DNA of 64,000 nucleotides from Minisyncoccia bacterium (GTDB lineage Bacteria; Patescibacteriota; Minisyncoccia; Phycocordibacterales; Zambryskibacteraceae): assembly GCA_041742965.1 (NCBI GenBank), contig JBGTNQ010000012.1, positions 1,379-65,378 of the forward strand, written 5' to 3'. The position numbers and the translations under genes were made by a program. Shown in pieces: positions 1-64,000 of this stretch; the first letter of the stretch is position 1, and every line of letters begins with the position of its first letter. The notes under the pieces are model-generated. The model was not told where the DNA came from and did no database searches. It worked only from the letters and a program-made list of their open reading frames with translations.

Positions 1-231
1 GAAAATCAGCTTCAAAATACCAATTGCCCCTTGCTTCTCCAGTAATCCTAAGTGGGCTAGACACAACAGCATTTTGTTTAGGGCCAAAAACACGAATGAG
101 GTCTTTATACTCGGTTATCTCTCCTTCAACAATACCGTTGTTCCCAGCATCTCCTCTAAAGAAGAACAAAGCCCATGCCCCAAGGGCGATTAGCAATATT
201 ACGACTATTATAATGAGTGCGTTTTTCATAA
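1..231 (-). CDS. secreted/membrane-anchored protein, N-terminal part only (gene runs off the window start); Gmad2/GerM-like Ig motif
   Basis: Minus-strand ATG at 229-231, then the hydrophobic anchor MKNALIIIVVILLIALGAWALFF. The motif GEARGNWYFEADF resembles a Gmad2 Ig-like domain. No stop codon before position 1. Confidence 0.45.
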
Positions 232-252
232 AAATAAAGCAAGCTCTTTCAT

Positions 253-1026
253 CTATCTAAACACAACGGAACCACTATCAAACTTAAGGCCTAGCACTAG
301 CTCTCCGCGTGAAGTGAAGTGGTAGCTAGATGTGTTGGTGAGAAGCCCTGAAAATTCTGATTCATTAGACCCCTCACAGTACATTAAAGTCTGTACGATT
401 TCAGAGAAAACGATTAGACCATCTGTACCGACTGAGTAGTTGCCACCCATGCCGTTACAGTCGGTCGTCGCAGAAAATGTGCCATTATTGTTGAAGGTGA
501 TTGTGAATGCACCCGCAGTACTTGGCACTACCTCCCTTCCATCATTGTAAAGCGCCGATATCCAGGTCCAGCTTTTCATATCAAGTGTCATCCGAGAAGG
601 ATCTGCTTCGCCTTCAAAATTTTCCACTACCACACCCTTAGTTTGCAAATAGTGGTAAGGAGAATCACACGGCACGATAGAGCCGTCTTCTCCTACAACT
701 CCTCGCACCTCTATAATGTCACCAGATTTTAAAAGATAAACATCGCCAATTTTGTTGCTCTGATATGCAGGACAAAGTGGAAGCCCCATAGAAGGTATGG
801 CTATTGTTGAGAGCTTTCCACCATCCCCTTCCAAAATTATAAGTGCCGGACCATCAAAAGCAACTTGGTTTGTGTCAACAGCGAGCACTCTTCCAGACCT
901 CTCCACAGTCTCTCCCGCCACAAAACCAGCCTGTTTTTCCTGATAAATATAGCTGTTAAACAAAAAGAAACCTCCGACAAGAACGAGTGCAACTACTAAC
1001 AAATAAATTATTTTTTGATTTTTCAT
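253..1026 (-). CDS. secreted protein with C-terminal META/HslJ-like domain
   Basis: ORF of 257 aa with an N-terminal TM/signal (KIIYLLVVALVLVGGFF). The C-terminal block TITFNNNGTFSATTDCNGMGGNYSVGTDGLIVFSEIVQTLMYCEG is META-domain-like. Confidence 0.5.
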   Translation of the reverse strand: MKNQKIIYLLVVALVLVGGFFLFNSYIYQEKQAGFVAGETVERSGRVLAVDTNQVAFDGPALIILEGDGGKLSTIAIPSMGLPLCPAYQSNKIGDVYLLKSGDIIEVRGVVGEDGSIVPCDSPYHYLQTKGVVVENFEGEADPSRMTLDMKSWTWISALYNDGREVVPSTAGAFTITFNNNGTFSATTDCNGMGGNYSVGTDGLIVFSEIVQTLMYCEGSNESEFSGLLTNTSSYHFTSRGELVLGLKFDSGSVVFR

Positions 1027-1154
1027 AAAAGGTTTGACGATTCAACCTATAAATAATTACATAAAAACACCTAACCTTAAATGGCCGTGTATTTATCTAC
1101 CTCTCGGTTGATGAAAACCGTTGAAGTGTCCCAATGTTATTTTATGCAATTTTA

Positions 1155-1508
1155 TTATTCCTGTTCTTCCAATTTGACAGCGGCTTCAGGAGTAGAGACC
1201 GTCTTGCCCATTAGGAACATTTTGATAATCCCCCAAGCAATGAGCCAGTAAACGAGCATCGCCAGAAGCGTGGTCCATTCAAATATACTGCCTTCTACTC
1301 TAGTTATTCTAAAAACATTTAGAAAAGGGGCGACAAAAATATAAGTTGTGCCGTAGATAAAATCAGTAAAGCCAGCGCCCGGATTTGCACCCAACAACTT
1401 TAGTAGAAAACGAAATGCCAACAATGCTTCAAGGAGGCCGATGACATACCAGACGATTTGAGTACCACGAAAAATCGGTTTCGTGGTTGGAGAATTATAT
1501 GAATCCAT
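1155..1508 (-). CDS. YggT-family small membrane protein
   Basis: 117 aa with the YGGT-like core YGTTYIFVAPFLNVFRI...WTTLLAMLVYWLIAW and two TM helices. Confidence 0.65.
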   Translation of the reverse strand: MDSYNSPTTKPIFRGTQIVWYVIGLLEALLAFRFLLKLLGANPGAGFTDFIYGTTYIFVAPFLNVFRITRVEGSIFEWTTLLAMLVYWLIAWGIIKMFLMGKTVSTPEAAVKLEEQE

Positions 1509-1541
1509 ATTTTTTATACCTAATTATTTAATAAACTAAAT

Positions 1542-1694
1542 TTACTTTAATACATTTTTTCCACTAATAACGTTAACCAAAAAAATGATGACAGCTACAA
1601 CGAGGAGAATGTGAATAAGTCCCCCCAGTGTATAAGATGTCACCAAGCCTAGTGCCCATAAAACCAACAAAACGATTGCAATGGTTGTAAGCAT
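1542..1694 (-). CDS. lmo0937-family micro membrane protein (50 aa), missed by the ORF track
   Basis: Hand translation gives MLTTIAIVLLVLWALGLVTSYTLGGLIHILLVVAVIIFLVNVISGKNVLK. This is a typical lmo0937-type 2-TM micro-protein. A near-paralog lies at 32692..32820. Confidence 0.5.
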   Translation of the reverse strand: MLTTIAIVLLVLWALGLVTSYTLGGLIHILLVVAVIIFLVNVISGKNVLK

Positions 1695-1871
1695 ATTGTT
1701 TAAATATTTTTTAATTTTATAATTTGACCAATCAGCCCTGTAATATAAGACGCGGATGGATAGTTTTTATTTCAATAATCTCCAAATGGCCGTCAGTCCA
1801 ACACTAACGGCCCTTTTTCACATTCAAATTTACCTAGAGACACCCTCAAATATTATCTGGGTATTTCGTAT

Positions 1872-1985
1872 TACCGTGAGCAAAGACTGACAAGCGACAG
1901 GGGCCGTGAGGGGCGAAAAAGAATAGTACCCAACCACACTTCTCCTCACATATCTGCACCTTTTACTGTTGAAGCAGAATCCTTT
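1872..1985. repeat. direct repeat copy A (~110 bp), near-identical to 7028..7140
   Basis: ~100 nt identical (gcaaagactgacaagcgacaggggccgtgaggggcgaaaaagaatagtacccaaccacacttctcctcacatatctgcaccttttactgttgaagcagaa). It spans the last ~12 codons of the membrane-protein gene plus ~70 nt of 3' flank. Confidence 0.85.
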
Positions 1986-2389
1986 TTAAGAGATTTGAAA
2001 ATAATTAAAATTAAAGAAATTAATGTATACAAGATTGTCAGTAAAAAAATAACTGTGCCCTTTGTTATTGGAATAAAGTCCATCCCATGTGTTCTTGTTG
2101 GCAAAAAAGCAATAATTATCAAAGAGATAGGGACCATCCATATGGAAAAATTTCTCCAAGTTGTAAAAGTAGAATCTTTCAACTTATAAGTTATTACTGA
2201 GAAAATAAAAACTGAAATAAAAATGTAAGTAAAGCTTACTATTAAATCGCTGGTATAATAGCATTTACTTGCATAGTTAAAACAAATTCCAATATCTACA
2301 CTAAACATTGAAACCATATTGACTATAAAAAAAAGAAACGAAAAAAGAAACATCCGCTTCTTTGTAAACCACTCACCAACTTTATTCAT
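1946..2389 (-). CDS. polytopic membrane protein, unknown function
   Basis: 147 aa with four hydrophobic helices. The C-terminus KSLKKDSASTVKGADM is encoded inside repeat copy A, and a paralogous 3' fragment exists at 7101..7230. Confidence 0.55.
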   Translation of the reverse strand: MNKVGEWFTKKRMFLFSFLFFIVNMVSMFSVDIGICFNYASKCYYTSDLIVSFTYIFISVFIFSVITYKLKDSTFTTWRNFSIWMVPISLIIIAFLPTRTHGMDFIPITKGTVIFLLTILYTLISLILIIFKSLKKDSASTVKGADM

Positions 2390-2427
2390 AATTTAATTAT
2401 CTAATAATTTATTTTAAATATCAACCA

Positions 2428-5187
2428 CTACTTTAGCCCCACTGTTACAGAATAAACATTTCCATCATCTAGTTTCATAGAGAGTTTATACCAATAACCA
2501 AAAGCTAATCCCTTGGTACTCCAGTTGTAGATATACTGTTGGCTGGTAGTGTCCCATCTAAATTCTGTCCCCGTAGAAGCTTGCGAATTGTATGTAGATT
2601 CATCTATTGATGCACTCATCTTACTTCCCTTTTGTGGTGTAAGCCAAACTGGTGTCGAACTTGCTTGCACTATAACACCATCAAGATTTTTCAATTGAAA
2701 CTTTATAGGTATGGTACTTCCTCCCTTAAAGACACTCCGCGCTTGCTCTGAATGATAGGCCGTATCATTTATGGGTTGCAGGAATCCAGAAAACGCATAG
2801 TACGGTGCAAGAACCACTTCGCCCAATTTTGCATTTAAGTTTATATCACTGATTCCATCTCCATTTTTATCAATTTGAAGCACAGAACTTCCTACTTCAA
2901 ATCCTTCAGATATGTCCATTGTTGCTACTGTGGAAGTGGAAGAAGGTATGCCCTCAAATGAAGTGGAGTCAGTTATTGTATTTCCTTCCTGCTTATCTAC
3001 ATCAAGCGAGAAACTACCTTTTTCAAGACCTTGCATTTTGAGAGTATACGCGACACCAACAGGAACTGAAAGAAATTGCACTTCACCTATTTGTTTATAA
3101 GTAACATTTGGAATTTCTTCTCTAGTTTGCTTAGTTGCTGGATCTTGTCCTGTGTACCTTCCTTGTGTATCAATAATGCCAAGAGTTAGAGGGGAATGTA
3201 GAGTGTAGTGGAGACGTTCCCGGTCTGACACTAAAGTCGAAGTATTATTCACGACAATATTAGTAAGATTAATGAAACCTTCGCCTTTAATTTTAGATTT
3301 AATAAAATCACGAAGGTCCAATACTTCTAAAATATCTTTGTGGTTTGTTCTAAATCGGTCATTTCCGTTATACTGAGCTAAATCCACCCACCACCTCTCC
3401 ACATTTGGATTAGTATCCGACATCCATAAAGCGCTTGGTACGACAACCGTAGCATCACCATCAATTACCATGCGAGGTTTATAAGAAGCATATTCACCTC
3501 CAAGGAATTTCTTTTTCACTACATAATCTAATCCTGCAAGAGTCTCCTCTCCCCAACCCGCTACTTGTATCACTTTAGTATCTGGTGGCGGTACCCAATT
3601 GTCTAATACTTGATGCACTACTTCTGCTTGTAAATATAATTCGCTATTCCCGATGTTTGTACGTACAGTATCTTCATATGTTGGCTTCGTTCTTCCGTCG
3701 GTACCTAAAACATAATTTTTAAGCTCAGTCTCGTTTGAGACAAATACTCCGTATTGTGAAGTTTGTGGATCAAAAAATGGCTTGTTTTCAAAGGATACTA
3801 TCTTGCCTACCGCGAAAGCCGGATCAACTGTATTAAAATACCCCGCAGAAGGTAATAGGTTATACATAACCGGCATATTTTCGGATAACTGCCTAGATCT
3901 TTTTTTGTCCATCAAGAAACCAAATGGGCCGATATTAGTTCCGTGAAGTATGTTTGCCACAGCTTCCGGTGTACCGACTTGTGGCACGCCGACAAAAATT
4001 ATTCTGTCTATTTGATCATAAAGAGGATTGCTTGTATCTTTTAACTTTTGAATTAATGCCTTTGTGACCAATCCTCCGTTTGAGTGCGCAATAATTGTTA
4101 TTTTCCCAGTCCTAGAGCTTGCTTGAAGTTCTTCCAATTTTTTTAGAATAAAAGATTCTGAAAAATCCTGTTCTTCTGTATAAGATAAATTATCTCCAGA
4201 TACTTTGCCGTTGGTAACAATATCTTCTAGTGAAAGTCGCCAGTCGTAGGGTATAAAAGCATAATCATTTATGATTTCTTCCACATCTTTCCATTTTCTT
4301 AAGTCCTCAATGAATGATTGATAAATATTGGGATTGGGTAAAAGAGAGAGGTCAATGTTATCGACGATGCCAGCCTCATTTCCTTCGTCACTCACCCTCT
4401 GTGTATCGTTTTTAGTATGAATGTTATGAATGCTGTCCCCCTGATCATTTAAGCTAAGTAGGGAGTGCCTCGCGTCATTTTTGGAAACCCATAATTCATC
4501 ATCTGTAGAATTATATAACCTAGACCCCATAATCCCCGGCAGGAACATAACACTTGAGCAACACTCTACTAATTCTGTTCTATACCCAATGGCATATAGA
4601 GCTGACTGATTGTTGAAACAACCCGCGGAAGTTTTATCAGGAAACCAAGCGCAAGAAGTGTTTCCTGGAATGGGATCTCGATTTGGAAAACGGAACATAA
4701 TACCCAGATGCGTATCTAATATTTCTGGATCAAAAGTATCCGCCCCATATACGAAAGCATAAGCTGATCCTGATACAAGTAAATAATCTTCAAAAAAGAA
4801 TGAGATATTATTTGGGGCGCCACGATTTAACTCGGCCCAACTAAACGTATTTATGGAACACTGAATTAGAGTGTCGAGACGATCAAGGTTATCCAGGGTG
4901 TATAGACAGAATTGTATCGGTGGAATGTCTGGAAAACCTTCTGGGCCTGAGTTGTCAGCATAGACGACGGCTTCCATTACATTAAAAGTGAAGTCTGATT
5001 CTGGAATAAGTCTCATCCCTTTGTAAGAAAGGACTTTATTGGGGCGATCACCACTAAGATTAGAGAAGGTTACATTTCTAAAGTCGAAAAGATAGGTGGT
5101 GTCTTCAGCTTGAACATTCGTCAGACCAATTAAAAAAAGAAGCGTTAAGATAATGTAGGTCTGAGGAACTTTAGTAAAAAATTTCAT
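2428..5187 (-). CDS. large secreted alpha/beta-hydrolase-fold protein (lipase/esterase-like, GHSNGG nucleophile elbow)
   Basis: 919 aa with the signal peptide MKFFTKVPQTYIILTLLFLIGLTNVQA. The motif IIAHSNGGLVTKALIQKL matches a lipase class-2/PGAP1-like nucleophile elbow. Large multi-domain C-terminal region. Confidence 0.65.
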   Translation of the reverse strand: MKFFTKVPQTYIILTLLFLIGLTNVQAEDTTYLFDFRNVTFSNLSGDRPNKVLSYKGMRLIPESDFTFNVMEAVVYADNSGPEGFPDIPPIQFCLYTLDNLDRLDTLIQCSINTFSWAELNRGAPNNISFFFEDYLLVSGSAYAFVYGADTFDPEILDTHLGIMFRFPNRDPIPGNTSCAWFPDKTSAGCFNNQSALYAIGYRTELVECCSSVMFLPGIMGSRLYNSTDDELWVSKNDARHSLLSLNDQGDSIHNIHTKNDTQRVSDEGNEAGIVDNIDLSLLPNPNIYQSFIEDLRKWKDVEEIINDYAFIPYDWRLSLEDIVTNGKVSGDNLSYTEEQDFSESFILKKLEELQASSRTGKITIIAHSNGGLVTKALIQKLKDTSNPLYDQIDRIIFVGVPQVGTPEAVANILHGTNIGPFGFLMDKKRSRQLSENMPVMYNLLPSAGYFNTVDPAFAVGKIVSFENKPFFDPQTSQYGVFVSNETELKNYVLGTDGRTKPTYEDTVRTNIGNSELYLQAEVVHQVLDNWVPPPDTKVIQVAGWGEETLAGLDYVVKKKFLGGEYASYKPRMVIDGDATVVVPSALWMSDTNPNVERWWVDLAQYNGNDRFRTNHKDILEVLDLRDFIKSKIKGEGFINLTNIVVNNTSTLVSDRERLHYTLHSPLTLGIIDTQGRYTGQDPATKQTREEIPNVTYKQIGEVQFLSVPVGVAYTLKMQGLEKGSFSLDVDKQEGNTITDSTSFEGIPSSTSTVATMDISEGFEVGSSVLQIDKNGDGISDINLNAKLGEVVLAPYYAFSGFLQPINDTAYHSEQARSVFKGGSTIPIKFQLKNLDGVIVQASSTPVWLTPQKGSKMSASIDESTYNSQASTGTEFRWDTTSQQYIYNWSTKGLAFGYWYKLSMKLDDGNVYSVTVGLK

Positions 5188-5352
5188 TATTACGATGTTA
5201 CGTTAATAATGGATAGGATAATGGGGTCAACCACTATTCTTTTTTGGCATACAGAAATGGCGGCTGACCACATTTCCTTAAATCTTATAATAAAAAATAA
5301 CATCTCCCCGTTAATCTGACAACACTAGCTTGTAGATAGGTAAAATCTCTTC

Positions 5353-5631
5353 TTATTGCAGTCTTTTGCAAAACATTAGAATATCCTTTCCGCGAGGAGT
5401 GAGTTTGTGGCGAACACTCGGGCCATCACTCCTCTTCAAGACGAGACCGGCAATTGCCAGTTTTCGCACATGGTCAGAAGCATTCTCGTACCCAATATGC
5501 AAACGCTCGGAAATATCATCCACCGAAAGCTCTGGCTCTCTAAGTAAGAGATCGAGAATTTCAATACGGCGATGGTTTGCAAAGCCTTTCACAATTCGTT
5601 CTGTTTTGCGATAGTTTATTTTTTCCTTCAT
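5353..5631 (-). CDS. ArsR/SmtB-family HTH transcriptional regulator
   Basis: 92 aa; RRIEILDLLL...LSVDDISERLHIGYENASDHVRKLAIAGLV is a wHTH of the ArsR family. Its last 10 codons are encoded by the 30-nt motif at 5357..5387. Confidence 0.8.
   Translation of the reverse strand: MKEKINYRKTERIVKGFANHRRIEILDLLLREPELSVDDISERLHIGYENASDHVRKLAIAGLVLKRSDGPSVRHKLTPRGKDILMFCKRLQ
5357..5387. repeat. 30-nt motif copy 1 (attgcagtcttttgcaaaacattagaata) with TTGCA-N6-TGCAA inverted-repeat core
   Basis: Overlaps the ArsR C-terminal coding sequence and stop codon. Copies at 5667..5697 and 6969..6999. Confidence 0.8.
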
Positions 5632-5666
5632 ATTTTTACATTTTTACAATTCTATTTTTATGATAT

Positions 5667-5697
5667 CAGACTATTGCAGTCTTTTGCAAAATACTAG
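5667..5697. repeat. 30-nt motif copy 2
   Basis: Sits 36-66 nt upstream of the ArsR start and overlaps the metK stop codon. 2-3 mismatches to the other copies. Confidence 0.8.
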
Positions 5698-6626
5698 AAT
5701 GAAGAATGTTGGCTGAAATGACCCCAGTTAGAGGTGTCTTTGAACTTAACTTCATCCAATTTTAAATACTCCCGTATCCCACTTGGGCTAAGGTCATAAT
5801 CATTAATTTCTCTTTCTACCCCATCAATAATAGCCACGGCCATAACCGGCTTACTTTTGCCTATAGCATAAGCAAGTTTTGTATAGACTTCTTTTGCATT
5901 ATGTTTATTCAATAAATCAACAGCAATTCTCCGAGCCATATATGCGCCACTTCTATCTACTTTTGTATAATCTTTTCCAGAAAAAGAACCTCCACCAATT
6001 GGTATTTCGGGGCCATAATTATCTATTACCAGTTTCCTACCTGAAAGTCCTGTATCACTATCAAATCCGCCCAAGGACCATTCGCCAGATGGGTTGATAA
6101 GATACTCATCTGCTGAAATATTACTTTTTACAAGACCGAGCAATTCACTACTTTTTGTATTTTGAAAACTTGCGACGACCGTCGTCACTTTCCCAGCCTT
6201 TATGGTAACTTGAGTTTTGCCATCATAGGGATATATGGCAAATATTTTTTTACACAAGTCTCTAGCCAGAACATATTCAAGCGGTAAGTACTCTTTCGTT
6301 TCATTCGTAGCATAACCTTTCATTATTCCCTGATCTCCAGCGCCACCACTGTCTACTCCTTGCTTTATTGTAGTGCTTTGTAAAGCTATGCTTTTTATAA
6401 CCTTATAATTTTCACCCACAATACCATGCACAATATTTTCAATATTTGGTTTTGATTTTGAAGTCACCTCACCATTTATTGTTATCAAATTATGCCCACC
6501 CATTACTTCTATCGCCACACGACTTTCTTTGTCCCCTTCTAAATATGCGTCGAGTATACTGTCTGCAATAAAATCACAGATTTTATCTGGATGCATTGGG
6601 CTCACGAATTCACATGTTTTTTCCAT
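5694..6626 (-). CDS. metK: S-adenosylmethionine synthetase, short form
   Basis: Motifs HPDKICDFIADSILDA, GAGDQG and GGGSFSGKD are present. The 310-aa short MetK is typical of reduced genomes. Confidence 0.85.
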   Translation of the reverse strand: MEKTCEFVSPMHPDKICDFIADSILDAYLEGDKESRVAIEVMGGHNLITINGEVTSKSKPNIENIVHGIVGENYKVIKSIALQSTTIKQGVDSGGAGDQGIMKGYATNETKEYLPLEYVLARDLCKKIFAIYPYDGKTQVTIKAGKVTTVVASFQNTKSSELLGLVKSNISADEYLINPSGEWSLGGFDSDTGLSGRKLVIDNYGPEIPIGGGSFSGKDYTKVDRSGAYMARRIAVDLLNKHNAKEVYTKLAYAIGKSKPVMAVAIIDGVEREINDYDLSPSGIREYLKLDEVKFKDTSNWGHFSQHSSF

Positions 6627-6845
6627 AAAAACTAAAAATTCCTCTAATAAGAGGAAAGATTTTTTCTGCGTGGACTAGACGCAAGACATATCTTTCCTTC
6701 CGCCTAGGGCGGATGGTTGGATTTAGCACCTCAGCAAAATTGCTTTTTGATAGGTTGCTGTGGGGTCCACGAGCCAAATCTCGCTCTCCGTCCGTAGTTA
6801 CTACGAAGGAGGATACCTCCACTCTTGATCGAACTATTCAATTGT
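6627..6845 (-). promoter_or_regulatory. candidate SAM-I/IV-like riboswitch in the metK 5' leader, with an SD-sequestering expression platform
   Basis: The minus-strand RNA contains AUCAAGAGUGGAGG, GCAACC, GGUGCUAAAUCC and AAAGAUAUG blocks in S-box order. The 3' P1 strand GGAAAGAU is complementary to AUCUUUCC, which in turn pairs with the SD GAGGAA 10 nt upstream of the ATG. Confidence 0.4.
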
Positions 6846-6856
6846 CGAACACTGGC

Positions 6857-6866
6857 ATTATATCAC
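6857..6866 (-). promoter_or_regulatory. extended -10 promoter (TGaTATAAT) for the metK leader
   Basis: Minus strand reads tgtgaTATAATgccagtg, ~10 nt upstream of the riboswitch 5' block. Confidence 0.4.
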
Positions 6867-6968
6867 ATTTCCAACCATCAATCCGAAATGTCCGGTCGCG
6901 GTAGGTGAAATCGGACAAGACCCGCCTCCGCCAGTTGGCGGAGGCGGGCGGGTAAAGTCACACTTTTC

Positions 6969-6999
6969 TTATTGCAGTCTTTTGCAAAACACTAGAATA
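6969..6999. repeat. 30-nt motif copy 3
   Basis: Lies upstream of the metK promoter and just after the GC hairpin cccgcctccgcc-agtt-ggcggaggcggg (6921-6948). Shares a 36-nt run with copy 1. Confidence 0.8.
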
Positions 7000-7027
7000 A
7001 AGAACGGGGGTTGTCGGGAAGTTGTAT

Positions 7028-7140
7028 GACCGTAGCAAAGACTGACAAGCGACAGGGGCCGTGAGGGGCGAAAAAGAATAGTACCCAACCACACTTCTCC
7101 TCACATATCTGCACCTTTTACTGTTGAAGCAGAAACTTTT
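7028..7140. repeat. direct repeat copy B (~110 bp)
   Basis: See copy A. Identity decays into divergent coding sequence past ~7140. Confidence 0.85.
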
Positions 7141-7230
7141 TTAAGAGATTTATGGATGATAAAAATAAGAGAGAAAATAGCATAGGCAATTAAAATTCCT
7201 ATAGCAATCAGATCTTTTTGTATATGAAAA
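7101..7230 (-). pseudogene. 3' fragment of a paralog of the 1946..2389 membrane-protein gene (no start codon)
   Basis: Encodes ...IQKDLIAIGILIAYAIFSLIFIIHKSLKKVSASTVKGADM*. The upstream reading frame runs through a terminator hairpin and has no in-frame ATG after it. Confidence 0.45.
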
Positions 7231-7280
7231 AATCCGTCTCCTGCATACCCACGCCCTCGTTTTGGAGGCGGGGTGGAATT

Positions 7281-7322
7281 ATTTTTAAAAAAGAAATCGC
7301 GCAGTGCTTTTGGCACTGCGCG
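7281..7322 (-). terminator. Rho-independent terminator
   Basis: Perfect 10-bp GC stem cgcgcagtgc/gcactgcgcg, 5-nt loop, then atttcttttttaaaaa on the minus strand, directly after the small ORF's stop. Confidence 0.7.
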
Positions 7323-7354
7323 AAGACCTCGAGTCCGACATGAATTCGGAAAGA

Positions 7355-7567
7355 CTACCACGGCATCTTGATCTTGCCGATCTGGGTCTCTCCACCCAGA
7401 ACGGTACCGTCTCCGGAGATGCGAGTCTTGTCGACTCCACCGGGAATGCCCCGCATGAAGTCAAAGTGACCCCCACCGTGAGACGGATTGTTCAGGTCGT
7501 TGTGGATCTTGCTGTTCGGATCCGAAAACGGAAACGACCCGCCAAGATTTGGGATCTTGCCATCCAT
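7355..7567 (-). CDS. small Gly-rich hypothetical protein (~70 aa) in a GC-rich islet
   Basis: SD GGAGGTGA sits 5 nt upstream of the ATG. Product MDGKIPNLGGSFPFSDPNSKIHNDLNNPSHGGGHFDFMRGIPGGVDKTRISGDGTVLGGETQIGKIKMPW. Local GC is clearly above the flanks and a strong terminator follows. No recognisable family. Confidence 0.45.
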   Translation of the reverse strand: MDGKIPNLGGSFPFSDPNSKIHNDLNNPSHGGGHFDFMRGIPGGVDKTRISGDGTVLGGETQIGKIKMPW

Positions 7568-7729
7568 TTTTCTCACCTCCTTTCCTGTGTAAAAATGTAG
7601 AACTGCTCTATTTAAAGATTAGCCAAAAGTAGTCTTGAGGTCAAGTACCCTCCTAAAAAAATCCAATATAATGAACAGCCCATCACCAGACGACCTTTAG
7701 GGGCTTGTTTATTAGTGTAAAATAGAGTT

Positions 7730-8125
7730 ATGAATACTTCTTCTTGGTATGAGACATTGGTGAGACCTGAGTGGGCGCCTCCGGCGTGGATATTCGGTCC
7801 CGTGTGGAGTGTGCTCTACATAATTATCGCCATCTCCTTCGGTGTGGTGTTTTATAAAATATGGAAAAAGGAGCTCCCCCATTGGATAGCATTACCTTTT
7901 CTCCTCAACTTATTCTTCAACCTCATCTTCAGCCCAATTCAGTTTGGTTTACAAAATAATCTCCTCGCTTCTTTAGATATTATTCTTGTGCTTGCAACTC
8001 TCATCTGGAGTATGGGTGCTGTTTGGAAGAGAGTGAAGTGGGTGGCTCTGGTCAATATTCCCTACCTCCTCTGGGTTTCTTTCGCTACGGTCCTTCAGCT
8101 GACTATTACTTATCTTAATTTTTAG
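7730..8125 (+). CDS. tspO: TspO/MBR family tryptophan-rich sensory protein
   Basis: WYETLVRPEWAPPAWIFGPVWSVLY...NLLASLDIIL...NIPYLLWVSFATVLQ is a classic TspO pattern with 5 TM helices. Confidence 0.8.
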   Translation: MNTSSWYETLVRPEWAPPAWIFGPVWSVLYIIIAISFGVVFYKIWKKELPHWIALPFLLNLFFNLIFSPIQFGLQNNLLASLDIILVLATLIWSMGAVWKRVKWVALVNIPYLLWVSFATVLQLTITYLNF

Positions 8126-8176
8126 ATTGATTCATTCGGTAGACAAATACTCTCTCAATCTAAAATACCAAATAGT

Positions 8177-8575
8177 TTAATTGAAGTTAACTTTAAAACT
8201 ATACATACCCATACTGCAGGTTCCTTGTAGTGGAGTGCCCTCTTCTGGTGTGCCTAAATCAATAGTCTCTTCTCCGGTCTGAGATAAAACTTTTTGATAA
8301 CCTATTGATCGAATAACCAATGCTAATGAACAGTCAAAAGTGCTGTCCGTTTTGATAACTAATTTTGTAGGAATTCCTGCTTTCGCTGTAGAGACACTGG
8401 GAGAATAACCCCCTTTGGCTTCTATCGTCACATACTGAATACCGTCTATTATTTCTACATTCTGAATCTGCGCCACTTGTTTTGAACCACCAAAGAAAAT
8501 AATGCCTATACTGATGGCAAGTCCGAGTGTGACGATAATTGAAGCGATCTTATTCATCCCGTTAGAAATTTTCAT
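8177..8575 (-). CDS. secreted cupredoxin-like domain protein (putative copper-binding)
   Basis: N-terminal TM, then a beta-rich domain with ...KAGIPTKLVIKTDSTFDCS...GTCSMGMYSFKVNF. Sits in the copper cluster. Confidence 0.45.
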   Translation of the reverse strand: MKISNGMNKIASIIVTLGLAISIGIIFFGGSKQVAQIQNVEIIDGIQYVTIEAKGGYSPSVSTAKAGIPTKLVIKTDSTFDCSLALVIRSIGYQKVLSQTGEETIDLGTPEEGTPLQGTCSMGMYSFKVNFN

Positions 8576-8647
8576 AAATAATTTTGATAGTTAATTTATA
8601 CCATGAAACAGGTATTCTGCTATTTCTAACGGGATTCATAAAACAAA

Positions 8648-9655
8648 TTATATATTAAATAGTGGGTTAATAATTCCGAGTCCCGCTAGTCCTGCAAGGA
8701 GTGCGAAGAGGCCCAAGCCAATCACGACAATACCCGCGGATTTGAAAAATAAAGAAGCGTGTTTCCCTTGCGCGAATGATGCAGAGCCAAATGAGAGAAG
8801 TAGAAGCATTGGCAATGTCCCAAGGGCGAATGCAAACATAATAAGTAGCCCTGACACAAAAGAACCACTTCCCAATGCTGACACCTGCATTGATTGGGTG
8901 AAACCACACGGCAAGAAAAAGGTAGCGAAGCCGAGAATAAGTGGAGTAAAGGCCTTGTGCTCAATTCTTCTGAAAAAATTGAAAATTCCTGACGGCAGTG
9001 CAATTTTGTTCTTTGCAAAAATTCCGATTAAATTTAAACCGAGAAGTAACATCACGACAGATGCCAGAATCCCCAATATGGCCGTAAAGGTGAAATTAAT
9101 GCCGATCATGCTACCTACCGCCCCAAGAACACCGCCCAACACTGCGAAGCTAACCAACCTTCCTGTATGAAAAAGTAAAAAAGTCCTTGTATCACTCACA
9201 TTGTCTTGCGATATTTTTGCCGACAGCGACAAAACCAACCCTCCTACAATAGCAAGACAGGTTGATACCGAAGCGATGAGACCGATAATAAAACTTGTTA
9301 CCGGTGTTATCTGCCCCCCAATTCCGAAATTTAAGATTCCTGATTTCTGCAAGAGAAAAAACAGAGCAATAAATGTAAGCCCGATTGGTATAGCTTTCCA
9401 AATAACACCTTCGTCTTGATCTTCTTTGATTGATTTTTCAACTGACAATACATAGCCATTTGATTGGATTTTGCTTGAAAGGATTTTTGCCAACTCCTCA
9501 GGGCTTTGTTCACTATCTGTTTCTATTTTTACGGTTTCATTCTTTAAATCGACATGGGTGTTTTTTATAAAACTTTGTTCGTTAAGGGTGTCTTCAATAA
9601 GAATTTTGCATGAAGCACAATGGGTTCCGGAAACATGGAATGTGTATGTTTTCAT
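8648..9655 (-). CDS. HMA-domain (GTHCASC) fused to a DsbD_2/CcdA-like polytopic membrane protein
   Basis: N-terminal MKTYTFHVSGTHCASCKILIED is an HMA fold with the CxxC motif. Downstream are TM helices with the conserved Cys motifs STCLAIVGG and LPCGFTQS. Confidence 0.6.
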   Translation of the reverse strand: MKTYTFHVSGTHCASCKILIEDTLNEQSFIKNTHVDLKNETVKIETDSEQSPEELAKILSSKIQSNGYVLSVEKSIKEDQDEGVIWKAIPIGLTFIALFFLLQKSGILNFGIGGQITPVTSFIIGLIASVSTCLAIVGGLVLSLSAKISQDNVSDTRTFLLFHTGRLVSFAVLGGVLGAVGSMIGINFTFTAILGILASVVMLLLGLNLIGIFAKNKIALPSGIFNFFRRIEHKAFTPLILGFATFFLPCGFTQSMQVSALGSGSFVSGLLIMFAFALGTLPMLLLLSFGSASFAQGKHASLFFKSAGIVVIGLGLFALLAGLAGLGIINPLFNI

Positions 9656-9666
9656 ATTTATAATTT

Positions 9667-10305
9667 TTATTTATACCAGCTCGTGTACCAACCTTGCATC
9701 TGCTGTATTTCTGCCGTCTGTGATGTCTGAATATCCTTTGCAAGCTGAAGCATCTCGCTACGATTCGTTCCCGATTCAAGCATTCTGGCCATCATAATTG
9801 CCATCTGGTGATGCGGGATCATTTGTTCAATGAATTCTTTGTCGAAATCAGGCGCATTTTTAAGCACATCAATATCCTGAGTGCTTCCCATGTGCATTCC
9901 GCCCTGAGACATCATTCCACCCATTCCAAAGCTGGTACCAACAGGAACACTCTTTCCAAACCAATCGATATACCATGCACGCATTTCCTGATTTTCTGCA
10001 GTCTGAGCTTTGAGGATATCCTCTGCTAGTGTCTTAATCTCCGAACGAGTTGCTTTCTCCAGGGCCAGGTTCGCCATAGCAATTGCTCCATCATGATGCG
10101 GGATCATTTGTTCAATGAAGTGCTTATCGATGGTGGTTGCAACTTGAGTGTTGCCATTTATTCTCTGTTCAGACCCCGAGTTATTTCTCCAGTTCATCAT
10201 TCCGTAACCGCCATATCGCATCATTGGGTAAAACACGACTGCCAATAGAAGACCTATTACGATTCCGCCGATTCCATATAAGATTTTGTTGTTTTGATTG
10301 TTCAT
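9667..10305 (-). CDS. DUF305-family protein (duplicated IPHH motif), putative metal-binding
   Basis: FIEQMIPHHDGAIAMA and FIEQMIPHHQMAIMMA repeats with an N-terminal TM. Confidence 0.7.
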   Translation of the reverse strand: MNNQNNKILYGIGGIVIGLLLAVVFYPMMRYGGYGMMNWRNNSGSEQRINGNTQVATTIDKHFIEQMIPHHDGAIAMANLALEKATRSEIKTLAEDILKAQTAENQEMRAWYIDWFGKSVPVGTSFGMGGMMSQGGMHMGSTQDIDVLKNAPDFDKEFIEQMIPHHQMAIMMARMLESGTNRSEMLQLAKDIQTSQTAEIQQMQGWYTSWYK

Positions 10306-10328
10306 AGTTTTACAGTTAGATTAATAAG

Positions 10329-10529
10329 TTACTCTCCGACATACTTCACAGGATCGGCTGTAAAGTGATTCTTGCAGTGGATAGCGCAAAAGTAGTAGGT
10401 CTTACCTTTGTAATCAGCGCTTGCCTTAATGTTGTCCGCGTCAACTTCCATTCCGCAGACAAGATCAATTGCCACTGTCGGATCAATGAACTTATAGTTT
10501 TTGTTACCCTTAGATTTTTTTGTTTGCAT
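10329..10529 (-). CDS. YHS/TRASH-domain metal-binding protein
   Basis: DLVCGMEVD...GKTYYFCAIHCKNHF matches the YHS motif found in copper-ATPase-associated proteins. Confidence 0.65.
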   Translation of the reverse strand: MQTKKSKGNKNYKFIDPTVAIDLVCGMEVDADNIKASADYKGKTYYFCAIHCKNHFTADPVKYVGE

Positions 10530-10960
10530 ATGTTTATGAGATTAAAGATAGTAAAATAAATCTCATGCAAAGACGGACTATTTTCAAATAACGAAAGCCA
10601 ACGAGTAATTTTCCGAGGACAGCTAAGTTGACGTTCAGGATCATGCCGGACTCGCCACAATATATAATTCACTAAAGAATCGGGTTGTTTTATATAAAGA
10701 AACCCTTCGCTTAAAAATACAGCGAACAGAATGGCAAGCAGGAAGATAAAAGGAATTGATGGGACCACGCTGAAGAATGAGATGAATGCCTGGATGTGAT
10801 GGACCGACATCGCTGTAATGTTTTCCGAACATGGCGTATTGTTTACATCTGAAGCAATACAACCAACCGCATGACTGACCCTGTGATTCATTGAGGTAAA
10901 GCCAAACACCCCTATTACTAGGACGCTTGCAATTATTAGTAATGAGAGGAGTTTTTTCAT
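10346..10960 (-). CDS. small His/Cys-rich membrane protein; 3' end uncertain (overlaps the YHS gene in another frame)
   Basis: The N-terminal ~110 aa look protein-like (signal/TM, MNHRVSHAVGCIASDVNNTPCSENITAMSVHHIQAF, then a TM). The remainder is low-quality. Possible frameshift or fusion with the downstream YHS domain. Confidence 0.35.
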   Translation of the reverse strand: MKKLLSLLIIASVLVIGVFGFTSMNHRVSHAVGCIASDVNNTPCSENITAMSVHHIQAFISFFSVVPSIPFIFLLAILFAVFLSEGFLYIKQPDSLVNYILWRVRHDPERQLSCPRKITRWLSLFENSPSLHEIYFTIFNLINICKQKNLRVTKTISSLIRQWQLILSAEWKLTRTTLRQALITKVRPTTFALSTARITLQPIL

Positions 10961-13254
10961 TATAATTTTTTAGCCTTAATGCGAAGTGAATTCGATACCA
11001 CTGACACAGAGGACATCGCCATGGCAAAACCGGCAAAGACCGGGTTCAAGAGCCAACCAAATAGTGGATAAAATACACCCGCAGCAAGTGGAATACCTAC
11101 AATATTATAGATGAATGCCCAAAAAAGATTTTGTCTGATTCCTCGCATGGTGATCTTGGACAGCTTGATTGCTTTAACAAGTTTTGAAATATCTCCTCCA
11201 AGAAGAGTAATCCCCGCCGACTCAATCGCCACATCTGTACCAGTGCCCATAGCAATTCCCACATCAGCTTGAGCAAGTGCTGGAGCATCGTTTACACCGT
11301 CGCCGGCCATCGCAACTACGCGACCCTGTGACTGAAGCTCTTTTATCTTTTCAAGCTTATCCTGTGGCAAAACATGAGCCACAACATCATCGATACCCAC
11401 AAGAGATCCGATATGTCTTGCCGTCTTCTCGTCGTCTCCAGTGAGCATTACTACTTTGATGCCAAGTGCGTGAAGCTTCTTAATCGCCTCTGCTGACTCT
11501 GGCTTAATTTCATCTGCCACCATCACAAAGCCGAGCACTTTTTCTTTTGTTGCGAGAATGACAGGTGTCTTTCCTTGAGAAGTAAATTCATTGAGCTTAA
11601 GTGCATCAAACGAAATCTGGAGATCGCTGATGAGCTTTGCGTTGCCAACAAAGTATTCAACACCTTTGACTTTCCCTTTGAGACCCTTACCTTGTATCCC
11701 TTCGAAGTCTGTAATGTCAGATACAGAAATGTTTTTTTCTTCTGCATAGTTTACGATTGCATGCGCGATTGGGTGCTCAGATTTCTTTTCGAGCGAAGCG
11801 AGTATTGAAATGAGATCATCGTCACTTAATGTCGAAAAATTTTGTATATCAACGAGCGTTGGTTTTCCTTTGGTTATTGTCCCTGTCTTATCGACCACCA
11901 CTGTATTTACTTTATGAAGTTTTTCGAGAGTAGCGGCGTCCTTAATGAGAATACCTTCTTTTGCACCCTTGCCTACCCCTACAATGATTGCCGTGGGTGT
12001 GGCGAGTCCGAGAGCACACGGACAAGCGATCACAAGAATGCCGACAAATGAGACGAGGCCAAAAGACAAGGCTTGAGAGAATTCTAGATATTGTGAACCT
12101 ATAATGAGCCACGCACCTAGAGTAAGAAAAGCGAGCAAAAGAACTAGGGGCACAAAGACTGCGGATATTTTATCCACCAATGCCTGAATGGGCGCTTTGC
12201 TACCTTGCGCATCTTCAACCATTTTTATAATTTGAGCGAGGAGTGTTTCTCCGCCAACTTTTGTAGCTTTAAATGTAAAAGAACCGCTTGTGTTTATTGT
12301 CCCAGACACAACACTGTCTCCGATCTTTTTCTGTGCTGGCATTGGCTCTCCTGTAACCATTGATTCATCTACAAACGAACTTCCCTCTGTTATCACGCCG
12401 TCCACCGGAATCTTTGACCCTGGTTTAATAATAATCAAATCCCCATGCTTTACGTCATTTACTGAAACTTCTACTTCTTTTCCATCACGAATAACTAAAG
12501 CTGTTTTCGCTTGGAGATTGAGAAGTTTCTCAATGGCATCACCTGTTTTTATTTTTGATCGAGCTTCAAGATACTTACCAAGTGCAATAAAGGTAATAAC
12601 CACAATTGTCACATCATAGTATTGATACTCAACATTTATAAACGGGCGGAGCACATCCTCAAATGCACTGACTGCAAAACTGTATGAAAAGGCAGTAAGG
12701 GTACCAATACCAATAAGCGTATCCATGTTTGCCTTGCCGTATCGAAGAAATCTGTAAAAACCAAGTAGGTACGGCTTACCAACAACAAATAAAATGTATG
12801 TAGCGAGTATGGGCAGAAGATGGTGAAAAAATTCTTCAAGCGTTGAGCTCATCATCGGGACAATGCTGTACTTAGACAAAATCTCCCAAACCATAACCAA
12901 GCCCGATAAAATGGCAATGGGAATAGCCGAGATTACTTTAATCCGCATATCGGCTACTTCAGCCAGTTTCTCTTTCTTTGACTGATTGAGTCCTAAATGA
13001 GCCGAGTGCTCACTAGGAGACATGCCCATCTCTTCGGCTGTAGCAGGAATATCCAACGAATACCCAAGAGGTTCAATATGTTTTGATAAGTCATACGGAT
13101 TTGTTTTTGAAGGATCGAATGAAACTTTGGCCTTTTCTGTACCGTAATTGGCTTCTACAGAATGCACACCTTCAACCTTCTTTAGTGTCTTTTCAATAAC
13201 TGCAGAACATGAGGCACAATGCATTCCTTTTATGTTGTAGGTCTGTGTGTGCAT
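10960..13254 (-). CDS. copA: copper-translocating P1B-type ATPase
   Basis: N-terminal HMA (GMHCASC), the CPC motif ACPCALGLATP, DKTGTIT and GDGVNDAPAL; 764 aa. Confidence 0.9.
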   Translation of the reverse strand: MHTQTYNIKGMHCASCSAVIEKTLKKVEGVHSVEANYGTEKAKVSFDPSKTNPYDLSKHIEPLGYSLDIPATAEEMGMSPSEHSAHLGLNQSKKEKLAEVADMRIKVISAIPIAILSGLVMVWEILSKYSIVPMMSSTLEEFFHHLLPILATYILFVVGKPYLLGFYRFLRYGKANMDTLIGIGTLTAFSYSFAVSAFEDVLRPFINVEYQYYDVTIVVITFIALGKYLEARSKIKTGDAIEKLLNLQAKTALVIRDGKEVEVSVNDVKHGDLIIIKPGSKIPVDGVITEGSSFVDESMVTGEPMPAQKKIGDSVVSGTINTSGSFTFKATKVGGETLLAQIIKMVEDAQGSKAPIQALVDKISAVFVPLVLLLAFLTLGAWLIIGSQYLEFSQALSFGLVSFVGILVIACPCALGLATPTAIIVGVGKGAKEGILIKDAATLEKLHKVNTVVVDKTGTITKGKPTLVDIQNFSTLSDDDLISILASLEKKSEHPIAHAIVNYAEEKNISVSDITDFEGIQGKGLKGKVKGVEYFVGNAKLISDLQISFDALKLNEFTSQGKTPVILATKEKVLGFVMVADEIKPESAEAIKKLHALGIKVVMLTGDDEKTARHIGSLVGIDDVVAHVLPQDKLEKIKELQSQGRVVAMAGDGVNDAPALAQADVGIAMGTGTDVAIESAGITLLGGDISKLVKAIKLSKITMRGIRQNLFWAFIYNIVGIPLAAGVFYPLFGWLLNPVFAGFAMAMSSVSVVSNSLRIKAKKL

Positions 13255-13255
13255 A

Positions 13256-13531
13256 TTATTTTCTCTTTAGTTTATAAACCTTCAAAATTTCTTGCGTAGC
13301 TTTTTCGGTCCGACCAGATTTCATTTGGCCCAAAATACATCCACCAAGATGGTTTTCGAGCAATAAATCTTCGACATTAGAAAGTCCTTGTTTAACCGCA
13401 GAAGTCTGTGTGATAACGTCTATGCAATATGTATCATTTTCTATCATCTTTTGTAGACCCCGAACCTGACCCTCAATAAGCTTAAGACGGCGAATAATTT
13501 TGCCTTTATTTTTATCTTCTATGTATTTCAT
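13256..13531 (-). CDS. csoR: CsoR/RcnR-family metal-sensing repressor
   Basis: 91 aa with the DUF156 fold and conserved C...H...C residues (YCIDVITQTSAVKQ...GGCI). Confidence 0.85.
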   Translation of the reverse strand: MKYIEDKNKGKIIRRLKLIEGQVRGLQKMIENDTYCIDVITQTSAVKQGLSNVEDLLLENHLGGCILGQMKSGRTEKATQEILKVYKLKRK

Positions 13532-13542
13532 ATACAGCCATT

Positions 13543-13565
13543 ATATACCCCCTAGGGGGTATATG
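13543..13565. promoter_or_regulatory. CsoR-type operator palindrome tatataccccctagggggtatat overlapping the csoR promoter
   Basis: A perfect GC-cored palindrome 12-35 nt upstream of the csoR ATG. A TATAAT-like -10 overlaps its distal arm on the minus strand. Matches the known CsoR operator style (TACCC-N-GGGTA). Confidence 0.6.
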
Positions 13566-13610
13566 CAAGTGTGGATAAAAAAGACCCCAGCGACAAAACC
13601 ATCCCTCATA

Positions 13611-13862
13611 TCAGGAATTATTTATAAGTTCCAATTTCTTTTCTCTTTTCCAACTTTTTATTTCCACCTCTCTCGCCCTCGCTTCCTTTAGGGTTTTAAA
13701 CTCTTCTTTATATTTCAGAACAACGGGGCGTCTAATCTTCGTATAATGTGCGCCAGATTTTGAATTGTTGTGTTGCAACAACCTTCGTTCAAGATTGTTT
13801 GTAGAACCAATATATAGAGATTTATCTGCACACTCGAGGATGTAGAGAAAATACATACTCAT
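13611..13862 (-). CDS. GIY-YIG nuclease-domain protein (UPF0213-like)
   Basis: MYFLYILECADKSLYIGSTNNLERRLLQHN... is a GIY-YIG core; 83 aa. Confidence 0.75.
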   Translation of the reverse strand: MSMYFLYILECADKSLYIGSTNNLERRLLQHNNSKSGAHYTKIRRPVVLKYKEEFKTLKEARAREVEIKSWKREKKLELINNS

Positions 13863-13960
13863 ATAATACTACGTCGTCACCCCTCGCTTCGCTCGGGATG
13901 GTTAAAATATAAAACACTTAGGATAAGCATTAAGATTTTATACCAGCTGCCGGACTTGGA

Positions 13961-14112
13961 CCGTGAGTACACTATCGGTCACAAGTTCTGGCTTACTATC
14001 CAGACTCGCGACCCCGTCTCGTCCGCCCAAGGCGGACTGCGACTTTCGATTCCAATCTCGGCTAGAAATGATGCTTCGCGCAGACTGCATTTAGCAGTCT
14101 TTGCGAATCATT
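13961..14112 (-). repeat. tRNA-3'-end-associated element E6 (152 nt), flanked by 15-nt direct repeats of the tRNA-Gln 3' end
   Basis: gctgccggacttgga occurs at 14113-14127 (tRNA T-arm/acceptor) and again at 13946-13960. The element carries agtccgccttgggcggacgagacggggtcgcgag and ends ...aacttgtgacc next to the distal repeat. Confidence 0.6.
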
Positions 14113-14113
14113 G

Positions 14114-14184
14114 CTGCCGGACTTGGAATCGAACCAAGATACACAGCTTCAAAGGCTGTTGTCCTACCTTTAGACGATCCGGCA
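14114..14184 (-). tRNA. tRNA-Gln (anticodon TTG)
   Basis: Minus-strand cloverleaf: acceptor TGCCGGA/TCCGGCA (U1:A72), anticodon stem ACAGC/GCTGT with loop CTTTGAA, and T-arm CTTGG-TTCGATT-CCAAG. Confidence 0.8.
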
Positions 14185-14320
14185 AAATACTAACTAGCTG
14201 TTAGCTTATAGCTTAAAGCTTTTAGCTTAGAAAGCGGAAAAGATTCAAAAACAACAGCTGACATCATACAACTTACAATAAAATTGACAGAAATGGAAAC
14301 TTTTAGGCGCACTGAGAATT

Positions 14321-15382
14321 CTAGGCGTTGGTTGATAGAATTTTTATTAAAGCGAGCTCAACAGGGAGCTCCGGAATGTGAGACCTGCCACACTCTCCAT
14401 ACGCGCCCAAAAGCTCAGAAAGAGAAGATGAGCTAATACCCTGTTTTTCTTTTTTTGAAAGATCACTAAGAAAAGAGAAATCTTCTTCAGAGACCTTTTC
14501 CTTTATGGGCTTTTCCATATCTTTCGCAAATTTGAGTAATAAAACAAAACGCATTTTTTGTAGTGCTAATCTCAAAAAAACTTTCGTATCACTATTCCCT
14601 TCTAGGGCCTTGTGCAAAGCGCCAAGAGAGGCGGATACATCTGAGGAAGAAACGGCGCTCACGAAATCATTGATAATGCTATTTCTAGGAGCACCGGTTA
14701 TTTTTTCTACTTCCTCAAGAGAAATCTTTTTATCAGAAGAAAAACTCAAAACTTTTTGAAGCATTCCTTGTGTATCACGAAAGGAGCCGTCTCCTAAGAT
14801 GGCAATAAGCTCTGCGCCAGCGTTGTCTATTGAATACCCTTCAGCTTTTGTAATGGATACAACCATATCTCTCAAAATACTTTCTGTAGGCTTCTTGAAT
14901 TGAAATACCTGACATCGAGAAACTACAGTTTCGGGGAGCTTATCTGTCTCTGTGGTTGCAAGAATGAAAACAGCGTGCTTTGGTGGTTCCTCTAATGTTT
15001 TTAAAAGAGCATTGAAAGCGGACTTAGAGAGCATGTGCGCTTCATCCAAAATATATACCTTATATGGAGACTCGAATGGTAGGGTCAGGACAGACTCATT
15101 CAAGTCTCGCATATTGTCTACTCCTGTATTTGATGCGGCGTCTATTTCATATAAATCATTTGCGGAACAGCCAATTTCGCGAGCAAATATACGAGCTACA
15201 GAAGTCTTGCCTGTTCCCCGAGAACCTGCAAAAAGATATGCGTGTGCTATCGAGCCGTTTTTTATTGAAGATTCTAATACGGAAACAACATGGTCTTGAC
15301 CGACAACGTCTTTGAATTTTTGTGGGCGATATTTTCTATACAGTGCGGTTTCTTGAGTAGAATTGTCCCGAGAAGATTTCAT
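14321..15382 (-). CDS. dnaX: DNA polymerase III subunit gamma/tau
   Basis: YRKYRPQKFKDVVGQ, GSRGTGKTS, YILDEAHML and the sensor motifs. The start is taken at MKSSRDN because the longer ORF extension crosses the upstream gene's terminator. Confidence 0.85.
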   Translation of the reverse strand: MKSSRDNSTQETALYRKYRPQKFKDVVGQDHVVSVLESSIKNGSIAHAYLFAGSRGTGKTSVARIFAREIGCSANDLYEIDAASNTGVDNMRDLNESVLTLPFESPYKVYILDEAHMLSKSAFNALLKTLEEPPKHAVFILATTETDKLPETVVSRCQVFQFKKPTESILRDMVVSITKAEGYSIDNAGAELIAILGDGSFRDTQGMLQKVLSFSSDKKISLEEVEKITGAPRNSIINDFVSAVSSSDVSASLGALHKALEGNSDTKVFLRLALQKMRFVLLLKFAKDMEKPIKEKVSEEDFSFLSDLSKKEKQGISSSSLSELLGAYGECGRSHIPELPVELALIKILSTNA

Positions 15383-15447
15383 ATAGGAAGGATTATATAA
15401 CAGAAGACGAATAAGGAAAAATGAAAATTGAAAAAAGAAAGATGAAA

Positions 15448-15496
15448 GAGAAGGGAAAAACAACAGGCGGGGTTGCGCAATGCGCAAACCCCGCCT
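15448..15496 (-). terminator. Rho-independent terminator of the Big_2 lipoprotein gene
   Basis: Hairpin ggcggggtttgcgca/tgcgcaaccccgcc followed by gttgtttttccc on the minus strand. Confidence 0.6.
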
Positions 15497-15515
15497 TTGA
15501 TCCCGTGAGGGACCC

Positions 15516-16157
15516 CTACGGTCTAACAGTCACAAACATCCCAGCCTGAAGCCTGCCCATGGTCGGATGGACCGCCTCGGTCTCCGCCATGATTTGAATG
15601 GGCGAATTCGCTCCAGCGGGATTGACGGACCACGCGGTGATCTCGCAAGTCACCGGATTTACCGTGGCGACCGCTGCATTTGTGGAGAAGCAGCGATACC
15701 CAACCGAGATCCCTTCATCCGCAGTAACCTTCACCACCGGAGTGAACTTCTGTCCGACTCGCAAGTCCAGACTGGTCGGGGTGATAGTGATGCCCCTCAA
15801 CTGCGGGCGATTCACCACCACTACCACGACAGTGTCCTTCTTTGCCGGATCGGCGCGCGAGGTGCCAGAAACCCGACCCTTGCCGAGACCAACACCGGTC
15901 ACGAGACCGGTGGAGGAGACCTGAAGCACGCTCGGATTGAGCGAACTCCAGATGACATCCTTGTCAGTAGTGCCAGTGACGACAGCAATGAGCTGAACCG
16001 ATTCGTCCTGATAAATCTGTGACGAGTCAGGCGACAACCTGATGGTGACCGTGGGCTTTGACGGCCCAGTGGGGTCACCGTGGTCATCACAATCGTGCCA
16101 TCTCGTGCACCCCGCGAGGGTGACGAAGAAAAGCAAGAAAACGGTGCGAGCGAGCAT
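15516..16157 (-). CDS. lipoprotein with Big_2 (bacterial Ig-like group 2) domains, in a GC-rich islet
   Basis: Signal plus lipobox MLARTVFLLFFVTLAGC. The tandem domains VTIRLSPDSSQIYQDESVQLIAVVTG...LQVSSTGLVTGVGLGKGRVSGTS are Big_2-like. GC is far above the flanks. Confidence 0.7.
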   Translation of the reverse strand: MLARTVFLLFFVTLAGCTRWHDCDDHGDPTGPSKPTVTIRLSPDSSQIYQDESVQLIAVVTGTTDKDVIWSSLNPSVLQVSSTGLVTGVGLGKGRVSGTSRADPAKKDTVVVVVVNRPQLRGITITPTSLDLRVGQKFTPVVKVTADEGISVGYRCFSTNAAVATVNPVTCEITAWSVNPAGANSPIQIMAETEAVHPTMGRLQAGMFVTVRP

Positions 16158-16789
16158 CGTGCCCTCCTGGGGCTGAATGATTTGACTGAATATGTTACAG
16201 AGCTTTCTTGCCGGACACTACCATTTTAAATGTAAAAAGTCAAGAATATTTATAGCTAGTTAAGGTAGAGGTCTCAGACCTCTAGAAAACCCATAAATGA
16301 GGCTCTTTCATAAAGCCTCCCGCAAATATTACAACATTTCAATGCGGTCACTCGCGAGCGACAAGTTTAAAATTTTTTAAATTAAAATAGGCAAACGAAA
16401 AGGCGGCTGCTATTGAGAGCAAACCGCCTCTCTCATTTTTGATTGGTCCTGCGGGAGGGAGACTACTCGAAACTTCGGTAAAAGTCGCGCAGAGGAACGT
16501 TCCTACCACACCCAGTCAATGGATTGATCTGGTGTGGCGATTGGAAACCGTGATGGTTGGCCGTGCTGTGTGGGTGAACGGAATCAGCTTCGACAATCGG
16601 ATCAGTTTGATCCCCACTGCCGATCAATCCAGACTCGACCATCATTTCGGTGAGTCCATCACACTGAGCATCGCTTAACATCTAGACACCATACCTTCCT
16701 TGTTACGGGTAAAAATAATACTACGGGGGAACTACTTCTATTTTGATATTACAAATATGGAGAAGAAAGTCAACATCATAGTAAGTTTA

Positions 16790-17875
16790 TTATGCCTTTT
16801 CCACCCTTACTAAAAACTCATTCACAATAGATTCCACTTCCCTAACATTTTCTGCCTCCATAAGTTTAGTTCGAAGCTCGTGAGCTCCACTGAAACTAAA
16901 AACATCCGACTTCGCCAAAGCTACGCCAGACAAGTACGATTTGAAATGCTTCTTCATCAAAGCAAAACTTTTTGTATCACCCAAAAGCTCCTCAAAAAGT
17001 TTTGTATGCTCTACTAAGACGCGGAGTTTTTCTTTAAGAGAAGGGGTGTATACTTCGACTCGCTTCACTCGCTCAGTATGCTCAATCTGGCTATCGCGAT
17101 TCTCGCGAGCCAAATTGGCAAACAAAAACGGATTGCCGAAAATAGCTCGTCCAAGCATAACCCCATCGGCACCGCTCTCTTTTCCTTTTTTTATTGCATC
17201 TTCAACATCTAAAATATCACCATTGCCGAATATAAGAGTTTTTGATTTTAAACTGTCTCGAATTTCTACAGCACGACGAACCTCTTCCCACCTCGCTGGA
17301 ACCTTAGACATTTCTTTTCTAGTTCTAGCATGAATGGTCACAACAGATGGTTCTTCTGCAAGAAGCTCTGGTAACCAAGTATCGAGCTCGTCTTTGTTAT
17401 ATCCGATACGAGTCTTCACAGATACAGGTAGATCCCCCGCACCCTCTTTGGCAGAACGGAGTACTTCACGAGCCCGCTTATAGTCCTTCATCATACTTGC
17501 CCCAGCTCCCTGCTTTTCAATACTTTTGTCAGGACAGCCCATATTTATATCTATGCCATCAAAACCAAGCTCTCTACAAAGTACACTGGCTTTTTTCATA
17601 TATTCTGGATTTCCAGAAAAAAGTTGGGCTACTATGGGGCGTTCCTCTTCTGAATACATGAGGTCCTTCAAAAGCTTCTTCTTGCCATCTTCGGTGGCAC
17701 GGATAAGACCATCAGCTGACACGAACTCAGTCCACATCGCATCTGGCTTACCATACTTTGCTATGACATGACGAAAAGAAGCATCTGTGACATCTGCCAT
17801 GGGGGCGAGGACAATAATGGGTCGGTTCTCTTTTATGCTCGACTCTTTAAGTTTTTTCCAAAATCCAAGATTCAT
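16790..17875 (-). CDS. dusB: tRNA-dihydrouridine synthase
   Basis: PMADVTDASFR, DINMGCP and VKTRIG motifs of a Dus-family TIM barrel. Confidence 0.85.
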   Translation of the reverse strand: MNLGFWKKLKESSIKENRPIIVLAPMADVTDASFRHVIAKYGKPDAMWTEFVSADGLIRATEDGKKKLLKDLMYSEEERPIVAQLFSGNPEYMKKASVLCRELGFDGIDINMGCPDKSIEKQGAGASMMKDYKRAREVLRSAKEGAGDLPVSVKTRIGYNKDELDTWLPELLAEEPSVVTIHARTRKEMSKVPARWEEVRRAVEIRDSLKSKTLIFGNGDILDVEDAIKKGKESGADGVMLGRAIFGNPFLFANLARENRDSQIEHTERVKRVEVYTPSLKEKLRVLVEHTKLFEELLGDTKSFALMKKHFKSYLSGVALAKSDVFSFSGAHELRTKLMEAENVREVESIVNEFLVRVEKA

Positions 17876-18060
17876 AATTATTATTTAAGCACACACAATA
17901 TCACAATTGTATTCACCCCGTAGTAGATTTTGTTCCTGAGTACAAAATTCACTACAGGGTTGACCTTGTGTAAAGAGGAGTATAGACTTTTATATGGACC
18001 TCTTTATAGAGGAGTTTACGTTCCATCAATACCCACCATTTACCCGCCCGGAGGATTCAC

Positions 18061-18636
18061 ATGCACAAACAGCAAGTCCGCGCCTTGGACAGGGTCGCGG
18101 AGGTCATCTGGCAGAATGGGCTGTCCAAGAACAGCTATCTCTCTCTGGAGAGCATCGTGCTGGTACTCACCTTCATCAGCAAGAGAGACGATACCGGCCA
18201 CATCAGGCAGTTAAACTTCCTGGAATGGTCAATTCTGCTCGAAAGCACCCGGCAGTTGTCTGGCTACGGCAAGTACAACTGGAGAATGCTTTATCTCCTG
18301 GTCTTGAGGATTGGAATCCGTGATTTCCTTTCTCAAGAACCGGCTGGTGGCCTCGAACGCTGTCGGAAAATAGACTGGCTCTCAAGCCTGTCTAGGGAAC
18401 TTTCTCCTCAAGGATTTCTTCGGGAGAATCTCCTGCCCGACAACAGCGGTGAGTTCACAGAAGTTGTGGTCCCACTTCTCGACGTTCTACACCAGAGCGC
18501 CGAAGTGCTGGATGCCAGTCGCCATCTCAAGACGCGAATCATCCGCGCCAAGAAGATGAGACCGACTGCAAGGGTGCGAAAAATCAGATCCTGGTTTGTC
18601 CGCGAAGAACACTGGATGATGGTAGCACATGCCTAG
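18061..18636 (+). CDS. hypothetical protein (191 aa) in a GC-rich islet
   Basis: SD GGAGG is 6 nt upstream of the ATG, and a 13-bp GC hairpin terminator follows at 18675-18708. GC is higher than the flanks. No recognisable domain. Confidence 0.5.
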   Translation: MHKQQVRALDRVAEVIWQNGLSKNSYLSLESIVLVLTFISKRDDTGHIRQLNFLEWSILLESTRQLSGYGKYNWRMLYLLVLRIGIRDFLSQEPAGGLERCRKIDWLSSLSRELSPQGFLRENLLPDNSGEFTEVVVPLLDVLHQSAEVLDASRHLKTRIIRAKKMRPTARVRKIRSWFVREEHWMMVAHA

Positions 18637-18873
18637 AGCGGGAGGAGGAATTTAACTTCCCCCCAATCAGGCCAGAACCCCACGGCGCACTGCGACGCCG
18701 TGGGGTTCTATCATTATATAAACCTTATAAAAGCGGTATTAACCCCGGGGCAAGCCCCAGTCAAAGAGCGTTCGCTCCACTCGCTCTTTGTCGCCCCAAG
18801 GGGCGGGTTATTAACCCTTATATTAGCTCCTCGGCTCGGAAATGAAAAAGATTACTTTTTCATTCCTCTCGCT

Positions 18874-21327
18874 CTACGTCGCTAATAAAAACTCAAAGTC
18901 TTGCGAGGTGAGTTTAATATCGGAACCTGCCTTATACTCTCCTGATATGATACGGTCAGCAATAATCTTTTCTACCGTGTCTTGTATAGCCCTATTTAGA
19001 GGCCTAGCACCAAACTTTTGATCGGTTCCCTTTTCAACCAGAAAGTCTAAAAGTTCTGGGGTAACAGTCAGCGTCATGCCTTTTTCTTTTAGCCTCCACA
19101 TAACGCGTCCGAGCATTTTTTCTGCAACCTTTCGCAATTCTTCGCTCTCTAATGGGTGAAAGAGTATAATCCCATCAAATCTATTTAGAAGTTCCGGTTT
19201 AAATATCCCTTGTTCAATTATTTTTTCTACAATCTCTGTTTTCTTTGCCAAAATATCTCCACCAGATTTCACGGTATCAAATATTTCTGTGCTTGCGGCA
19301 TTTGATGTGGCAATGATGATTGTATTTCGAGCACTTATCTTTCTCCCTGAAGCATCGCTAAACATGCCTTCGTCTAAAATCTGAAGAAATAAATCAAGAA
19401 CTTTTTTGTCAGCTTTTTCAAACTCATCGAGCAAAAGTACACCATATGGTTGTTCTCGGAGCATGCTAGCCAATACTCCCGGTGTATCTGTATCAAATCC
19501 ACCTATGAGACGATTGACGCTATCTTCTGTGCCGTATTCGGACATATCTAGGCGAATGAGAGGAGCTTCAGCACCAAAAAATATTTCCGAGAGAGCCTTT
19601 GTTGTTTCTGTCTTCCCTACACCCGTGGGACCGATGAACAAGAATGAACCTAGGGGCCTGTTTGGATTTGTGAGACCCGAACGCGCTCGACGCAAACTGT
19701 CGCTTATTGCCTGAACAGCCCCCTTCTGACCCACAACTCTTTCATGAAGAAGTTCTTCTAACTTCAAAAGATGGTCCTTTTCTTTTGAAGATATTTCACC
19801 GGTAGGCACCCCTGTCCTAGATTCAACTGCCCGCAATACATCGTCACGAAATATCATATATCCACCACGCTCGTTTGCATATGCTATGGCTTCAATAAGT
19901 AAATCTTCTGCTGTATCAAAAAGTGGCTCGTCAACAAAATATCTTTTTGCACTCTCCACTGATTCAAGAATTGCTAAATAAGAAAAGAAAACATTGTGCT
20001 CCTTTTCAAGAAAAAGGATGGAATCTTCTAGTGTGTGTATGATAGAAAATTCGTCCCCCTCGTCAACTTGTATTTTCTCTACATGTTGCATAAACTCACG
20101 GCGCTTAGAGACAACACGATTGAAATCATCTGTATCTGCGATAGCGATTATTGTCACTTCGGATGATTGTAAAAATCGAACTAAAAGCTCTGAAACATCT
20201 ACTCCCACGGTCTCACCGATATGAATGAAGTTGGCGATATCTGGAATAATGACCACCACATTTCCCGCTCTTGTTGCCTCTCCAAAAAGAGAGAGTAGGA
20301 GACGCTCTAGTGTGGGTGCATCAGTAGATTCGGTAACGAGGTGTTCCTGATCTAATACAAAAAAATGCTTATCGTGTAGCTCTTTTGGAGAAAGCCTACG
20401 CATAATTCTCCTGACTAAACCTTCTACAACCTCCATTTTGCCGACTCCCTCATCACCAACAAGAAGAGCGTTTGACTCAACAGAGCGAGATAAAGCTCTT
20501 TCTAGTTTTTCTATCTCACTAGCATGTAATTCATTTTCTTGATATGGAGAAAATACCAAAGGGGTGCTCATCCTCATCAAGGTATAAGCCTTGCCATAAG
20601 ACCAGTCCCTTCCTAGTCGAGGAAGGGTTTCCAACTTTTCTCTAGACCACCATCTCTCTATAGACATTCTTTTTCTCTCCTCACGTATGGTCCATAGAGC
20701 CGAAGAGATCAATGTTTTTTCACTTATTCCATGGGTAATTAAAAGATGCTCAAACTCTTTATCTCCACGCACGAGGGCCTTTAGATAACTTGAGAAAATA
20801 TCACCAGAGGTATCGAAAATAAAATTTTCTGCGTTTAAAAAGACTTTCCTTTTTGAAGCAAAATCTTTTATTGCCTTTACATCCAATCCAACCCTAAGAA
20901 GTATGTATTTTCCTATATTAGAACGCAGAAAGCCTCCAGTTATGTCTTTACTTTTTGTTTTTGAAATAATGTCTGCGAGTTCAAAAAGGTTTTTCTCTTT
21001 AGTATTATCTTCAAAGGCGTATGAGTAAAAAAAAGCATCTAAAGCAACGATAATAAGAAAGAAGAAAACCGATAGAAAGAAAAGAGCCGTCAACTCGCTT
21101 GCCGAAGTGAAGAATATATTTGAAGAGAGAATAAGTAAAAGAATAGAGAGGGCACCAAGTATTTTTTTGAAATAAAGTCTTGTTTTATGTTCTATAAAAC
21201 TCTCCAAAGCAAAAACTGGCATAAATCTTCGAGTCTTTTGTTTTAGGGTTTCAAAGTTCATTAAGAAAAGATAAATCGTAAAGATATGGCCAATATGAAC
21301 GGAAGGATAATCGGATAAATTATCCAA
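18874..21327 (-). CDS. membrane-anchored ClpA/B/C-family AAA+ ATPase with a degenerate first NBD
   Basis: Two N-terminal TM helices. D1 Walker A reads GDEGVGKM and Walker B reads IIPDI, both degenerate. D2 is intact ([18 protein letters not shown], sensor-2). The start may instead be the internal Met at 21261. Confidence 0.75.
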   Translation of the reverse strand: MDNLSDYPSVHIGHIFTIYLFLMNFETLKQKTRRFMPVFALESFIEHKTRLYFKKILGALSILLLILSSNIFFTSASELTALFFLSVFFFLIIVALDAFFYSYAFEDNTKEKNLFELADIISKTKSKDITGGFLRSNIGKYILLRVGLDVKAIKDFASKRKVFLNAENFIFDTSGDIFSSYLKALVRGDKEFEHLLITHGISEKTLISSALWTIREERKRMSIERWWSREKLETLPRLGRDWSYGKAYTLMRMSTPLVFSPYQENELHASEIEKLERALSRSVESNALLVGDEGVGKMEVVEGLVRRIMRRLSPKELHDKHFFVLDQEHLVTESTDAPTLERLLLSLFGEATRAGNVVVIIPDIANFIHIGETVGVDVSELLVRFLQSSEVTIIAIADTDDFNRVVSKRREFMQHVEKIQVDEGDEFSIIHTLEDSILFLEKEHNVFFSYLAILESVESAKRYFVDEPLFDTAEDLLIEAIAYANERGGYMIFRDDVLRAVESRTGVPTGEISSKEKDHLLKLEELLHERVVGQKGAVQAISDSLRRARSGLTNPNRPLGSFLFIGPTGVGKTETTKALSEIFFGAEAPLIRLDMSEYGTEDSVNRLIGGFDTDTPGVLASMLREQPYGVLLLDEFEKADKKVLDLFLQILDEGMFSDASGRKISARNTIIIATSNAASTEIFDTVKSGGDILAKKTEIVEKIIEQGIFKPELLNRFDGIILFHPLESEELRKVAEKMLGRVMWRLKEKGMTLTVTPELLDFLVEKGTDQKFGARPLNRAIQDTVEKIIADRIISGEYKAGSDIKLTSQDFEFLLAT

Positions 21328-21650
21328 AGGATTAAGATTATTAACCCAACGAGCATCCCCATTACTAGAGAGAAAAAACCCATAACTAACACACTGGCCC
21401 GAACAAAAAAACCAAAAGCTCTCATAATCGAATTTATCAAGAAAGACACCAAGGCCTCTTTTGGATGGAAACCGGACCTATACCCCTCACCCATCCTCTC
21501 CCACGGAGAAAAGAGGGTTTTAAACAATACAGATAAAGAAAAGAAGTCGGCTAAAAAATGAATAGCGTGGAGGATATTGTTAGTCAAATCCCTTATTCCC
21601 CTCGTATAATGCCAACGAAAATAGTTTGGAAGAAATAGAATTGCATCCAT
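21261..21650 (-). CDS. hypothetical small membrane protein
   Basis: 129-aa ORF with a hydrophobic C-terminal half. No family recognised. Overlaps the upstream end of the Clp-like ORF. Confidence 0.35.
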   Translation of the reverse strand: MDAILFLPNYFRWHYTRGIRDLTNNILHAIHFLADFFSLSVLFKTLFSPWERMGEGYRSGFHPKEALVSFLINSIMRAFGFFVRASVLVMGFFSLVMGMLVGLIILILWIIYPIILPFILAISLRFIFS

Positions 21651-21714
21651 GTATATAGTATAGCGTGCTATTTTTAAGAAAACAGAAGACTGTGGTGGAT
21701 TAGAATCTAAAAAA

Positions 21715-22536
21715 CTACTCTCCTTTTCTCACAAAAAACACCCTATTGCCATAACGCAAATCTAAAGAATGGACATTTAGACCAGATTCGGAGCGCAAAG
21801 AAAGATTTGGATCAGAGATTACGGAAGATAAGTTCAACGCGGTCTGAGATAAAGGCACTAGGGTAGTGATTATAATTTTTTCATTAGTAGAGAGAAAGAT
21901 CTCATACTCATTTTCAACAAGCTTTTTTACTAAAACAGGAGTCAAATCCAGAGAACGAAGAAAGGAAAGGAAGTCTCTAAATTGAATGAAGGTCTCTTCG
22001 TCCATAATCCGAGAAGTGATTTTCTTCTCACTGTCACCATTTTCTAATTCACCACGAAACGATACGAAAACTTCATCAGTAAACTCTGGAGCCTTATCAA
22101 ATATAAGTCCAGTCTTATCAAGAAAAAAACATCCTCCCTCGTCATCGCACCACAAGGCATCTGGCTCTCTCTCTTTTATATTTATAGAAAGAGTCTGGAA
22201 ATTCTCTATAGAAATATCAACTTCACTAATGCGAAAAAATTTTTCTTCTAATAATTTCTTAGTATCTTTCTTGGAAAAAAGTAAAATATTGTTTTTTGGA
22301 TAAATACCAAAATAATTATCATCTAAAGAGCCGAGAACCAGAGAACGAACCTCTCCTTCGGGAACTACCCGCGTCCCGGATACGGTGATATTAGTAATGT
22401 GTATAGAAGAAAGACGCCCGATGATTGCAGGCAAAGCGATAATAAACAAAACAAGGAAAGAGAGAAGTGTCCATTTTAGGATAAGGCGCCTCCTTCTTTT
22501 TTTCATCAACCGTGAAGGGTGTGACTTCCTAAGCAT
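21715..22536 (-). CDS. ftsQ: FtsQ/DivIB-like cell-division protein (TM + POTRA)
   Basis: Basic N-terminus, one TM, then a POTRA-like ITNITVSGTRVVPEGEVRSLV. Confidence 0.5.
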   Translation of the reverse strand: MLRKSHPSRLMKKRRRRLILKWTLLSFLVLFIIALPAIIGRLSSIHITNITVSGTRVVPEGEVRSLVLGSLDDNYFGIYPKNNILLFSKKDTKKLLEEKFFRISEVDISIENFQTLSINIKEREPDALWCDDEGGCFFLDKTGLIFDKAPEFTDEVFVSFRGELENGDSEKKITSRIMDEETFIQFRDFLSFLRSLDLTPVLVKKLVENEYEIFLSTNEKIIITTLVPLSQTALNLSSVISDPNLSLRSESGLNVHSLDLRYGNRVFFVRKGE

Positions 22537-22540
22537 AATC

Positions 22541-23812
22541 TTACTTTTTAGAAATTATTGAACGGTCTCCCATATATTTTTGAAGCACTTCAGGGATTTT
22601 GACCGAGCCATCGGCCTGTTGAAAGTTTTCTACCAAAGACACCAATATGCGAGGAGTTGGAATCGCCGTGGCATTTAAAGAGTGGACATATTTCATCTTT
22701 CCATCGCTGTCTTTGTATCGAATATTAAAACGCCTAGTTTGAAAATCATGATAATAGGAAGCACTGGCGATCTCTCTATAAGCTTCTTCTTTTGGAACCC
22801 AAAGCTCTGTGTCATAGGACTTAACATGAGCGCCCTTCAAATCTCCAGTACAAATGACGACCTGACGATATGGGATACCTAGTGACTCTATAAACTCTTC
22901 TGTGTTTCTATTTAATTCTTCGTGAAATTTTACAGATTCATCATGACTGGCTTCACATAGAACCAACTGCTCCCACTTATAAAACTCATGAACACGGATA
23001 AGGCCCTTAACATCTTTGCTGTAACTTCCCACTTCCCTTCTAAAACATGGTGAAAAAGCGAGATATCTTTTTGGTAATTCTTCTTTCAATAAAACCTCAT
23101 TGGCATGATATGCCATCATCGGTATTTCGGCGGTACCCGCTAAATACTGATCGTCTTGTGTCTGAAAAATATCATCTGCATCTCCAGGAAGGTGTCCTGT
23201 GCCGTACAAATATTCTTTGTTCACAATGGCGGGGGCGATAAATGGATTAAAATTTTTCTTTAAAAAGAAATCCCGAGCATAGTTCCATACAGCCCAAGAA
23301 AGTAAAGCTCCATCATTTTTTAAAAAATAACCACGAAAACCATGTGTCTTTGTACCTCTATCAAAGTCAGCCATATCCAAATCAGTCATAAGTTCGATAT
23401 GGTCCTTGGCAGGAAAATCAAACTTTGGCTTTTCGCCCCATATCTTTAGCTCCTTGTTACCCTCATCACTATCCCCTTCTGGTACAGACATGTCTGGCAT
23501 ATTGGGAATCTGAAGCATCAAAGATTGCCACTCTTTCATTATCTCTCTAAGAGATTCTTCATCTTTTTGAAGAGAAGCCTTCACTTTTTGCATATCAGCA
23601 ATAAACCCCACCTTTAGACTTGAGTTTTTCTCGTTTACAATCTTGTCACTCATTTCATTCTGAACCATTCGTGCACTTTCTACTCTAGACAAAACTTCTC
23701 TCCGTTTATCATCTAGAGAAATTAAAGCATCCACATCAACCTTTACTCGTTTTTTACGGGCACCTTCGAGCACAAGATCTTTATTTTCACGAATGAATTT
23801 TATATCTAACAT
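22541..23812 (-). CDS. serS: seryl-tRNA synthetase
   Basis: N-terminal coiled-coil arm plus the class II core (motif 2/3 region FRRE..., GSG..R). Confidence 0.9.
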   Translation of the reverse strand: MLDIKFIRENKDLVLEGARKKRVKVDVDALISLDDKRREVLSRVESARMVQNEMSDKIVNEKNSSLKVGFIADMQKVKASLQKDEESLREIMKEWQSLMLQIPNMPDMSVPEGDSDEGNKELKIWGEKPKFDFPAKDHIELMTDLDMADFDRGTKTHGFRGYFLKNDGALLSWAVWNYARDFFLKKNFNPFIAPAIVNKEYLYGTGHLPGDADDIFQTQDDQYLAGTAEIPMMAYHANEVLLKEELPKRYLAFSPCFRREVGSYSKDVKGLIRVHEFYKWEQLVLCEASHDESVKFHEELNRNTEEFIESLGIPYRQVVICTGDLKGAHVKSYDTELWVPKEEAYREIASASYYHDFQTRRFNIRYKDSDGKMKYVHSLNATAIPTPRILVSLVENFQQADGSVKIPEVLQKYMGDRSIISKK

Positions 23813-23904
23813 GGTTGATTTGATTTATAACCAGCAGTCCCGAACCTCCACAAGGCCTACCCTAATGACACTATGGTAGCAAAAATTGATAGAATAGAAA
23901 ATAT

Positions 23905-24762
23905 ATGAATTACTCAATATCAAAGTTAAATAAAAATGAATTTCCAGCCCTCTTGGAAGAAGTTCCTGACTCCCCTGAAAAACTTTTCCTAGTTGGCACT
24001 TTACCACCCAAAGAAAACAAAATACTTTGCGTAGTAGGCTCAAGAAAACACACAGAATACGGTCGTGAAGTGTGTGAATATCTAATAAAAGGACTGGCTG
24101 GTTTTCCGGTTTCTATCATTTCTGGATTGGCGCTAGGTATTGACTCGATTGCTCACAGAAGTGCCATCAAAAACAACCTACACACTGTTGCGATCCCGGG
24201 TTCTGGACTTGATCAAAAAGTTCTCTATCCACAAAGTCACAGAGGTCTCGCAGAAGATATTGTGTCTTCTGGCGGAGGTCTCCTCTCAGAATTTGAAAAC
24301 GATATGAAGGCAACCCAGTGGAGCTTTCCACAGCGTAATCGCATTATGGCAGGGATGAGTCATGCTGTACTAGTTATTGAAGCAGAAGAAAAGTCCGGCA
24401 CACTTATAACTTCGAAACTCGCCACAGAATATAACAGGGACGTATTCGCTGTACCTGGGCCTATTTTTTCTAAACAGTCAGAGGGGCCCCATATGCTTAT
24501 AAGACTTGGTGCCACTCCAATACGAAAACCCGAAGACTTGATAAGCGCCTTGGGCTTTGAAAATTTAGAACTCAAACCTCAAAAATATTCGCCAGAAAAT
24601 ACAGAGGAAAAAGTAATTATAAAAATACTTGAAGTACCAAAATCGCGTGACGAAATCATACGCGAAAGTGGTCTTCCTGCCTTTGCAGTAAACGGCACAT
24701 TGGCTGTCCTTGAAATAAAGGGAGTGATAACAGAATCTATGGGAGAGATAAGATTAAATTAG
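23905..24762 (+). CDS. dprA: DNA-processing protein DprA/Smf
   Basis: Rossmann-like core with GLALGIDSIAHRSAI...AIPGSGLD...GTLITS. Confidence 0.85.
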   Translation: MNYSISKLNKNEFPALLEEVPDSPEKLFLVGTLPPKENKILCVVGSRKHTEYGREVCEYLIKGLAGFPVSIISGLALGIDSIAHRSAIKNNLHTVAIPGSGLDQKVLYPQSHRGLAEDIVSSGGGLLSEFENDMKATQWSFPQRNRIMAGMSHAVLVIEAEEKSGTLITSKLATEYNRDVFAVPGPIFSKQSEGPHMLIRLGATPIRKPEDLISALGFENLELKPQKYSPENTEEKVIIKILEVPKSRDEIIRESGLPAFAVNGTLAVLEIKGVITESMGEIRLN

Positions 24763-24834
24763 CAAAAAAAACAACGCGCAACGAATACTAAAATAAAAAC
24801 AAAATTTGCATTCAAAAACTATTCGTAGTATTAA

Positions 24835-27027
24835 TTGACCCTAATGGCAAAAGGTAATGGAAAAAAACTTCTGATTGTCGAGTCGCCGGCGAAAGCAAAA
24901 ACAATCTCAAAATATCTAGACGGCGAATATGAAGTAGTCGCTTCTATTGGGCATGTTCGTGATTTACCTAAAACAAATAAAAAGGCAATAGATATTGAGG
25001 GAGGCTTCATTCCACACTATGAAATATCTAAAGGTAAAGAAAAAGTAATAAGTGAAATAAGAAAATTAGCAGGAGGAGCAGAAGATGTCATCCTGGCCAC
25101 AGACCCCGACCGTGAAGGAGAGGCTATAGCTTGGCATATTAGTGAGGCTGTGGGCCTTAAAAATCCAAAGAGGGTAGTCTTCCACGAAATCACCAAAGAG
25201 GCGGTAACAGAGGCAATAAAGCATCCACGGGATATTGATTTAAACCTTAAGATTGCCCAAGAGGCGCGCCGAGTACTGGACCGACTAGTTGGATACGACC
25301 TATCTGGACTTATTTGGAAAAAGGTCAGATACGGCCTTTCTGCTGGCCGTGTCCAATCTCCTGCACTCCGCATCATCATGGAGCGAGAGAGAGAAATCCG
25401 AGCTTTTAAACCTGAAACATTCTGGACAATATCCGCTGACTTTACCACAGAGAAAAATCTAATGATCACCTTGATCTGTGATGAAGAACCTAGAGAAGAA
25501 AAGGGAGTTATAAATATTTTAGACACAGCCAAAAAAGAACCTTGGTCAATTATTGATATAAAAGAGACAACAGTAAAAAGATCTCCTCGACCCCCCTTCA
25601 TCACTTCAACACTTCAACAAACAGCCAGTTCTAGATTAGGGTTTTCTCCTTCACGGACAATGGGTGTGGCACAAAAGCTTTATGAAGCTGGACTCATTAC
25701 ATATATGCGTACCGACAGCACCAACTTAGGGTCTCAGGCCAAAAAACAGATTGAGGAAGTAATAAAAAACAAGTTTGGAAAACAATACTACGAACCACAC
25801 TCTTATAGTAAGAAAAGTAAAAATGCTCAAGAAGCTCATGAAGCAATAAGACCCACAGACTTCGGGAAAGAAACTGGTGGTATAAATGAAGAACAGAAAA
25901 AACTCTATAATCTCATCTGGGCCAGAACAGTTGCCTCTCAGATGGTCTCCGCCGATACTCTTCGTACAAAAATAAGTGCCAATGTTAAAAGTGCTTCAAT
26001 ACCTAATTTTTCTATAACTGGATCCCGTGTCATATTTGATGGGTGGCTCATCGCTGATCCAAGGGCACGACAAGAGGATGTGGAGCTCCCAAAATTATTG
26101 AAAGGCGAAAATATCATACTCAAAGATATAAAAAGTGAAGAAAAGGAGACTACCCCACCCGCCAGATATTCAGAAGCTGGACTCGTAAAAGAACTTGAAA
26201 AAAGAGGCATAGGTAGACCTTCAACATACGCCTCAATAATAAAAACTATTATAGATAGAGGCTATGTACTAAAAGAACAGCGTGCGCTCGTACCGACGGA
26301 CACAGGGGATGTGGTGAGTTCTTTTCTCGAAGGAAATTTCGGAGACTATATAAGCGACACCTTTACCGCAGAGATGGAGAACAAGCTTGATGATATTGCT
26401 ATTGGTAAAAGAGAGTATGTAAAGACACTTTCTGATTTTTACAAACCATTTTTGAAAGATATAAAATCTAAAGATAAGTTGGAGAAACTAACAAATATGG
26501 GCGTGGCTGATGCAAAGTGGAAGTGTCCAAAATGCGGAAGTGGAATGATTATTAAGCTCGGAAAAAATGGCCGTTTCTTATCTTGTGATAAATTCCCTGA
26601 CTGCACAGGAGCACGAACTATAGATGGTGAAGAGATAATGGGGCCCAAAGATACGGGAGAACTTTGCCCAGAATGTGGTAAGGCTAACTTAGTAGAGCGC
26701 GACGGCCGATTTGGAAGATTTATAGCATGTGGCAGATACCCAAAATGTAAATTTGTAAAAGAAGACCCAGAAGCCAGAAAAAAACTACTAACAGGTGTTA
26801 AGTGCCCTGTATGTAAGGACGGAGAAATGATGGAAAGAAGGGGACGATTTGGTATTTTCTATTCCTGTAGTAACTATCCCAGTTGTAAAAATGCAATAAA
26901 AGCTAAGCCAACAGGAAACATGTGCCCTATGTGCAATTCCCTCATGATGGATGGCACGAAAACTATACCAGAACGCTGTAGTAACAAGAGCTGTGCAAAC
27001 CACAACCCGCATAAACTAATGAAGTAG
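24835..27027 (+). CDS. topA: DNA topoisomerase I with C-terminal zinc ribbons
   Basis: TOPRIM motifs LLIVESPAKAKTI and DPDREGEAIAWH, the catalytic region, and four C4 zinc ribbons. Confidence 0.9.
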   Translation: MTLMAKGNGKKLLIVESPAKAKTISKYLDGEYEVVASIGHVRDLPKTNKKAIDIEGGFIPHYEISKGKEKVISEIRKLAGGAEDVILATDPDREGEAIAWHISEAVGLKNPKRVVFHEITKEAVTEAIKHPRDIDLNLKIAQEARRVLDRLVGYDLSGLIWKKVRYGLSAGRVQSPALRIIMEREREIRAFKPETFWTISADFTTEKNLMITLICDEEPREEKGVINILDTAKKEPWSIIDIKETTVKRSPRPPFITSTLQQTASSRLGFSPSRTMGVAQKLYEAGLITYMRTDSTNLGSQAKKQIEEVIKNKFGKQYYEPHSYSKKSKNAQEAHEAIRPTDFGKETGGINEEQKKLYNLIWARTVASQMVSADTLRTKISANVKSASIPNFSITGSRVIFDGWLIADPRARQEDVELPKLLKGENIILKDIKSEEKETTPPARYSEAGLVKELEKRGIGRPSTYASIIKTIIDRGYVLKEQRALVPTDTGDVVSSFLEGNFGDYISDTFTAEMENKLDDIAIGKREYVKTLSDFYKPFLKDIKSKDKLEKLTNMGVADAKWKCPKCGSGMIIKLGKNGRFLSCDKFPDCTGARTIDGEEIMGPKDTGELCPECGKANLVERDGRFGRFIACGRYPKCKFVKEDPEARKKLLTGVKCPVCKDGEMMERRGRFGIFYSCSNYPSCKNAIKAKPTGNMCPMCNSLMMDGTKTIPERCSNKSCANHNPHKLMK

Positions 27028-27031
27028 ATTT

Positions 27032-27158
27032 GGAAGTGCGCAGTCTTCACTGCATACGCGCAAGTTTTCGTGAGACGGAGGCATATTTTTTCAGCAGAAA
27101 AAATGCCGAGTCGGGGTCGCAGAACCCCGCCCCTGACGAGGGGCGGGGTATTTGTGAC
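27032..27158 (+). repeat. element E1 (~127 nt) inserted at the topA 3' end, flanked by 75-nt direct repeats (26957..27031 and 27159..27233)
   Basis: The repeat cgaaaactatacc...gaagtagattt, which includes the topA stop codon, occurs twice. The insert carries ttttttcagcagaaaaaa and ccgagtcggggtcgcag and ends atttgtgacc. Confidence 0.65.
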
Positions 27159-27233
27159 CGAAAACTATACCAGAACGCTGTAGTAACAAGAGCTGTGCAA
27201 ACCACAACCCGCATAAACTAATGAAGTAGATTT

Positions 27234-28229
27234 TTATATTGAAAAGTTGCTGACAGAATAAAGAGAATCATCTTGGTTCTCTTCTTTTTGTTTTTCCTCG
27301 TCTGAGCGATCGTCTACTGGCCCTACCAGGGTTTCATCTTTCTCTACTGGCAAATTTTGAGCTTCTTCAAATTTATTGAGAACTTCATTTGGATTTTTCT
27401 GAGAATTACTTTTGATAATAGCTAGAAGACTCCTTAGGTCGTCGCTATTGAAAAAATCTATCAAAATCTTTCCCCCGACATCCTTTCGTTCAATCTGAAC
27501 CCTGGTGCCGAGCGCCTCACGAAGCTTTTCTTCAAGATCGATAATCTCTGGATCAATCGCCAGTTCCTTTTTTCTCACCCTATCAAAAGCAATCCTGCGT
27601 GCAATACCCTCTGCTTCACGCACGGTAAGTTTTTTCAAAGTAATTTCTTTAAACAAAACCAGCTGCTCCTCTGGTCTATCAGTAAGCATCAAAAGAGGTC
27701 TAGTATGACCTTCTGAGAGTTTGCCCTGACTAACTGCATTCAACATCTCTTCTGGCAAAGAAAGTAGGCGTAATGTATTAGACACATACTCTCTACTTTT
27801 GCCAACTTTCTGTGCAATAGTGACATGCTTAAAACCAAACTCATTTGCTAGGCGCTCAAATGCTCTGGCTCTGTCAATTGGATTCAAATCTTCACGCTGG
27901 ATATTTTCAATAATAGCCAACTCAAGTTTCATCAAATCCGTATCGTCTCCAGTTTTTATAAGGACGGGAACCTGAGAAAGACCAGCGATACGAGAAGCCC
28001 TGAGTCTTCGCTCTCCAGCGATGAGTTCGTATTTCACACCGAGACCGCCGTCTTCTTTTTGAAATTCCTTGCGAGTGACGACTAGGGCCTGTAAAACTCC
28101 GTATTGGCGAATAGAGTCAGCCAGACTCTGAAGTTCTGGTTCGCTGAACTCTCGACGAGGCTGAAAGGGGTTTGGTTCAATTTTGTCTACTTCAACCCAG
28201 AATATTGAGTCATTATAGAATTGGGACAT
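27234..28229 (-). CDS. parB: ParB/Spo0J chromosome-partitioning protein
   Basis: ParB box GERRLRA, an HTH and a C-terminal acidic tail. Confidence 0.85.
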   Translation of the reverse strand: MSQFYNDSIFWVEVDKIEPNPFQPRREFSEPELQSLADSIRQYGVLQALVVTRKEFQKEDGGLGVKYELIAGERRLRASRIAGLSQVPVLIKTGDDTDLMKLELAIIENIQREDLNPIDRARAFERLANEFGFKHVTIAQKVGKSREYVSNTLRLLSLPEEMLNAVSQGKLSEGHTRPLLMLTDRPEEQLVLFKEITLKKLTVREAEGIARRIAFDRVRKKELAIDPEIIDLEEKLREALGTRVQIERKDVGGKILIDFFNSDDLRSLLAIIKSNSQKNPNEVLNKFEEAQNLPVEKDETLVGPVDDRSDEEKQKEENQDDSLYSVSNFSI

Positions 28230-28242
28230 GGGGATATTATAA

Positions 28243-28270
28243 CCTACAACCTACAACCTACAACCTACAA
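28243..28270. repeat. tandem heptamer (acctaca)x4
   Basis: acctacaacctacaacctacaacctaca lies immediately upstream of the parB start. Confidence 0.8.
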
Positions 28271-28344
28271 TAAATGATCCTTGTATTGTTTGTATTTGAA
28301 TTTTGTTGTAAGTTGTAAGTCGTTAGTAGTTATTTTGCTTAGTT

Positions 28345-28428
28345 GCCGGAGTGGTGGAATGGTATACACGAACGACTCAAAATCGTTTGCTGAAAGGCAT
28401 GGAGGTTCAAATCCTCTCTCCGGCACCA
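28345..28428 (+). tRNA. tRNA-Leu (anticodon CAA), CCA encoded
   Basis: Acceptor GCCGGAG/CTCCGGC, long variable arm, anticodon stem AACGA/TCGTT with loop CTCAAAA, T-arm GGTTCAAATCC. Confidence 0.8.
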
Positions 28429-28496
28429 ATACTCTTTTGGGCCCTAAAAAGGCCAAGTCTACTCGCTTTTTTACCTCTTGCTTTTTTCTTTAATTT

Positions 28497-29393
28497 ATGG
28501 TAATATTAAATTATATGGAGATATTCAAGAAAATACATAACTTCCTTGGAAATAAAAGTGCTTTTATAGCGGGGCTTTTGGCCGTGCTCATTATCCCTAT
28601 ATCTTTCTCTTTCGCAGAATGGAAAAATGATTCTCTCCCCTATCCGCCTGATTTATATGCAATGTGTTTTGACGGTATAGACAATGACGAAGATGGAAGG
28701 GTGGATCTCGATGACCCTGATTGTCCTAAATGCTACGATAGAATCGACAACGATGGAGACGGTCTAATTGATGAAGAGGATCCTGATTGTCCAAACTATG
28801 TTGGTGAAAAGAAAAAAACTTTCGGAGAAATACTAGGGGCGTTTTTCTCAGATGGCGGATCAGTAAACTCTGGGGGCTCTATTGAAGGTGGTGGACCTAT
28901 CACCTCTGGTGGATCTATTGGAAGTAGTGGTTCTATAGTCTCTTGTAACGAAGTGCGCGCAGAACTTGTAAGGAACCCTGATAAAAATGGACCTAGATAT
29001 ATCTATGAATTTGAATGTGTAAATGAAATTGATTTAGGGGGACGTATACGCTCTGGCAGTTCTATAGACTCTGGAGGAAGAATCAGAAGCGGAGGAAGCA
29101 TTAGCTCTAGTGAAACAGTATCATCCGGTGGTTCTGTACAAAGTGGAGGATCAATAAATTCTAGTGGAGCAATTGGAGAAGGAGGAAATATTTCTTCTGG
29201 AGGGACCATATCAGCTGAAGGAACTATAAATAGTGGTGGTCAAATATCTTCCAGTGGAGCAGTATCATCCGGTGGATATATTCAATACGCCGGTTCTATC
29301 TACTCCGGAGGATCAGTGAGCTCTGGTGGCTCAATAAACTCTGGAGGTTCTGTGGGCTTTGGGGGATCAATTTACTCTGGGGGTACTATATAA
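28497..29393 (+). CDS. secreted protein with Asp-rich Ca-binding-like motifs and tandem SGGSIxS octapeptide repeats
   Basis: N-terminal TM/signal, then DGIDNDEDGRVDLDDPDCP and DNDGDGLIDEEDPDCP (thrombospondin-type-3-like). About 25 copies of a GGSI/GGRI repeat follow. Confidence 0.55.
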   Translation: MVILNYMEIFKKIHNFLGNKSAFIAGLLAVLIIPISFSFAEWKNDSLPYPPDLYAMCFDGIDNDEDGRVDLDDPDCPKCYDRIDNDGDGLIDEEDPDCPNYVGEKKKTFGEILGAFFSDGGSVNSGGSIEGGGPITSGGSIGSSGSIVSCNEVRAELVRNPDKNGPRYIYEFECVNEIDLGGRIRSGSSIDSGGRIRSGGSISSSETVSSGGSVQSGGSINSSGAIGEGGNISSGGTISAEGTINSGGQISSSGAVSSGGYIQYAGSIYSGGSVSSGGSINSGGSVGFGGSIYSGGTI

Positions 29394-29400
29394 TTTCTAA

Positions 29401-30306
29401 ATGAAACAAAAAGTTATCACCATAGTCGGACCCACAGCGTCTGGCAAAAGTGGTTTGGCTGTATACATAGCAAAAAAATATAACGGCGAAGTCATATCCG
29501 CAGACTCTCGTCAAATATACAAAAACTTAGATATTGGTACTGGAAAAATTACAAAAAAAGAAATGCTGGGTATCCCCCACCATCTTTTGAGTTTGGTGGA
29601 TTCGAAAAAACAATTTAATGTCAGTCAGTACACCAGACTAGCAAATACTGCCATTAAAGATATTGGTTCGAGAAAAAAAATGCCGATTATATGTGGTGGC
29701 ACAGGACTTTATATAGACGCCCTTCTTCTTGGATTACAATTTCCAGAAGTAAAACCTGATAAAAATCTTCGAGCCAAACTAGAGAAAAAAACAGCTAGCG
29801 AACTTTTTTTGATTCTAAAAAAACTGGACCAAAGAAGGGCAAGGGACATAGATAAGAACAATAAAGTTCGTCTGGTTAGAGCTATTGAAATCGCCAAATC
29901 TTTGGGGCATGTACCAAATCTAAAGAAAAAAAATACTGATTTTGATGTTCTTTGGATCGGAATAAGGCCAGATGACGAAACTCTCAAAAAAAATATTTCG
30001 AAAAGACTCACAGCAAGAATGAAAAGAGGAATGATATCTGAAGGAAAGAAGCTCAAAAAAAACGGTTTAAGCTTAAGGAGGTTTGATAGTCTCGGTCTTG
30101 AATATAGATACTTAGGAAAATTTCTAAAAAAAGAACTGACTAAAAAAGAAATGTTGGAAAAACTCGAAAAAGAGATATGGCAATATGCTAGAAGACAGAT
30201 AACTTGGTTTAAGAGGAATAAGGATATAGTTTGGTTTAAAGACAATTCAAAATATAGTTCACAAAAAATTATTGGAGTTATAAATAAGTGGCATTTGAAA
30301 GGATAG
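29401..30306 (+). CDS. miaA: tRNA dimethylallyltransferase
   Basis: P-loop GPTASGKS, then DSRQIY and the DIGTGK motifs. Confidence 0.85.
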   Translation: MKQKVITIVGPTASGKSGLAVYIAKKYNGEVISADSRQIYKNLDIGTGKITKKEMLGIPHHLLSLVDSKKQFNVSQYTRLANTAIKDIGSRKKMPIICGGTGLYIDALLLGLQFPEVKPDKNLRAKLEKKTASELFLILKKLDQRRARDIDKNNKVRLVRAIEIAKSLGHVPNLKKKNTDFDVLWIGIRPDDETLKKNISKRLTARMKRGMISEGKKLKKNGLSLRRFDSLGLEYRYLGKFLKKELTKKEMLEKLEKEIWQYARRQITWFKRNKDIVWFKDNSKYSSQKIIGVINKWHLKG

Positions 30307-30345
30307 TGAGTTATCTGGTAGGATGAGCTTCTGTGAGAGTGATAC

Positions 30346-30416
30346 GGGCGATTAGTTTAGTGGTAGAACAGCGGTCTCCAAAACCGCTGGCGAGGGTTCG
30401 ATTCCTTCATCGCCCG
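30346..30416 (+). tRNA. tRNA-Trp (anticodon CCA)
   Basis: Acceptor GGGCGAT/ATCGCCC, anticodon stem GCGGT/ACCGC with loop CTCCAAA, T-arm GGGTTCGATTCC. Confidence 0.8.
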
Positions 30417-30420
30417 CAAT

Positions 30421-30548
30421 GATTCACGAAAACAGCCGGGGGCTGTTTGAGTGATTTATCAATGCGAGGTGGATGAGGAATCGAAAGCCGGAGGCAGACG
30501 TGCCGAGGCGGGGTCGAGAGATTTTTCAGCAGAAAAATACTCGTGACC
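30421..30548 (+). repeat. element E2 (128 nt) between 21-nt direct repeats of the tRNA-Trp 3' end (30400..30420 and 30549..30569)
   Basis: gattccttcatcgcccgcaat, running from the T-loop to the discriminator plus 4 nt, is duplicated. The insert carries ggaatcgaaag, ccgaggcggggtcgagag and atttttcagcagaaaaa and ends tactcgtgacc. Confidence 0.65.
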
Positions 30549-30588
30549 GATTCCTTCATCGCCCGCAATCTAGTTATATTTATATATC

Positions 30589-31812
30589 CTATATCCTAGG
30601 AATCTCCGGATTTATGCGTGTAAGAGTTTCGTAATTTATTGTTCCCGCTAATTGTGCGACCTCTTCTGCAGAGATACTGCCTTTACCATCTTTACCTATT
30701 AAGGTGACTATTGTTCCCGGCTTCGCCCCCCTTATATTATTTAAATTAACGACCATCATATCCATCGATATTGTGCCCAAAACTTTAGCCTTTTTCCCAT
30801 TAACTAAAACTATTCCTTTTTTAGAAAGAGCGCGGGGATATCCATGCCAATAACCAACGGGGCAAATACCAATCTTTGTATCTCTAGAAACCTTTTCAGT
30901 AAGCCCATAACCTAGAGCATCACCATTTTTTATATTTTTTATTTCTGAGATAATTGTTTTCCAAGAAAGAGCTGGGATAAGTTTTTTTATTTTATGTTTT
31001 TTAGAAATCCAATCAGATGGGTATATGCCATAGAGAGCAATCCCCGCTCGGACATAGTCATATTTTTTCTTTAATTTTAAAAATACCCCAGAACTTGAAA
31101 ACAAATGCTTCTCCAATTTATAACCAGCAGTATCAAAAAAAGTGGCCCACTCTTCAAACCTTTTAATCTGCTTGTTGGTAAAACCTCTGCCACCGCGCTC
31201 GTCTAACACTGCGCAATGAGAATAGAGACCATTTATTTTCACCCCGTTAGAGAACGCTCCGTAGGTGTTTCCTCCCGTATGAACATTGGGTCCAGTGCCA
31301 CTTGTAAGTTCTCTAGCGGGGCTTACTGCCATCGGTAGTTTGTTTAAAAGAGAAAGGACTTCTCTTCTGTCACTTTCTAGAAAACCCTGTCTATGAAGTC
31401 CAGTATCTACTTTCAGAGAAACAAGTAGTGGTTTTTTACTTTTAAATCTCAAGAGGTCCTTCAAAGAATCGATACTTGAAATCGTGAGCTCAATATCTCT
31501 TCTAGACGCCTCTTGGAAATGAGAGTCTAAAGTAAAACCCAAAACAAGTACAGGCGCCTTAATACCAGCCTTCCTTAAAATGATCGCTTCTTCAAAAGAA
31601 TCTACAGCAAACTTTGAAGCAAATTTTTTTTCTAATATCTGTGAAATACCAACAATGCCATGACCGTAGGCATTTGATTTTACAACTGCCATAAGTTTGG
31701 TTCCTTTTGGTAGCAAGCCTTGAATCACGGTCATATTGTGAACCAAAGCCTTAGTATCTATCTCTACCCAAGTCCTAGTGTTAGGCTTAATTTTCATGAA
31801 TCCATAATACAC
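30589..31812 (-). CDS. alr: alanine racemase
   Basis: PLP-binding motif VVKSNAYGHG and the C-terminal beta-domain. Confidence 0.85.
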   Translation of the reverse strand: MYYGFMKIKPNTRTWVEIDTKALVHNMTVIQGLLPKGTKLMAVVKSNAYGHGIVGISQILEKKFASKFAVDSFEEAIILRKAGIKAPVLVLGFTLDSHFQEASRRDIELTISSIDSLKDLLRFKSKKPLLVSLKVDTGLHRQGFLESDRREVLSLLNKLPMAVSPARELTSGTGPNVHTGGNTYGAFSNGVKINGLYSHCAVLDERGGRGFTNKQIKRFEEWATFFDTAGYKLEKHLFSSSGVFLKLKKKYDYVRAGIALYGIYPSDWISKKHKIKKLIPALSWKTIISEIKNIKNGDALGYGLTEKVSRDTKIGICPVGYWHGYPRALSKKGIVLVNGKKAKVLGTISMDMMVVNLNNIRGAKPGTIVTLIGKDGKGSISAEEVAQLAGTINYETLTRINPEIPRI

Positions 31813-31823
31813 GAGCGCCCATA

Positions 31824-31866
31824 AAACAACATTCCAACATTCTGGAGAATGTTGGAATGTTGTTTA
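31824..31866 (-). terminator. 19-bp perfect palindrome/terminator-like hairpin downstream of rpmG
   Basis: aaacaacattccaacattc-tgga-gaatgttggaatgttgttt. The U-tract on the minus strand is weak. Confidence 0.45.
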
Positions 31867-31894
31867 GATTTAAGTATATAAAATAGACCTAATG

Positions 31895-32050
31895 CTACTT
31901 TTTTGCCTCCTTGAAAACCACTCTCTTTCGGAGCTTTTTGCTGTACTTTTTGAGCTCAATCTTTCGCTCAACCTTCTTTTTATTCTTGCGAGTATAATAG
32001 ACCTCCTTGGTCTCCTTATTCCTCAACACAATAAGATTATCTTGTGACAT
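31895..32050 (-). CDS. rpmG: 50S ribosomal protein L33 (Cys-less type)
   Basis: MSQDNLIVLRNKETKEVYYTRKNKKKVERKIELKKYSKKLRKRVVFKEAKK fits the L33 pattern YxTxKNKrn...LELKKY..RKh..h.E.K. Start taken at the internal Met. Confidence 0.7.
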   Translation of the reverse strand: MSQDNLIVLRNKETKEVYYTRKNKKKVERKIELKKYSKKLRKRVVFKEAKK

Positions 32051-32125
32051 AGTAGAAGCTAGAATAGCATGTAAATATAAAATTGCAAATAGACAATGAG
32101 CCATACCAGATTACTCCGGCATGGC

Positions 32126-32602
32126 TCATTTTTGAGCTCTTGTAGGCAGGAATCGGCCACGACACCAAGCCACAGAATACTTGGTCAGAGTTCCAGTGAG
32201 AAAGCACATCACTAGATGTGCTAGGCACCCAGGAACCACCTGCAAAATCGAGACTCCTGCAACTAAAGAACTTGCCGTGTATGTTGGTAAAATGAAAGCC
32301 GACAAGAGAAAGCCATCAACCAACATGACCCAAACTAACGATGAGCCCTTCGGAGCATAGCGCGCGCTAACAAACTCAACCCTAGCAGTATAATACTTGC
32401 TCAGCACATACTTAGAACACAAGTAAATGATATGAGCAGTACCAACCTGCGCCAAAGAAAACCCCCCTATGAATTTGCTAATCAGGGGCACCACCCCTCC
32501 CAAGGGAATACCCACCAAGAGAAGTCCTAGGTTTCCAACAAACCACTCTCTGAGGGTAAGATAGGCGGATTGCCAGCTCCACTTTCTGAAACTCAGTATC
32601 AA
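32126..32602 (-). CDS. hypothetical polytopic membrane protein
   Basis: 158-aa ORF with 4 predicted TM segments and no recognisable family. Confidence 0.4.
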   Translation of the reverse strand: MILSFRKWSWQSAYLTLREWFVGNLGLLLVGIPLGGVVPLISKFIGGFSLAQVGTAHIIYLCSKYVLSKYYTARVEFVSARYAPKGSSLVWVMLVDGFLLSAFILPTYTASSLVAGVSILQVVPGCLAHLVMCFLTGTLTKYSVAWCRGRFLPTRAQK

Positions 32603-32691
32603 AACACACCCCCTTTCCTATTCTAGAGTTGGAAACAGTGTACATCTTTCTCGAATGCTATCCCAAGAAAACAAATAGTCAAATCTTATTT

Positions 32692-32820
32692 TTAAAAGAG
32701 TAGCCTAGCTAGAAGTACCACAAGTGCGATAACAAGTAATGTATGTACTAAATTACCGCCAACATTAAAACTAAAGCCTAGGAGCCAGAGAACCAATAAA
32801 ACTATAATTATAGTCCACAT
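32692..32820 (-). CDS. lmo0937-family micro membrane protein (42 aa), missed by the ORF track
   Basis: MWTIIIVLLVLWLLGFSFNVGGNLVHTLLVIALVVLLARLLF is a paralog of 1542..1694. Confidence 0.5.
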   Translation of the reverse strand: MWTIIIVLLVLWLLGFSFNVGGNLVHTLLVIALVVLLARLLF

Positions 32821-32841
32821 ATTTTTATTTAATTAATTAAA

Positions 32842-33387
32842 TCAATCAATCAATAATAAGCACAATAAAGACACTGGGGGTAGAATATGCAAAGCCTTGA
32901 GTTTCTGAAGTCCTCGATGTACCTGCACCGCAATGGTATTCTTTGATTTTTTACTGATTAGGGACATTTCTTCAAGAGTTAGGCCTTTTACATATTTCAT
33001 AGTCATCACTTCACGATACTTAGCTGGAAGTCTTTCAATAAGAGAAGCGGCGGTATTTCCATCTATGGAATCAAACAATCGATCGGAATCATCAATCCCC
33101 GGTTCAAACCCCTTCTCTAAAAGACTGTCTAGGGAGGTTGGCTTGCGTTTTCTATACTGGTCTATAATAAGGCCATTCAAGACATGATAAAGAAATGCTT
33201 TCATTAGATGAATTTTTCCACCCTTAACAAGATACTTCCAGGTCTTTAGAAAAGTTTCTTGAACCATATCCTCGCTCACACCAGGGTCATTTAATTTAAA
33301 GAAGGCGTGCTTATTGAGGCTTTTGTTGTGATCTTCATAAGCCACGGTCATTGTAGCTTGTAGTTTTGTATTATCTTTTCGAGTCAT
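32842..33387 (-). CDS. ECF-type RNA polymerase sigma-70 factor
   Basis: Region 2 (DMVQETFLKTWKY) and region 4 (YREVMTMKYVKGLTLEEMSLISKKSKNTIAVQVHRGLQKLK). Confidence 0.8.
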   Translation of the reverse strand: MTRKDNTKLQATMTVAYEDHNKSLNKHAFFKLNDPGVSEDMVQETFLKTWKYLVKGGKIHLMKAFLYHVLNGLIIDQYRKRKPTSLDSLLEKGFEPGIDDSDRLFDSIDGNTAASLIERLPAKYREVMTMKYVKGLTLEEMSLISKKSKNTIAVQVHRGLQKLKALHILPPVSLLCLLLID

Positions 33388-33590
33388 GGTGATTATATAT
33401 ATGGAGCCGAAACAGAAGAGGTATTATTACCAAAGTATTACTTTGATTACCTTAAATCCTAATATACCTATACCACTGGGCATTTGACTGCTGTGTCTCT
33501 GATTTATCTATTACAAGACGATTACATAAAAACAAGAAGGGGAAGATCTAAACAGATTCTCATTATATCACAAATAGTTCAAAATTTCTT

Positions 33591-34217
33591 TTGCAATATT
33601 TTACACCAAGATTCGGCTTCAAGAGTATGGAAACAAGCAAAAACAACCCGTGGGCAGGTATGAAACCAAATGGGTCTCAATTCTTCTTTGAAAAGTTGTG
33701 GGGAGAAAGCTGGACATACATCAAAACAGTAGTGGATGTCGTGCGAGAACCTGTTTTGGTATTAGACAAAGATCTTTGTGTATTGGCTGCCAATGAGCCA
33801 TTTTACAAAACATTCAAAGTTACACCAGAAGACACGGAAAACAGACTAGTCTATGAGCTTGGAAATGGTCAGTGGGATATCCATTCACTAAAAAAACTTT
33901 TAGAAGATATTCTACCAGAAGACTCTTTCTTCAAAGGTTTTGAAGTAGCACATGACTTCCCCTCTATTGGAAGGAAATTGATGATTTTAAATGCGCGTAG
34001 AATATATAAAAACACACCAGCTACAGAAAAATTCCCGCCTATTATTCTACTTGCTATAGAAGACATAACCCAAATGGTAGAGGTGGCTGAAAAACTGGCT
34101 GATCATAGAAAACAATTTGAAACCAAACTAACAGAGAGAACACAAAAACTAGAAATTCATATAGGACAACTCGAAGATGAGATTGATGCCTTAAAAAGGA
34201 AGTCTCTTCAATATTAG
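33591..34217 (+). CDS. PAS-domain protein with C-terminal coiled coil
   Basis: PAS-like core EPVLVLDKDLCVLAANEPFYKTF...GRKLMILNARRI, followed by a heptad-rich tail. Confidence 0.55.
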   Translation: MQYFTPRFGFKSMETSKNNPWAGMKPNGSQFFFEKLWGESWTYIKTVVDVVREPVLVLDKDLCVLAANEPFYKTFKVTPEDTENRLVYELGNGQWDIHSLKKLLEDILPEDSFFKGFEVAHDFPSIGRKLMILNARRIYKNTPATEKFPPIILLAIEDITQMVEVAEKLADHRKQFETKLTERTQKLEIHIGQLEDEIDALKRKSLQY

Positions 34218-34241
34218 AATGCGCCCAAAATAAAAGTATTT

Positions 34242-34277
34242 AACCTCGGGACAAGCCCCGAGGTTAAACTTTTTGTT
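34242..34277 (+). terminator. Rho-independent terminator
   Basis: aacctcggg-acaagc-cccgaggtt followed by aaactttttgtt. Confidence 0.7.
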
Positions 34278-34465
34278 ACGACATCGACTTGGGCGCTGAG
34301 AACGAGAATACTCGTCAACACACTCCTCGCTAGTCGTAATTAATGAATAGACCACCACCCCGTAAGGACGCGTTCTATTGCTCAGAAATCCTTATCGGCT
34401 AATTCGCACGAATTAGCCGATAGAGATATGTGTGTGTAGTGGTTAAGGTGAAGCCTGAATACAAC

Positions 34466-35164
34466 TCAAACAGGTGTTACGAGCTCCGTGAAAACGACTG
34501 TCCTTTTGGTATAAAGCCTTTGGTCTGCTATCCAATCTCCAGAACAAGTTATTAAGTTGAGGCGAGACTTTGAATCATTACTAAGAAATACATCCTCCGT
34601 TGGAGCATCGTGTTCATATACCACAACATTAACAACCTTAAACTCTAATATTTTTCCTCTTTTATCTATGACCTTCACCACATCGCCCAAAGTTAATTTA
34701 TTTAGATCATAAAAAATGGCCTCAGGAACATTTCTTCCATCTACATGACCGGCAATAACCGCGCTTCCTGGCATCCCAGGGGCTACTCCACGGTTATACC
34801 AAGCTACTTCGGTAAAGTTTGAGGGAATGCCCATATTGCCACTGTCAGTTAACCCCACACTCTGAATCGTAGTATCCACCCCAATCGAGGGTATAAGTAT
34901 TCTCGCTGGTTTATCGGGCGCATCAAAAGAGGAACCGGAATCAATCTTTATAGAAAAATCTTCTGCTACCTCATTATTTAAAAAAGAATCTTGAACCACC
35001 CCAATATAGGGATTTTGCACTACATCAATAGTGGGACCCTTAGCTATCTGACTATGGGTCTGTATTTGAAAAAAAACCGAAAGGCCTGCTGAAAGCAGGC
35101 CTACGCTAAGGAATAGGAGAAATACCCTTTTCCAATAATATAATTTTGTAGAATTGGCCCTCAT
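34466..35164 (-). CDS. sortase (class E/F-like)
   Basis: N-terminal TM, the ILIPSIGVD beta-strand, the active-site His (AGHVDG) and the LITC cysteine motif. Confidence 0.75.
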   Translation of the reverse strand: MRANSTKLYYWKRVFLLFLSVGLLSAGLSVFFQIQTHSQIAKGPTIDVVQNPYIGVVQDSFLNNEVAEDFSIKIDSGSSFDAPDKPARILIPSIGVDTTIQSVGLTDSGNMGIPSNFTEVAWYNRGVAPGMPGSAVIAGHVDGRNVPEAIFYDLNKLTLGDVVKVIDKRGKILEFKVVNVVVYEHDAPTEDVFLSNDSKSRLNLITCSGDWIADQRLYTKRTVVFTELVTPV

Positions 35165-35199
35165 ATCACATAGTAGCGCCGGTTTGGCGGATTACTTCT

Positions 35200-35814
35200 T
35201 TATTGACCGTAACCACCACCAGTATTTGGAAATCCAGGAGTTGTTGGCACAGATACAACATTTGAGAAAACATTTGTTGCACATGTCGCAATAAGCCCAT
35301 TACTAGTAACACTCAGAGTTTTAAGACCTATCGATGCATAGTTTGCAGTAAATCCTGATCCATTTGGATTAGCAATAGTTAGATCTGGAGAAGACCAGGA
35401 ATACTCCCCATTACCACCAGAAGCAGAGAAGGTGGCATTTTGACCCAACATAACACTTTGTACTGCGGGAGAACAAGAGAGATTACCACTAGAAGATTGC
35501 GTGCCCGAAACGATCACATTACACATCGCTGTCTGTCCACCACTAGATACATTTACTTGAAATGTCCCAGTATTTGGATAGCTGACCGCGAATTGAGTAC
35601 CGGAAGAATTTGTAACATTCAAATCCTGACCAGACCAAAAGTAAGTTCCAGTACCACCAGAAGCAGTAAGAACCATTACCTCATTTACATTAACAGAAGA
35701 TGACCCTGTACTACAGCTCAAAGTAGGAGTGGTCTGAGCAAAGCTCAGTGTACCAAAACTCATACCCAAAACCATAATAATAGCCATTAGTAACATAGGT
35801 AGATATTTTTTCAT
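35200..35814 (-). CDS. secreted tandem Ig-like-domain protein, candidate sortase substrate with an atypical C-terminus (...FPNTGGGYGQ)
   Basis: Signal peptide; two ~70-aa repeats (LSCS...GTYFWSGQDL / GEYSWSSPDL); ends PNTGGG with no TM or basic tail. Confidence 0.5.
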   Translation of the reverse strand: MKKYLPMLLMAIIMVLGMSFGTLSFAQTTPTLSCSTGSSSVNVNEVMVLTASGGTGTYFWSGQDLNVTNSSGTQFAVSYPNTGTFQVNVSSGGQTAMCNVIVSGTQSSSGNLSCSPAVQSVMLGQNATFSASGGNGEYSWSSPDLTIANPNGSGFTANYASIGLKTLSVTSNGLIATCATNVFSNVVSVPTTPGFPNTGGGYGQ

Positions 35815-35912
35815 TTTATATATTTTTTATTTTTAATACGGATAATTCGACCTTTTCCATACAACAACGGAGCCGAATTACCTCTGGAGGTATTACAAAT
35901 ATAAAAAATGCT

Positions 35913-35953
35913 CAAAGCCCCACTTGGAAACTTAGTTTCCAAGTGGGGCTTTG
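35913..35953. repeat. palindromic element CACTTGGAAAC family, copy 1 (20+20 bp perfect hairpin)
   Basis: caaagccccacttggaaact-t-agtttccaagtggggctttg. On the minus strand a U-tract follows, so it is terminator-like. Confidence 0.7.
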
Positions 35954-36120
35954 AGGTATTGAAAATCTCAGTGTTTATACTGAGCGGACTAAGCGAGTCG
36001 GAGTATCGCCGGGAAGGATTCGGTCAGGAGTTTTCGTCTACTGACAAAACTCACAACCCTGCCTCCCTCGCCTTCGCTCGGTCCGGCTTTCTCGTCTCTA
36101 CCCGGACAGCACCGACTTGC

Positions 36121-36153
36121 AAAAAAGCTGAGTCCTCATGACTCAGCTTTTTT
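36121..36153. terminator. bidirectional terminator hairpin
   Basis: aaaaagctgagtc-ctca-tgactcagcttttttt. Confidence 0.65.
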
Positions 36154-36161
36154 TAGCAAGT

Positions 36162-36244
36162 GTGCGCCGGGAAGGATTCGAACCTTCGTAGCCCGAAGGC
36201 GAGAGATTTACAGTCTCTTGTAATTGACCACTCTACCACCGACG
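36162..36244 (-). tRNA. tRNA-Tyr (anticodon GTA)
   Basis: Minus strand: acceptor GCGTCGG/CCGGCGC (one G-U pair), anticodon stem AGAGA/TCTCT with loop CTGTAAA, long variable arm, T-arm GGTTCGAATCC. Confidence 0.75.
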
Positions 36245-36284
36245 CAATGTCCTCCATTCTATCGGAGAGCTGATATTTTACAAG

Positions 36285-38987
36285 TTACTTTACCTTTGCC
36301 CCCGCACCCTTATTGTCTACCAAACTTTCAGCCCAAAGGCTCCCCTTTCTACCTTTCTTAACATCAAAGGTGAACTCACTTCCTTTAACCCCCACAGAGA
36401 TAGTGCCGCCCTTTAGAACTCCCTTAGAGATCATTAGGGAAGCGACAGGGGTAAGAATTTTATTTTGAATTAATCGCTTAAGCGGTCTGGCTCCGTACTG
36501 CGGATTATATCCTTCCTTTGCAAGATGCTTATAGACATCGAGAGATATCTCGAGAGCAATCTCTTTCTCTGCTAATCGAACCTTCACTTGTTCAACTTGA
36601 ATTTTTACAATATCAGCCACAGCGTCCTGCGAGAGAATGTTGAATAGAATTATATCGTCCAGACGATTCAAGAACTCTGGTCGGAAATGGTCTTTTACCG
36701 CATCCATTACTTTAAGTTTCGCATCTTCATAGTCTCCCCTTTCTTCTGTTGAGTCGATAAAGCCAATTCTCTCCATCTTATCTATGAATTGAGCTCCGAT
36801 ATTTGAAGTAAGTATTATGACAGAGTTCTTAAAGTTCACCACGCGTCCCTTGGCATCGGTTAAGCGTCCATTATCAAGAACTTGAAGAAGGATGTTGAAC
36901 ACTTCTGGATGTGCTTTTTCAATTTCATCAAAAAGAATAACAGCATAAGGACGATGACGAACCATTTCAGTCAAAGTGCCACCTTCTTCATGCCCCACAT
37001 ATCCAGGAGGAGCACCAATAAGCTTTGAAACAGCGTGACGCTCCATAAATTCTGACATATCTACACGAATAAGAGCTTTTTCGTCATCAAACATAAACTC
37101 AGCTAAAGCTTTGGTAAGTTCAGTTTTTCCAACTCCCGTAGGACCCAAAAACATAAACGAACCTATGGGTCTATTTGGATCAGAAATTCCAGCCCTAGAA
37201 CGCTTGATGGTATCTGAAATCTTCTGGACAGCTTCATCTTGACCAATAATGCGTCTTTTTAAAAAGTCTTCCATTTGAGAAAGTTTCTCTGCTTCTTCAG
37301 CCAACATTCTAGACACAGGGATACCTGTCCAACGGGATACAATATCTGCAATATCTTCTTCAGTAATTTCTTCCTTTAGAATTCTACGAGAGCTTTGGAG
37401 TCTTTTTAGTCTTTTCATCTTTTGTTCTAAATCTCGTTCTAGGGTCGGGATTTTTCCATAGCGAATTTCAGCTGCCAGAGATAAATCTGAACGCGCTTCA
37501 GCAGACTCAGCCTCTAAGCGAAGTTTTTCAAGTTCCTTTTTAAATGTTTTTATGTCATTTACAGCCTCCTTTTCGTTTTTCCATTTAAGCTCGAGTTCGG
37601 ATGTTTTTTCTTTAAAATCGGCAATAATCTCTGTGATTTCTTTTATGCGAGCCTTTGTCTTTGGGTTCTTGGAGGTGCCAACTTCTTTTTTCAAGGCCTC
37701 TTTTTCAATCTCGAGCTTCATTATTTTGGCGTGCGTTTCCTCAAGTACTGGGGGCATATTTTCAAGTGAAATTTTGAGATGTGAAGATGCTTCATCAATC
37801 AAATCCACCGCTTTGTCTGGTAAAAACCTATCTGTAATATATCGGGAAGAAAGGTTAACTGCTGACACAATAGCGTCATCGGTAATCCTAACTCCATGAT
37901 AAAGCTCATATCTTTCTTTAAGCCCTCGTAGAATAGTGATGGCGTCTTCCTGAGAGGGTTCATTCACATACACCGGCTGAAAACGCCTTGTAAGAGCTGG
38001 ATCCTTTTCAATATGTTTCTGATATTCCTTAAGGGTGGTTGCGCCTATGGCTCTAAGTTCACCTCGAGCAAGTGCCGGTTTCAACATATTAGAGGCATCT
38101 AAAGATCCGTCAGCGGCACCAGCACCAACAATAGTATGGATTTCATCTATAAAGAGAATGATCTTTCCATCAGATCTTTCTATCTCTTTCAAAATATTTT
38201 TTAATCTCTCCTCAAACTCTCCTCGATACTTTGTACCGGCAATCAAAAGCCCCAGATCCAAAGAAACCAATTCTTTTTCACGAATAGATTCTGGAACGTT
38301 TCCATTTGCCATACGAACAGCAAGACCCTCAACAATAGCAGTCTTTCCTACCCCAGCTTCTCCTATAAGGATTGGATTATTTTTTGTCCTCCTGGCGAGA
38401 ATCTGAACGATTCTAGAAATCTCATTATCTCTCCCAATTACTGGATCAAGTTTATTTTGACCAGCCAATTTAGTTAAACTTCTAGTGTATTTTAAAATAT
38501 TTTTAGTTCTTTTTCCTTCTTTATTTCCTTCTAGGTTTTTAGAAGATTTCAATTCATCTATCACCTTCACAACAGTAGCTCTATCAATTTTGAAACGAGA
38601 GAGAAGTTCCTTTGCTGGACTTTTAATCTCGAGCAAAGAGACAAACATGTGTTCAGTAGAAGCAAACTCATCATTTAAGCCATCGGCAACCTTCAAACTG
38701 TTATCAATAATCTGAGCCAGTTCTGGAGTTAAAAAAATCTGATATGAAGGTGCCATCGTAGCAGAAGATTCTGGGGTCTCAATCGCCTCAAGAAGGAGGT
38801 CTGTTAAAAGAATTGTATCGACCTCAAGCCGATCCAAGATTGAAGCAACCATACTCTCTTCTTGCAGTATCAAAGCCCCAAAAAGATGCATTGGACTAAC
38901 ATGGTTTTGACCACGCTCAATAGCTAGCTCGTGAGCTTTTTTTATGGCTTCTTTGGCTTTGGTTGTAAATCTCTGAAATGGTGGCAT
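36285..38987 (-). CDS. clpB: chaperone ClpB
   Basis: Clp N-domain, NBD1 ([22 protein letters not shown]), a long coiled-coil M-domain, NBD2 ([18 protein letters not shown]). Start taken at MPPFQRF. Confidence 0.9.
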
Positions 38988-39041
38988 ATGGGTGTATAAA
39001 ATACAATAATTGTCCTCTAGAGTCAAACAAGTCTAACAAAA

Positions 39042-39848
39042 TTATCTTGCTAGATAGTCTGTAATCGCCGACTTAAGAAGTGATACGGGAAGATAAATTG
39101 GAGAGTTAGACGGGGTAGTACGCCCAGATCGCATACCCACCAACTCCCCCGATAGATTAAACAGCGGGGAGCCGACTACGGAACTCTTGTGGATAATGTC
39201 TGTTTCAAATCCATATTGAGTCGTTGGATCAGCTTGATCTGAATACAAGAACGAGGACATTCTTCCTATAGAAATAGTATTATTTTCTTGCCCCTCAAGG
39301 GTTATAACTGACTGACCAAGTTTCAATTCCAGATTGCCTACAGTAACCGGGGTGCCGGAGAAAGAGGTGCCATCCTTTGGTACGATTTTAAAGAAAACAA
39401 CAGAACGTTTCTCATCTTGGCCTAAATAATCTAAAACAAAATCTGTCTTATCAAAAAGAGTTGCTGTATAACGACCTCTTTCATTAAACGAATCTCGGGT
39501 TGGTGTAACTACTAAACCTCCGGGAGACAAAATTGTCCCGATGCCATAAAAATTATTGGCAATGTCACGGATTCTGACAATGCTAGAAGAATTTTTCACC
39601 ACAGTATCAATAACTTGATCCTCTTCTTTAACTACAACCGTAACCTCTCTGACTTCTACAGTATTCTTCCCACTACCTTCTGACACAACTGTCTCGATTG
39701 TTTTTTCAACAACTCTGTTTATGGTCTGAGTAACCAAAGGTGGCGCCTCCTGAAGGAGTGAGAAAGTAATAATGCCTGTAGCAATAGACGTAACAAAGCT
39801 TACCAAAAGAGTAAGTAAGACAAGCTGATTTTTTGTTAGATCTTCCAT
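39042..39848 (-). CDS. membrane-anchored trypsin-like (HtrA/S1C-like) domain protein, possibly catalytically degenerate
   Basis: TM anchor, then ...VVGSPLFNLSGELVGM, which resembles the GNSGGPL.N..GE.IGI block of S1C but with altered residues. Confidence 0.45.
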   Translation of the reverse strand: MEDLTKNQLVLLTLLVSFVTSIATGIITFSLLQEAPPLVTQTINRVVEKTIETVVSEGSGKNTVEVREVTVVVKEEDQVIDTVVKNSSSIVRIRDIANNFYGIGTILSPGGLVVTPTRDSFNERGRYTATLFDKTDFVLDYLGQDEKRSVVFFKIVPKDGTSFSGTPVTVGNLELKLGQSVITLEGQENNTISIGRMSSFLYSDQADPTTQYGFETDIIHKSSVVGSPLFNLSGELVGMRSGRTTPSNSPIYLPVSLLKSAITDYLAR

Positions 39849-39879
39849 TCCCCTATTATAAGAGAATTGCCAAGTCAAA

Positions 39880-41073
39880 TCAAACAACACGAGACCTGCG
39901 AACCATCTCTGGAATTGTGTTTAAAAGAATCTTTATATCTTCTGTTTTTGTTCCCCTTCCCAAAGAAAAGCGAATCGATGATTTTGCGCATTCAATCCCA
40001 CCTAGCACCTCTATAACATCTGAGTGCAAATCTTCCTTTAAGCTTTTGCAAGAACTCGCTGTAGAGCAAAGAATTCCGAGACTGTCAGCAACAATGACCG
40101 CGTACTCAGCATCCATATCAGGAAAACAAATATTTATATTGTTGGGCAATCTCTCTTTTAGATCACCGTTTAGACTAGACCCTGGAACACTTTTCAGCAC
40201 TTCTCTAATAATCTTTTCCCTAAGTGGGGTTAATCTCTTTGTCTCTTTCTCACTCATAGACCGAGCTATTTCAAGAGCAGTAGCAAACCCCACAATAGAT
40301 GGTAAATTTTCTGTACCGGAACGAAGCCCCTTTTCCTGACCTCCACCAAAAACAACCGGCGCGATGTTAACGCCACGACGAGCCCACAAGACGCCTATGC
40401 CTTTTGGTCCATATATTTTTGACCCATCTAAAGAGAGAAAATCGACGCCCAAGCTCAGTGTATTCAAAGAAAGATAATTTGGCGCCTGGCTAGCGTCTGT
40501 ATGAAAGTACGGATATGAAGAGGGTGTTTTTGGGGATTTTCTAAAGTCACGAATTATTTTAGCAATTTCTCTTATTGGCTCGATGGTTCCGATCTCATTA
40601 TTCGCATACATTATTGAAACGAGAACAGTATTTTTATTTATGATGGTCTTTAAGTATTTCAAATCGACAATACCCTGACTATCGACCGGAACAATACTCA
40701 TGCTCCCGCCCCTTCTCTCTATCTCATCTTTTAACCCCAAAACTGCTGGATGCTCAATGGACGAAAAAATGACATGCGGTTTAGTAATATGTTTTCTTGC
40801 TTCAGTTACAATACCCAAGATGGCAATATTATTTGACTCTGTTCCACTACCCGTAAAAAAAATTTCATCAGAATGACCATGAAGCACTGCCGCAACTCTT
40901 TTGCGTGAATTTTCTAATACATTCCTCACCTCAACCCCTTCCCTATAAAGAGCGGATGGATTATGAAAAGATTTTGAAAAATATGGCCTCATAGCCAACA
41001 AAACCCTCGGATCAACCGGCGTAGTAGAGGCGTAGTCGAAATATATTCTCTTTTGTTTTTTTCTATTAATCAC
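39880..41073 (-). CDS. iscS: cysteine desulfurase (class V aminotransferase)
   Basis: YFDYASTTP, the PLP-lysine region SLDGSKIYGPKGIG, and the catalytic Cys loop SSCKS. Confidence 0.85.
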   Translation of the reverse strand: MINRKKQKRIYFDYASTTPVDPRVLLAMRPYFSKSFHNPSALYREGVEVRNVLENSRKRVAAVLHGHSDEIFFTGSGTESNNIAILGIVTEARKHITKPHVIFSSIEHPAVLGLKDEIERRGGSMSIVPVDSQGIVDLKYLKTIINKNTVLVSIMYANNEIGTIEPIREIAKIIRDFRKSPKTPSSYPYFHTDASQAPNYLSLNTLSLGVDFLSLDGSKIYGPKGIGVLWARRGVNIAPVVFGGGQEKGLRSGTENLPSIVGFATALEIARSMSEKETKRLTPLREKIIREVLKSVPGSSLNGDLKERLPNNINICFPDMDAEYAVIVADSLGILCSTASSCKSLKEDLHSDVIEVLGGIECAKSSIRFSLGRGTKTEDIKILLNTIPEMVRRSRVV

Positions 41074-41200
41074 CTTAATTTTGTGAACCAGTTATATCAC
41101 GCAGAATCGACTTCGTGAATAGTCTTTATATTTATCCTTTTCAGAAGGGGTATTTTTTTGTATACTGGGAACCTCTTATTAGTACTTTTATTTATAAATC

Positions 41201-41683
41201 ATGCCCATCCTCCTCGAGACTTCAACGATGATATATGTCCTGCTTGGCCTCATTATCGTCCTTATCGTTTGGATAATCAGACTAGAAATAAGGCTAAGAA
41301 ACCTTCTTTTGGGTAAAGATGGCAAAAGCCTGGAGGACACTATAAAAACGATACTGGGAGATATAAAAGACTATGAAAACTTCAAAAGAGAGTCTATACA
41401 ATATTGGAAAAATATAGAAAACAGGCTAAAGAGAAGTATCCAGGCCGTTGAGACAATTCGTTTCAATCCGTTTAAAGGCACAGGGTCAGGAGGAAATCAA
41501 AGTTTCTCTACCACGCTCCTAAATGAAAAAGGGGACGGTGTAGTGATTTCAAGTCTATATTCAAGAGAACACATTAGTGTATTTTCTAAACCTATAAAAA
41601 AATTCAGCTCTGAATTCGAAATGACAGCTGAAGAAAAGGAGGTTATAAAACAAGCAAAAGAAAATATCGTCCAAGGTAAATAA
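41201..41683 (+). CDS. DUF4446-like membrane protein
   Basis: N-terminal TM, then IRFNPFKGTGSGGNQSFSTTLLNEKGDGVVISSLYSRE, which resembles the DUF4446 signature. Confidence 0.4.
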   Translation: MPILLETSTMIYVLLGLIIVLIVWIIRLEIRLRNLLLGKDGKSLEDTIKTILGDIKDYENFKRESIQYWKNIENRLKRSIQAVETIRFNPFKGTGSGGNQSFSTTLLNEKGDGVVISSLYSREHISVFSKPIKKFSSEFEMTAEEKEVIKQAKENIVQGK

Positions 41684-41690
41684 TAAAAAA

Positions 41691-43187
41691 ATGAAATCAG
41701 AAGATGAAAAAGTCATAGAAAGACCGCCCGTGATTACTATCATGGGGCATATTGACCATGGAAAATCCACTCTTCTCGACTACATTAGAAAAACAAACAT
41801 TGTAGACAAAGAAGCTGGAGGTATTACTCAACACCTTTCAGCATATGAAGTCAGCCATGTAAACAAAGACAGTATAGAAAAGAAGATCACATTTCTTGAT
41901 ACCCCAGGACACGAGGCGTTTGGAGCAATCCGCGCCAGGGGGGTGAAGGTGGCGGATATCGGTATTTTAGTAGTATCTGCAGAGGATGGAGTAAAACCCC
42001 AGACACTCGAGGCCTTGAAGGTGCTGAAGGTAGATGGAATCCCATTCGCTGTCGCAATAAACAAAATAGATAAACCTGGAGCAAGCGTTGAAAGAACAAA
42101 ACAGAACCTGGCTGAGAACGATATCTTCATTGAGGGTTATGGTGGAGATATTCCGTGGGTCGCGATATCTGCAAAAACCGGAGACGGCATTCCAGAACTA
42201 TTAGACCTGCTTTTACTTATTGCCGAACTAGAGGAACTGAAAGGAAATCCAGAAGAGGGTGGCTCCGGTATCATAATAGAAAGTAATCTAGATACGAAAA
42301 AAGGAATCATCGCCACAGCAATTATAAAAAACGGCACCGTTAAGGGTGGTCAGTTTGCGGTCTGTGGGGAAAGCATCTCCCCCCTCAGGATTATTGAAAA
42401 TTTTTTGGGAAAAAAAATAAATGAAGCGTCCTTTTCGAGCCCCATTCGAATCATAGGATGGGATTCAGCCCCAAAGGTAGGAGAAGAATTCATTTGTTTT
42501 GATGACAAAAAAGAGGCCGCTTCTTTTGCGGAGAAAAACAAAATACCGACAAATACACAGAATCAAGTTGAAGCAGATGGTAAAACTCTTATACCTATAA
42601 TCGTTAAAACGGATACAGCGGGAAGCTTGGATGCTTTAGTATATGAAATATCAAAACTTGAAAATGAGCGCATATCACCAAAAGTCGTATTGTCAGGCAT
42701 AGGGCCGATATCTGAAAATGATATAAGAGTAGCTAGTAGCCACGAAAAACCATTGGTCGTAGCCTTTCACAGCCCAATAGACGCCCAAGCAGGAAGTCTA
42801 GCTCTAAGACTGGGTATATCCATAGAACAATTCGACATTATATACAAACTAACAGAGTGGTTAGAAAAAGCTTTGGAAGACAGAACCCCTAAAATAGAGA
42901 CGGAAGAAACAACTGGCCAAGCAAAAATATTGAAACTTTTTTCTAAGACAAGAGAGAAGCAGGTTTTGGGTGGGCGCGTTGAATCTGGAGAAATTGTTTC
43001 TGGAGAGCAGGTAAAAATAATGAGACGAGATGTTGAAATCGGTCGCGGTAGAATCCGTGAATTACAAATACAGAAAGAGAAAATAGGAAAAGTAGAGGAA
43101 GGAAAAGAATTTGGAGCAATGATAGAATCTAAAGCAGAGATCTCCCCTGGAGACAAAATAGAGTGCTTTGCGACGGTAAGTAAATAA
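41691..43187 (+). CDS. infB: translation initiation factor IF-2, short form
   Basis: G-domain motifs [14 protein letters not shown] and NKID, then the C-terminal beta-barrels. 498 aa with no N-terminal extension. Confidence 0.9.
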
Positions 43188-43191
43188 AAAA

Positions 43192-43524
43192 ATGAAACCG
43201 ATAAGTTATCGAAAAGAAAAACTTCCTGAACTTCTCCAACACTTGGCCGCAGAGTTCATAACCGAAGAGTCAAATAGAACTTCACTTATAACAATCACAG
43301 GGTGTCGCCTATCAGCTGATAGTAAAAGGGCAGTTTTGTTATTTACTGTTCTTCCAGAAAATCAGGAAAAGGCCGCTGTAGATTTTCTAAGCAGAAAAAA
43401 CCTAGCGTTCAAAAAATTTGTGCGAGAAAAATCACGAATAGGTAGAATTCCAATGCTATCGTTTGCGCTAGATATGGGAGAAAAAAATAGACAAAAAATT
43501 GATTTTCTTCTCTCTTCTGACTAG
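43192..43524 (+). CDS. rbfA: ribosome-binding factor A
   Basis: Sits directly after infB; KH-like fold motifs (RTSLITITGCRLSADSKRAVLLFTVL). Confidence 0.6.
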   Translation: MKPISYRKEKLPELLQHLAAEFITEESNRTSLITITGCRLSADSKRAVLLFTVLPENQEKAAVDFLSRKNLAFKKFVREKSRIGRIPMLSFALDMGEKNRQKIDFLLSSD

Positions 43525-43645
43525 TATTGTAAGTCTGGTAGAATAAGAGATGCCCAAAAGATGTGGTGCTAAAGCTTCGTGAACGGGACAGAGAGGTGTA
43601 AAACTTTAAGTTATGATATTGATAAGGCGTGGTGGCCAAGTGGTA

Positions 43646-43717
43646 AGGCGAAGCTCTGCAAAAGCTTTATTCACGGGTTCGATTCCCGTCCACGCCTCAA
43701 GTAAAAAGTATGACTTT
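43646..43717 (+). tRNA. tRNA-Cys (anticodon GCA)
   Basis: Acceptor GGCGTGG/CCACGCC, anticodon stem AAGCT/AGCTT with loop CTGCAAA, T-arm GGGTTCGATTCCCG. Confidence 0.8.
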
Positions 43718-43727
43718 AGTGTGATAT

Positions 43728-43870
43728 CTTTTACTTTGATGAGGACGGAAGTATGCAAATTTATTTGCATACTTAGGGAATCGAAAGGCGCAGTGATATT
43801 TTGTGAGTTCACAAAATTACGAGCCGTGGTCACGACCGAGCCGAGCGACGGCGAGGTGAGAGTTGTGACC
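43728..43870 (+). repeat. element E3 (~143 nt) between 27-nt direct repeats of the tRNA-Cys 3' end (43701..43727 and 43871..43897)
   Basis: gattcccgtccacgcctcaagtaaaag is duplicated. The insert carries gggaatcgaaagg, ttttgtgagttcacaaaa and gtggtcacgacc and ends gagttgtgacc. Confidence 0.65.
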
Positions 43871-43945
43871 GATTCCCGTCCACGCCTCAAGTAAAAGTGT
43901 GGCTTTGTAAGACATCTTTTACTTAGTTGGTGTGAAGAAATATAT

Positions 43946-44028
43946 GCCCGGGTGGTGGAATGGTATACACGGCGGACTTAAAATCCTCTGGCCGCAAGGC
44001 CATGTGAGTTCGAGTCTCACCCCGGGCA
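43946..44028 (+). tRNA. tRNA-Leu (anticodon TAA, tentative)
   Basis: Acceptor GCCCGGG/CCCGGGC, long variable arm, anticodon loop CTTAAAA with one mismatch in the anticodon stem, T-arm GAGTTCGAGTCTC. Confidence 0.65.
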
Positions 44029-44034
44029 CAATAT

Positions 44035-44107
44035 GCGCCCATAGCTCAGTTGGTAGAGCTGCTCCCTCTTAAGGAGAAGGTCGTAGGTTCAAATCCTACT
44101 GGGCGCA
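44035..44107 (+). tRNA. tRNA-Lys (anticodon CTT)
   Basis: Acceptor GCGCCCA/TGGGCGC, D-arm TAGCTCAGTTGGTAGAGC, anticodon loop CTCTTAA, T-arm GTAGGTTCAAATCCTAC. Confidence 0.8.
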
Positions 44108-44379
44108 CAGAAGCTACAGCAACCTGCCCTGCGGCAGGTTTTGTGCTTCTGTGCGGACCGGAGCCATGTTTTGTGACCACACAAAACAGACGAGGTGGGG
44201 TCGAGAAATTTTGTGAGCGACGGCGAACAAAATATTCGTGACCACAAAGGACGCAATTGGCATGATCAAGATTTTTCCGTCAGGAAAAATACTTGTGACC
44301 ACAATCCTGTGCGAACCATACTTCCCCTCTCACAAACAATACTTGTGACCCGAGTTAAATATGATAAAGTATTTCTCAT
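44108..44379 (+). repeat. E4: tandem array of four short units, each ending in ...GTGACC, with AT-stem hairpins, between tRNA-Lys and tRNA-Leu
   Basis: GTGACC at 44173, 44238, 44295 and 44345, each followed by acacaaaa / acaaagg / acaatcc (tRNA-trailer-like). Internal cgaggtggggtcgag, ttttgtgaccacacaaaa and atttttccgtcaggaaaaat. Confidence 0.6.
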
Positions 44380-44461
44380 GCTGGGGTGGCGGAATTGGTA
44401 TACGCGCTAGTCTTAGGAACTAGTGGAGAAATCCATAGGAGTTCAAGTCTCCTCCCCAGCA
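44380..44461 (+). tRNA. tRNA-Leu (anticodon TAG)
   Basis: Acceptor GCTGGGG/CCCCAGC, anticodon stem CTAGT/ACTAG with loop CTTAGGA, long variable arm, T-arm GGAGTTCAAGTCTCC. Confidence 0.8.
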
Positions 44462-44466
44462 CAAAC

Positions 44467-44595
44467 GAAAGTAGTGAGTTTGTGCTCTAGGCGCATTTTT
44501 TGCTTTGCAAAAAGAGCAGAGACTTGAAGGCCGGAGTCCGCCTTGGGCGGACGAGGCGGGGTCGCGGACTTTTTCAGCAGAAAAAGATCTGTGAC
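44467..44595 (+). repeat. element E5 (129 nt) between 22-nt direct repeats of the tRNA-Leu(TAG) 3' end (44445..44466 and 44596..44617)
   Basis: aagtctcctccccagcacaaac is duplicated. The insert carries ggagtccgccttgggcggacgaggcggggtcgcggac and ctttttcagcagaaaaag and ends atctgtgacc. Confidence 0.65.
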
Positions 44596-44666
44596 CAAGT
44601 CTCCTCCCCAGCACAAACTCACTACTTTCGTTTGTGCTGTATAAAATTTGACTTTTTGCTTGTTTT

Positions 44667-45794
44667 GTGATAGTGTCCGAAACAGATACACCTGTTCTCT
44701 GTAACAAACTACTCACAAAAATGCGCCTTGCGCAAAGGAGATCTCGCATGTTGGCCATTATTCTCACAGGGCTTACCCTTTTGGGTTTGGGAGCGCTCAT
44801 CAGATTCTTGGGCTCGATTGCCAAGATCTGGGGCATCATCCCCGCTCAAACATTCGCCCTAGTCACAACCTGGGCGAACCGCAACACAGATTTCACCAAG
44901 GACGGTGGAACTGTAGGTGGAACAGTTGAAAATCTCCTTCATGGAATTCCAGGTAAAGTACTCGTAAGAGACCCAGACCCAATGAAATGGAGATTTGAAG
45001 ACGGAGAAGAAGAGCGCAGTCTCCTCTTCGGTCTTCTCGGCGTCCAGTGGGTCGGATTATTCCGAGCACTTCGCCTGAACAAGATCAGCATAATAAGGTA
45101 CGGCAAGGAAGGAGGAGGGGTTGATGAAAAGGAAGAGATTGAGGCGGAAGACCATGAATTTCTAAGAACCTCCGCTTCCAGATTCATCTTCTACTCTTCA
45201 AGCAGTTTCGTCAGAGTAAAGAACGCCGAAACAGCTGGGGTATATGCCTTGGATTGGGAATTCATAGTCATTACCGAACGTATCTTTCCGTTACGTTCAG
45301 TGCTAAGAGTTCCTGATCCGTTTGCCAACCTTTCAGCAATGGTCTCAAGGGCGGTGATCAGAAAGACCAGCCTACTTGAACCAGAAGATTTTTTGAGTAC
45401 GACCGAAAGTGCCAAAAACAAAAGGGCGGTGATCAAGGCCATCATGTCAATCTCGAAGGATGCCGAGAGAGAACTTGGTCTCAAAATCACCGAAGTAACA
45501 CTGAGGTCGGTGAGCCCTGAAGACAAGTACTGTGAGAGCCTCGAACTAGAGGCAAAGACAAGAAGAGAAAACGAGGCCGCTGTGGCCATAGCTGAAAAAG
45601 ACAAGGCGGTTGGTCTCCTCAAGAACAGCATCGAAGCTGACCAGGTGGAACGGGTGGTGATGAGAATTGCAAACAACCCGGGAGCCATCCAGGTTCGAGC
45701 CCTTGAAGCCTACCGAGACAACAAGACCGTCAAGGTCTATGCTCCTGGGGGAAAGCTCTCACAGATTCTTCCTGATTTGACCGACGGTGAGTGA
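44667..45794 (+). CDS. SPFH/band-7-like domain membrane protein in a GC-rich island (N-terminus uncertain)
   Basis: TM segment LAIILTGLTLLGLGALI, then YALDWEFIVITERIFPLRSVLRV...ELGLKITEVTLRSVSPEDK...LELEAKTRRENEAAVAIAEKD, resembling the SPFH core plus a coiled coil. High local GC. Confidence 0.45.
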   Translation: MIVSETDTPVLCNKLLTKMRLAQRRSRMLAIILTGLTLLGLGALIRFLGSIAKIWGIIPAQTFALVTTWANRNTDFTKDGGTVGGTVENLLHGIPGKVLVRDPDPMKWRFEDGEEERSLLFGLLGVQWVGLFRALRLNKISIIRYGKEGGGVDEKEEIEAEDHEFLRTSASRFIFYSSSSFVRVKNAETAGVYALDWEFIVITERIFPLRSVLRVPDPFANLSAMVSRAVIRKTSLLEPEDFLSTTESAKNKRAVIKAIMSISKDAERELGLKITEVTLRSVSPEDKYCESLELEAKTRRENEAAVAIAEKDKAVGLLKNSIEADQVERVVMRIANNPGAIQVRALEAYRDNKTVKVYAPGGKLSQILPDLTDGE

Positions 45795-45915
45795 GTAGTT
45801 TGAAAAGACCAAGCACAGCTGTGCTTGGCCTTTTCTTATGTATTGACAAATGGGTACTAAGTATGCTATAATTAGATAAGAGATCTTTCGCAATTAAACA
45901 TGATTCTAGGAGGCA

Positions 45916-47385
45916 GTGATGAACCCGTTCCTAAGAAACCAACTCCGGCTTTCTTCAAAGAAAGCCTTGGAGTCGGCGACTCGCAAAATCAGTGGTTTCT
46001 TCGTCGCGGCCAAGAAAGCGATCGGTCGCCCACTCACTTGGACATGGACCAAAACTAAGGAGGTAGGAGTGAGTATCAAAAAAGTAGTTGGTGGACTCTT
46101 CAGCTCTGCTGGTCTGTATGTCAAAGATCAGTGGAAGAAGAATGCTCGACGAGTAGTTGAGGTGGTGTTGTATTTCATCATCATCCCAATACTCCTCTTC
46201 ACCTTCTACGTGAATTTGGGAGTCTCTATCAAAGAGCTTCCTTTCGCGAAGATTGCGTTGTACGGAGGAATCGGACTCGCTGTTGCCCTCTTGCTCTGGC
46301 TCAGTTGGAGCAAGAGGAATAAGTTAGTCAGCGCAGTTCGAGGTATTGGGAGCAGTGGAGGTGGTGGAAATAGCGGTGACGCTATTTCAAGATTCTTCAC
46401 TTCTGTTGCCGTGTTTCTTGTCTTCAATGCCGCCTACTGGGCGATGTTGAGTCAAATCCACGGCGACTGGGGATCAGAGTATTTTACTGGCACGTGGTTA
46501 TGGTCTCCAGCCTTCATTGTGCTGGCCGTGGCAACACTTGTCATGGGGTTCTCCTACGGGAGGGCAAACAAGCAGTTCGGATTCCTCCGAGTGCCGGCGG
46601 CGATAATGATTACCGTGACGGTAATCATGGCAATGCTTCCTGGTATCGGCGGGCCAGTACGGCCCAAGATACCGGGTTTCGCCGAAGCTTCGGCGGTGAA
46701 TTATACCCTGCCGAGGAAGCTAGCGGATGCGCCCTGGATAGTCTATCAGGGGCCGGTCAAGGACTCGGTCCTTGCTGCCTTCCCCAGCGATACCACTATG
46801 TGGAATATCGCTGCAGCCGAAAGTGGCTTCCGTCAGTTTGATAGTGACGGAGTCCCTCTTCCGAACGACGAGGGGTCAAGCGCTGTGGGAGTCTTCCAGA
46901 TTATGGAAGGTCTCCATGGTCGCGACTGCGGAGCCGACCTCGATATCCATACCATTTCGGGGAATATCGCTTGCGCGAAAATTCTCCGAGAGCGTAATGG
47001 GTACCACGACTGGGCAAGTTCTGCCTGGAAGTGGCGCGACTGGTACGCCACCGAGCCAGAGCACTGGTCATTCGACAGGGCTCCAGAGTACCTTCTGGCA
47101 AGGAGTGCTCTCGGTGACGAGGTCGTGATCGTCGACGCCCCTGTGGGCAGTGAGAGTATTGCTGTCCACACCAATGGACGGAAGTACTGTTGGTCGGCTG
47201 ATGGCGAGGGAGTGCCATACCTCGTCATCGACGATGCTGGTCAGACAGCCACCATCAATCCGGGTGAGAGCGTTAAGCTCACTCGGTATGCGCGGTGGTT
47301 GAAGTTCCAATCACTTGGAGAAGTTCCCCTGAAGATTGTTTTCAGGCGGAGACCTCCTGGGGTCATGAGTTGCAGTACCGCCTGA
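45916..47385 (+). CDS. polytopic membrane protein with a lytic-transglycosylase (SLT-like) domain, in a GC-rich island
   Basis: Five or more TM helices, then NIAAAESGFRQF...GSSAVGVFQIMEGLHG, which matches the SLT catalytic Glu-Ser and GLMQ motifs. High local GC. Confidence 0.55.
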   Translation: MMNPFLRNQLRLSSKKALESATRKISGFFVAAKKAIGRPLTWTWTKTKEVGVSIKKVVGGLFSSAGLYVKDQWKKNARRVVEVVLYFIIIPILLFTFYVNLGVSIKELPFAKIALYGGIGLAVALLLWLSWSKRNKLVSAVRGIGSSGGGGNSGDAISRFFTSVAVFLVFNAAYWAMLSQIHGDWGSEYFTGTWLWSPAFIVLAVATLVMGFSYGRANKQFGFLRVPAAIMITVTVIMAMLPGIGGPVRPKIPGFAEASAVNYTLPRKLADAPWIVYQGPVKDSVLAAFPSDTTMWNIAAAESGFRQFDSDGVPLPNDEGSSAVGVFQIMEGLHGRDCGADLDIHTISGNIACAKILRERNGYHDWASSAWKWRDWYATEPEHWSFDRAPEYLLARSALGDEVVIVDAPVGSESIAVHTNGRKYCWSADGEGVPYLVIDDAGQTATINPGESVKLTRYARWLKFQSLGEVPLKIVFRRRPPGVMSCSTA

Positions 47386-47405
47386 TTTTGGGCGGTGAAA
47401 AACGA

Positions 47406-47476
47406 GGGCGACGCGAAAGCGTCGCCCTTTTCTCATACCAAAACCCCCTCCGCCTTGGGCGGAGGGGGTTTTGTAT
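47406..47476 (+). terminator. two tandem Rho-independent terminators
   Basis: gggcgacgc-gaaa-gcgtcgccc-ttttctc, then aaccccctccgcc-ttg-ggcggagggggtt-ttgtatt. Confidence 0.75.
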
Positions 47477-47482
47477 TCCAAA

Positions 47483-47764
47483 CTAATCAAGAAGTCTGTC
47501 TATATATTGCGGTTGACTCGCCCGAAGTCCAAATGTATTGAGAATTATATTTATAATTCCAAAAACAGAAACCATAATAATCATGCCTATAATCCCCCAC
47601 TTCATATGACTCTTGCCCTTCTCTCTTGCACTAGGGTCGTCACCTGATGCAACGAAAGAGAATATTCCCCAGAAAAAGAAGAGAATTGCTACAGCGAAAC
47701 CAAACACAATCAGCGGATTGAGTATGATTTCCGCTATACGAGCCAAAAATTCAGATATGGACAC
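47483..47764 (-). CDS. small two-TM membrane protein, paralog 1 of 6 (TrbC/VirB2-pilin-like)
   Basis: Core LIVFGFAVAILFFFWGIFSFVASGDDPSAREKGKSHMKWGIIGMIIMVSVFGIINI matches the shared family pattern. Confidence 0.5.
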   Translation of the reverse strand: MSISEFLARIAEIILNPLIVFGFAVAILFFFWGIFSFVASGDDPSAREKGKSHMKWGIIGMIIMVSVFGIINIILNTFGLRASQPQYIDRLLD

Positions 47765-47778
47765 GGAACAAATTTAAA

Positions 47779-48159
47779 TTAATTAGTCTGAAGATTTCCA
47801 ACACCTGGCGTAGTGCCTAAATTCTGACTTTGCTGAATACCCAAAGCATTACCAACAAAGCTAACAAGACCCCATACAGAAACCATCACAAACAAAGTTA
47901 CAACTCCCCATATCATCATGTTTTTACCTTTTGCTGCATCTACTTCATCTCCAGCTGCAAGGACAAACTTAGCCAATCCCCAGAAAAAGAAGAGAAGAGC
48001 CAAAGCTACTACTAGTGGCAACAAAAGATCAACAATCCTCCCAATAGACCTGAAAAATGTCTCAATATTTGTCAGCTGTGGACCAGCAGTACCAGCCATA
48101 GTTAACAAAGGAAGAGCGAAAACTGCTAAACTACCTATAAATTTCCTTATCATATTCAA
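47779..48159 (-). CDS. small two-TM membrane protein, paralog 2 (signal peptide + VirB2-like core)
   Basis: LLLPLVVALALLFFFWGLAKFVLAAGDEVDAAKGKNMMIWGVVTLFVMVSVWGLVSFV. Confidence 0.5.
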   Translation of the reverse strand: MNMIRKFIGSLAVFALPLLTMAGTAGPQLTNIETFFRSIGRIVDLLLPLVVALALLFFFWGLAKFVLAAGDEVDAAKGKNMMIWGVVTLFVMVSVWGLVSFVGNALGIQQSQNLGTTPGVGNLQTN

Positions 48160-48256
48160 TAAATTAATATTAAAACCTATAAATTTCTTTCTAATATACC
48201 TACTAATAGTATCACGAAAAAATCGAAAAGACAGGCATATGTGGAAAACAAAAAAA

Positions 48257-48550
48257 TCAATTATTAACCTTTGGGTTTAATTGAGAGGGAGCATTACCTC
48301 CAATGAGGAAAATAACATCTTCTTGTATAAACCTTACAATTCCCCAAATAGACACCATAACGAATAAAACAACAATCCCCCACACCATCTTATTTTTTCC
48401 CTCTTGCTTCTTCTTCACATCATCACTCTCTTTTATAAATATAGCCAAACTCCAAAAGAAAAAGAGTAGAGCCACAGCCACAGAAAGTGGGAGTAGTAAA
48501 TTCACCAAGCTTCCAAATGCCGATATTAAATCTTGAATATTTGAAATCAT
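48257..48550 (-). CDS. small two-TM membrane protein, paralog 3
   Basis: LLLPLSVAVALLFFFWSLAIFIKESDDVKKKQEGKNKMVWGIVVLFVMVSIWGIVRFI. Confidence 0.5.
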   Translation of the reverse strand: MISNIQDLISAFGSLVNLLLPLSVAVALLFFFWSLAIFIKESDDVKKKQEGKNKMVWGIVVLFVMVSIWGIVRFIQEDVIFLIGGNAPSQLNPKVNN

Positions 48551-48933
48551 GGACTTGTTGTAGGAAATTGAGGAATAGTACTAATAGGTTGACCAAACAG
48601 GTCACCAGTAATGAGATTTATTATTCCTATAAACGAAACCATTACAAACAAAGCCAAAATACCCCATTTCATAAGACTCTTCCCCTCTTCAATAACCTTC
48701 TCATCCCCAGAGCCCCTGATAACTTTCGCCAAACCCCAGAAAAATACTAGGAGAGTGGCTCCAACAATCACAGGTAGAAGACTATTAATAAAACTTGTAA
48801 ATAAGCAGAGAGTTTCTGCAAAGGTGGTTGGTGGTAATGGCACATTAGCCGGACAGGCAGCAAAAACAGGCACTGGTAGAAATACCGAGAAAGAAAGAAT
48901 TAGAATTAAAAATAGAGAAGAGAAACGAATCAT
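48547..48933 (-). CDS. small two-TM membrane protein, paralog 4 (signal peptide)
   Basis: LLPVIVGATLLVFFWGLAKVIRGSGDEKVIEEGKSLMKWGILALFVMVSFIGIINLI. Shares a 4-nt overlap with its neighbour. Confidence 0.5.
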   Translation of the reverse strand: MIRFSSLFLILILSFSVFLPVPVFAACPANVPLPPTTFAETLCLFTSFINSLLPVIVGATLLVFFWGLAKVIRGSGDEKVIEEGKSLMKWGILALFVMVSFIGIINLITGDLFGQPISTIPQFPTTSP

Positions 48934-49367
48934 GCGCGAAGTTGATTAATAGTAGTCTCAATGACTTGAGCTATAACCCAAGCGCCAAGCAATATTGCCG
49001 TACCTATGGCGGCGTTTGTAAAGGCTGCCTTGCCCTCCCCAATCTGCTTTTCATCCCCACGAGCCGTGACTAAAAGAAAACCTGCATACATTATATAGAG
49101 AACAGCTATTACACCCCCTAGAGGTAGAACTATGTTGTTTATTACAAGAGATATAAATTCATAAAGAGTTGAGGCTCCACGAACTGGGTTTTGAATCTTT
49201 ATTGTTGTAACTACGGGATTTGGACCCTCACCTTCTCCTGGATCTAATCCGGGGTCAGGACCCTCAGACTCACCACCAAGAAGTAAGATTGGTGAAAAGA
49301 GAAACAAAAAAACTAAAATATGTATGCTACTTCTTTTCAATTTCATTATATTCATATTATATATCAA
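48930..49367 (-). CDS. small two-TM membrane protein, paralog 5 (signal peptide, Gly/Pro/Glu linker)
   Basis: IVLPLGGVIAVLYIMYAGFLLVTARGDEKQIGEGKAAFTNAAIGTAILLGAWVIAQVI resembles the VirB2 pattern ILGP...AVL.I..G..wM.G. Confidence 0.5.
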   Translation of the reverse strand: MIYNMNIMKLKRSSIHILVFLFLFSPILLLGGESEGPDPGLDPGEGEGPNPVVTTIKIQNPVRGASTLYEFISLVINNIVLPLGGVIAVLYIMYAGFLLVTARGDEKQIGEGKAAFTNAAIGTAILLGAWVIAQVIETTINQLRA

Positions 49368-49757
49368 TTATTCAAGAATCGAATAACCATCATCAAGCAA
49401 AGCTGATAAAATCAAATCCACAATGAGCCAAGCAGCGAGCATAAATATAAGCCCCTTTGCCACCTTTACAAAAACATCCTTTCCTCTGTCTCTCTGACCT
49501 TGGTTACCTCCAGCGGTCATAATGAGAAAACCCGCCCAAGCGAAAGAAAGAGCTGCAAGCGGTATAGCTATTAAAATTAGAAAATTGATAAAATTCTGAG
49601 CAAGTTCTATGAGTTTGTTGTATGAACATGGACCAAGGGCAGAACCTGGGGCATCATCACAAACGATTAGATTTTCCCCAGCCATAACCCCAACAGTACC
49701 TGGTAGCGGAGTGGCCAATAAACAAAGCATTATAAAACTAAATAATATTTTTTTCAT
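49368..49757 (-). CDS. small two-TM membrane protein, paralog 6 (signal peptide)
   Basis: LILIAIPLAALSFAWAGFLIMTAGGNQGQRDRGKDVFVKVAKGLIFMLAAWLIVDLI. Confidence 0.5.
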   Translation of the reverse strand: MKKILFSFIMLCLLATPLPGTVGVMAGENLIVCDDAPGSALGPCSYNKLIELAQNFINFLILIAIPLAALSFAWAGFLIMTAGGNQGQRDRGKDVFVKVAKGLIFMLAAWLIVDLILSALLDDGYSILE

Positions 49758-51046
49758 TATCTTTGCAAAAGATTTTGGAGTTCTTGATGAGCCCTAGTAA
49801 TGGCTTGTTCAAACCTCGCCCTTCCTCCGGTTATGGTCTCTATGAGATCTTTGAATATCCGACCAGTGGCAACCGCATCAGGGTCACGCCAAGCTTTGGA
49901 CCACAAAGCGTTATCAAAAAAAACTTGAGAAAAACCGTCAGAAGGTCTCTGTAAAAGCAAATCTCTTCTGGCAGGAGGTATTTGAAGATTTTGTGAAAAA
50001 ATAATAGAGACTTCTGGAGTTGTTAGGTTCACAATTGCTGAATAGGCCCCAGAGACATTGGAGGTGTTTCTCACTATAGCTAAAGCATGCATTTTGCCAA
50101 AGGTTGTCTTCCTGAGATTAGTGCGAGACTGTGGCAAAGAAGCAACATCAAAATTTAGATTTGGGTTTTTGAGATTAATTGCCTTAAGCTCTGAAGCGAA
50201 ACCGAAGTAAACAGCCAAGTCGCCGGATGTAAACATATTTTGAGAAAATGGGAGAGAGCGATTCCAAGAATAAAAAGGTTTGGCTGGATTTGAAAACTCG
50301 GTATAGAAAGTCAGGGCCGCAGAAGCCGGTGCAACTGGTAAGTTGAAATTGTCTAATAGTGCACTATAAAAACGATTTCCATCAGACGAAGTGATGGCTC
50401 CACCAGCTTGAAATATAAGAGTGCTTAAAATCTCTTTTGCATTTGCTACATTAGAATATTCTCCAAGGGCGACTGCCGATTTAACAATATTGAATGCTCC
50501 GTCTTTCTGAGTAAGAGTTTGTGATAATGTATAAAATTCATCCCAAAATGCCGGAGGGTTTGCTAAGCTAGCATTAGTGAAAATATCTCTATTCCAATAC
50601 ATAACAAGCGGATCAACAAGCATCGGCAAAGCCAAAATACCATCGCCTTGCAAAAATATTTCTCCCTCTTCTATGAACACATTTTTAAAATCTCGCTCTG
50701 AATACGCCGTATAAGGTATAGGGAAAATCCTACTACTATTCCTTAAAATATCTTCGTGTGGCAAAAAAACAATATCTGGGCCACGGCCATCAGCTAAAGC
50801 TTCAACAAACTGTTGCTGGAATGTGTTGGGGGATTTTTCAACATAAGATATCTGTATCAATTTATCTTTTGAAAGTGTCGTCTCAAAAAAGGAGGCATTC
50901 CATACTTGTTGGGAAACGGTCCCCCAAACTGTCACACTAACTTTCTCTCCACTGTCTCCACGAAAAAAGGCAAAAGCAAAAACTCCAATGATTATAAAAA
51001 CACCGAAGGCTCCAGTAAGAACTAATTGGAATTTGGACATATTCAT
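49757..51046 (-). CDS. membrane-anchored extracellular solute-binding protein (SBP family 1-like)
   Basis: N-terminal TM, then GRGPDIVFLPHEDI...LALPMLVDPLVMYWNRDIF..., typical of MalE-like SBPs. No permease or ATPase genes are adjacent. Confidence 0.65.
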   Translation of the reverse strand: MNMSKFQLVLTGAFGVFIIIGVFAFAFFRGDSGEKVSVTVWGTVSQQVWNASFFETTLSKDKLIQISYVEKSPNTFQQQFVEALADGRGPDIVFLPHEDILRNSSRIFPIPYTAYSERDFKNVFIEEGEIFLQGDGILALPMLVDPLVMYWNRDIFTNASLANPPAFWDEFYTLSQTLTQKDGAFNIVKSAVALGEYSNVANAKEILSTLIFQAGGAITSSDGNRFYSALLDNFNLPVAPASAALTFYTEFSNPAKPFYSWNRSLPFSQNMFTSGDLAVYFGFASELKAINLKNPNLNFDVASLPQSRTNLRKTTFGKMHALAIVRNTSNVSGAYSAIVNLTTPEVSIIFSQNLQIPPARRDLLLQRPSDGFSQVFFDNALWSKAWRDPDAVATGRIFKDLIETITGGRARFEQAITRAHQELQNLLQR

Positions 51047-51570
51047 GACTTTGTAAAAATTAATCCGTAATGATGCTTGCCGGCTGATATGTTTTTTTGG
51101 AAAACGAAGCCTACTTCAGAAAATACTTTTTTTGCATCATCTTCAGAAAAAACCGCATCTGAATGAGGTCCAATGCCTCCAAAAGAATCCGTCCAATCAA
51201 TCAAAAGAAGTCTACCTTTGGATTCCAAAACCCTAAATGCCTCTTTTGCTATAGCTGACCTATCTCTAACTTGAAACATTAAGTTTGATATAACTATAAC
51301 CTTTACCGCCTCGTCTTTGAGCCTACTTCCCAAGGGCTTTTCCAAGTCTCCCCAGACAACTTCAATATTTGATAAACCTTGCCTTGTGGCTTCATTTTTA
51401 ATCTTTGAGAGCAATTCTTTTTGAATATCTATGGCATAGACCGTACCGCCGTCACCCACGACCTTGGCCATAGCTAAACTATAGTGCCCAGAACCTGAAC
51501 CGAAGTCGGCGACACTTTCTCCAAGATTGATGCCGAATTGTTCTATATTTTTGATTGGGTCAGAAAACAT
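51043..51570 (-). CDS. class I SAM-dependent methyltransferase
   Basis: Motif I VADFGSGSGHYS and motif II VYAIDI. Confidence 0.75.
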   Translation of the reverse strand: MFSDPIKNIEQFGINLGESVADFGSGSGHYSLAMAKVVGDGGTVYAIDIQKELLSKIKNEATRQGLSNIEVVWGDLEKPLGSRLKDEAVKVIVISNLMFQVRDRSAIAKEAFRVLESKGRLLLIDWTDSFGGIGPHSDAVFSEDDAKKVFSEVGFVFQKNISAGKHHYGLIFTKS

Positions 51571-51676
51571 AATATTTATAGAGAGAAGTCTAAAATTTCA
51601 ATGACAATATTATAACCCACATTCAAAAGGAGCTATACACAGAATGAACAAAAAACAAAATTAGAAGTATGTATAT

Positions 51677-54154
51677 TTAGAAACAAATGAGAGAGGCGAG
51701 GCTGTCCCCTTCTCGAAGTTTCATAACTCTCACTCCTTGGGTTTGACGGCCAAGCTCTGGAATCTCATCAATTGCGGTCCTTATAACCTGGCCTTTCTTT
51801 GATATGGCCACGAGTTCTGCTTCCTCTTCACTTACCACAGCTGAGGCGATAACTTTTCCTGTTTTTGCTGTTACATTTCCTGTTTTTATACCAGAACCAC
51901 CGCGACCCTGTATTTTATATTCTGATAGGTCAGTTTGTTTTCCATATCCATTTGCATAGACAACCAGAAGCATAGGCTTAACAGTCTCTTTTCTGGCCAC
52001 TTGAGCTGCGACGACAATATCCCCTTTTTGAAGTTTCATCAGACGAACACCAGAAGCATTTCTGCCCATCTCTCTGACATCACTTGCTTTAAAACGAATT
52101 GACTGACCATTACTTGATACAATAACAGCACTATCTTCTGGATTTGCCAAAGAAGCTGAAACGAGTGAATCGTCTGGGGCTAGTTTGATTGCAATAATTC
52201 CACTTGAGCGAACATCCGAGAAGTTTTTTGCAGACACTCTCTTACCATTTCCATTCCTTGTAACCATTACGAGAGAAGTCCCCTCCTTGGATTTTTCTTG
52301 TTTTGGAACAGGAAGAATGGAAGTAACCTTCTCTTCACTACCCAAAGAGATGAAATTCATAATAGACTTGCCTCTCGTCGCTCTTTTGCCTTCTGGAATG
52401 TCGTACATTTTTATCTGATAGACCTTACCCTTATCTGTAAAGAAAAGAAGGTCGCTATGTGTAGAGGCTGTGAGGAAATGAGTAACAAAATCTTCTTCTT
52501 TAGTATTTAAGTCTACAACTCCTACACCCCCTCTCTTTTGGGCTTTGTATTCTCCAGGGTTGGTTCTCTTTATATATCCGCCGGCCGTCAAAACGAGAGC
52601 GTTTTCTTCATCTGGAATTAAGTCTTCAACAGAAAATACCTGAGCACCACCCTTTACCACCTTGGTGCGTCTTTCATCGCCATATTTTTCCTGAAGCTCG
52701 GAAAGTTCTTTTTTTATTATTGAAAAGATTTTCTTTGGATTTGCCAAAATACTTTTAAGTTCAGCAATAAGGTCTTGAACGCCTTTCAGTTCATCTTCTA
52801 TCTTTTTTCTTTCAAGTCCGGCCAACTTTTGAAGACGCATCTCCAAAATAGCCGTGGTTTGTAAATCGGAAAACTTAAACTCTTTCATCAACCCCTTATG
52901 GGCCTCTTCTACAGTCTTTGAAGCACGAATGAGTTTAATAATGCGGTCTATGTGGTCAAGAGCTTTTTTGAGACCCAAGAGTATATGTTCGCGATCAAGA
53001 GCTTTCCTCAAATCAAACTCTGTGCGCCGTCTAACCACTTCATTTCTATGAGAAACGAATTCGGTCAATATAGACTTTAAAGAAAGGGTTTGAGGGATAC
53101 CATTCACTAGAGCCACTAGGTTAAAGTGAAAAGTTTCTTCAAGTTGTGTGTGTTTATAAAGTTGATTTAGAATTTTCTGTGGCTGACTACCAGACTTTAG
53201 ATCTATGGCGATTCTTATGTCTTTCGTTGATTCATCACGAAGACCTTTTATACCCTCAATCTTTTTATCTCTAACGAGCTCTGCAATCTTAGTTATGAGG
53301 TCTGCCTTATTAACTCTAAAAGGAATCTCTGTGATTATAATTTGGAAGTTGCCAAGTTTTGATTCGCTAATTTCTGCAACACCACGCGCCACCACACCAC
53401 CTCTACCAGTAGCATAAGCATGGTGTATATCTTTTTGATTAAAAATTATTCCACCAGTAGGGAAGTCGGGGCCCTTGATAAACTGCAACAAATCTTCAGT
53501 GGTAGCATTCTTGTTATCAACCAAATAGGCCACCGCATCACATAGCTCGCGCAGGTTGTGTGGCGGAATGTTCGTCGCCATTCCCACGGCAATACCCAAA
53601 GTTCCATTCAAAAGAAGGTTGGGGGCCGCAGACGGAAGTACTATTGGCTCTTTTTTTGTCCCGTCGTAGTTTGGGCGAAAATCAACGGTTTCTTTTTCAA
53701 TATCTCTCAATAATTCACTAGAGAGACGAGACATCTTGGCTTCGGTATATCTGTAGGCTGCGGCATTGTCTCCATCAATAGAACCGAAGTTACCTTGACC
53801 AATAACCAAAGGATACCTAGTAGAAAAATCTTGAGCCATCTTCACCATTGAGTCATAGACGGAGGTGTCTCCATGCGGATGGTAGTTACCCAAAACATCT
53901 CCCACGACCGTAGCAGATTTACGAAACTTGGCACTTGCGGAAAGACCCATATTATTCATTGAGAACAAAATCCTTCTGTGGACAGGCTTTAGACCGTCTC
54001 GCACATCAGGAAGAGCTCTGTCTGTGATGACAGACATGGCGTAGTCAATAAATGACTCTTTCATTTCCGTAACAATGTTGCGAGGAACAACATTTACTCG
54101 CGGTTCAGAAGGTATTGGGAGAGTTCCCCCTTTTTTGTCTTGTTTTTTTGCCAT
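51677..54154 (-). CDS. gyrA: DNA gyrase subunit A
   Basis: QRDR region [28 protein letters not shown], the catalytic Tyr region [11 protein letters not shown], and C-terminal beta-pinwheel repeats. Confidence 0.9.
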
Positions 54155-54167
54155 CAAACATTAAGTA

Positions 54168-54545
54168 TTACTGATTCATCCTAGAATCATCTGGAACAAA
54201 TTTAATTTCCCCAGATTCTACCTGAGCTTTCATCTTGTTATATTCAGATTCAAAATCAAGGGTAGATGTTGTCTCTGTAAAAAGCTCTCTGGTAGCGGTT
54301 ACCACTTGAGCAACACTTTTCTTTAGAGAGGAAATTGGGGTGACGCCGTCAGAGGCTCTCCTGTCTTCCGCAATAATCTGATTAGCATTTTGAGGAAGCA
54401 GAACTGAAAGCCAAGCAATAAATATCATACCCGTAACGGCACCTGAAGCCAAAAGGGCAAAACGGCGTTTGTGATGATCGGGTTTTTTTCGAAGTCCTGA
54501 AATATATTGATACATATTAGATATATTATACCTCTGATAAGACAA
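54168..54545 (-). CDS. hypothetical membrane-anchored protein
   Basis: 125 aa with a basic N-terminus, one TM, then a soluble domain. No family recognised. Confidence 0.4.
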   Translation of the reverse strand: MSYQRYNISNMYQYISGLRKKPDHHKRRFALLASGAVTGMIFIAWLSVLLPQNANQIIAEDRRASDGVTPISSLKKSVAQVVTATRELFTETTSTLDFESEYNKMKAQVESGEIKFVPDDSRMNQ

Positions 54546-55164
54546 AAACCTCCCCCTCTTTACCTTCTAAATCCTTCTTCTTTATGGTCAATTTGTCAAC
54601 AGCTTTAGCGTCCTCACTCCCCGCCTCTTTTAGAAAAGTTTTGAGAGCTGTTTTTGATATTTCATCACCAAAATGAATGGGGACAATAATAGATGGCTCA
54701 AGTTTAACTGCTATGTCATTTGCCTGAGAAGGCTCTAGGACTCCATCTCCGCCAATCGGAACAAAAAGAACATCTATATCATCGAGTGCTTCTTTTGCAG
54801 AAATATCTAAAGAATCTGGAACGCCGATGGCTCCAAGGAAACAAAGATTCATTCCTTCAAGATTCATAAGGTAAACAGTGTTTATCCTATCTTTTGACTT
54901 ATAGTTTGAAATAGAAGAAAAACCCCTGATAAATATTCCGCCTATTTCATATTCTCCAGGACCATTTATGACGAAGGGTTCTCTGTCAGCTCTAGTAGCA
55001 GAGTCCCTGCCATTCATATCCGGATCATTTAAGGAGATGAGAGCGATGTCAGCACCAAAGCGAGTTGGTTTAAATTTTGAATCCTTAGACACTGGATTAT
55101 AAGAGACTACAGTGTCCCCAAATTGGACTTTTATAGACTCAATACCTTGATACGAGATAATCAT
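54526..55164 (-). CDS. MBL-fold metal-dependent hydrolase (UPF0173-like)
   Basis: DVLFVPIGGDGVLEP...IIVPIHFG resembles the UPF0173/MBL beta-lactamase fold. Confidence 0.5.
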   Translation of the reverse strand: MIISYQGIESIKVQFGDTVVSYNPVSKDSKFKPTRFGADIALISLNDPDMNGRDSATRADREPFVINGPGEYEIGGIFIRGFSSISNYKSKDRINTVYLMNLEGMNLCFLGAIGVPDSLDISAKEALDDIDVLFVPIGGDGVLEPSQANDIAVKLEPSIIVPIHFGDEISKTALKTFLKEAGSEDAKAVDKLTIKKKDLEGKEGEVFVLSEV

Positions 55165-55379
55165 ATGGAACCATGTTAGCACAGTTTTATGAAAAATAAA
55201 GCTCTAAAACTGTCTTTTTTGGGATTTTATGGGCCTTGTTTTTTAATCTATTTTCATATAGAATCGCACTTACTTAGCCTAAAGCTAGGTTTTTGTTTTA
55301 TCAATTTATTAGGCGAATCGTAACCTTACGCAGGAGAAATGATGTACCGGCGATGCGTAAATCGGTTCGCACAAAACAA

Positions 55380-56501
55380 ATGGCAGAAGAAAAAATAGTT
55401 GAAGAAGAGATTGCTGAAGAAGAAGTGGTTCCCAAAAAAGACAGTGCTATGGATAAGCTCATGGCTGACTCCCCTAACCCCCCATCAATTGATGATTTGG
55501 TAGAAGGGACCGTTATAGGTATTGATAAAGGAGCACTTTATATTGATGTCCCCCCTTTTGGAACTGGTATCATATACGGCCGTGAATACATAAATGCTCG
55601 CGACATTATAAGAAAGGTGAATGTTGGTGACTCGGTCGCTGGTAAAGTAATCGCCCTTGATAATAAAGACGGCTACATAGAGATATCTCTAAAAGAAGCT
55701 CGCCAAGCACTCATCTGGAGTGAGGCTGAAGATGCCATTAGAGACCACATTGTATTTGATTTACCAATTCAAGAGGCCAATAAAGGTGGCCTCATACTTG
55801 CTTGGCAAGGAATACAGGGTTTTCTTCCCGCTTCACAACTAAAACCAGAACACTATCCTAGAGTCTCCGATGGAGATAAAGATAGGATTTTGGATGAACT
55901 AAGAAAGCTTGTCGGTGAACGCATCTCTGTCTCAATCATCGCCGCAATTCCAAAGGAAGGAAAGCTTATCTTCTCTGAGAAAAGCCCAGAGAGTAAGGAT
56001 AAGGAACAAATTGTGGACAAATACGCCCTCGGTGATGAGCTTGGAGGAGAGGTGACTGGAATTGTGGACTTTGGAATATTCGTAAAAGTAGAAGAGGGTC
56101 TGGAAGGGCTTGTGCATATATCTGAAATTGATTGGGCACTTGTAGAAAACCCTAGGACTCTCTACAAAGTGGGAGACAAAGTGAAAGTGAAAGTAATAGA
56201 TATCAAAGATGGAAAGATTTCACTCTCCATAAAAGCTCTCAAAGAAAATCCATGGAGAGAAGCTGAAAAGAAATACAAGAAAGACGACCTAGTAAAAGGT
56301 GTGATAATCAAGTTCAACAAACACGGCGCGCTTGCTTCTATCGAAGAGGGTGTAGCAGGACTTGTGCATATATCTGAGTTCGGTAGTGAAGACAAACTTC
56401 GTGAAAAACTTGAACTAGGTAAGACATATGATTTCAAAATCACTCTCTTTGATCCTAAAGAACAAAAGATGGCGCTCTCGTTTTCAGAGGCAAATAAGTA
56501 A
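55380..56501 (+). CDS. rpsA: 30S ribosomal protein S1 (four S1 domains)
   Basis: Repeated S1/OB motifs (GTVIGIDKGALYIDV..., GEVTGIVDFGIFVKVEEGLEGLVHISEI, GVIIKFNKHGALASIEEGVAGLVHISE). Confidence 0.8.
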   Translation: MAEEKIVEEEIAEEEVVPKKDSAMDKLMADSPNPPSIDDLVEGTVIGIDKGALYIDVPPFGTGIIYGREYINARDIIRKVNVGDSVAGKVIALDNKDGYIEISLKEARQALIWSEAEDAIRDHIVFDLPIQEANKGGLILAWQGIQGFLPASQLKPEHYPRVSDGDKDRILDELRKLVGERISVSIIAAIPKEGKLIFSEKSPESKDKEQIVDKYALGDELGGEVTGIVDFGIFVKVEEGLEGLVHISEIDWALVENPRTLYKVGDKVKVKVIDIKDGKISLSIKALKENPWREAEKKYKKDDLVKGVIIKFNKHGALASIEEGVAGLVHISEFGSEDKLREKLELGKTYDFKITLFDPKEQKMALSFSEANK

Positions 56502-56542
56502 TAGAGAAATCTGTTTCGATTAGCAAGTAGTCAAGAGACTTA

Positions 56543-56582
56543 AATCAACCGCGTCGCTCGCAAACGACGTGGTTGATTTTTA
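56543..56582 (+). terminator. Rho-independent terminator after rpsA
   Basis: atcaaccgcgtcg-ctcgcaaa-cgacgtggttgat-ttttagg. Confidence 0.65.
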
Positions 56583-56641
56583 GGTGGCTAGGTATAAGAT
56601 AAAATAAGAACCAGTTATCAACCCTCCACCGTGAGGTCACA

Positions 56642-57052
56642 ATGCGTATCAGTTCTAGAAAAACTATTGACCTGTATCAGAGAGATTTGGTATTCATGCT
56701 TCTTCTCAACCTTGAAGAAGCCGGGATGTTACCAATAAGCTTGGAAGATCTTCACTTGAGAGTCTTCCCTGTCTTCATTGGCAACATTGAAGCTCAAAGG
56801 GGAGTGACCACCATGTTCTTCCGAGACCACTCCTTTAGCCATTTCAGAGACCTCGACCAGATCCTGTTTGGATACAATGGTGGGGGATTTCTAAAAGTCG
56901 AGAAAGGGAGGGTGCTCTACACGATGCACCCAACTCGACTGAGAGAATTTGTTTCTAGATCGATTGGAGATGGCTACACCGTGGAAGACCTCTCCGCCGC
57001 AACTGCCTGTGCGTGTTTCTACGCAGAAATGACCAGAGAGGTGGCCGCATGA
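56642..57052 (+). CDS. hypothetical protein (136 aa) in a moderately GC-rich islet
   Basis: ORF bounded by the rpsA terminator upstream and a GC hairpin downstream. No family recognised. Confidence 0.4.
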   Translation: MRISSRKTIDLYQRDLVFMLLLNLEEAGMLPISLEDLHLRVFPVFIGNIEAQRGVTTMFFRDHSFSHFRDLDQILFGYNGGGFLKVEKGRVLYTMHPTRLREFVSRSIGDGYTVEDLSAATACACFYAEMTREVAA

Positions 57053-57111
57053 AGATGTGAAAGAAAAAGGCGACCCGCACCCGCGAGCCGCCTTTTCCCA
57101 TCATAATAAAT

Positions 57112-57696
57112 TTAATTAAACTGACTCATTGCAGTCTCACGCCCTTCGCTAACAATTGTTTCTATCGCTTGAGACACAGTCTTAGATATTTTTTTCATCA
57201 CATCCATTTCCTTTGATGAGAAAGCTCCGAGAATATGCTTCTCTACTTCCCTCTCACCTTTTGGTTTTTTTACCTTTCCGCTTGGGGTGGATTTACTAAT
57301 ACCTACACGGATACGGACAAAGGCTTCAGTTTTAAGAGCCCGAATAATTGATTCAATCCCACGATGTCCACCAGAGCCACGATTGAAAGATATTTTTATA
57401 TTTCCTAAACCTAAATCTAAATCGTCATAAACAACTATAAGTTGTTCGGCCTTTTTAACACTAGTTACAGCCGTGGCTACACTAGCCCCAGATTTATTCA
57501 TAAAAGTTTCAGGGAAAAGTACCAGAACCTTTTCTTTTCCAATTTTTCCTTCTGAAACTAGGGCCTTATATTTTTTTGAAGACTCTAATTCATCACAAAA
57601 ATCCTTTAAAAATTTTCTTAATACGATTCTGCCCGTATTGTGACGAGTATTTTCGTATTCTCCACCAGGGTTTCCTAAACCGACGATTGTATACAT
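57112..57696 (-). CDS. pth: peptidyl-tRNA hydrolase
   Basis: MYTIVGLGNPGGEYENTRHNTG and HNG. Confidence 0.9.
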   Translation of the reverse strand: MYTIVGLGNPGGEYENTRHNTGRIVLRKFLKDFCDELESSKKYKALVSEGKIGKEKVLVLFPETFMNKSGASVATAVTSVKKAEQLIVVYDDLDLGLGNIKISFNRGSGGHRGIESIIRALKTEAFVRIRVGISKSTPSGKVKKPKGEREVEKHILGAFSSKEMDVMKKISKTVSQAIETIVSEGRETAMSQFN

Positions 57697-57813
57697 GACT
57701 CAAGTGTATCAAATGTGAATATCACAATCTACTTTTTTCACAAGAACCCACAAAAAGTATTGCTGTCAAATGCTCTTTTGTAATACAATGCAACAAAATA
57801 AATTTCTCTACCT

Positions 57814-58419
57814 ATGTTAGAACAAGACACCATCAATCCACCAGAAAATCCGACACCAGAAAAAAAAGAAAAAGGATTTTTTAGAGAACTGATAGAATTT
57901 GCTCTTATCGCCATACTCGTAGTTGTGCCGTTTCGAATGTTCATCGCCCAGCCATACATAGTAAACGGCGCCTCAATGAACCCCACATTTAAAGGGGGCG
58001 AATACCTTATTGTTGACCAAATCACCTATCGCTTTGAGGAACCCAAGCGCGGTTCTGTCATTATATTTAAATATCCAAAAGACCCAGATTGGTACTTTAT
58101 TAAAAGAGTTATAGGGCTACCCAGCGAAACCATAAAAATAGAGAGTGGGAAGGTCAAAATAATAAACGAAGAAAACCCTGAAGGATTTGCTCTCTCGGAA
58201 GATTACATAGAGTTTGAAAAAAATGAAAATTTTTCAATAACACTTGAGGGAGATGAGTATTTCGTCATGGGTGACAACAGGCTCGGTAGTGCAGACTCTC
58301 GCATATGGGGGCCTCTGCCAAAAGAGAACATTGTCGGTAGACCGGTCGCTCGTCTTTTTCCCTTGAACAAAATTAGTTTTTTCCCAGGAAACCATACTGA
58401 GGACATCTCAGAAGACTAA
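57814..58419 (+). CDS. lepB: signal peptidase I
   Basis: Ser box NGASMNPT, Lys box YFIKRVIGLPSE, and GDNRLGSADSRIWG. Confidence 0.85.
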   Translation: MLEQDTINPPENPTPEKKEKGFFRELIEFALIAILVVVPFRMFIAQPYIVNGASMNPTFKGGEYLIVDQITYRFEEPKRGSVIIFKYPKDPDWYFIKRVIGLPSETIKIESGKVKIINEENPEGFALSEDYIEFEKNENFSITLEGDEYFVMGDNRLGSADSRIWGPLPKENIVGRPVARLFPLNKISFFPGNHTEDISED

Positions 58420-58421
58420 TC

Positions 58422-59639
58422 ATGCCAATCAAAAACTCGTCTTCAAAAAAAGACAACAGAGAAGCTTCTCATATTTTAAAAGAATTTGAAAAACCTTTTG
58501 AGACGGCTCTTTATTTTGGATTTACACCCATAAAGACGCCGGAAGTAAGCAGAGAAGACAATCAAAAACTTAAGTCTCTCAAAGATCCACACTACGATTC
58601 AAAATTAATCCAGGAAGAATTCCCATTTGTTTTCAATGCCTTAGAAAAAATTTCCATATTGCGCACATTTGAAGATTGGGGCTTTTCCAAGGGCCCTCAA
58701 CCCACCCTATTGGCATATAAAAAACCAATCATAGGCACACACAAAAAAAAGCCAGCAAATCTAGTTTTAGGCCTTGAGGTAATTGACCTACATGGAAGTT
58801 GCGCTGAAGCTATTCTACTTAGAACCACACTATCAATACTTAGGGACGAGGGTTTCAATGATGTGACCGTGCATATAAACAGCATTGGTGACAAAGACTC
58901 TGTATCAGAATTTGAAAAAACGGTATCCGGATTTGTCAGAAAGCATATGAATGGCTTCCCTGCTGATATAAGAAAAATGGCAAAAAAGGATATCTTTGAT
59001 ATTTTGAGAAGTAGTGATGAAAAACATCTATCTATTCAAGAGCAAGCCCCCAAATCTCTAAGTTTCCTTTCAGAACCATCGAGAAATCAGTGCCAAGAAG
59101 TTTTAGAGTATTTAGAAGCATTTGATGTTCCATATCAAATATCACCGAGACTCATTGGGGCTCCCACTTTTTGTTCACACACTGTCTTTGAAATACGAAA
59201 CAACGATGGAACAAACAAAAACATACTAGCTCAAGGATATGGATATTCTCGGCTCGCTAAAAAAATAGGTTTCAAAAAAGACCTATCGGCTTGTGGGGCT
59301 ACTATAGTCTGCAAGAAAAAAGGTGGGAAAAGTCGTGCTAAGACAGTAGCGCTGAAACCTAAAATATATTTGATACAACTTGGATTCGGAGCAAAATTAT
59401 TTTCACTTCCTTTGTTAGAAAATCTGAGAAAAGCACGCATTCATGTAGCTCACTCTCTATCAAAAGATAAACTAGGAAGTCAGCTTGCCTCTGCAGAAAA
59501 TATGAAGGTGTCTTCTGTACTAATCGTTGGACAAAAAGAAGCCCTAGACAAGACTGTTACTGTGAGAGATATGAATACCAGGGCCCAAGAAACAGTCCCA
59601 GCAGATGAACTAGTGGAGTATTTGAGGAAGTTGAAGTAG
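58422..59639 (+). CDS. class-II aaRS-like protein: HisRS/HisZ-type anticodon-binding domain with a divergent N-terminal domain
   Basis: The C-terminal ~100 aa (IYLIQLGFGAKLFSLPLLENLRKARIHVAHSLSKDKLGSQLASAENMKVSSVLIVGQKEALDKTVTVRDMNT) are HGTP-anticodon-like. Class II motifs 1-3 were not recognised in the N-terminal 280 aa. Confidence 0.55.
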   Translation: MPIKNSSSKKDNREASHILKEFEKPFETALYFGFTPIKTPEVSREDNQKLKSLKDPHYDSKLIQEEFPFVFNALEKISILRTFEDWGFSKGPQPTLLAYKKPIIGTHKKKPANLVLGLEVIDLHGSCAEAILLRTTLSILRDEGFNDVTVHINSIGDKDSVSEFEKTVSGFVRKHMNGFPADIRKMAKKDIFDILRSSDEKHLSIQEQAPKSLSFLSEPSRNQCQEVLEYLEAFDVPYQISPRLIGAPTFCSHTVFEIRNNDGTNKNILAQGYGYSRLAKKIGFKKDLSACGATIVCKKKGGKSRAKTVALKPKIYLIQLGFGAKLFSLPLLENLRKARIHVAHSLSKDKLGSQLASAENMKVSSVLIVGQKEALDKTVTVRDMNTRAQETVPADELVEYLRKLK

Positions 59640-59673
59640 ACAGTAATAAAATACATAGGCTTAGCCTATGTAT

Positions 59674-59700
59674 CCACTTGGAAACTCGGTTTCCAAGTGG
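59674..59700. repeat. palindromic element CACTTGGAAAC family, copy 2
   Basis: ccacttggaaac-tc-ggtttccaagtgg, preceded by the hairpin ataggcttagcctat and followed by gggggattttcat. Confidence 0.7.
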
Positions 59701-59801
59701 GGGATTTTCATGATTCATCATTCGTCATTCAATATTCGCCATTCGGCCTATGCCGAATGGCTCTTTACATCCATCCCTTCCCCTGCTAATATTAGCCACC
59801 T

Positions 59802-60056
59802 ATGATAAATGTTCAGGTAGAAAGAAATCAAAACGAGAGCGGTCTATCACTTTTAAGACGCTTCACCAAACGAGTACAGGGCTCGGGCATTCTTCCTCGT
59901 GTAAGAAGCATACGCTATGCAAGTAGAAATATTTCTGAGACAGTAAAGCAGAAAAAAACTTTGAAAAAACTCCGACAAAAGGCCTATATCTTGGAGCAGA
60001 TAAAGCTCGGCAAAATAACAGAAAATGAAAGAAAAGGCAAAAGGGGAAGAAAGTAA
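59802..60056 (+). CDS. rpsU: 30S ribosomal protein S21
   Basis: MINVQVERNQNESGLSLLRRFTKRVQGSGILPRVRSIRYASRN...KQKK fits the S21 pattern (V.V..nE....ALRRFkR.....G.l...R....Y). Confidence 0.75.
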   Translation: MINVQVERNQNESGLSLLRRFTKRVQGSGILPRVRSIRYASRNISETVKQKKTLKKLRQKAYILEQIKLGKITENERKGKRGRK

Positions 60057-60435
60057 TCTTTACTTTTCAATAACGAACAAAACAAAAGGCAAGCCACCGC
60101 GCTTGCCTTTTGTTGATATAAAAAACCATATACTAGGAGAAAAATATGAGCTATCACTAGTATTCATCGGTGAAAAAAAATCTTCAAATCTAAATCGTAT
60201 TTATAGGGGGAAAAACAAAACAGCAAATGTTCTATCTTTTCCACTTTCAAAAAGAGAGGGGGAAATTTTTATTTGTCTAGAAAAGGCCAAGAGAGAAGCG
60301 CCGAACTTCGAAGAATCATTTACAAATTTTGTGGGTTTTCTCTTTATCCACGGACTTCTTCATTTGAAAGGAATGCAACACGGTAGTAGAATGGAGAAGC
60401 GAGAAAAAATATTGAGAAAAAGATTCAATCTCTAA
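60025..60435 (+). CDS. ybeY: endoribonuclease YbeY
   Basis: Zinc motif FIHGLLHLKGMQH. Overlaps the rpsU 3' end, so the true start may be internal. Confidence 0.7.
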   Translation: MKEKAKGEESNLYFSITNKTKGKPPRLPFVDIKNHILGEKYELSLVFIGEKKSSNLNRIYRGKNKTANVLSFPLSKREGEIFICLEKAKREAPNFEESFTNFVGFLFIHGLLHLKGMQHGSRMEKREKILRKRFNL

Positions 60436-60535
60436 ATCATTTTTTAGATTATGAATCTGACAAATAAATTGGGGGGAGAGCTTTCCTCTTTGTCGTCCAT
60501 TAGTTCCCTCTTCGCTATTCTTCTTTTATTTACCC

Positions 60536-61729
60536 ATGTCCAGAAACATTTCAGTTGGCATTGATATAGGAACCTATCAAATTAAGGTTGTTGTTGCAGA
60601 ACAAAACCACGATGATGAGAGGGGTCAGCCCAAAATACTTGGTACTGGATTTGCAGAATCCAAAGGTCTTCGCCATGGATATATAGTCAATTCAAGCGAA
60701 GTAATAAAGGGCCTTAGGATGGCGGTCTCTCAAGCAGAAAAAGCCTCTGGAATAGGCATAAGGCGCGCTTATATATCAGTTGGCGGTATAGGACTTTCAA
60801 GTGTCATATCAACTGGCAGTACAGTTATATCTAGAGCTGATTCAGAAATAACAGAACTCGATATGCAAAAAGTGATGGAGCTGGCGCGTGAATCCATCCC
60901 TACTGCTCTGTCCCAAAACAGAAGAATTATCTACGAGATTCCAATAAAATACCGCGTAGACAGCAAAGAAGTTTTAGGCAATCACCCTTTGGGATTAAAG
61001 GGGATGAAGCTTGATGTAAAATCTCTTTTTATTACAAGTCTAGAACATCATTTAAAAGACCTGATAGATGCAGTAGAAGAAGCTGGGATTGAAGTCATAG
61101 ATGTGGTGGCATCTCCTATAGCGGCCAGCTTTGTAACACTGACGAAAGCTCAAAAAATAGCTGGGTGTGTTCTGGCAAATATAGGTTCTGAAACAATTTC
61201 TATAGTAGTTTTTGAAAATAATATCCCCATATCCCTTGAGGTTTTTCCTCTTGGTTCAAACGATATTACAAATGACATAGCTTTGGGTTTACGCATACCA
61301 CTTGAAGAGGCAGAAACCTTAAAACACGGCGGAATAACACACGCTTCATATCCCAAAAAGAAACTGGATGAAATCATAGGCGCAAGACTCTCAGATATGT
61401 TTGAACTGATTGATGCTCATCTTAAAAAAATTGGCCGAAATGGGCTTCTGCCTGCGGGAATAATCATCACCGGTGGTGGATCGTCTATTGGCACAATAGA
61501 AGACTTTGCAAAAGCATCTCTAAAACTTCCATCCAAAGTTGCTCATCTAAATTTTCCTGAGAAAGAGAAGGGAAAAGTCAAAGACGCTTTTTTTGCGGTA
61601 GCTTTAGGTCTCTGTATATTAGGATTAAGAGAGGAAGATGGAAGGGGTACAATAATCAGAAACCCAATAAATATACTGAAGACCATCGGAAATAAAGTGA
61701 AAGATATCTTGAGACCCTTCTTGCCTTAG
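60536..61729 (+). CDS. ftsA: cell-division protein FtsA
   Basis: Actin-fold phosphate loops (VGIDIGTYQIKVVV, IITGGGSS). Confidence 0.85.
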   Translation: MSRNISVGIDIGTYQIKVVVAEQNHDDERGQPKILGTGFAESKGLRHGYIVNSSEVIKGLRMAVSQAEKASGIGIRRAYISVGGIGLSSVISTGSTVISRADSEITELDMQKVMELARESIPTALSQNRRIIYEIPIKYRVDSKEVLGNHPLGLKGMKLDVKSLFITSLEHHLKDLIDAVEEAGIEVIDVVASPIAASFVTLTKAQKIAGCVLANIGSETISIVVFENNIPISLEVFPLGSNDITNDIALGLRIPLEEAETLKHGGITHASYPKKKLDEIIGARLSDMFELIDAHLKKIGRNGLLPAGIIITGGGSSIGTIEDFAKASLKLPSKVAHLNFPEKEKGKVKDAFFAVALGLCILGLREEDGRGTIIRNPINILKTIGNKVKDILRPFLP

Positions 61730-61904
61730 TACCCTATCCCCTATTTTTGAGTATTAAAAAGACACAAAATCCTTTTTTTGGCAAGGTTCTTTCTTTTTTT
61801 TATGGCTTTGCTATTATGGCTCTACTAAGTATTTGAGGGTTTAGGCCTTTAAAACGCCCTTAGACTTATTTTCCTTATTCAGCTTATTTACCCGAATAAA
61901 AATC

Positions 61905-63077
61905 ATGCCCCAAATCAAACCAGAAGTTGAAGCATTTGCTCGGATTAAAGTCCTTGGAATAGGCGGTTCGGGCAAGAATGTGATTAATCATATGATTAAT
62001 TCCAAGGTCCGTGGAGTTGACTTTATCTCCGTAAACACAGACGCTCAGGATCTACATCACTCTCTCGCCAAAAAGAAAATTCACATTGGTAAGAACCTAA
62101 CTCGTGGACTCGGTACTGGTATGAATCCAGAGCTCGGAAAACGGGCCGCAGAAGAGACAAAGGAAGAAATACAGGAATCTATAAAGGGGGCTGACATGGT
62201 CTTCATCGCTTGCGGTATGGGAGGTGGTACTGGAACAGGTGCTGCTCCTGCTGTGGCTCGAACAGCCAAAGAAGCGGGGTGTCTCACAGTAGCTGTAGTG
62301 ACAAAGCCATTCTTCTTTGAAGGTCTGCAGAGAATGCGTATTGCTGAACAAGGTATTGAAGAACTCAAGCAGTCAGTTGACGCTATTATCATCATTCCAA
62401 ACGACAGACTTCTCTCAACTATAGACAAGGACACTACTGCCAAAAACGCCTTCGCAATGTGTGACGATATACTCCGTCGAGCGGTGGAAGGTATTTCTGA
62501 CCTTGTCACAACCCCGGGCCTCATCAATATTGACTTTGCAGATATACGCGCAGTTATGGAAAATGCCGGCGCTGCGCTTATGGGTATAGGATACGCCTCT
62601 GGTGAAAAAAGAGCTGAAGAAGCGGCCCGCACGGCTATCAATTCCCCACTTCTTGAAGTTTCAATATCTGGAGCAAAGGGTGTTCTATTCTCCATTGCTG
62701 GGGGCGACGATCTCACTATGTTTGAAATCCAAGACGCAGCCAAGGTTATCACCGAATCTGTAGATCCAAATGCAAAAATTATATTCGGAACTGTTAGAGA
62801 CGAAAAACTCAAGAAAGGAGAGATTAAAATCACCGTTATCGCCTCTGGTTTTCCAGAAAATATGGTTAAGAAAACTCTCTTCCAGCAAGACAGTGAGGGA
62901 GAAGAAAAGAAGGGTAAAATCTATAACAGCATTCCAGTATTTGGTAGTGCTAAAGAACCTAAAACTGAAGAAAAGAAACCCGAACCACAGCCAACACCCG
63001 CTCCAACAACAGAAGAAAATGATGAGGATGATTGGGGTGCAGTACCAGCATTTCTCCGCCGTTCAAAGTTAAAATAG
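61905..63077 (+). CDS. ftsZ: cell-division protein FtsZ
   Basis: GIGGSGKN, the tubulin signature GMGGGTGTGAAP, the T7 loop, and a C-terminal acidic/Pro-rich tail. Confidence 0.9.
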   Translation: MPQIKPEVEAFARIKVLGIGGSGKNVINHMINSKVRGVDFISVNTDAQDLHHSLAKKKIHIGKNLTRGLGTGMNPELGKRAAEETKEEIQESIKGADMVFIACGMGGGTGTGAAPAVARTAKEAGCLTVAVVTKPFFFEGLQRMRIAEQGIEELKQSVDAIIIIPNDRLLSTIDKDTTAKNAFAMCDDILRRAVEGISDLVTTPGLINIDFADIRAVMENAGAALMGIGYASGEKRAEEAARTAINSPLLEVSISGAKGVLFSIAGGDDLTMFEIQDAAKVITESVDPNAKIIFGTVRDEKLKKGEIKITVIASGFPENMVKKTLFQQDSEGEEKKGKIYNSIPVFGSAKEPKTEEKKPEPQPTPAPTTEENDEDDWGAVPAFLRRSKLK

Positions 63078-63231
63078 AACCATCAAAAATCCGCCCTAGG
63101 GCGGATTTTTTGTTACATAGAGCTATGTTGCACATTTAATTATTCTTTGACTTATAAATTATAGGTGACAAAATTAAAGCAGAGGTGACAATGAGTCTTT
63201 GCTACACCATAAACCCAGACAAGGAGTCATT

Positions 63232-63402
63232 ATGTACTACTTGGAAAGGATGAGGAGTAGGCTCGTCGGTTCACTTGATGCATTCATTGGTGCCATGTTC
63301 GGAGCAGGCTTGGTGTTCGCTCCACATCTCACCATCATCGCCATCCTTATCGGAGCAGTCGCAATTGTTGCAATAAGGATGCGTGGTCAGACGATCACCT
63401 GA
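63232..63402 (+). CDS. small (57 aa) membrane protein in a GC-rich islet
   Basis: SD AGGAG 6 nt upstream. Product MYYLERMRSRLVGSLDAFIGAMFGAGLVFAPHLTIIAILIGAVAIVAIRMRGQTIT. A strong terminator follows. Confidence 0.45.
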   Translation: MYYLERMRSRLVGSLDAFIGAMFGAGLVFAPHLTIIAILIGAVAIVAIRMRGQTIT

Positions 63403-63403
63403 C

Positions 63404-63450
63404 CCCCACGAACCCCCACACGAGGTTCGTGGGGGTTTCGCTTTTAAAAA
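63404..63450 (+). terminator. Rho-independent terminator
   Basis: cccccacgaacc-cccacacgag-ggttcgtggggg followed by tttcgcttttaaaaa. Confidence 0.7.
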
Positions 63451-63479
63451 GCCACACATAGGGACTAACCTATGTACCT

Positions 63480-63504
63480 CACTTGGAAACTCGGTTTCCA
63501 AGTG
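63480..63504. repeat. palindromic element CACTTGGAAAC family, copy 3
   Basis: cacttggaaac-tcg-gtttccaagtg, preceded by the hairpin catagggactaacctatg and followed by actcgattttcat. Confidence 0.7.
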
Positions 63505-63660
63505 ACTCGATTTTCATTCCTTATCCTCCCCTCCTAAAAGCTAGGAGCTCTACGCTATAAACTACCTATATTCCTCATTCTTCCTCGCCATCTTTATTAT
63601 TTTTCCCATTTCTGATATCCTATCTTTTACTTGTCATTCTTTATTCATCATTCTTTATCT

Positions 63661-64000
63661 ATGTACGACTTAGCTATTTTAGGAGGAGGACCGGCTGGAG
63701 TATCTGCTGGAGTATACGCGGCCAGAAAACAACTAAAAACAATATTTATAACTGAAAGCTGGGGAGGACAAAGTATTGAATCCGCCGGTATAGAAAACTG
63801 GATTGGAACAATCAATATCCCAGGGCCCCAACTCGCAGAAGACCTCAAAAAACACCTCCTCGCCTACGCTGGAGATATTGTGACAGTAAAGGAAGGCGAA
63901 AGAGCAGAATCAGTCTCAAAAAAAGATGGGGGATTTGTAATAAAGACGAATAGTGGCGAATACGAAACAAAAACAATTTTAGTCGCCACGGGAAGCTCAA
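63661..64000 (+). CDS. trxB: thioredoxin-disulfide reductase-like FAD oxidoreductase, N-terminal part (runs off the window end)
   Basis: MYDLAILGGGPAGVSAGVYAARKQLKTIFITE...ILVATGSS is an FAD-binding GxGxxG fold. No stop codon before position 64000. Confidence 0.7.
   Translation, partial: MYDLAILGGGPAGVSAGVYAARKQLKTIFITESWGGQSIESAGIENWIGTINIPGPQLAEDLKKHLLAYAGDIVTVKEGERAESVSKKDGGFVIKTNSGEYETKTILVATGSS

Follow-up and report, generated by a model that had tools for sequence, protein, structure and literature searches.

The stretch of DNA analysed here, referred to as the window, is 64 kb long and holds two adjacent genes of unusual composition between a cluster of tRNA genes and an array of pilin genes. 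ORF1 (44748..45794, plus strand) encodes a protein of 348 amino acids with a single hydrophobic N-terminal anchor (TM helix, aa 2-20), a divergent SPFH/Band 7 domain and, after this domain, a charged C-terminal stretch rich in Glu, Ala and Lys (aa ~265-320). ORF2 (45919..47385, plus strand) encodes a 488-aa protein that combines a basic tail, five transmembrane (TM) helices, a predicted lysozyme-like domain and a beta-rich C-terminal domain. Upstream of the pair lies tRNA-Leu(TAG) (44380..44462, plus strand), called by ARAGORN and Rfam; it is the conserved left landmark of the locus and is outside the two-gene cassette discussed below. Downstream and convergent with the pair are six VirB2-like T4SS pilin paralogs (47483..49757, minus strand), all of which match PF18895 (T4SS_pilin), five of the six above the gathering score.

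ORF1 encodes a predicted SPFH-like protein

We place the start of ORF1 at the ATG at 44748 and not at the GTG at 44667, since in the related loci described below the conserved start is the ATG proximal to the Shine-Dalgarno sequence; an upstream ATG is out of frame in two of the loci (L003 and L009). ORF1 of the window matches Pfam Band_7 with an E-value of 2e-4 at 21.9 bits, which is below the gathering score of 23.6. Band_7 is matched by all eight ORF1 family members (best E-value 6e-9), and a profile of the family searched against the PDB found PH stomatin at E 2.8e-6, as well as QmcA and flotillin-1. These matches uphold the SPFH-like assignment made earlier. Among 1.84 billion proteins, the family comprises 75 clusters at 50% identity (E<1e-30). 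ORF1 is, as judged by its profile matches, a divergent SPFH protein that belongs to a distinct small family. A possible counterpart in Southlakia epibionticum, SEML1_0609, the sole SPFH entry in the annotation table, proved to be an ordinary slipin-family protein and was rejected.

ORF2 carries a putative lysozyme-like domain

The basic N-terminal tail of ORF2 (aa 1-78) contains 18 Lys/Arg residues and is followed by the five TM helices (aa 79-243), the topology of which was assigned by the positive-inside rule. In this topology the lysozyme-like domain (approximately aa 289-375, nt 46783-47043) is predicted to be extracytoplasmic and contains a catalytic-type Glu301-Ser302. The beta-rich domain covers approximately aa 400-488. 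Seven ORF2 alleles share the residues E, S, G, Q, H, N and W without exception, and Glu301, Ser302, Gly324 and Gln327 (E-S and G-x-x-Q) are invariant in every allele that retains the domain. At the position equivalent to Asp52 of c-type lysozymes, four alleles have Asp, and ORF2 of the window and three others have Ala. The Ala would fit a lytic transglycosylase but also an inactive enzyme.

No Pfam match was obtained for the window's own ORF2. Its ortholog in L001, the best-scoring member, matched SLT_3 (PF18896) at E 3.1e-5 with 24.8 bits (gathering score 27), and the lysozyme-like match stays below the Pfam gathering score in every member of the ORF2 family. The family profile retrieved c-type lysozymes from the PDB at E 0.014, and hhalign aligned ORF2 with hen lysozyme at a probability of 61% (E 8e-5), placing Glu301 on Glu35. 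ORF2 thus resembles SLT_3 and c-type (GH22) lysozymes in the pattern IAxxES...(S/D)xG(I/V/L)(F/L)QI...CAK..L...W..W and differs from them in its sub-threshold scores, in the Ala at the Asp52 position and in having a fold that is a prediction. AF2 models built from a 3-sequence alignment had low pLDDT (44.9 for full-length ORF2 and 48.0 for the ectodomain), and a Foldseek search of the PDB with this low-confidence ectodomain model gave no match at E<=0.001 and weak cupin-like matches only. The L007 allele keeps the TM helices and the C-terminal beta domain and is missing the lysozyme domain. This form prompted us to consider ORF2 as NfeD-like, an assignment that was discarded as none of nine members matched NfeD even at E<=1. 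The five TM segments and the invariant Glu-Ser and G-x-x-Q residues agree with the polytopic protein with an SLT/lysozyme-like domain first proposed, and we regard the ectodomain as probably lysozyme-like, below Pfam thresholds.

Promoters and terminators of the pair

The promoter-like site and 5' leader of ORF1 (44648..44747, plus strand) comprise a -35 hexamer TTGACT at 44648-44653, a TG-extended -10 region at approximately 44666-44676, a leader hairpin TGCGCCTTGCGCA at 44722-44734 that was listed by the scan, and a Shine-Dalgarno sequence AAAGGAG at 44734-44740. The -10 region was identified by visual inspection; the consensus promoter scan did not report it. This arrangement is conserved across alleles: every one of the six loci with an alignment that reaches that far has the -35 hexamer, and the -10 region, leader hairpin and Shine-Dalgarno sequence are common to most of the eight aligned loci, whose proteins are only about 40% identical.

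A terminator-like hairpin lies 3' of ORF1 (45802..45835, plus strand), with 17-nt arms that are 94% complementary, followed by CCTTTTCTT; it folds at -19.9 kcal/mol (z -4.5). Behind it is a consensus sigma-70-type promoter for ORF2 (45843..45872, plus strand), in which TTGACA and TATAAT are separated by 18 nt, with 12 of 12 consensus matches and a TG upstream. ORF1 and ORF2 are separate transcription units. At the end of ORF2, three terminator hairpins (47376-47397, 47404-47429 and 47439-47473) are stacked within 47376..47473. Their folding energy is -68.6 kcal/mol (plus strand) or -68.2 kcal/mol (minus strand), with z about -9 (-9.1 for the plus strand). The last of them stands between ORF2 and the convergent pilin gene and can act bidirectionally. 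The stacked hairpins are the right boundary of the variable cassette. The terminators said earlier to close the block number three, not two.

Composition of the GC-rich block

Overall GC is 49% in ORF1 and 54% in ORF2 versus 40% in the window's other genes, and it runs at 0.48-0.60 over 44.7-47.5 kb versus approximately 0.40 window-wide. The GC3 values of 0.53 (ORF1) and 0.60 (ORF2) compare with 0.33 for the pooled other genes; against the median of 52 other ORFs (0.337), they correspond to robust z values of 4.3 and 5.8. The Karlin B codon-usage distances are 0.48 and 0.53, respectively, whereas other genes of the window longer than 300 aa have a mean of 0.25 +/- 0.05 and a maximum of 0.35. 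The atypical codon usage suspected from first inspection is therefore real. As the increase in GC3 is far larger than that in GC1 or GC2, amino-acid composition is not the main cause of the anomaly. The genes infB, gyrA, ftsZ, clpB and that of the S1 protein, which are expected to be highly expressed, have ordinary GC3 (0.32-0.37), so the excess in the pair is not the usual expression-linked bias.

An abrupt compositional change had been described at both ends of the block. The right edge is indeed sharp, with GC falling from 0.52 to 0.39 at approximately 47.47 kb, at the three terminator hairpins. There is no abrupt left edge at ~44620: the GC-rich cluster of tRNAs and small elements at 43.8-44.6 kb is already at 0.45-0.555 GC, and GC is back down to 0.44 in the promoter and leader (44.6-44.8 kb). 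It also returns to approximately 0.42 in the spacer between ORF1 and ORF2. Nor is the block the sole compositional anomaly of the window, as high GC3 also marks at least six further ORFs, among them 15516-16157 (0.69) and 18061-18636 (0.65).

The pair occupies the same position in relatives

We compared nine independent lineages, consisting of Saccharibacteria MAGs, one MAG labelled Paceibacterota and unbinned metagenome contigs, none above 95% ANI. The slot is occupied by an ORF2 homolog in all nine, and an ORF1 homolog precedes it in eight; in L011 the gene upstream of ORF2 is too divergent to call as ORF1. None of the nine lacks the pair at this position, and the neighbours are alike wherever the flank suffices. 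L009 has the same order as the window, namely infB-rbfA-tRNA-Cys-Leu-Lys-Leu(TAG)-pair-pilins-SBP-methyltransferase-gyrA. The pair is followed by the pilin array and then by the SBP and methyltransferase genes in L001, L006, L007 and L008, with gyrA where the contig is long enough, and by pilins in L004 and L011. A tRNA-Leu gene or a tRNA-Leu 3' end is found upstream of the pair in five lineages; L009 has the gene, as does L006, where two genes separate it from the pair, and a tRNA-Leu-like 3' end stands at the contig starts of L008 and L011. The GC3 of the pair exceeds that of the pooled flanks in all eight lineages with measurable flanks. In L006, for instance, it is 0.63/0.68 (ORF1/ORF2) versus 0.32, and in L007 0.72/0.71 versus 0.41, compared with 0.53/0.60 versus 0.33 in the window.

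The protein families of ORF1 and ORF2 are small and, in the searches made, confined to CPR. Word-indexed homolog searches returned two to three proteins per query, even with a 9-sequence profile, and a genome scan for homologs gave CPR contigs only, which leaves no support for the high-GC actinobacterial donor that had been suggested.

The pair is convergent on a VirB2-like PF18895 pilin array in all eight lineages with sequence past the pair, so the neighbourhood with a pilin-like array pointed out earlier extends well beyond the window. The array is a conserved convergent neighbour and the presumed functional partner of the pair. We found no VirB4, VirD4 or VirB6 gene in the 64 kb, and no ORF of at least 600 aa is VirB4 or VirD4; the link of the pair to a T4SS is thus made by the pilin array. 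VirB2-like pilin arrays are known in Saccharibacteria and are essential in Southlakia epibionticum (bioRxiv 10.1101/2025.01.22.634366; PMC10633639). SEML1_0023 of that organism (463 aa), which follows a tRNA and is convergent on a pilin gene, was considered as a counterpart and rejected, as it is an STT3-like glycosyltransferase.

Relationships of the alleles contradict those of the flanks

The window and L001 are sisters by the sequences of SBP (76% identity), methyltransferase (68%) and pilin-1 (89%). GyrA is 92% identical, the pilins as a whole are 62-89% identical to their counterparts, and the flank proteins together span 62-92%, whereas the pair shares only 44% (ORF1) and 42% (ORF2). ORF1 of L001 is 69% identical to that of L006, though the SBPs of these two share 50%. 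Between the window and L003, ORF1 is 70% identical and ORF2 only 28%, which indicates that the two genes have different histories; their nearest relatives differ. At the DNA level, homology between the window and L001 on the right side begins at 47465, and homology between the window and L003 is confined to 44648-45772. Because the relationships of the alleles contradict those of the flanks, we conclude that alleles have been exchanged horizontally, and to this extent the horizontal acquisition envisaged earlier is supported. Very old allelic lineages under balancing selection could mimic transfer.

The same comparisons make it unlikely that the pair evolved strictly vertically and very fast, with GC3 set by selection (e.g., on mRNA stability or codon choice) and with no exchange. 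Such a history would agree with the position, promoter and leader conserved across lineages, with the small CPR-restricted protein families, and with GC3 raised everywhere, as a gene-intrinsic constraint predicts. It cannot account for an ORF1 of L001 that is closer to the distant L006 than to the sister window, or for nearest relatives that differ between ORF1 and ORF2, and the ordinary GC3 of the likely highly expressed genes also speaks against it.

The tRNA repeat encloses a small structured element

The 22-mer AAGTCTCCTCCCCAGCACAAAC occurs in exactly two copies, at 44445-44466 (within tRNA-Leu(TAG)) and at 44597-44618, with 0 expected by chance. The duplication of the tRNA 3' segment noted earlier is therefore exact, but it does not bracket the gene pair: both copies lie upstream of ORF1 and ORF2 and enclose only 44467-44596 (~130 nt). 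No third copy exists at the far end of the block, where even the closest match, near 47.3-47.7 kb, differs at 7-9 of the 22 positions. What the "att-like" repeat brackets is a small structured tRNA-linked element (44463..44639, plus strand), the 3' end of which consists of the second copy of the tRNA 3' segment and a hairpin. A perfect 30-nt inverted repeat (44457-44486 / 44610-44639) belongs to this element, which folds at -59.7 kcal/mol (z -5.4); its covariance model matches 44517-44606 with 101 bits. Rfam reported tRNAs in the region and nothing else. Similar small elements without cargo, each closed by a duplicate of the 3' end of the neighbouring gene, follow four other tRNA genes and the topA 3' end in the window. 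The tRNA 3'-end repeats belong to this separate family of tiny elements. The terminator hairpin core was correctly seen to recur in the tRNA-associated elements, as CCGCCTTGGGCGG is found at 44538 and 47450, and also at 14023 (minus strand) and, with one mismatch, at 6700. The terminator at 47439-47473 is not a copy of the element, since the covariance model has no match there and the common part is a 13-20-nt hairpin only.

These results bear on the classical genomic island put forward in the preliminary description, that is, a recent site-specific integration of foreign high-GC genes at tRNA-Leu(TAG). The block does share with tRNA-integrated islands and integrative elements the adjacency to a tRNA gene, a partial duplication of the tRNA 3' end and an atypical GC3 and codon usage, here with a sharp right edge. 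Unlike them, it has repeats that do not flank the genes, it consists of two real genes only, neither with a recombinase domain, and it includes no integrase or mobility gene; comparable small elements stand elsewhere without cargo. The uniform presence of the same genes at the same place in nine lineages, deep relatives included, with GC raised wherever it can be measured, and the lack of any relative found without them make a recent island very improbable. This is the pattern that the preliminary description itself named as counting against an island.

We judge a remnant of a prophage lysis module or anti-phage defence system, with a membrane-bound endolysin and an SPFH partner, to be just as improbable. 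Phage-related genes do commonly show the traits seen here, namely a membrane protein with a lysozyme-like domain, an unusual composition and fast diversification. The pair of the window matched no PHROG, the one weak match ("lipoprotein") being to ORF1 of L006; PADLOC gave no match, tblastn none in 50,697 phage records, and no viral contig was found. Other phage genes are not adjacent, and the chromosomal position is fixed across deep lineages. A chimeric join during assembly or binning, which MAGs can have at repeats such as the small elements just upstream, is next to inconceivable given the same architecture in nine lineages from independent JGI, Logan and ENA MAG assemblies.

Discussion

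The reading that we favour, and hold to be reasonably probable, is that the block is a fixed-site, hypervariable, horizontally exchanged two-gene cassette, likely at the pilus/cell-wall interface. Its site in Saccharibacteria and close CPR relatives is between the tRNA-Cys/Leu/Lys/Leu(TAG) cluster and the convergent pilin array. Recombination within the conserved flanks would substitute one allele for another, and its breakpoints would fall close to 44.64 kb, in the spacer between ORF1 and ORF2, and at 47.465 kb. The natural competence of Saccharibacteria would make such replacement possible. On this view, frequent recombination with GC-biased conversion, or else a shared pool of alleles, would leave the lasting GC3 excess as a by-product, and the excess would not be a relic of one recent transfer.

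Fixed-site hypervariable cassettes are known from the pneumococcal capsule locus (dexB-aliA) and the O-antigen clusters (galF-gnd), where recombination takes place in conserved flanks. The pair resembles these loci in its constant slot, conserved flanks, divergent and genome-incongruent alleles, atypical composition and predicted cell-surface products. It differs from them in having two genes, in encoding proteins and not glycan pathways, and in a GC content above the genome average, whereas theirs is below.

A role at the pilus or cell-wall interface is probable for the pair from its domains and neighbours. The five-TM anchor of ORF2 might present the lysozyme-like and beta-rich domains outside the cell, where ORF2 might cut peptidoglycan locally in a VirB1-like manner, either to allow assembly of the pilus or T4SS or to breach the wall of the host cell. 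VirB1-type hydrolases (VirB1, and PrgK, TcpG and TrsG in Gram-positive systems) likewise contain a domain of the lysozyme/SLT superfamily, whose catalytic-type Glu is part of an E-S motif. They are also membrane-anchored, encoded beside T4SS pilin genes and presumed to open peptidoglycan locally. Unlike them, ORF2 has a five-TM anchor, a long basic N-terminal tail and, at its C-terminus, an additional beta-rich domain; it lacks CHAP and LytM domains, its Pfam match is sub-threshold, it is not near virB4, virB6 or virD4, and it is hypervariable and GC3-rich. In a survey of CPR T4SSs, VirB1 homologs were mostly not associated with virB4, and other glycosidases may substitute (bioRxiv 10.1101/2025.01.22.634366).

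In the membrane that it would share with ORF2, ORF1 may act as an SPFH scaffold and thereby confine or regulate its neighbour. An N-terminally anchored SPFH gene beside a gene for a polytopic membrane protein is also the arrangement of HflK/C-FtsH, stomatin-NfeD, QmcA-YbbJ and flotillin-NfeD2. Solved structures show that those SPFH proteins form oligomeric membrane assemblies, and the HflK/C-FtsH assembly encloses its client. Unlike in these pairs, the neighbour of ORF1 is neither a protease nor NfeD, and each of the two genes has a promoter and terminator of its own; ORF1 itself is set apart by its distinct small family of ~75 clusters. Physical contact between ORF1 and ORF2 is conjectural.

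Cultivated Saccharibacteria live attached to host bacteria, and neither the pilin arrays nor the T4SS is dispensable in the one species tested. Exposure at the symbiont-host interface might drive the fast diversification of the pair. A more specific version, which we offer tentatively and hold to be rather doubtful, is that the pair serves the Saccharibacteria pilus/T4SS as a host-specificity module. A tethered muramidase confined by the SPFH protein would open the symbiont or host wall at the contact site, alleles would circulate by natural transformation under diversifying selection, and recombination-driven GC-biased conversion would hold GC3 10-35 points above the genome. If this were true, biased conversion would have left a footprint here that is resolved to a single locus, something rare in bacteria.

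For the exchanged cassette itself, the locus is a clear-cut natural example in which to ask why the composition of a recombining cassette stays different from that of its genome. It also illustrates that a tRNA gene plus a jump in GC can mislead, as the repeats here come from a separate family of tiny elements. Beside its pilin array, the pair is a concrete candidate for the step by which these symbionts may breach a cell wall or set their host range.

Composition of the gene pair

The GC content between 44.7 and 47.5 kb is 0.48-0.60, compared with about 40% for the window as a whole. Two real genes lie in this stretch: ORF1 (44748-45794, 348 aa, its start set by the Shine-Dalgarno site and by cross-locus comparison), encoding an SPFH-like protein, and ORF2 (45919-47385, 488 aa), encoding a polytopic lysozyme-like protein. 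Their GC3 values are 0.53 and 0.60 against a median of 0.337 for 52 other ORFs of the window (robust z 4.3 and 5.8). Codon usage deviates as the preliminary description had anticipated, with distances from the rest of the window of 0.48 for ORF1 and 0.53 for ORF2; other genes above 300 aa average 0.25 ± 0.05 and none exceeds 0.35. As GC1 and GC2 are only slightly raised, the effect sits at synonymous sites. Window genes expected to be highly expressed have ordinary GC3, so the excess is not the usual expression bias.

Abrupt GC edges and two closing terminators had been described for the block. The right edge is indeed sharp and matches strong terminator hairpins, which are three in number and stacked (47376-47473, fold -68.6 kcal/mol, z -9.1). 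The left edge is blurred: at 43.8-44.6 kb the GC content of the tRNA cluster and the small elements is already 0.45-0.555, and the promoter and leader of ORF1 drop back to 0.44. Nor is the block unique. Six other small genes have GC3 of 0.47-0.69 against the median of 0.34, at 7730-8125 (+), 9667-10305 (-), 15516-16157 (-), 18061-18636 (+), 32126-32602 (-) and 56642-57052 (+). Their products are a Big_2-domain lipoprotein, TspO, an AlaE-like membrane protein, a DUF305 protein and two proteins without a Pfam match, and the genome thus holds several compositional islets instead of one.

The tRNA repeat and small structured elements

The preliminary description read a 22-nt repeat of the tRNA-Leu(TAG) 3' segment as an att-like border. 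The duplication is real: AAGTCTCCTCCCCAGCACAAAC occurs exactly twice, at 44445-44466 inside the tRNA gene and at 44597-44618. Both copies are upstream of ORF1 and therefore bracket about 130 nt but not the genes. The best match to a third copy at the far end of the block has 7-9 mismatches in 22 nt, and no integrase is present at the block.

The bracketed piece is a member of a family of small structured elements of about 130-190 nt, each located immediately 3' of its tRNA. Clear copies follow tRNA-Gln, Trp, Tyr, Cys and Leu(TAG), occupying 13940-14112 (-), 30418-30570 (+), 35995-36161 (-), 43699-43892 (+) and 44463-44620 (+), and a weaker, degenerate copy follows tRNA-Lys at 44147-44252 (+). 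Except for the degenerate one, all end in a copy of the 3' part of their own tRNA, beginning just past the GGTTC of the T-loop. The core reads GGGAATCGAAAG...ACGAGGCGGGGTCGCGAG-hairpin-ACTTGTGACC, and the predicted fold is a three-way junction. In its predicted closing helix, 7-8 target-complementary nucleotides pair with the beginning of the copied target, which makes the helix covary with tRNA identity. Compensatory changes are seen in 18 of 38 predicted pairs, on the basis of only five sequences. An Rfam search gave no match.

A further copy (covariance-model hit 27061-27169, 51 bits) lies in the 3' end of topA (26957-27233), between two exact 75-nt copies of the gene end at 26957-27031 and 27159-27233. 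GTGAC(C) likewise immediately precedes the right-hand copy, whose initial 8 nt pair with AGTTTTCG of the element. Targets are therefore not restricted to tRNA genes. As the bracketed piece belongs to a family found at other tRNAs and at topA, the 22-nt repeats belong to the elements, which may represent a new small mobile or guide-bearing element.

The final terminator does reuse the hairpin core CCGCCTTGGGCGG of the elements, as had been noted, and this hairpin is all that it shares with them; a covariance-model scan detected no element copy at 47.4 kb. The 13-mer occurs at 6700, 14023 (-), 44538 and 47450, one with a single mismatch; by chance no occurrence is expected. Two of these copies are located in tRNA-linked elements, and one is the core of a terminator capable of bidirectional action. 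A second element subtype, GGGATCGAAAAG.CTGAATATATCGCGCGG..., is found in relatives (contig L009, 5347-6121, 6467-6760 and 7587-7903; contig L008, 1-215). One of the L009 copies adjoins a 185-aa HNH endonuclease ORF (5571-6128) between tRNA-Cys and tRNA-Leu(TAA). Window 44269-44301 and L009 7862-7894 share a 33-nt piece at 97% identity, and the neighbouring tRNA differs.

Conserved position and probable exchange of alleles

Homologs were traced to ten contigs representing eight lineages besides the window. L001, L002, L005 and L010 do not differ where they overlap and count as one lineage; the others are L003, L004, L006, L007, L008, L009 and L011. The genome-scan contigs L005, L006 and L007 belong to Saccharibacteria MAGs and L008 to a Paceibacterota MAG; the remainder are metagenome contigs without a bin. 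Wherever a lineage has sequence beyond the pair, convergent PF18895 pilin genes come next, which bears out the proposed adjacency to a pilin array. These are followed by SBP, methyltransferase and gyrA wherever the contig extends far enough. Upstream, L009 repeats the order infB-rbfA-tRNA-Cys-Leu(TAA)-Lys-Leu(TAG), L008 and L011 start with a tRNA-Leu-like 3' end, and L006 has tRNA-Leu(TAG) and two extra genes before the pair. The site is always occupied, with no empty slot among the lineages found. In each of the eight lineages that include flank sequence, GC3 of the pair is 0.06 to 0.36 higher than in the flanking genes taken together, and it varies widely between related alleles (0.48 in L001 vs 0.63 in L006).

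The pilin array of the window (47483-49757, -) comprises six tandem VirB2-like paralogs, 62-89% identical to their counterparts in L001, which has one gene more. Five independent assemblies (L001/L010, L003, L007, L008 and L011) end within ORF1 or at most about 320 nt upstream of it, a pattern consistent with repeats or strain-level variation at the cassette's left border.

The alleles themselves do not follow the flanks. Between the window and L001, its closest relative by flanks, identity is 92% for GyrA, 87% for the S1 protein, 76% for SBP and 62-89% for the pilins, but only 44% for ORF1 and 42% for ORF2. L001 and L006 share 69% identity in ORF1 and only 50% in SBP, while the window and L003 share 70% in ORF1 and only 28% in ORF2. 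DNA homology with L001 starts at 47465, within the last terminator hairpin; with L003 it is confined to 44648-45772, a stretch made up of promoter, leader and ORF1.

The -35 hexamer of ORF1 is kept in all loci whose aligned stretch covers it, and the -10 region, a leader hairpin GCGC-N3-GCGC and an AAAGGAG site are common to most aligned loci. The hairpin (44722-44740 with the Shine-Dalgarno site, which it abuts) persists in L001, L003, L006 and L009 despite protein identities of only about 40%; in L004, L008 and L011 it is changed or absent. It may be a translational or stability signal. The AT-richer spacer between the genes contains a terminator-like hairpin (45802-45835) and a perfect TTGACA-18-TATAAT promoter (45843-45872), and by these predicted signals ORF1 and ORF2 are separate transcription units.

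The incongruent identities, the limits of homology, the separate units and the shared promoter and leader together indicate that recombination has replaced alleles, its breakpoints falling in the spacer and the conserved flanks; insertion of an element is not indicated. Very old allelic lineages held by balancing selection are a formal alternative. Purely vertical, fast evolution cannot yield identities that conflict between neighbouring genes. The recent tRNA-targeted island of the preliminary description is contradicted on three features that define such islands: the repeats do not flank the genes, there is no integrase, and no lineage found lacks the pair. The relatives carry the same genes at the same site with raised GC3, an outcome that the preliminary description had itself named as refuting the island: the observation was real and the explanation wrong. 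Searches for a phage or defence origin supplied no support, and independent assemblies agree with one another, which excludes a chimeric join.

The block is best read as a hypervariable cassette of an SPFH and a lysozyme-like gene, exchanged horizontally yet constant in position, beside the VirB2-like pilin array of a Saccharibacteria-type genome. Candidate causes of the GC3 excess are frequent recombination with GC-biased conversion, or an allele pool shared from higher-GC Saccharibacteria.

The encoded proteins

ORF1 has a single N-terminal hydrophobic helix and an SPFH domain of divergent sequence. Taken singly, with 21.9 bits it falls just short of the gathering score of Pfam Band_7; each of the eight members of the family does match Band_7 (best 6e-9), upholding the SPFH-like assignment. 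The family profile matches the solved structures of PH stomatin (E 2.8e-6), QmcA and flotillin. Scanned in full with HMMER, 1.84 billion representative proteins yielded only 75 clusters at E<1e-30.

ORF2 begins with a basic tail of 78 residues (18 Lys/Arg vs 3 Asp/Glu), followed by five hydrophobic segments, in agreement with the polytopic protein described earlier. Loop charges fit the positive-inside rule and are predicted to place residues 244-488 outside the cell. This ectodomain starts with a module whose lysozyme-like (SLT) assignment draws on motifs and sub-threshold profile matches. The residues Glu301-Ser302, Gly324, Gln327, His333, one Asn and two Trp do not vary between alleles. The L001 ortholog reaches 24.8 bits against Pfam SLT_3 (gathering score 27), and the family profile matches c-type lysozymes in the PDB (E 0.014). 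With hen egg-white lysozyme, hhalign aligned 73 columns (probability 61%, E 8e-5), placing Glu301 on Glu35. The Asp52 equivalent is Asp in L001, L003, L006 and L008 and Ala in the window (residue about 321, SSAVG, alignments A7 and A8), L004, L009 and P0006. This split suggests that there are two catalytic types or that activity has been lost. Confidence was low in both AlphaFold models (pLDDT 45 and 48), and the fold search yielded nothing informative. L007 encodes a 236-aa ORF2 (1111-1821) without the lysozyme-like module, in which the transmembrane part and the C-terminal beta domain are retained.

Proposed function

The best-supported function that we infer for the pair is an accessory cell-envelope role linked with the pilin array. 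Tethered to the membrane, ORF2 would cleave peptidoglycan in a VirB1-like role, and ORF1 would act as an SPFH scaffold in that membrane. Arrays of VirB2-like pilins have been described from Saccharibacteria, and in Southlakia epibionticum they are essential (PMC10633639). According to a survey of T4SS in CPR, linkage of canonical VirB1 homologs to virB4 is rare, and other glycosidases may take their place (bioRxiv 10.1101/2025.01.22.634366). Counting against the functional reading, virB4, virD4 and virB6 are absent from the 64-kb window, L007 has no lysozyme module, the window allele of ORF2 has no Asp52 equivalent, and the predicted membrane orientation of ORF1 is ambiguous. The pair is not obviously present in Southlakia, and a literature search found no published description of it.

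The small tRNA-linked elements upstream of the pair may merit separate study. The cassette is assembled from parts of known kinds; its interest lies mainly in offering a testable candidate for the host-interface step and an example of a composition specific to one locus.

Follow-up and report, generated by a model that had tools for sequence, protein, structure and literature searches.

Tandem arrays of genes for VirB2-like pilins have already been published for the Patescibacteria (CPR): Quinonero-Coronel et al. 2025 reported 441 arrays of 2-11 genes, detected with PF18895/PF04956, with a mean identity of ~25% and a maximum of 54%, which were most abundant in Microgenomatia and Saccharimonadia, and 1135 of the 1948 assemblies had a pilin gene close to virB4 (PMC12102498). 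In Southlakia epibionticum ML1, six tandem PF18895 genes (SEML1_0014-0019) lie beside the VirB4-like SEML1_0008 and are all essential, as determined by Tn-seq (Wang et al. 2023, PMC10633639; PMC12857230). Their products are divergent (~100-185 aa), some have weak PF04956 matches, and the array adjoins PrgI, VirB6-like and lysozyme/peptidase genes as well. Several divergent tandem virB2 copies are also carried by the type IV secretion systems (T4SSs) of Bartonella and Anaplasma (PMC12102498). The VirB2/TrbC/TraA pilins of diderm T4SSs have in common a leader, two hydrophobic helices and a short charged loop, and in the monoderm genus Mycoplasma the conjugation system of ICEs likewise includes a small protein with two helices, that of the Mbov_0395 family (NF045849).

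The locus described here is a further example, from an ultrasmall bacterium, with a distinct conserved neighbourhood. It lies in a stretch of 64 kb, which was analysed as a whole and is called the window. As an earlier note on this DNA had claimed, six tandem paralogous ORFs of 93-145 aa on the minus strand, spanning 47483-49757, are found 3′ of genes for a methyltransferase and a solute-binding protein (SBP), the latter with a hydrophobic anchor at its N-terminus (Table 1). When an array is defined as at least two PF18895/PF04956 genes in tandem or one gene apart in a Patescibacteria genome, these six consecutive genes form one, their relatives being Zambryskibacteria/Paceibacteria, and the array fits the published figures for such arrays (six genes, 23-53% identity; PMC12102498). 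On the minus strand the methyltransferase gene comes first in the apparent operon, followed by the SBP gene and p1 to p6. The overlapping or abutting ORFs described in the same note were seen for the first genes: the overlap is 4 nt for methyltransferase/SBP, p2/p3 and p3/p4 and 1 nt for the SBP stop and the p1 start, p1 and p2 abut (0 nt), and gaps of 97 and 14 nt separate p4/p5 and p5/p6. The six pilin genes, the methyltransferase gene and the SBP gene apparently constitute one transcription unit.

Table 1. Features of the pilin array, its operon partners and the convergent neighbours (window coordinates)
Feature	Coordinates	Strand	Characteristics
SPFH/Band_7-like protein, membrane-anchored, 375 aa	44667-45794	+	convergent; Band_7 E=2.2e-4, below GA
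Multi-pass membrane protein with C-terminal lysozyme-like (SLT_3-like) domain, 489 aa	45916-47385	+	convergent; motif NIAAAESGF...GVFQI
Two G+C-rich hairpins between the convergent units	47405-47473	.	10-bp stem, then minus-strand T-run at 47428-47405; perfect 16-bp inverted repeat at 47439-47473
p6, pilin paralogue, 93 aa	47483-47764	-	no leader; ILNPLI motif; PF18895 43.4 bits; NF045849 41.3 bits
p5, pilin paralogue, 126 aa (124 aa from ATG)	47779-48159	-	leader and helical hairpin; PF18895 44.3 bits
p4, pilin paralogue, 97 aa	48257-48550	-	no leader; two helices (hydropathy); PF18895 37.8 bits
p3, pilin paralogue, 128 aa	48547-48933	-	leader ending in lipobox-like VFAAC; two helices; PF18895 23.6 bits
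p2, pilin paralogue, 145 aa	48930-49367	-	leader, Gly/Pro/Glu-rich spacer, NP motif, two helices; PF18895 38.4 bits; PF04956 E=9.5e-4
p1, pilin paralogue, 129 aa	49368-49757	-	leader, conserved Cys pair, two hydrophobic helices; PF18895 33.6 bits; PF04956 E=0.016
Solute-binding protein (SBP), membrane-anchored, 429 aa	49757-51046	-	SBP_bac_1 E=3e-17; SBP_bac_8 E=8e-13
Class-I SAM-dependent methyltransferase, 175 aa	51043-51570	-	Pfam Methyltransf_31/25/11, E down to 5e-19

The shared core motif that had been proposed was seen in the six-way alignment as LPL..A.ALLFFFWGL...GDE...EGK..M.WG...LFVMVS.WG, in which three residues (L28, G50 and K51) are invariant. The best BLAST match of each paralogue within the array has 36-53% identity (p3 and p4 share 48%), and identity to p6 in the alignment is 23-38%. 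The family HMM picked exactly the six array ORFs among the window's 292 ORFs of at least 45 aa, with no further one of these at E≤10. Hydropathy analysis gave two hydrophobic helices in all six proteins and bore out the expected N-terminal hydrophobic leader in four of them (p1-p3 and p5), p4 and p6 having the two helices only; the Gly/Pro/Glu spacer was placed in p2, together with the VLPLGGVIAVLYIMYAG motif. The length of p2 is 145 aa with a TTG start and 141 aa as called in L001. In p1, two Cys show a conservation of at least 90% over 70 orthologues, whereas the leader of p3 is not conserved within the p3 orthologue group.

The gathering cut-off of PF18895 (T4SS_pilin, 26.6 bits) was passed by five of the six ORFs (33.6-44.3 bits). 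The sixth, p3, scored just under it, and with E=3.7e-40 against the family HMM it is evidently, as judged from its sequence, a clear paralogue of the other five. The profile check advised in the earlier note was thus positive for PF18895 but not for PF04956 (TrbC/VirB2, cut-off 27.9 bits), which remained below threshold (best p2 with 19.8 bits, then p1 with 15.9 bits) and gave no match in p3-p6 in the Pfam scan. The Mbov_0395 pilin-like conjugal transfer protein model NF045849 (cut-off 40 bits) was passed by p6, and the other five paralogues scored below it (12.5-32.8 bits). All 120 listed of the 143 database homologues found for p5 carry PF18895, and those 120 come from Zambryskibacteria, Minisyncoccia or Parcubacteria. 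When the family profile was compared with PDB sequences, the best match was the pKM101 VirB2 pilin TraM (8cw4, E=1.4e-3), aligned over the leader and the first helix; a p1/p2 orthologue profile found no solved VirB2. An AlphaFold2 model of p5 has helices at 3-20, 30-67 and 72-105 and forms a helical hairpin (mean pLDDT 77), for which Foldseek gave no significant match in the PDB. The PF18895 matches, the two-helix layout and the NF045849 score of p6 support the T4SS pilin-like reading of the VirB2/TrbC type put forward previously. The similarity to TraM is weak, and the window proteins differ from diderm VirB2 in scoring under the PF04956 threshold, in belonging to a monoderm host, in comprising six paralogues rather than one major pilin and in being encoded outside a virB operon. 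The Mbov_0395 gene of Mycoplasma is single-copy on a mobile element, whereas here a six-gene array is found on the chromosome in a housekeeping neighbourhood. We propose that the products of the array are divergent subunits, VirB2-like pilins, of the Patescibacteria T4SS, and this explanation, with the mechanism set out below, is given a probability of about 0.6.

Copy number across related genomes, a comparison suggested at the outset, was analyzed in Paceibacteria, with 80 genomes at species level. Wherever the contig reaches, all 80 of 80 have the locus gyrA-(methyltransferase)-SBP-pilin array, which is conserved across a Zambryskibacteria/Taylorbacteria-like clade of the Paceibacteria. The array directly follows the SBP gene, on the same strand and mostly with a spacing of -3 to +25 nt, in all those of the 80 loci in which the contig extends beyond that gene, and a methyltransferase orthologue precedes the SBP gene in many relatives. 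Complete arrays have 5-8 copies (mode 6), and the order 1-2-3-4-5-(5)-6 holds in 56 complete arrays; p1 is always first, p2 always second and p6 always last, duplication and loss affect p3-p5, and the p5 group is duplicated most often. Position-wise best BLAST matches identified each paralogue with a same-position orthologue in distant relatives; p3 and its counterpart in L003 share 86% identity. The paralogues are, as far as sequence comparison can tell, ancient position-specific orthologues in a fixed order, and a fixed heteromeric set, e.g., with a single major subunit that is joined by others acting as initiator, tip or adaptor, is therefore the most likely arrangement. The text of the published survey is silent on a link to an SBP, on a fixed order of the paralogues and on orthology by position ('solute' has 0 occurrences; PMC12102498).

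Fixed order and position-wise orthology argue against the role that the earlier note had suggested for the array, namely surface variation. A repertoire that serves antigenic variation or a change of host range would be consistent with the 5-8 genes per array, with copy number differing among species in p3-p5, and with the N-terminal spacer of p2, which is of low complexity and differs between species, and arrays have been speculated to help adaptation to different host strains (PMC12102498). However, the pilins diverge no faster than the neighbouring SBP but at about the same rate (63-89% identity between the window and L003, with 76% for the SBP and 92% for GyrA), and the array showed neither repeats nor switching elements, the sole direct repeat being a 20-nt coding match. 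For the Bartonella and Anaplasma copies a role in antigenic variation is assumed, whereas the fixed order and the cross-species orthology observed here argue for non-redundant roles; a variation repertoire is a poor fit, less likely than the fixed heteromeric set, and we consider it improbable. Many holins are small membrane proteins with two helices, and the ORFs could have no part in secretion and encode holins, membrane proteins of phages or envelope-stress proteins, as one weak Pfam match in p3 (Holin_SPP1, E=0.17) might suggest. A confident match to such a family, named previously as the result that would speak against pilins, was looked for, but no holin, phage or stress family matched and no PHROGs family was hit at E≤0.01 by any of the six. 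With consistent PF18895 matches and a chromosomal housekeeping context conserved across species, this origin seems very improbable indeed.

The absence of VirB4, VirB6 or another T4SS ATPase gene from the window had been claimed before and was confirmed: no VirB4, VirD4, VirB6 or PrgI gene was found among the scanned other ORFs of the window, nor in the 8.5 kb past its right end, and in the 80 relatives the 10 kb around the array contain neither a VirB4 nor a coupling-protein gene. Because no T4SS ATPase or channel gene is found near the array, the link to a T4SS rests on the naming of the family and on other lineages. In this the locus differs from that of Southlakia, which it resembles in having six tandem divergent PF18895 genes in a Patescibacterium, some with weak PF04956 matches: the Southlakia array adjoins T4SS genes and is essential by experiment, whereas the present one lies more than 10 kb from any T4SS ATPase gene, apparently forms an operon with SBP and methyltransferase genes and belongs to a different class, Paceibacteria. 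What is added here is the recurrent gyrA-(methyltransferase)-SBP-array locus in 80 species-level genomes, together with its position-specific orthology in fixed order and its separation from VirB4 and coupling genes.

This separation could be taken to mean that the proteins form a T4SS-independent membrane complex with an orphan SBP, e.g., a docking or translocation platform for a captured host solute that works without a VirB4 machine. The strict adjacency of SBP and array on one strand, seen wherever the locus is covered far enough, would favour it, as would the lack of an ABC permease for the SBP, none being found among the scanned window ORFs or near the SBP in relatives. Against it, we know of no transporter with two-helix subunits of the pilin-array type. 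Moreover, in other Patescibacteria the PF18895 family sits inside T4SS clusters and is, like VirB4, essential there, and VirB4 is recorded elsewhere in the genome of six of eight relatives carrying the locus; two are listed without it, which would agree with the platform, but these two genomes are MAGs (468 and 603 kb) and incomplete (Table S1, PMC12102498). On balance such a platform is unlikely. The subunits might instead be T4SS components that build no extended pilus and stay at the membrane or wall within the translocation channel. VirB2 is needed in some systems for substrate transfer independently of pilus formation, and two of the six paralogues lack a leader. Patescibacteria are monoderm, monoderm T4SSs generally lack pili (PMC12102498, PMC10633639), and in no Patescibacterium has a pilus built from these proteins been observed (PMC12857230). 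The leaders and variable extracellular N-terminal spacers of p1-p3 and p5 suggest exposed parts, however, and the present data fit a channel or a pilus alike; we hold the channel-only arrangement to be about as doubtful as the platform.

If the six proteins are VirB2-like T4SS pilins, they would, by analogy with VirB2/TraA, insert into the cytoplasmic membrane as hairpins whose charged G-K loop faces the cytoplasm, and leaders, where present, would be cleaved. The subunits might then be extracted by a T4SS that is powered by VirB4 and encoded at another chromosomal site, and be polymerised into a short pilus or a conduit across the wall, with the lysozyme-like neighbour perhaps opening the cell wall locally, and the conduit may mediate contact or exchange with a host cell, as suggested by the Southlakia epibionticum array. 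The SBP, apparently co-transcribed, may serve to capture a solute from the host or to sense it. This would have a parallel in the plasmid-borne binding protein PrgZ of the enterococcal pCF10 conjugation system; to our knowledge, no secretion system with a partnership of SBP and pilins has been described. More speculatively, and with rather low probability, the ordered six-member pilin set of this Paceibacteria clade could have lost its physical, and perhaps its functional, link to the T4SS cluster and form with the orphan SBP a device for capturing host nutrients or signals, in which the SBP would be the receptor module of a heteromeric pilus or conduit.

The convergent neighbours had been described as a GC-rich island with an SLT-domain, possibly VirB1-like, protein. 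An acquired island was rejected: both genes are syntenic and GC-rich in relatives too, and the segment is a persistently GC-rich, fast-diverging pair (lysozyme-like and SPFH-like). The SLT assignment stood in part: the window protein itself gave no match in the Pfam scan, and orthologues stay under the gathering threshold of PF18896 (SLT_3; 26.4 bits versus 27 in L012, 'weak' in L004/L005) or have no such domain (L006), but the motif is present and an orthologue profile matched C-type lysozymes in the PDB (E=2.4e-4), so that the protein is a weakly supported candidate for a wall-opening (VirB1-like) enzyme. Band_7 scores of the syntenic orthologues of the SPFH-like protein are likewise weak. 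The two hairpins between the convergent units are likely to act as bidirectional terminators, as predicted from their stems and T-run.

The six pilin-like paralogues (p1 to p6, numbered outward from the membrane-anchored orphan solute-binding protein, SBP) belong to a run of eight consecutive genes, all encoded on the minus strand between positions 51570 and 47483. Reading from the methyltransferase gene to p6, the junctions were -4, -1, 0, -4 and -4 nt, followed by spacings of 97 and 14 nt, and two strong G+C-rich hairpins were located 3' of p6. A promoter scan was uninformative (16 sites versus 10.6 ± 3.0 in shuffles). The description of six tandem paralogues in the earlier note was accurate in all the details checked.

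Genes of the pilin operon and of the convergent gene pair
Feature	Position	Strand	Remarks
Class-I SAM methyltransferase, 175 aa	51043-51570	-	ORF list
SBP_bac_1 solute-binding protein with N-terminal hydrophobic anchor, 429 aa	49757-51046	-	ORF list
p1	49368-49757	-	small ORF
p2	48930-49367	-	small ORF
p3	48547-48933	-	small ORF
p4	48257-48550	-	small ORF
p5	47779-48159	-	small ORF
p6	47483-47764	-	small ORF
SPFH-like gene	44667-45794		convergent with pilin operon
Lysozyme-like gene	45916-47385		convergent with pilin operon

The common core could be aligned across p1 to p6, with L28, G50 and K51 invariant, and a family HMM matched exactly these six among the ORFs of the window and no other. 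A leader plus two hydrophobic helices is present in four of the paralogues, and the helices alone in the other two. With the Pfam T4SS_pilin profile (PF18895), five of the six ORFs scored above the gathering cut-off (33.6-44.3 bits versus 26.6), and the sixth reached 23.6 bits. The TrbC/VirB2 profile (PF04956) gave sub-threshold matches for p2 and p1 only, and with the NCBIfam model NF045849, built for the pilin-like conjugal transfer protein found in Mycoplasma ICEs, p6 passed the cut-off and the other paralogues approached it. Furthermore, PF18895 was carried by all 120 of the p5 homologues listed (143 were found), which came from Zambryskibacteria, Minisyncoccia or Parcubacteria. Because of these scores and of the presence of PF18895 in the p5 homologues, the assignment of p1 to p6 to this family is solid. 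The core interpretation of the earlier note, a T4SS pilin-like family, is thus supported by the PF18895 scores and the hairpin topology, with PF04956 remaining below threshold, and the profile searches found no match of the six ORFs to a holin or phage family; holins were among the unrelated families named there as speaking against it.

The best PDB sequence match of the family profile was TraM, the VirB2 pilin of pKM101 (8cw4), with a marginal E value of 1.4e-3, and the p1/p2 orthologue profile retrieved spurious PsaF matches only. An AlphaFold2 model of p5 consisted of a leader helix and a helical hairpin (pLDDT 77). When this hairpin was compared with the PDB using Foldseek, only insignificant helical matches were obtained (best E = 2.3), a result that is uninformative because the shape, with two helices only, is too plain to be resolved by a fold search. 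Homology of p1 to p6 to classical VirB2, although weak at the level of sequence, is plausible.

Three relatives were fetched by means of the p5 homologues, and all of them carried gyrA, the methyltransferase, the SBP and six or seven PF18895 genes, the array being followed by a convergent SLT_3-like gene and a Band_7-like gene. A search anchored on the SBP in one-genome-per-species contigs then matched at least 569 stretches, and 80 loci from among them were retained. In every one of these loci that extended far enough, the pilin array lay directly behind the SBP on the same strand, mostly at a distance of -3 to +25 nt. The comparison of copy number across relatives that the earlier note had suggested showed 5-8 copies per complete array, with a mode of 6. 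The best match of each paralogue of the window in other genomes was the gene at the same position, and the gene order in 56 complete arrays was 1-2-3-4-5-(5)-6, so that p1 and p2 lead, p6 is last, and duplications or losses fall within p3-p5. Orthologue groups are marked by sequence features of their own: p1 has a conserved pair of Cys residues, p2 an NP motif together with YAGF..VTA.GN, and p6 carries ILNPLI and lacks a leader. When the window was compared with L003, a close relative, identity was 92% for GyrA, 76% for the SBP, 68% for the methyltransferase and 63-89% for the pilins. An apparently split p3 in another locus (L002) was rejected as a pseudogene, since the DNA is identical to that of L003 and the split is a gene-calling difference.

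Several features of single paralogues were also observed. The two extracellular N-terminal Cys residues of p1 are each conserved in at least 90% of 70 orthologues, which suggests a disulfide-bonded loop that the other paralogues lack. In p2, the leader is followed by a low-complexity spacer rich in Gly, Pro and Glu, and in its counterpart in locus L006 (8708-9184) the spacer is Thr/Pro-rich with TAPTNTTT repeats; this spacer is likely an exposed linker and is possibly glycosylated. A lipoprotein assignment of p3 (VFAAC) was discarded, because the leader and the Cys are missing in most p3 orthologues. Many records among the database loci L010-L089 have a Paceibacteria-type locus under the title 'uncultured Candidatus Saccharibacteria bacterium'. 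The SBP and pilin genes of these loci group with Zambryskibacteria and Paceibacteria, and the title appears to have been given in bulk as a taxonomic default and not to reflect a true assignment to Saccharibacteria.

The window is ordinary Patescibacteria chromosomal DNA, with genes for GyrA, topoisomerase I, DprA, ParB, MiaA, SerRS, alanine racemase, two Clp ATPases, IscS, IF-2, FtsA/FtsZ, a copper-resistance cluster and sortases. VirB4, T4CP, VirB6 and PrgI-like genes were not found among the ORFs scanned in the window, in line with the earlier note, which had seen no VirB4, VirB6 or other T4SS ATPase gene there. No T4SS genes were found in the flanks (8.5 kb beyond the right end and about 0.9 kb beyond the left), and none of the ORFs of at least 450 aa lying up to 10 kb from the array in the 80 loci was a T4SS ATPase. 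Look-ups by exact sequence gave no record for p5 with its TTG start, nor for a further sequence (P0001). VirB4 is listed for six of eight relatives with this locus (Table S1, PMC12102498), and both relatives listed without it are small scaffold-level MAGs. In Paceibacteria the usual site of virB4 is the vicinity of dnaA/dnaN (PMC12102498).

Arrays of this kind have been described previously. When 3,035 genomes of Patescibacteria were searched with PF18895 and PF04956, VirB2-like pilins were found in 1,948 assemblies that contain VirB4, and in 1,135 of these a pilin lay close to virB4; the pilin genes were reported to form 441 arrays of 2-11 genes, with a mean identity of ~25% (Quinonero-Coronel et al. 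2025, PMC12102498). SEML1_0014-0019 are six tandem PF18895 genes, all essential, next to the VirB4-like SEML1_0008 (Wang et al., PMC10633639), and a 2025 review regards this system as the sole T4SS of monoderms to have VirB2-like pilins, with a pilus conduit raised as a speculation (PMC12857230). The array of the window is a further example, which leaves the current picture of the Patescibacteria pilin system unchanged; the additions are modest, i.e., the fixed order of the paralogues, the separation from virB4 and the coupling to an orphan SBP, of which the papers that were found make no mention.

Most likely, the six genes supply the pilins for a T4SS whose other genes lie at another site of the chromosome. 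We infer that p1 to p6 would be inserted as membrane hairpins and assembled in a VirB4-dependent manner into a heteromeric pilus or a wall-spanning conduit for host interaction. On the model of the solved conjugative pili, the invariant G-K of the inter-helix loop would point towards the lumen or towards a lipid head group. The earlier note had suggested that the array might provide surface variation. Same-position orthology, the fixed order and identities comparable to that of the SBP indicate that the array is old, ordered and under ordinary purifying selection, which favours six subunits with non-redundant roles over a surface repertoire that varies rapidly. Less conventionally, the pilins and the orphan SBP possibly act jointly, perhaps without a T4SS, a reading for which the invariant coupling of SBP and array across the loci leaves room. 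VirB2-like arrays are among the few Patescibacteria-specific features proven essential for the epibiotic lifestyle, and pilins are normally absent from monoderm T4SSs. Across a large clade of Paceibacteria, the array belongs to the core of the chromosome; its six distinct, order-conserved subunit types and their invariant partnership with the SBP point to a defined multi-subunit structure over a variable repertoire, and the six orthologue groups, the SBP and the lysozyme-like neighbour offer concrete targets.

The convergent gene pair has a G+C content of 49-54% versus about 40% in its neighbours, and a GC3 of 0.52 (SPFH-like) and 0.60 (lysozyme-like) versus about 0.32-0.36. The earlier note had placed an SLT-domain protein, possibly VirB1-like, in a GC-rich island adjacent to the array. 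An island inserted at the tRNA cluster was rejected, and a recent insertion is excluded, because syntenic orthologues of both genes in the three relatives show the same contrast; in addition, among 45 species-level loci, the 3 kb downstream of the array exceeded the genes upstream in G+C content in 44 (median difference +5.2 points). The two genes are the fastest-diverging of the locus (39% and 42% identity between the window and L003, versus 92% for GyrA). Hence, the pair is conserved in position, compositionally odd and rapidly evolving. The lysozyme-like assignment is a weak one, suggested by four concordant lines: a visible AES...GVFQI motif, a match of the orthologue profile to C-type lysozymes (E = 2.4e-4), a 'weak' PF18896 match of the L004/L005 orthologue, and a near-threshold one of the L012 orthologue (26.4 bits versus a gathering cut-off of 27).

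Near-identical hairpin sequences (TCCGCCTTGGGCGGA..., 18/20 nt) flank the gene pair exactly, at 44537-44556 and 47449-47468, and may be similar terminators or remnants of cassette boundaries. Four tRNA genes (Cys, Leu-taa, Lys and Leu-tag) with partial 3'-end duplications occupy 43626-44640. The end of tRNA-Cys recurs as an exact 27-nt copy at 43870-43896, that of tRNA-Leu(tag) is copied at 44596-44618, and a perfect 30-nt inverted repeat has its arms at 44457-44486 and 44610-44639. These copies and the repeat resemble traces left by earlier integration or excision events.

Elsewhere in the window, a copper/heavy-metal cluster on the minus strand (8177-13254) comprises a cupredoxin-like protein, a DsbD_2 membrane protein fused to an HMA domain, a DUF305 protein, an unassigned 204-aa ORF and a P-type ATPase with an HMA domain. 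Of the two Clp/Hsp100-type ATPases, the one at 36285-39026 is a full ClpB-like protein; the other (18874-21327, 817 aa) matches the second AAA module and the D2-small domain only, so that the 550 residues at its N-terminus diverge from the family. Proteins that are likely secreted or located at the surface are encoded at 28497-29393, 34466-35814, 15516-16157 and 2428-5187, and include an acidic double-disulfide repeat protein, a sortase adjoining an intimin/Ig-like protein, a Big_2 protein and a 919-aa LCAT-like lipase/esterase. Just past the right end of the window (L008), a second sortase is encoded together with CAP-domain proteins and a 1360-aa protein.
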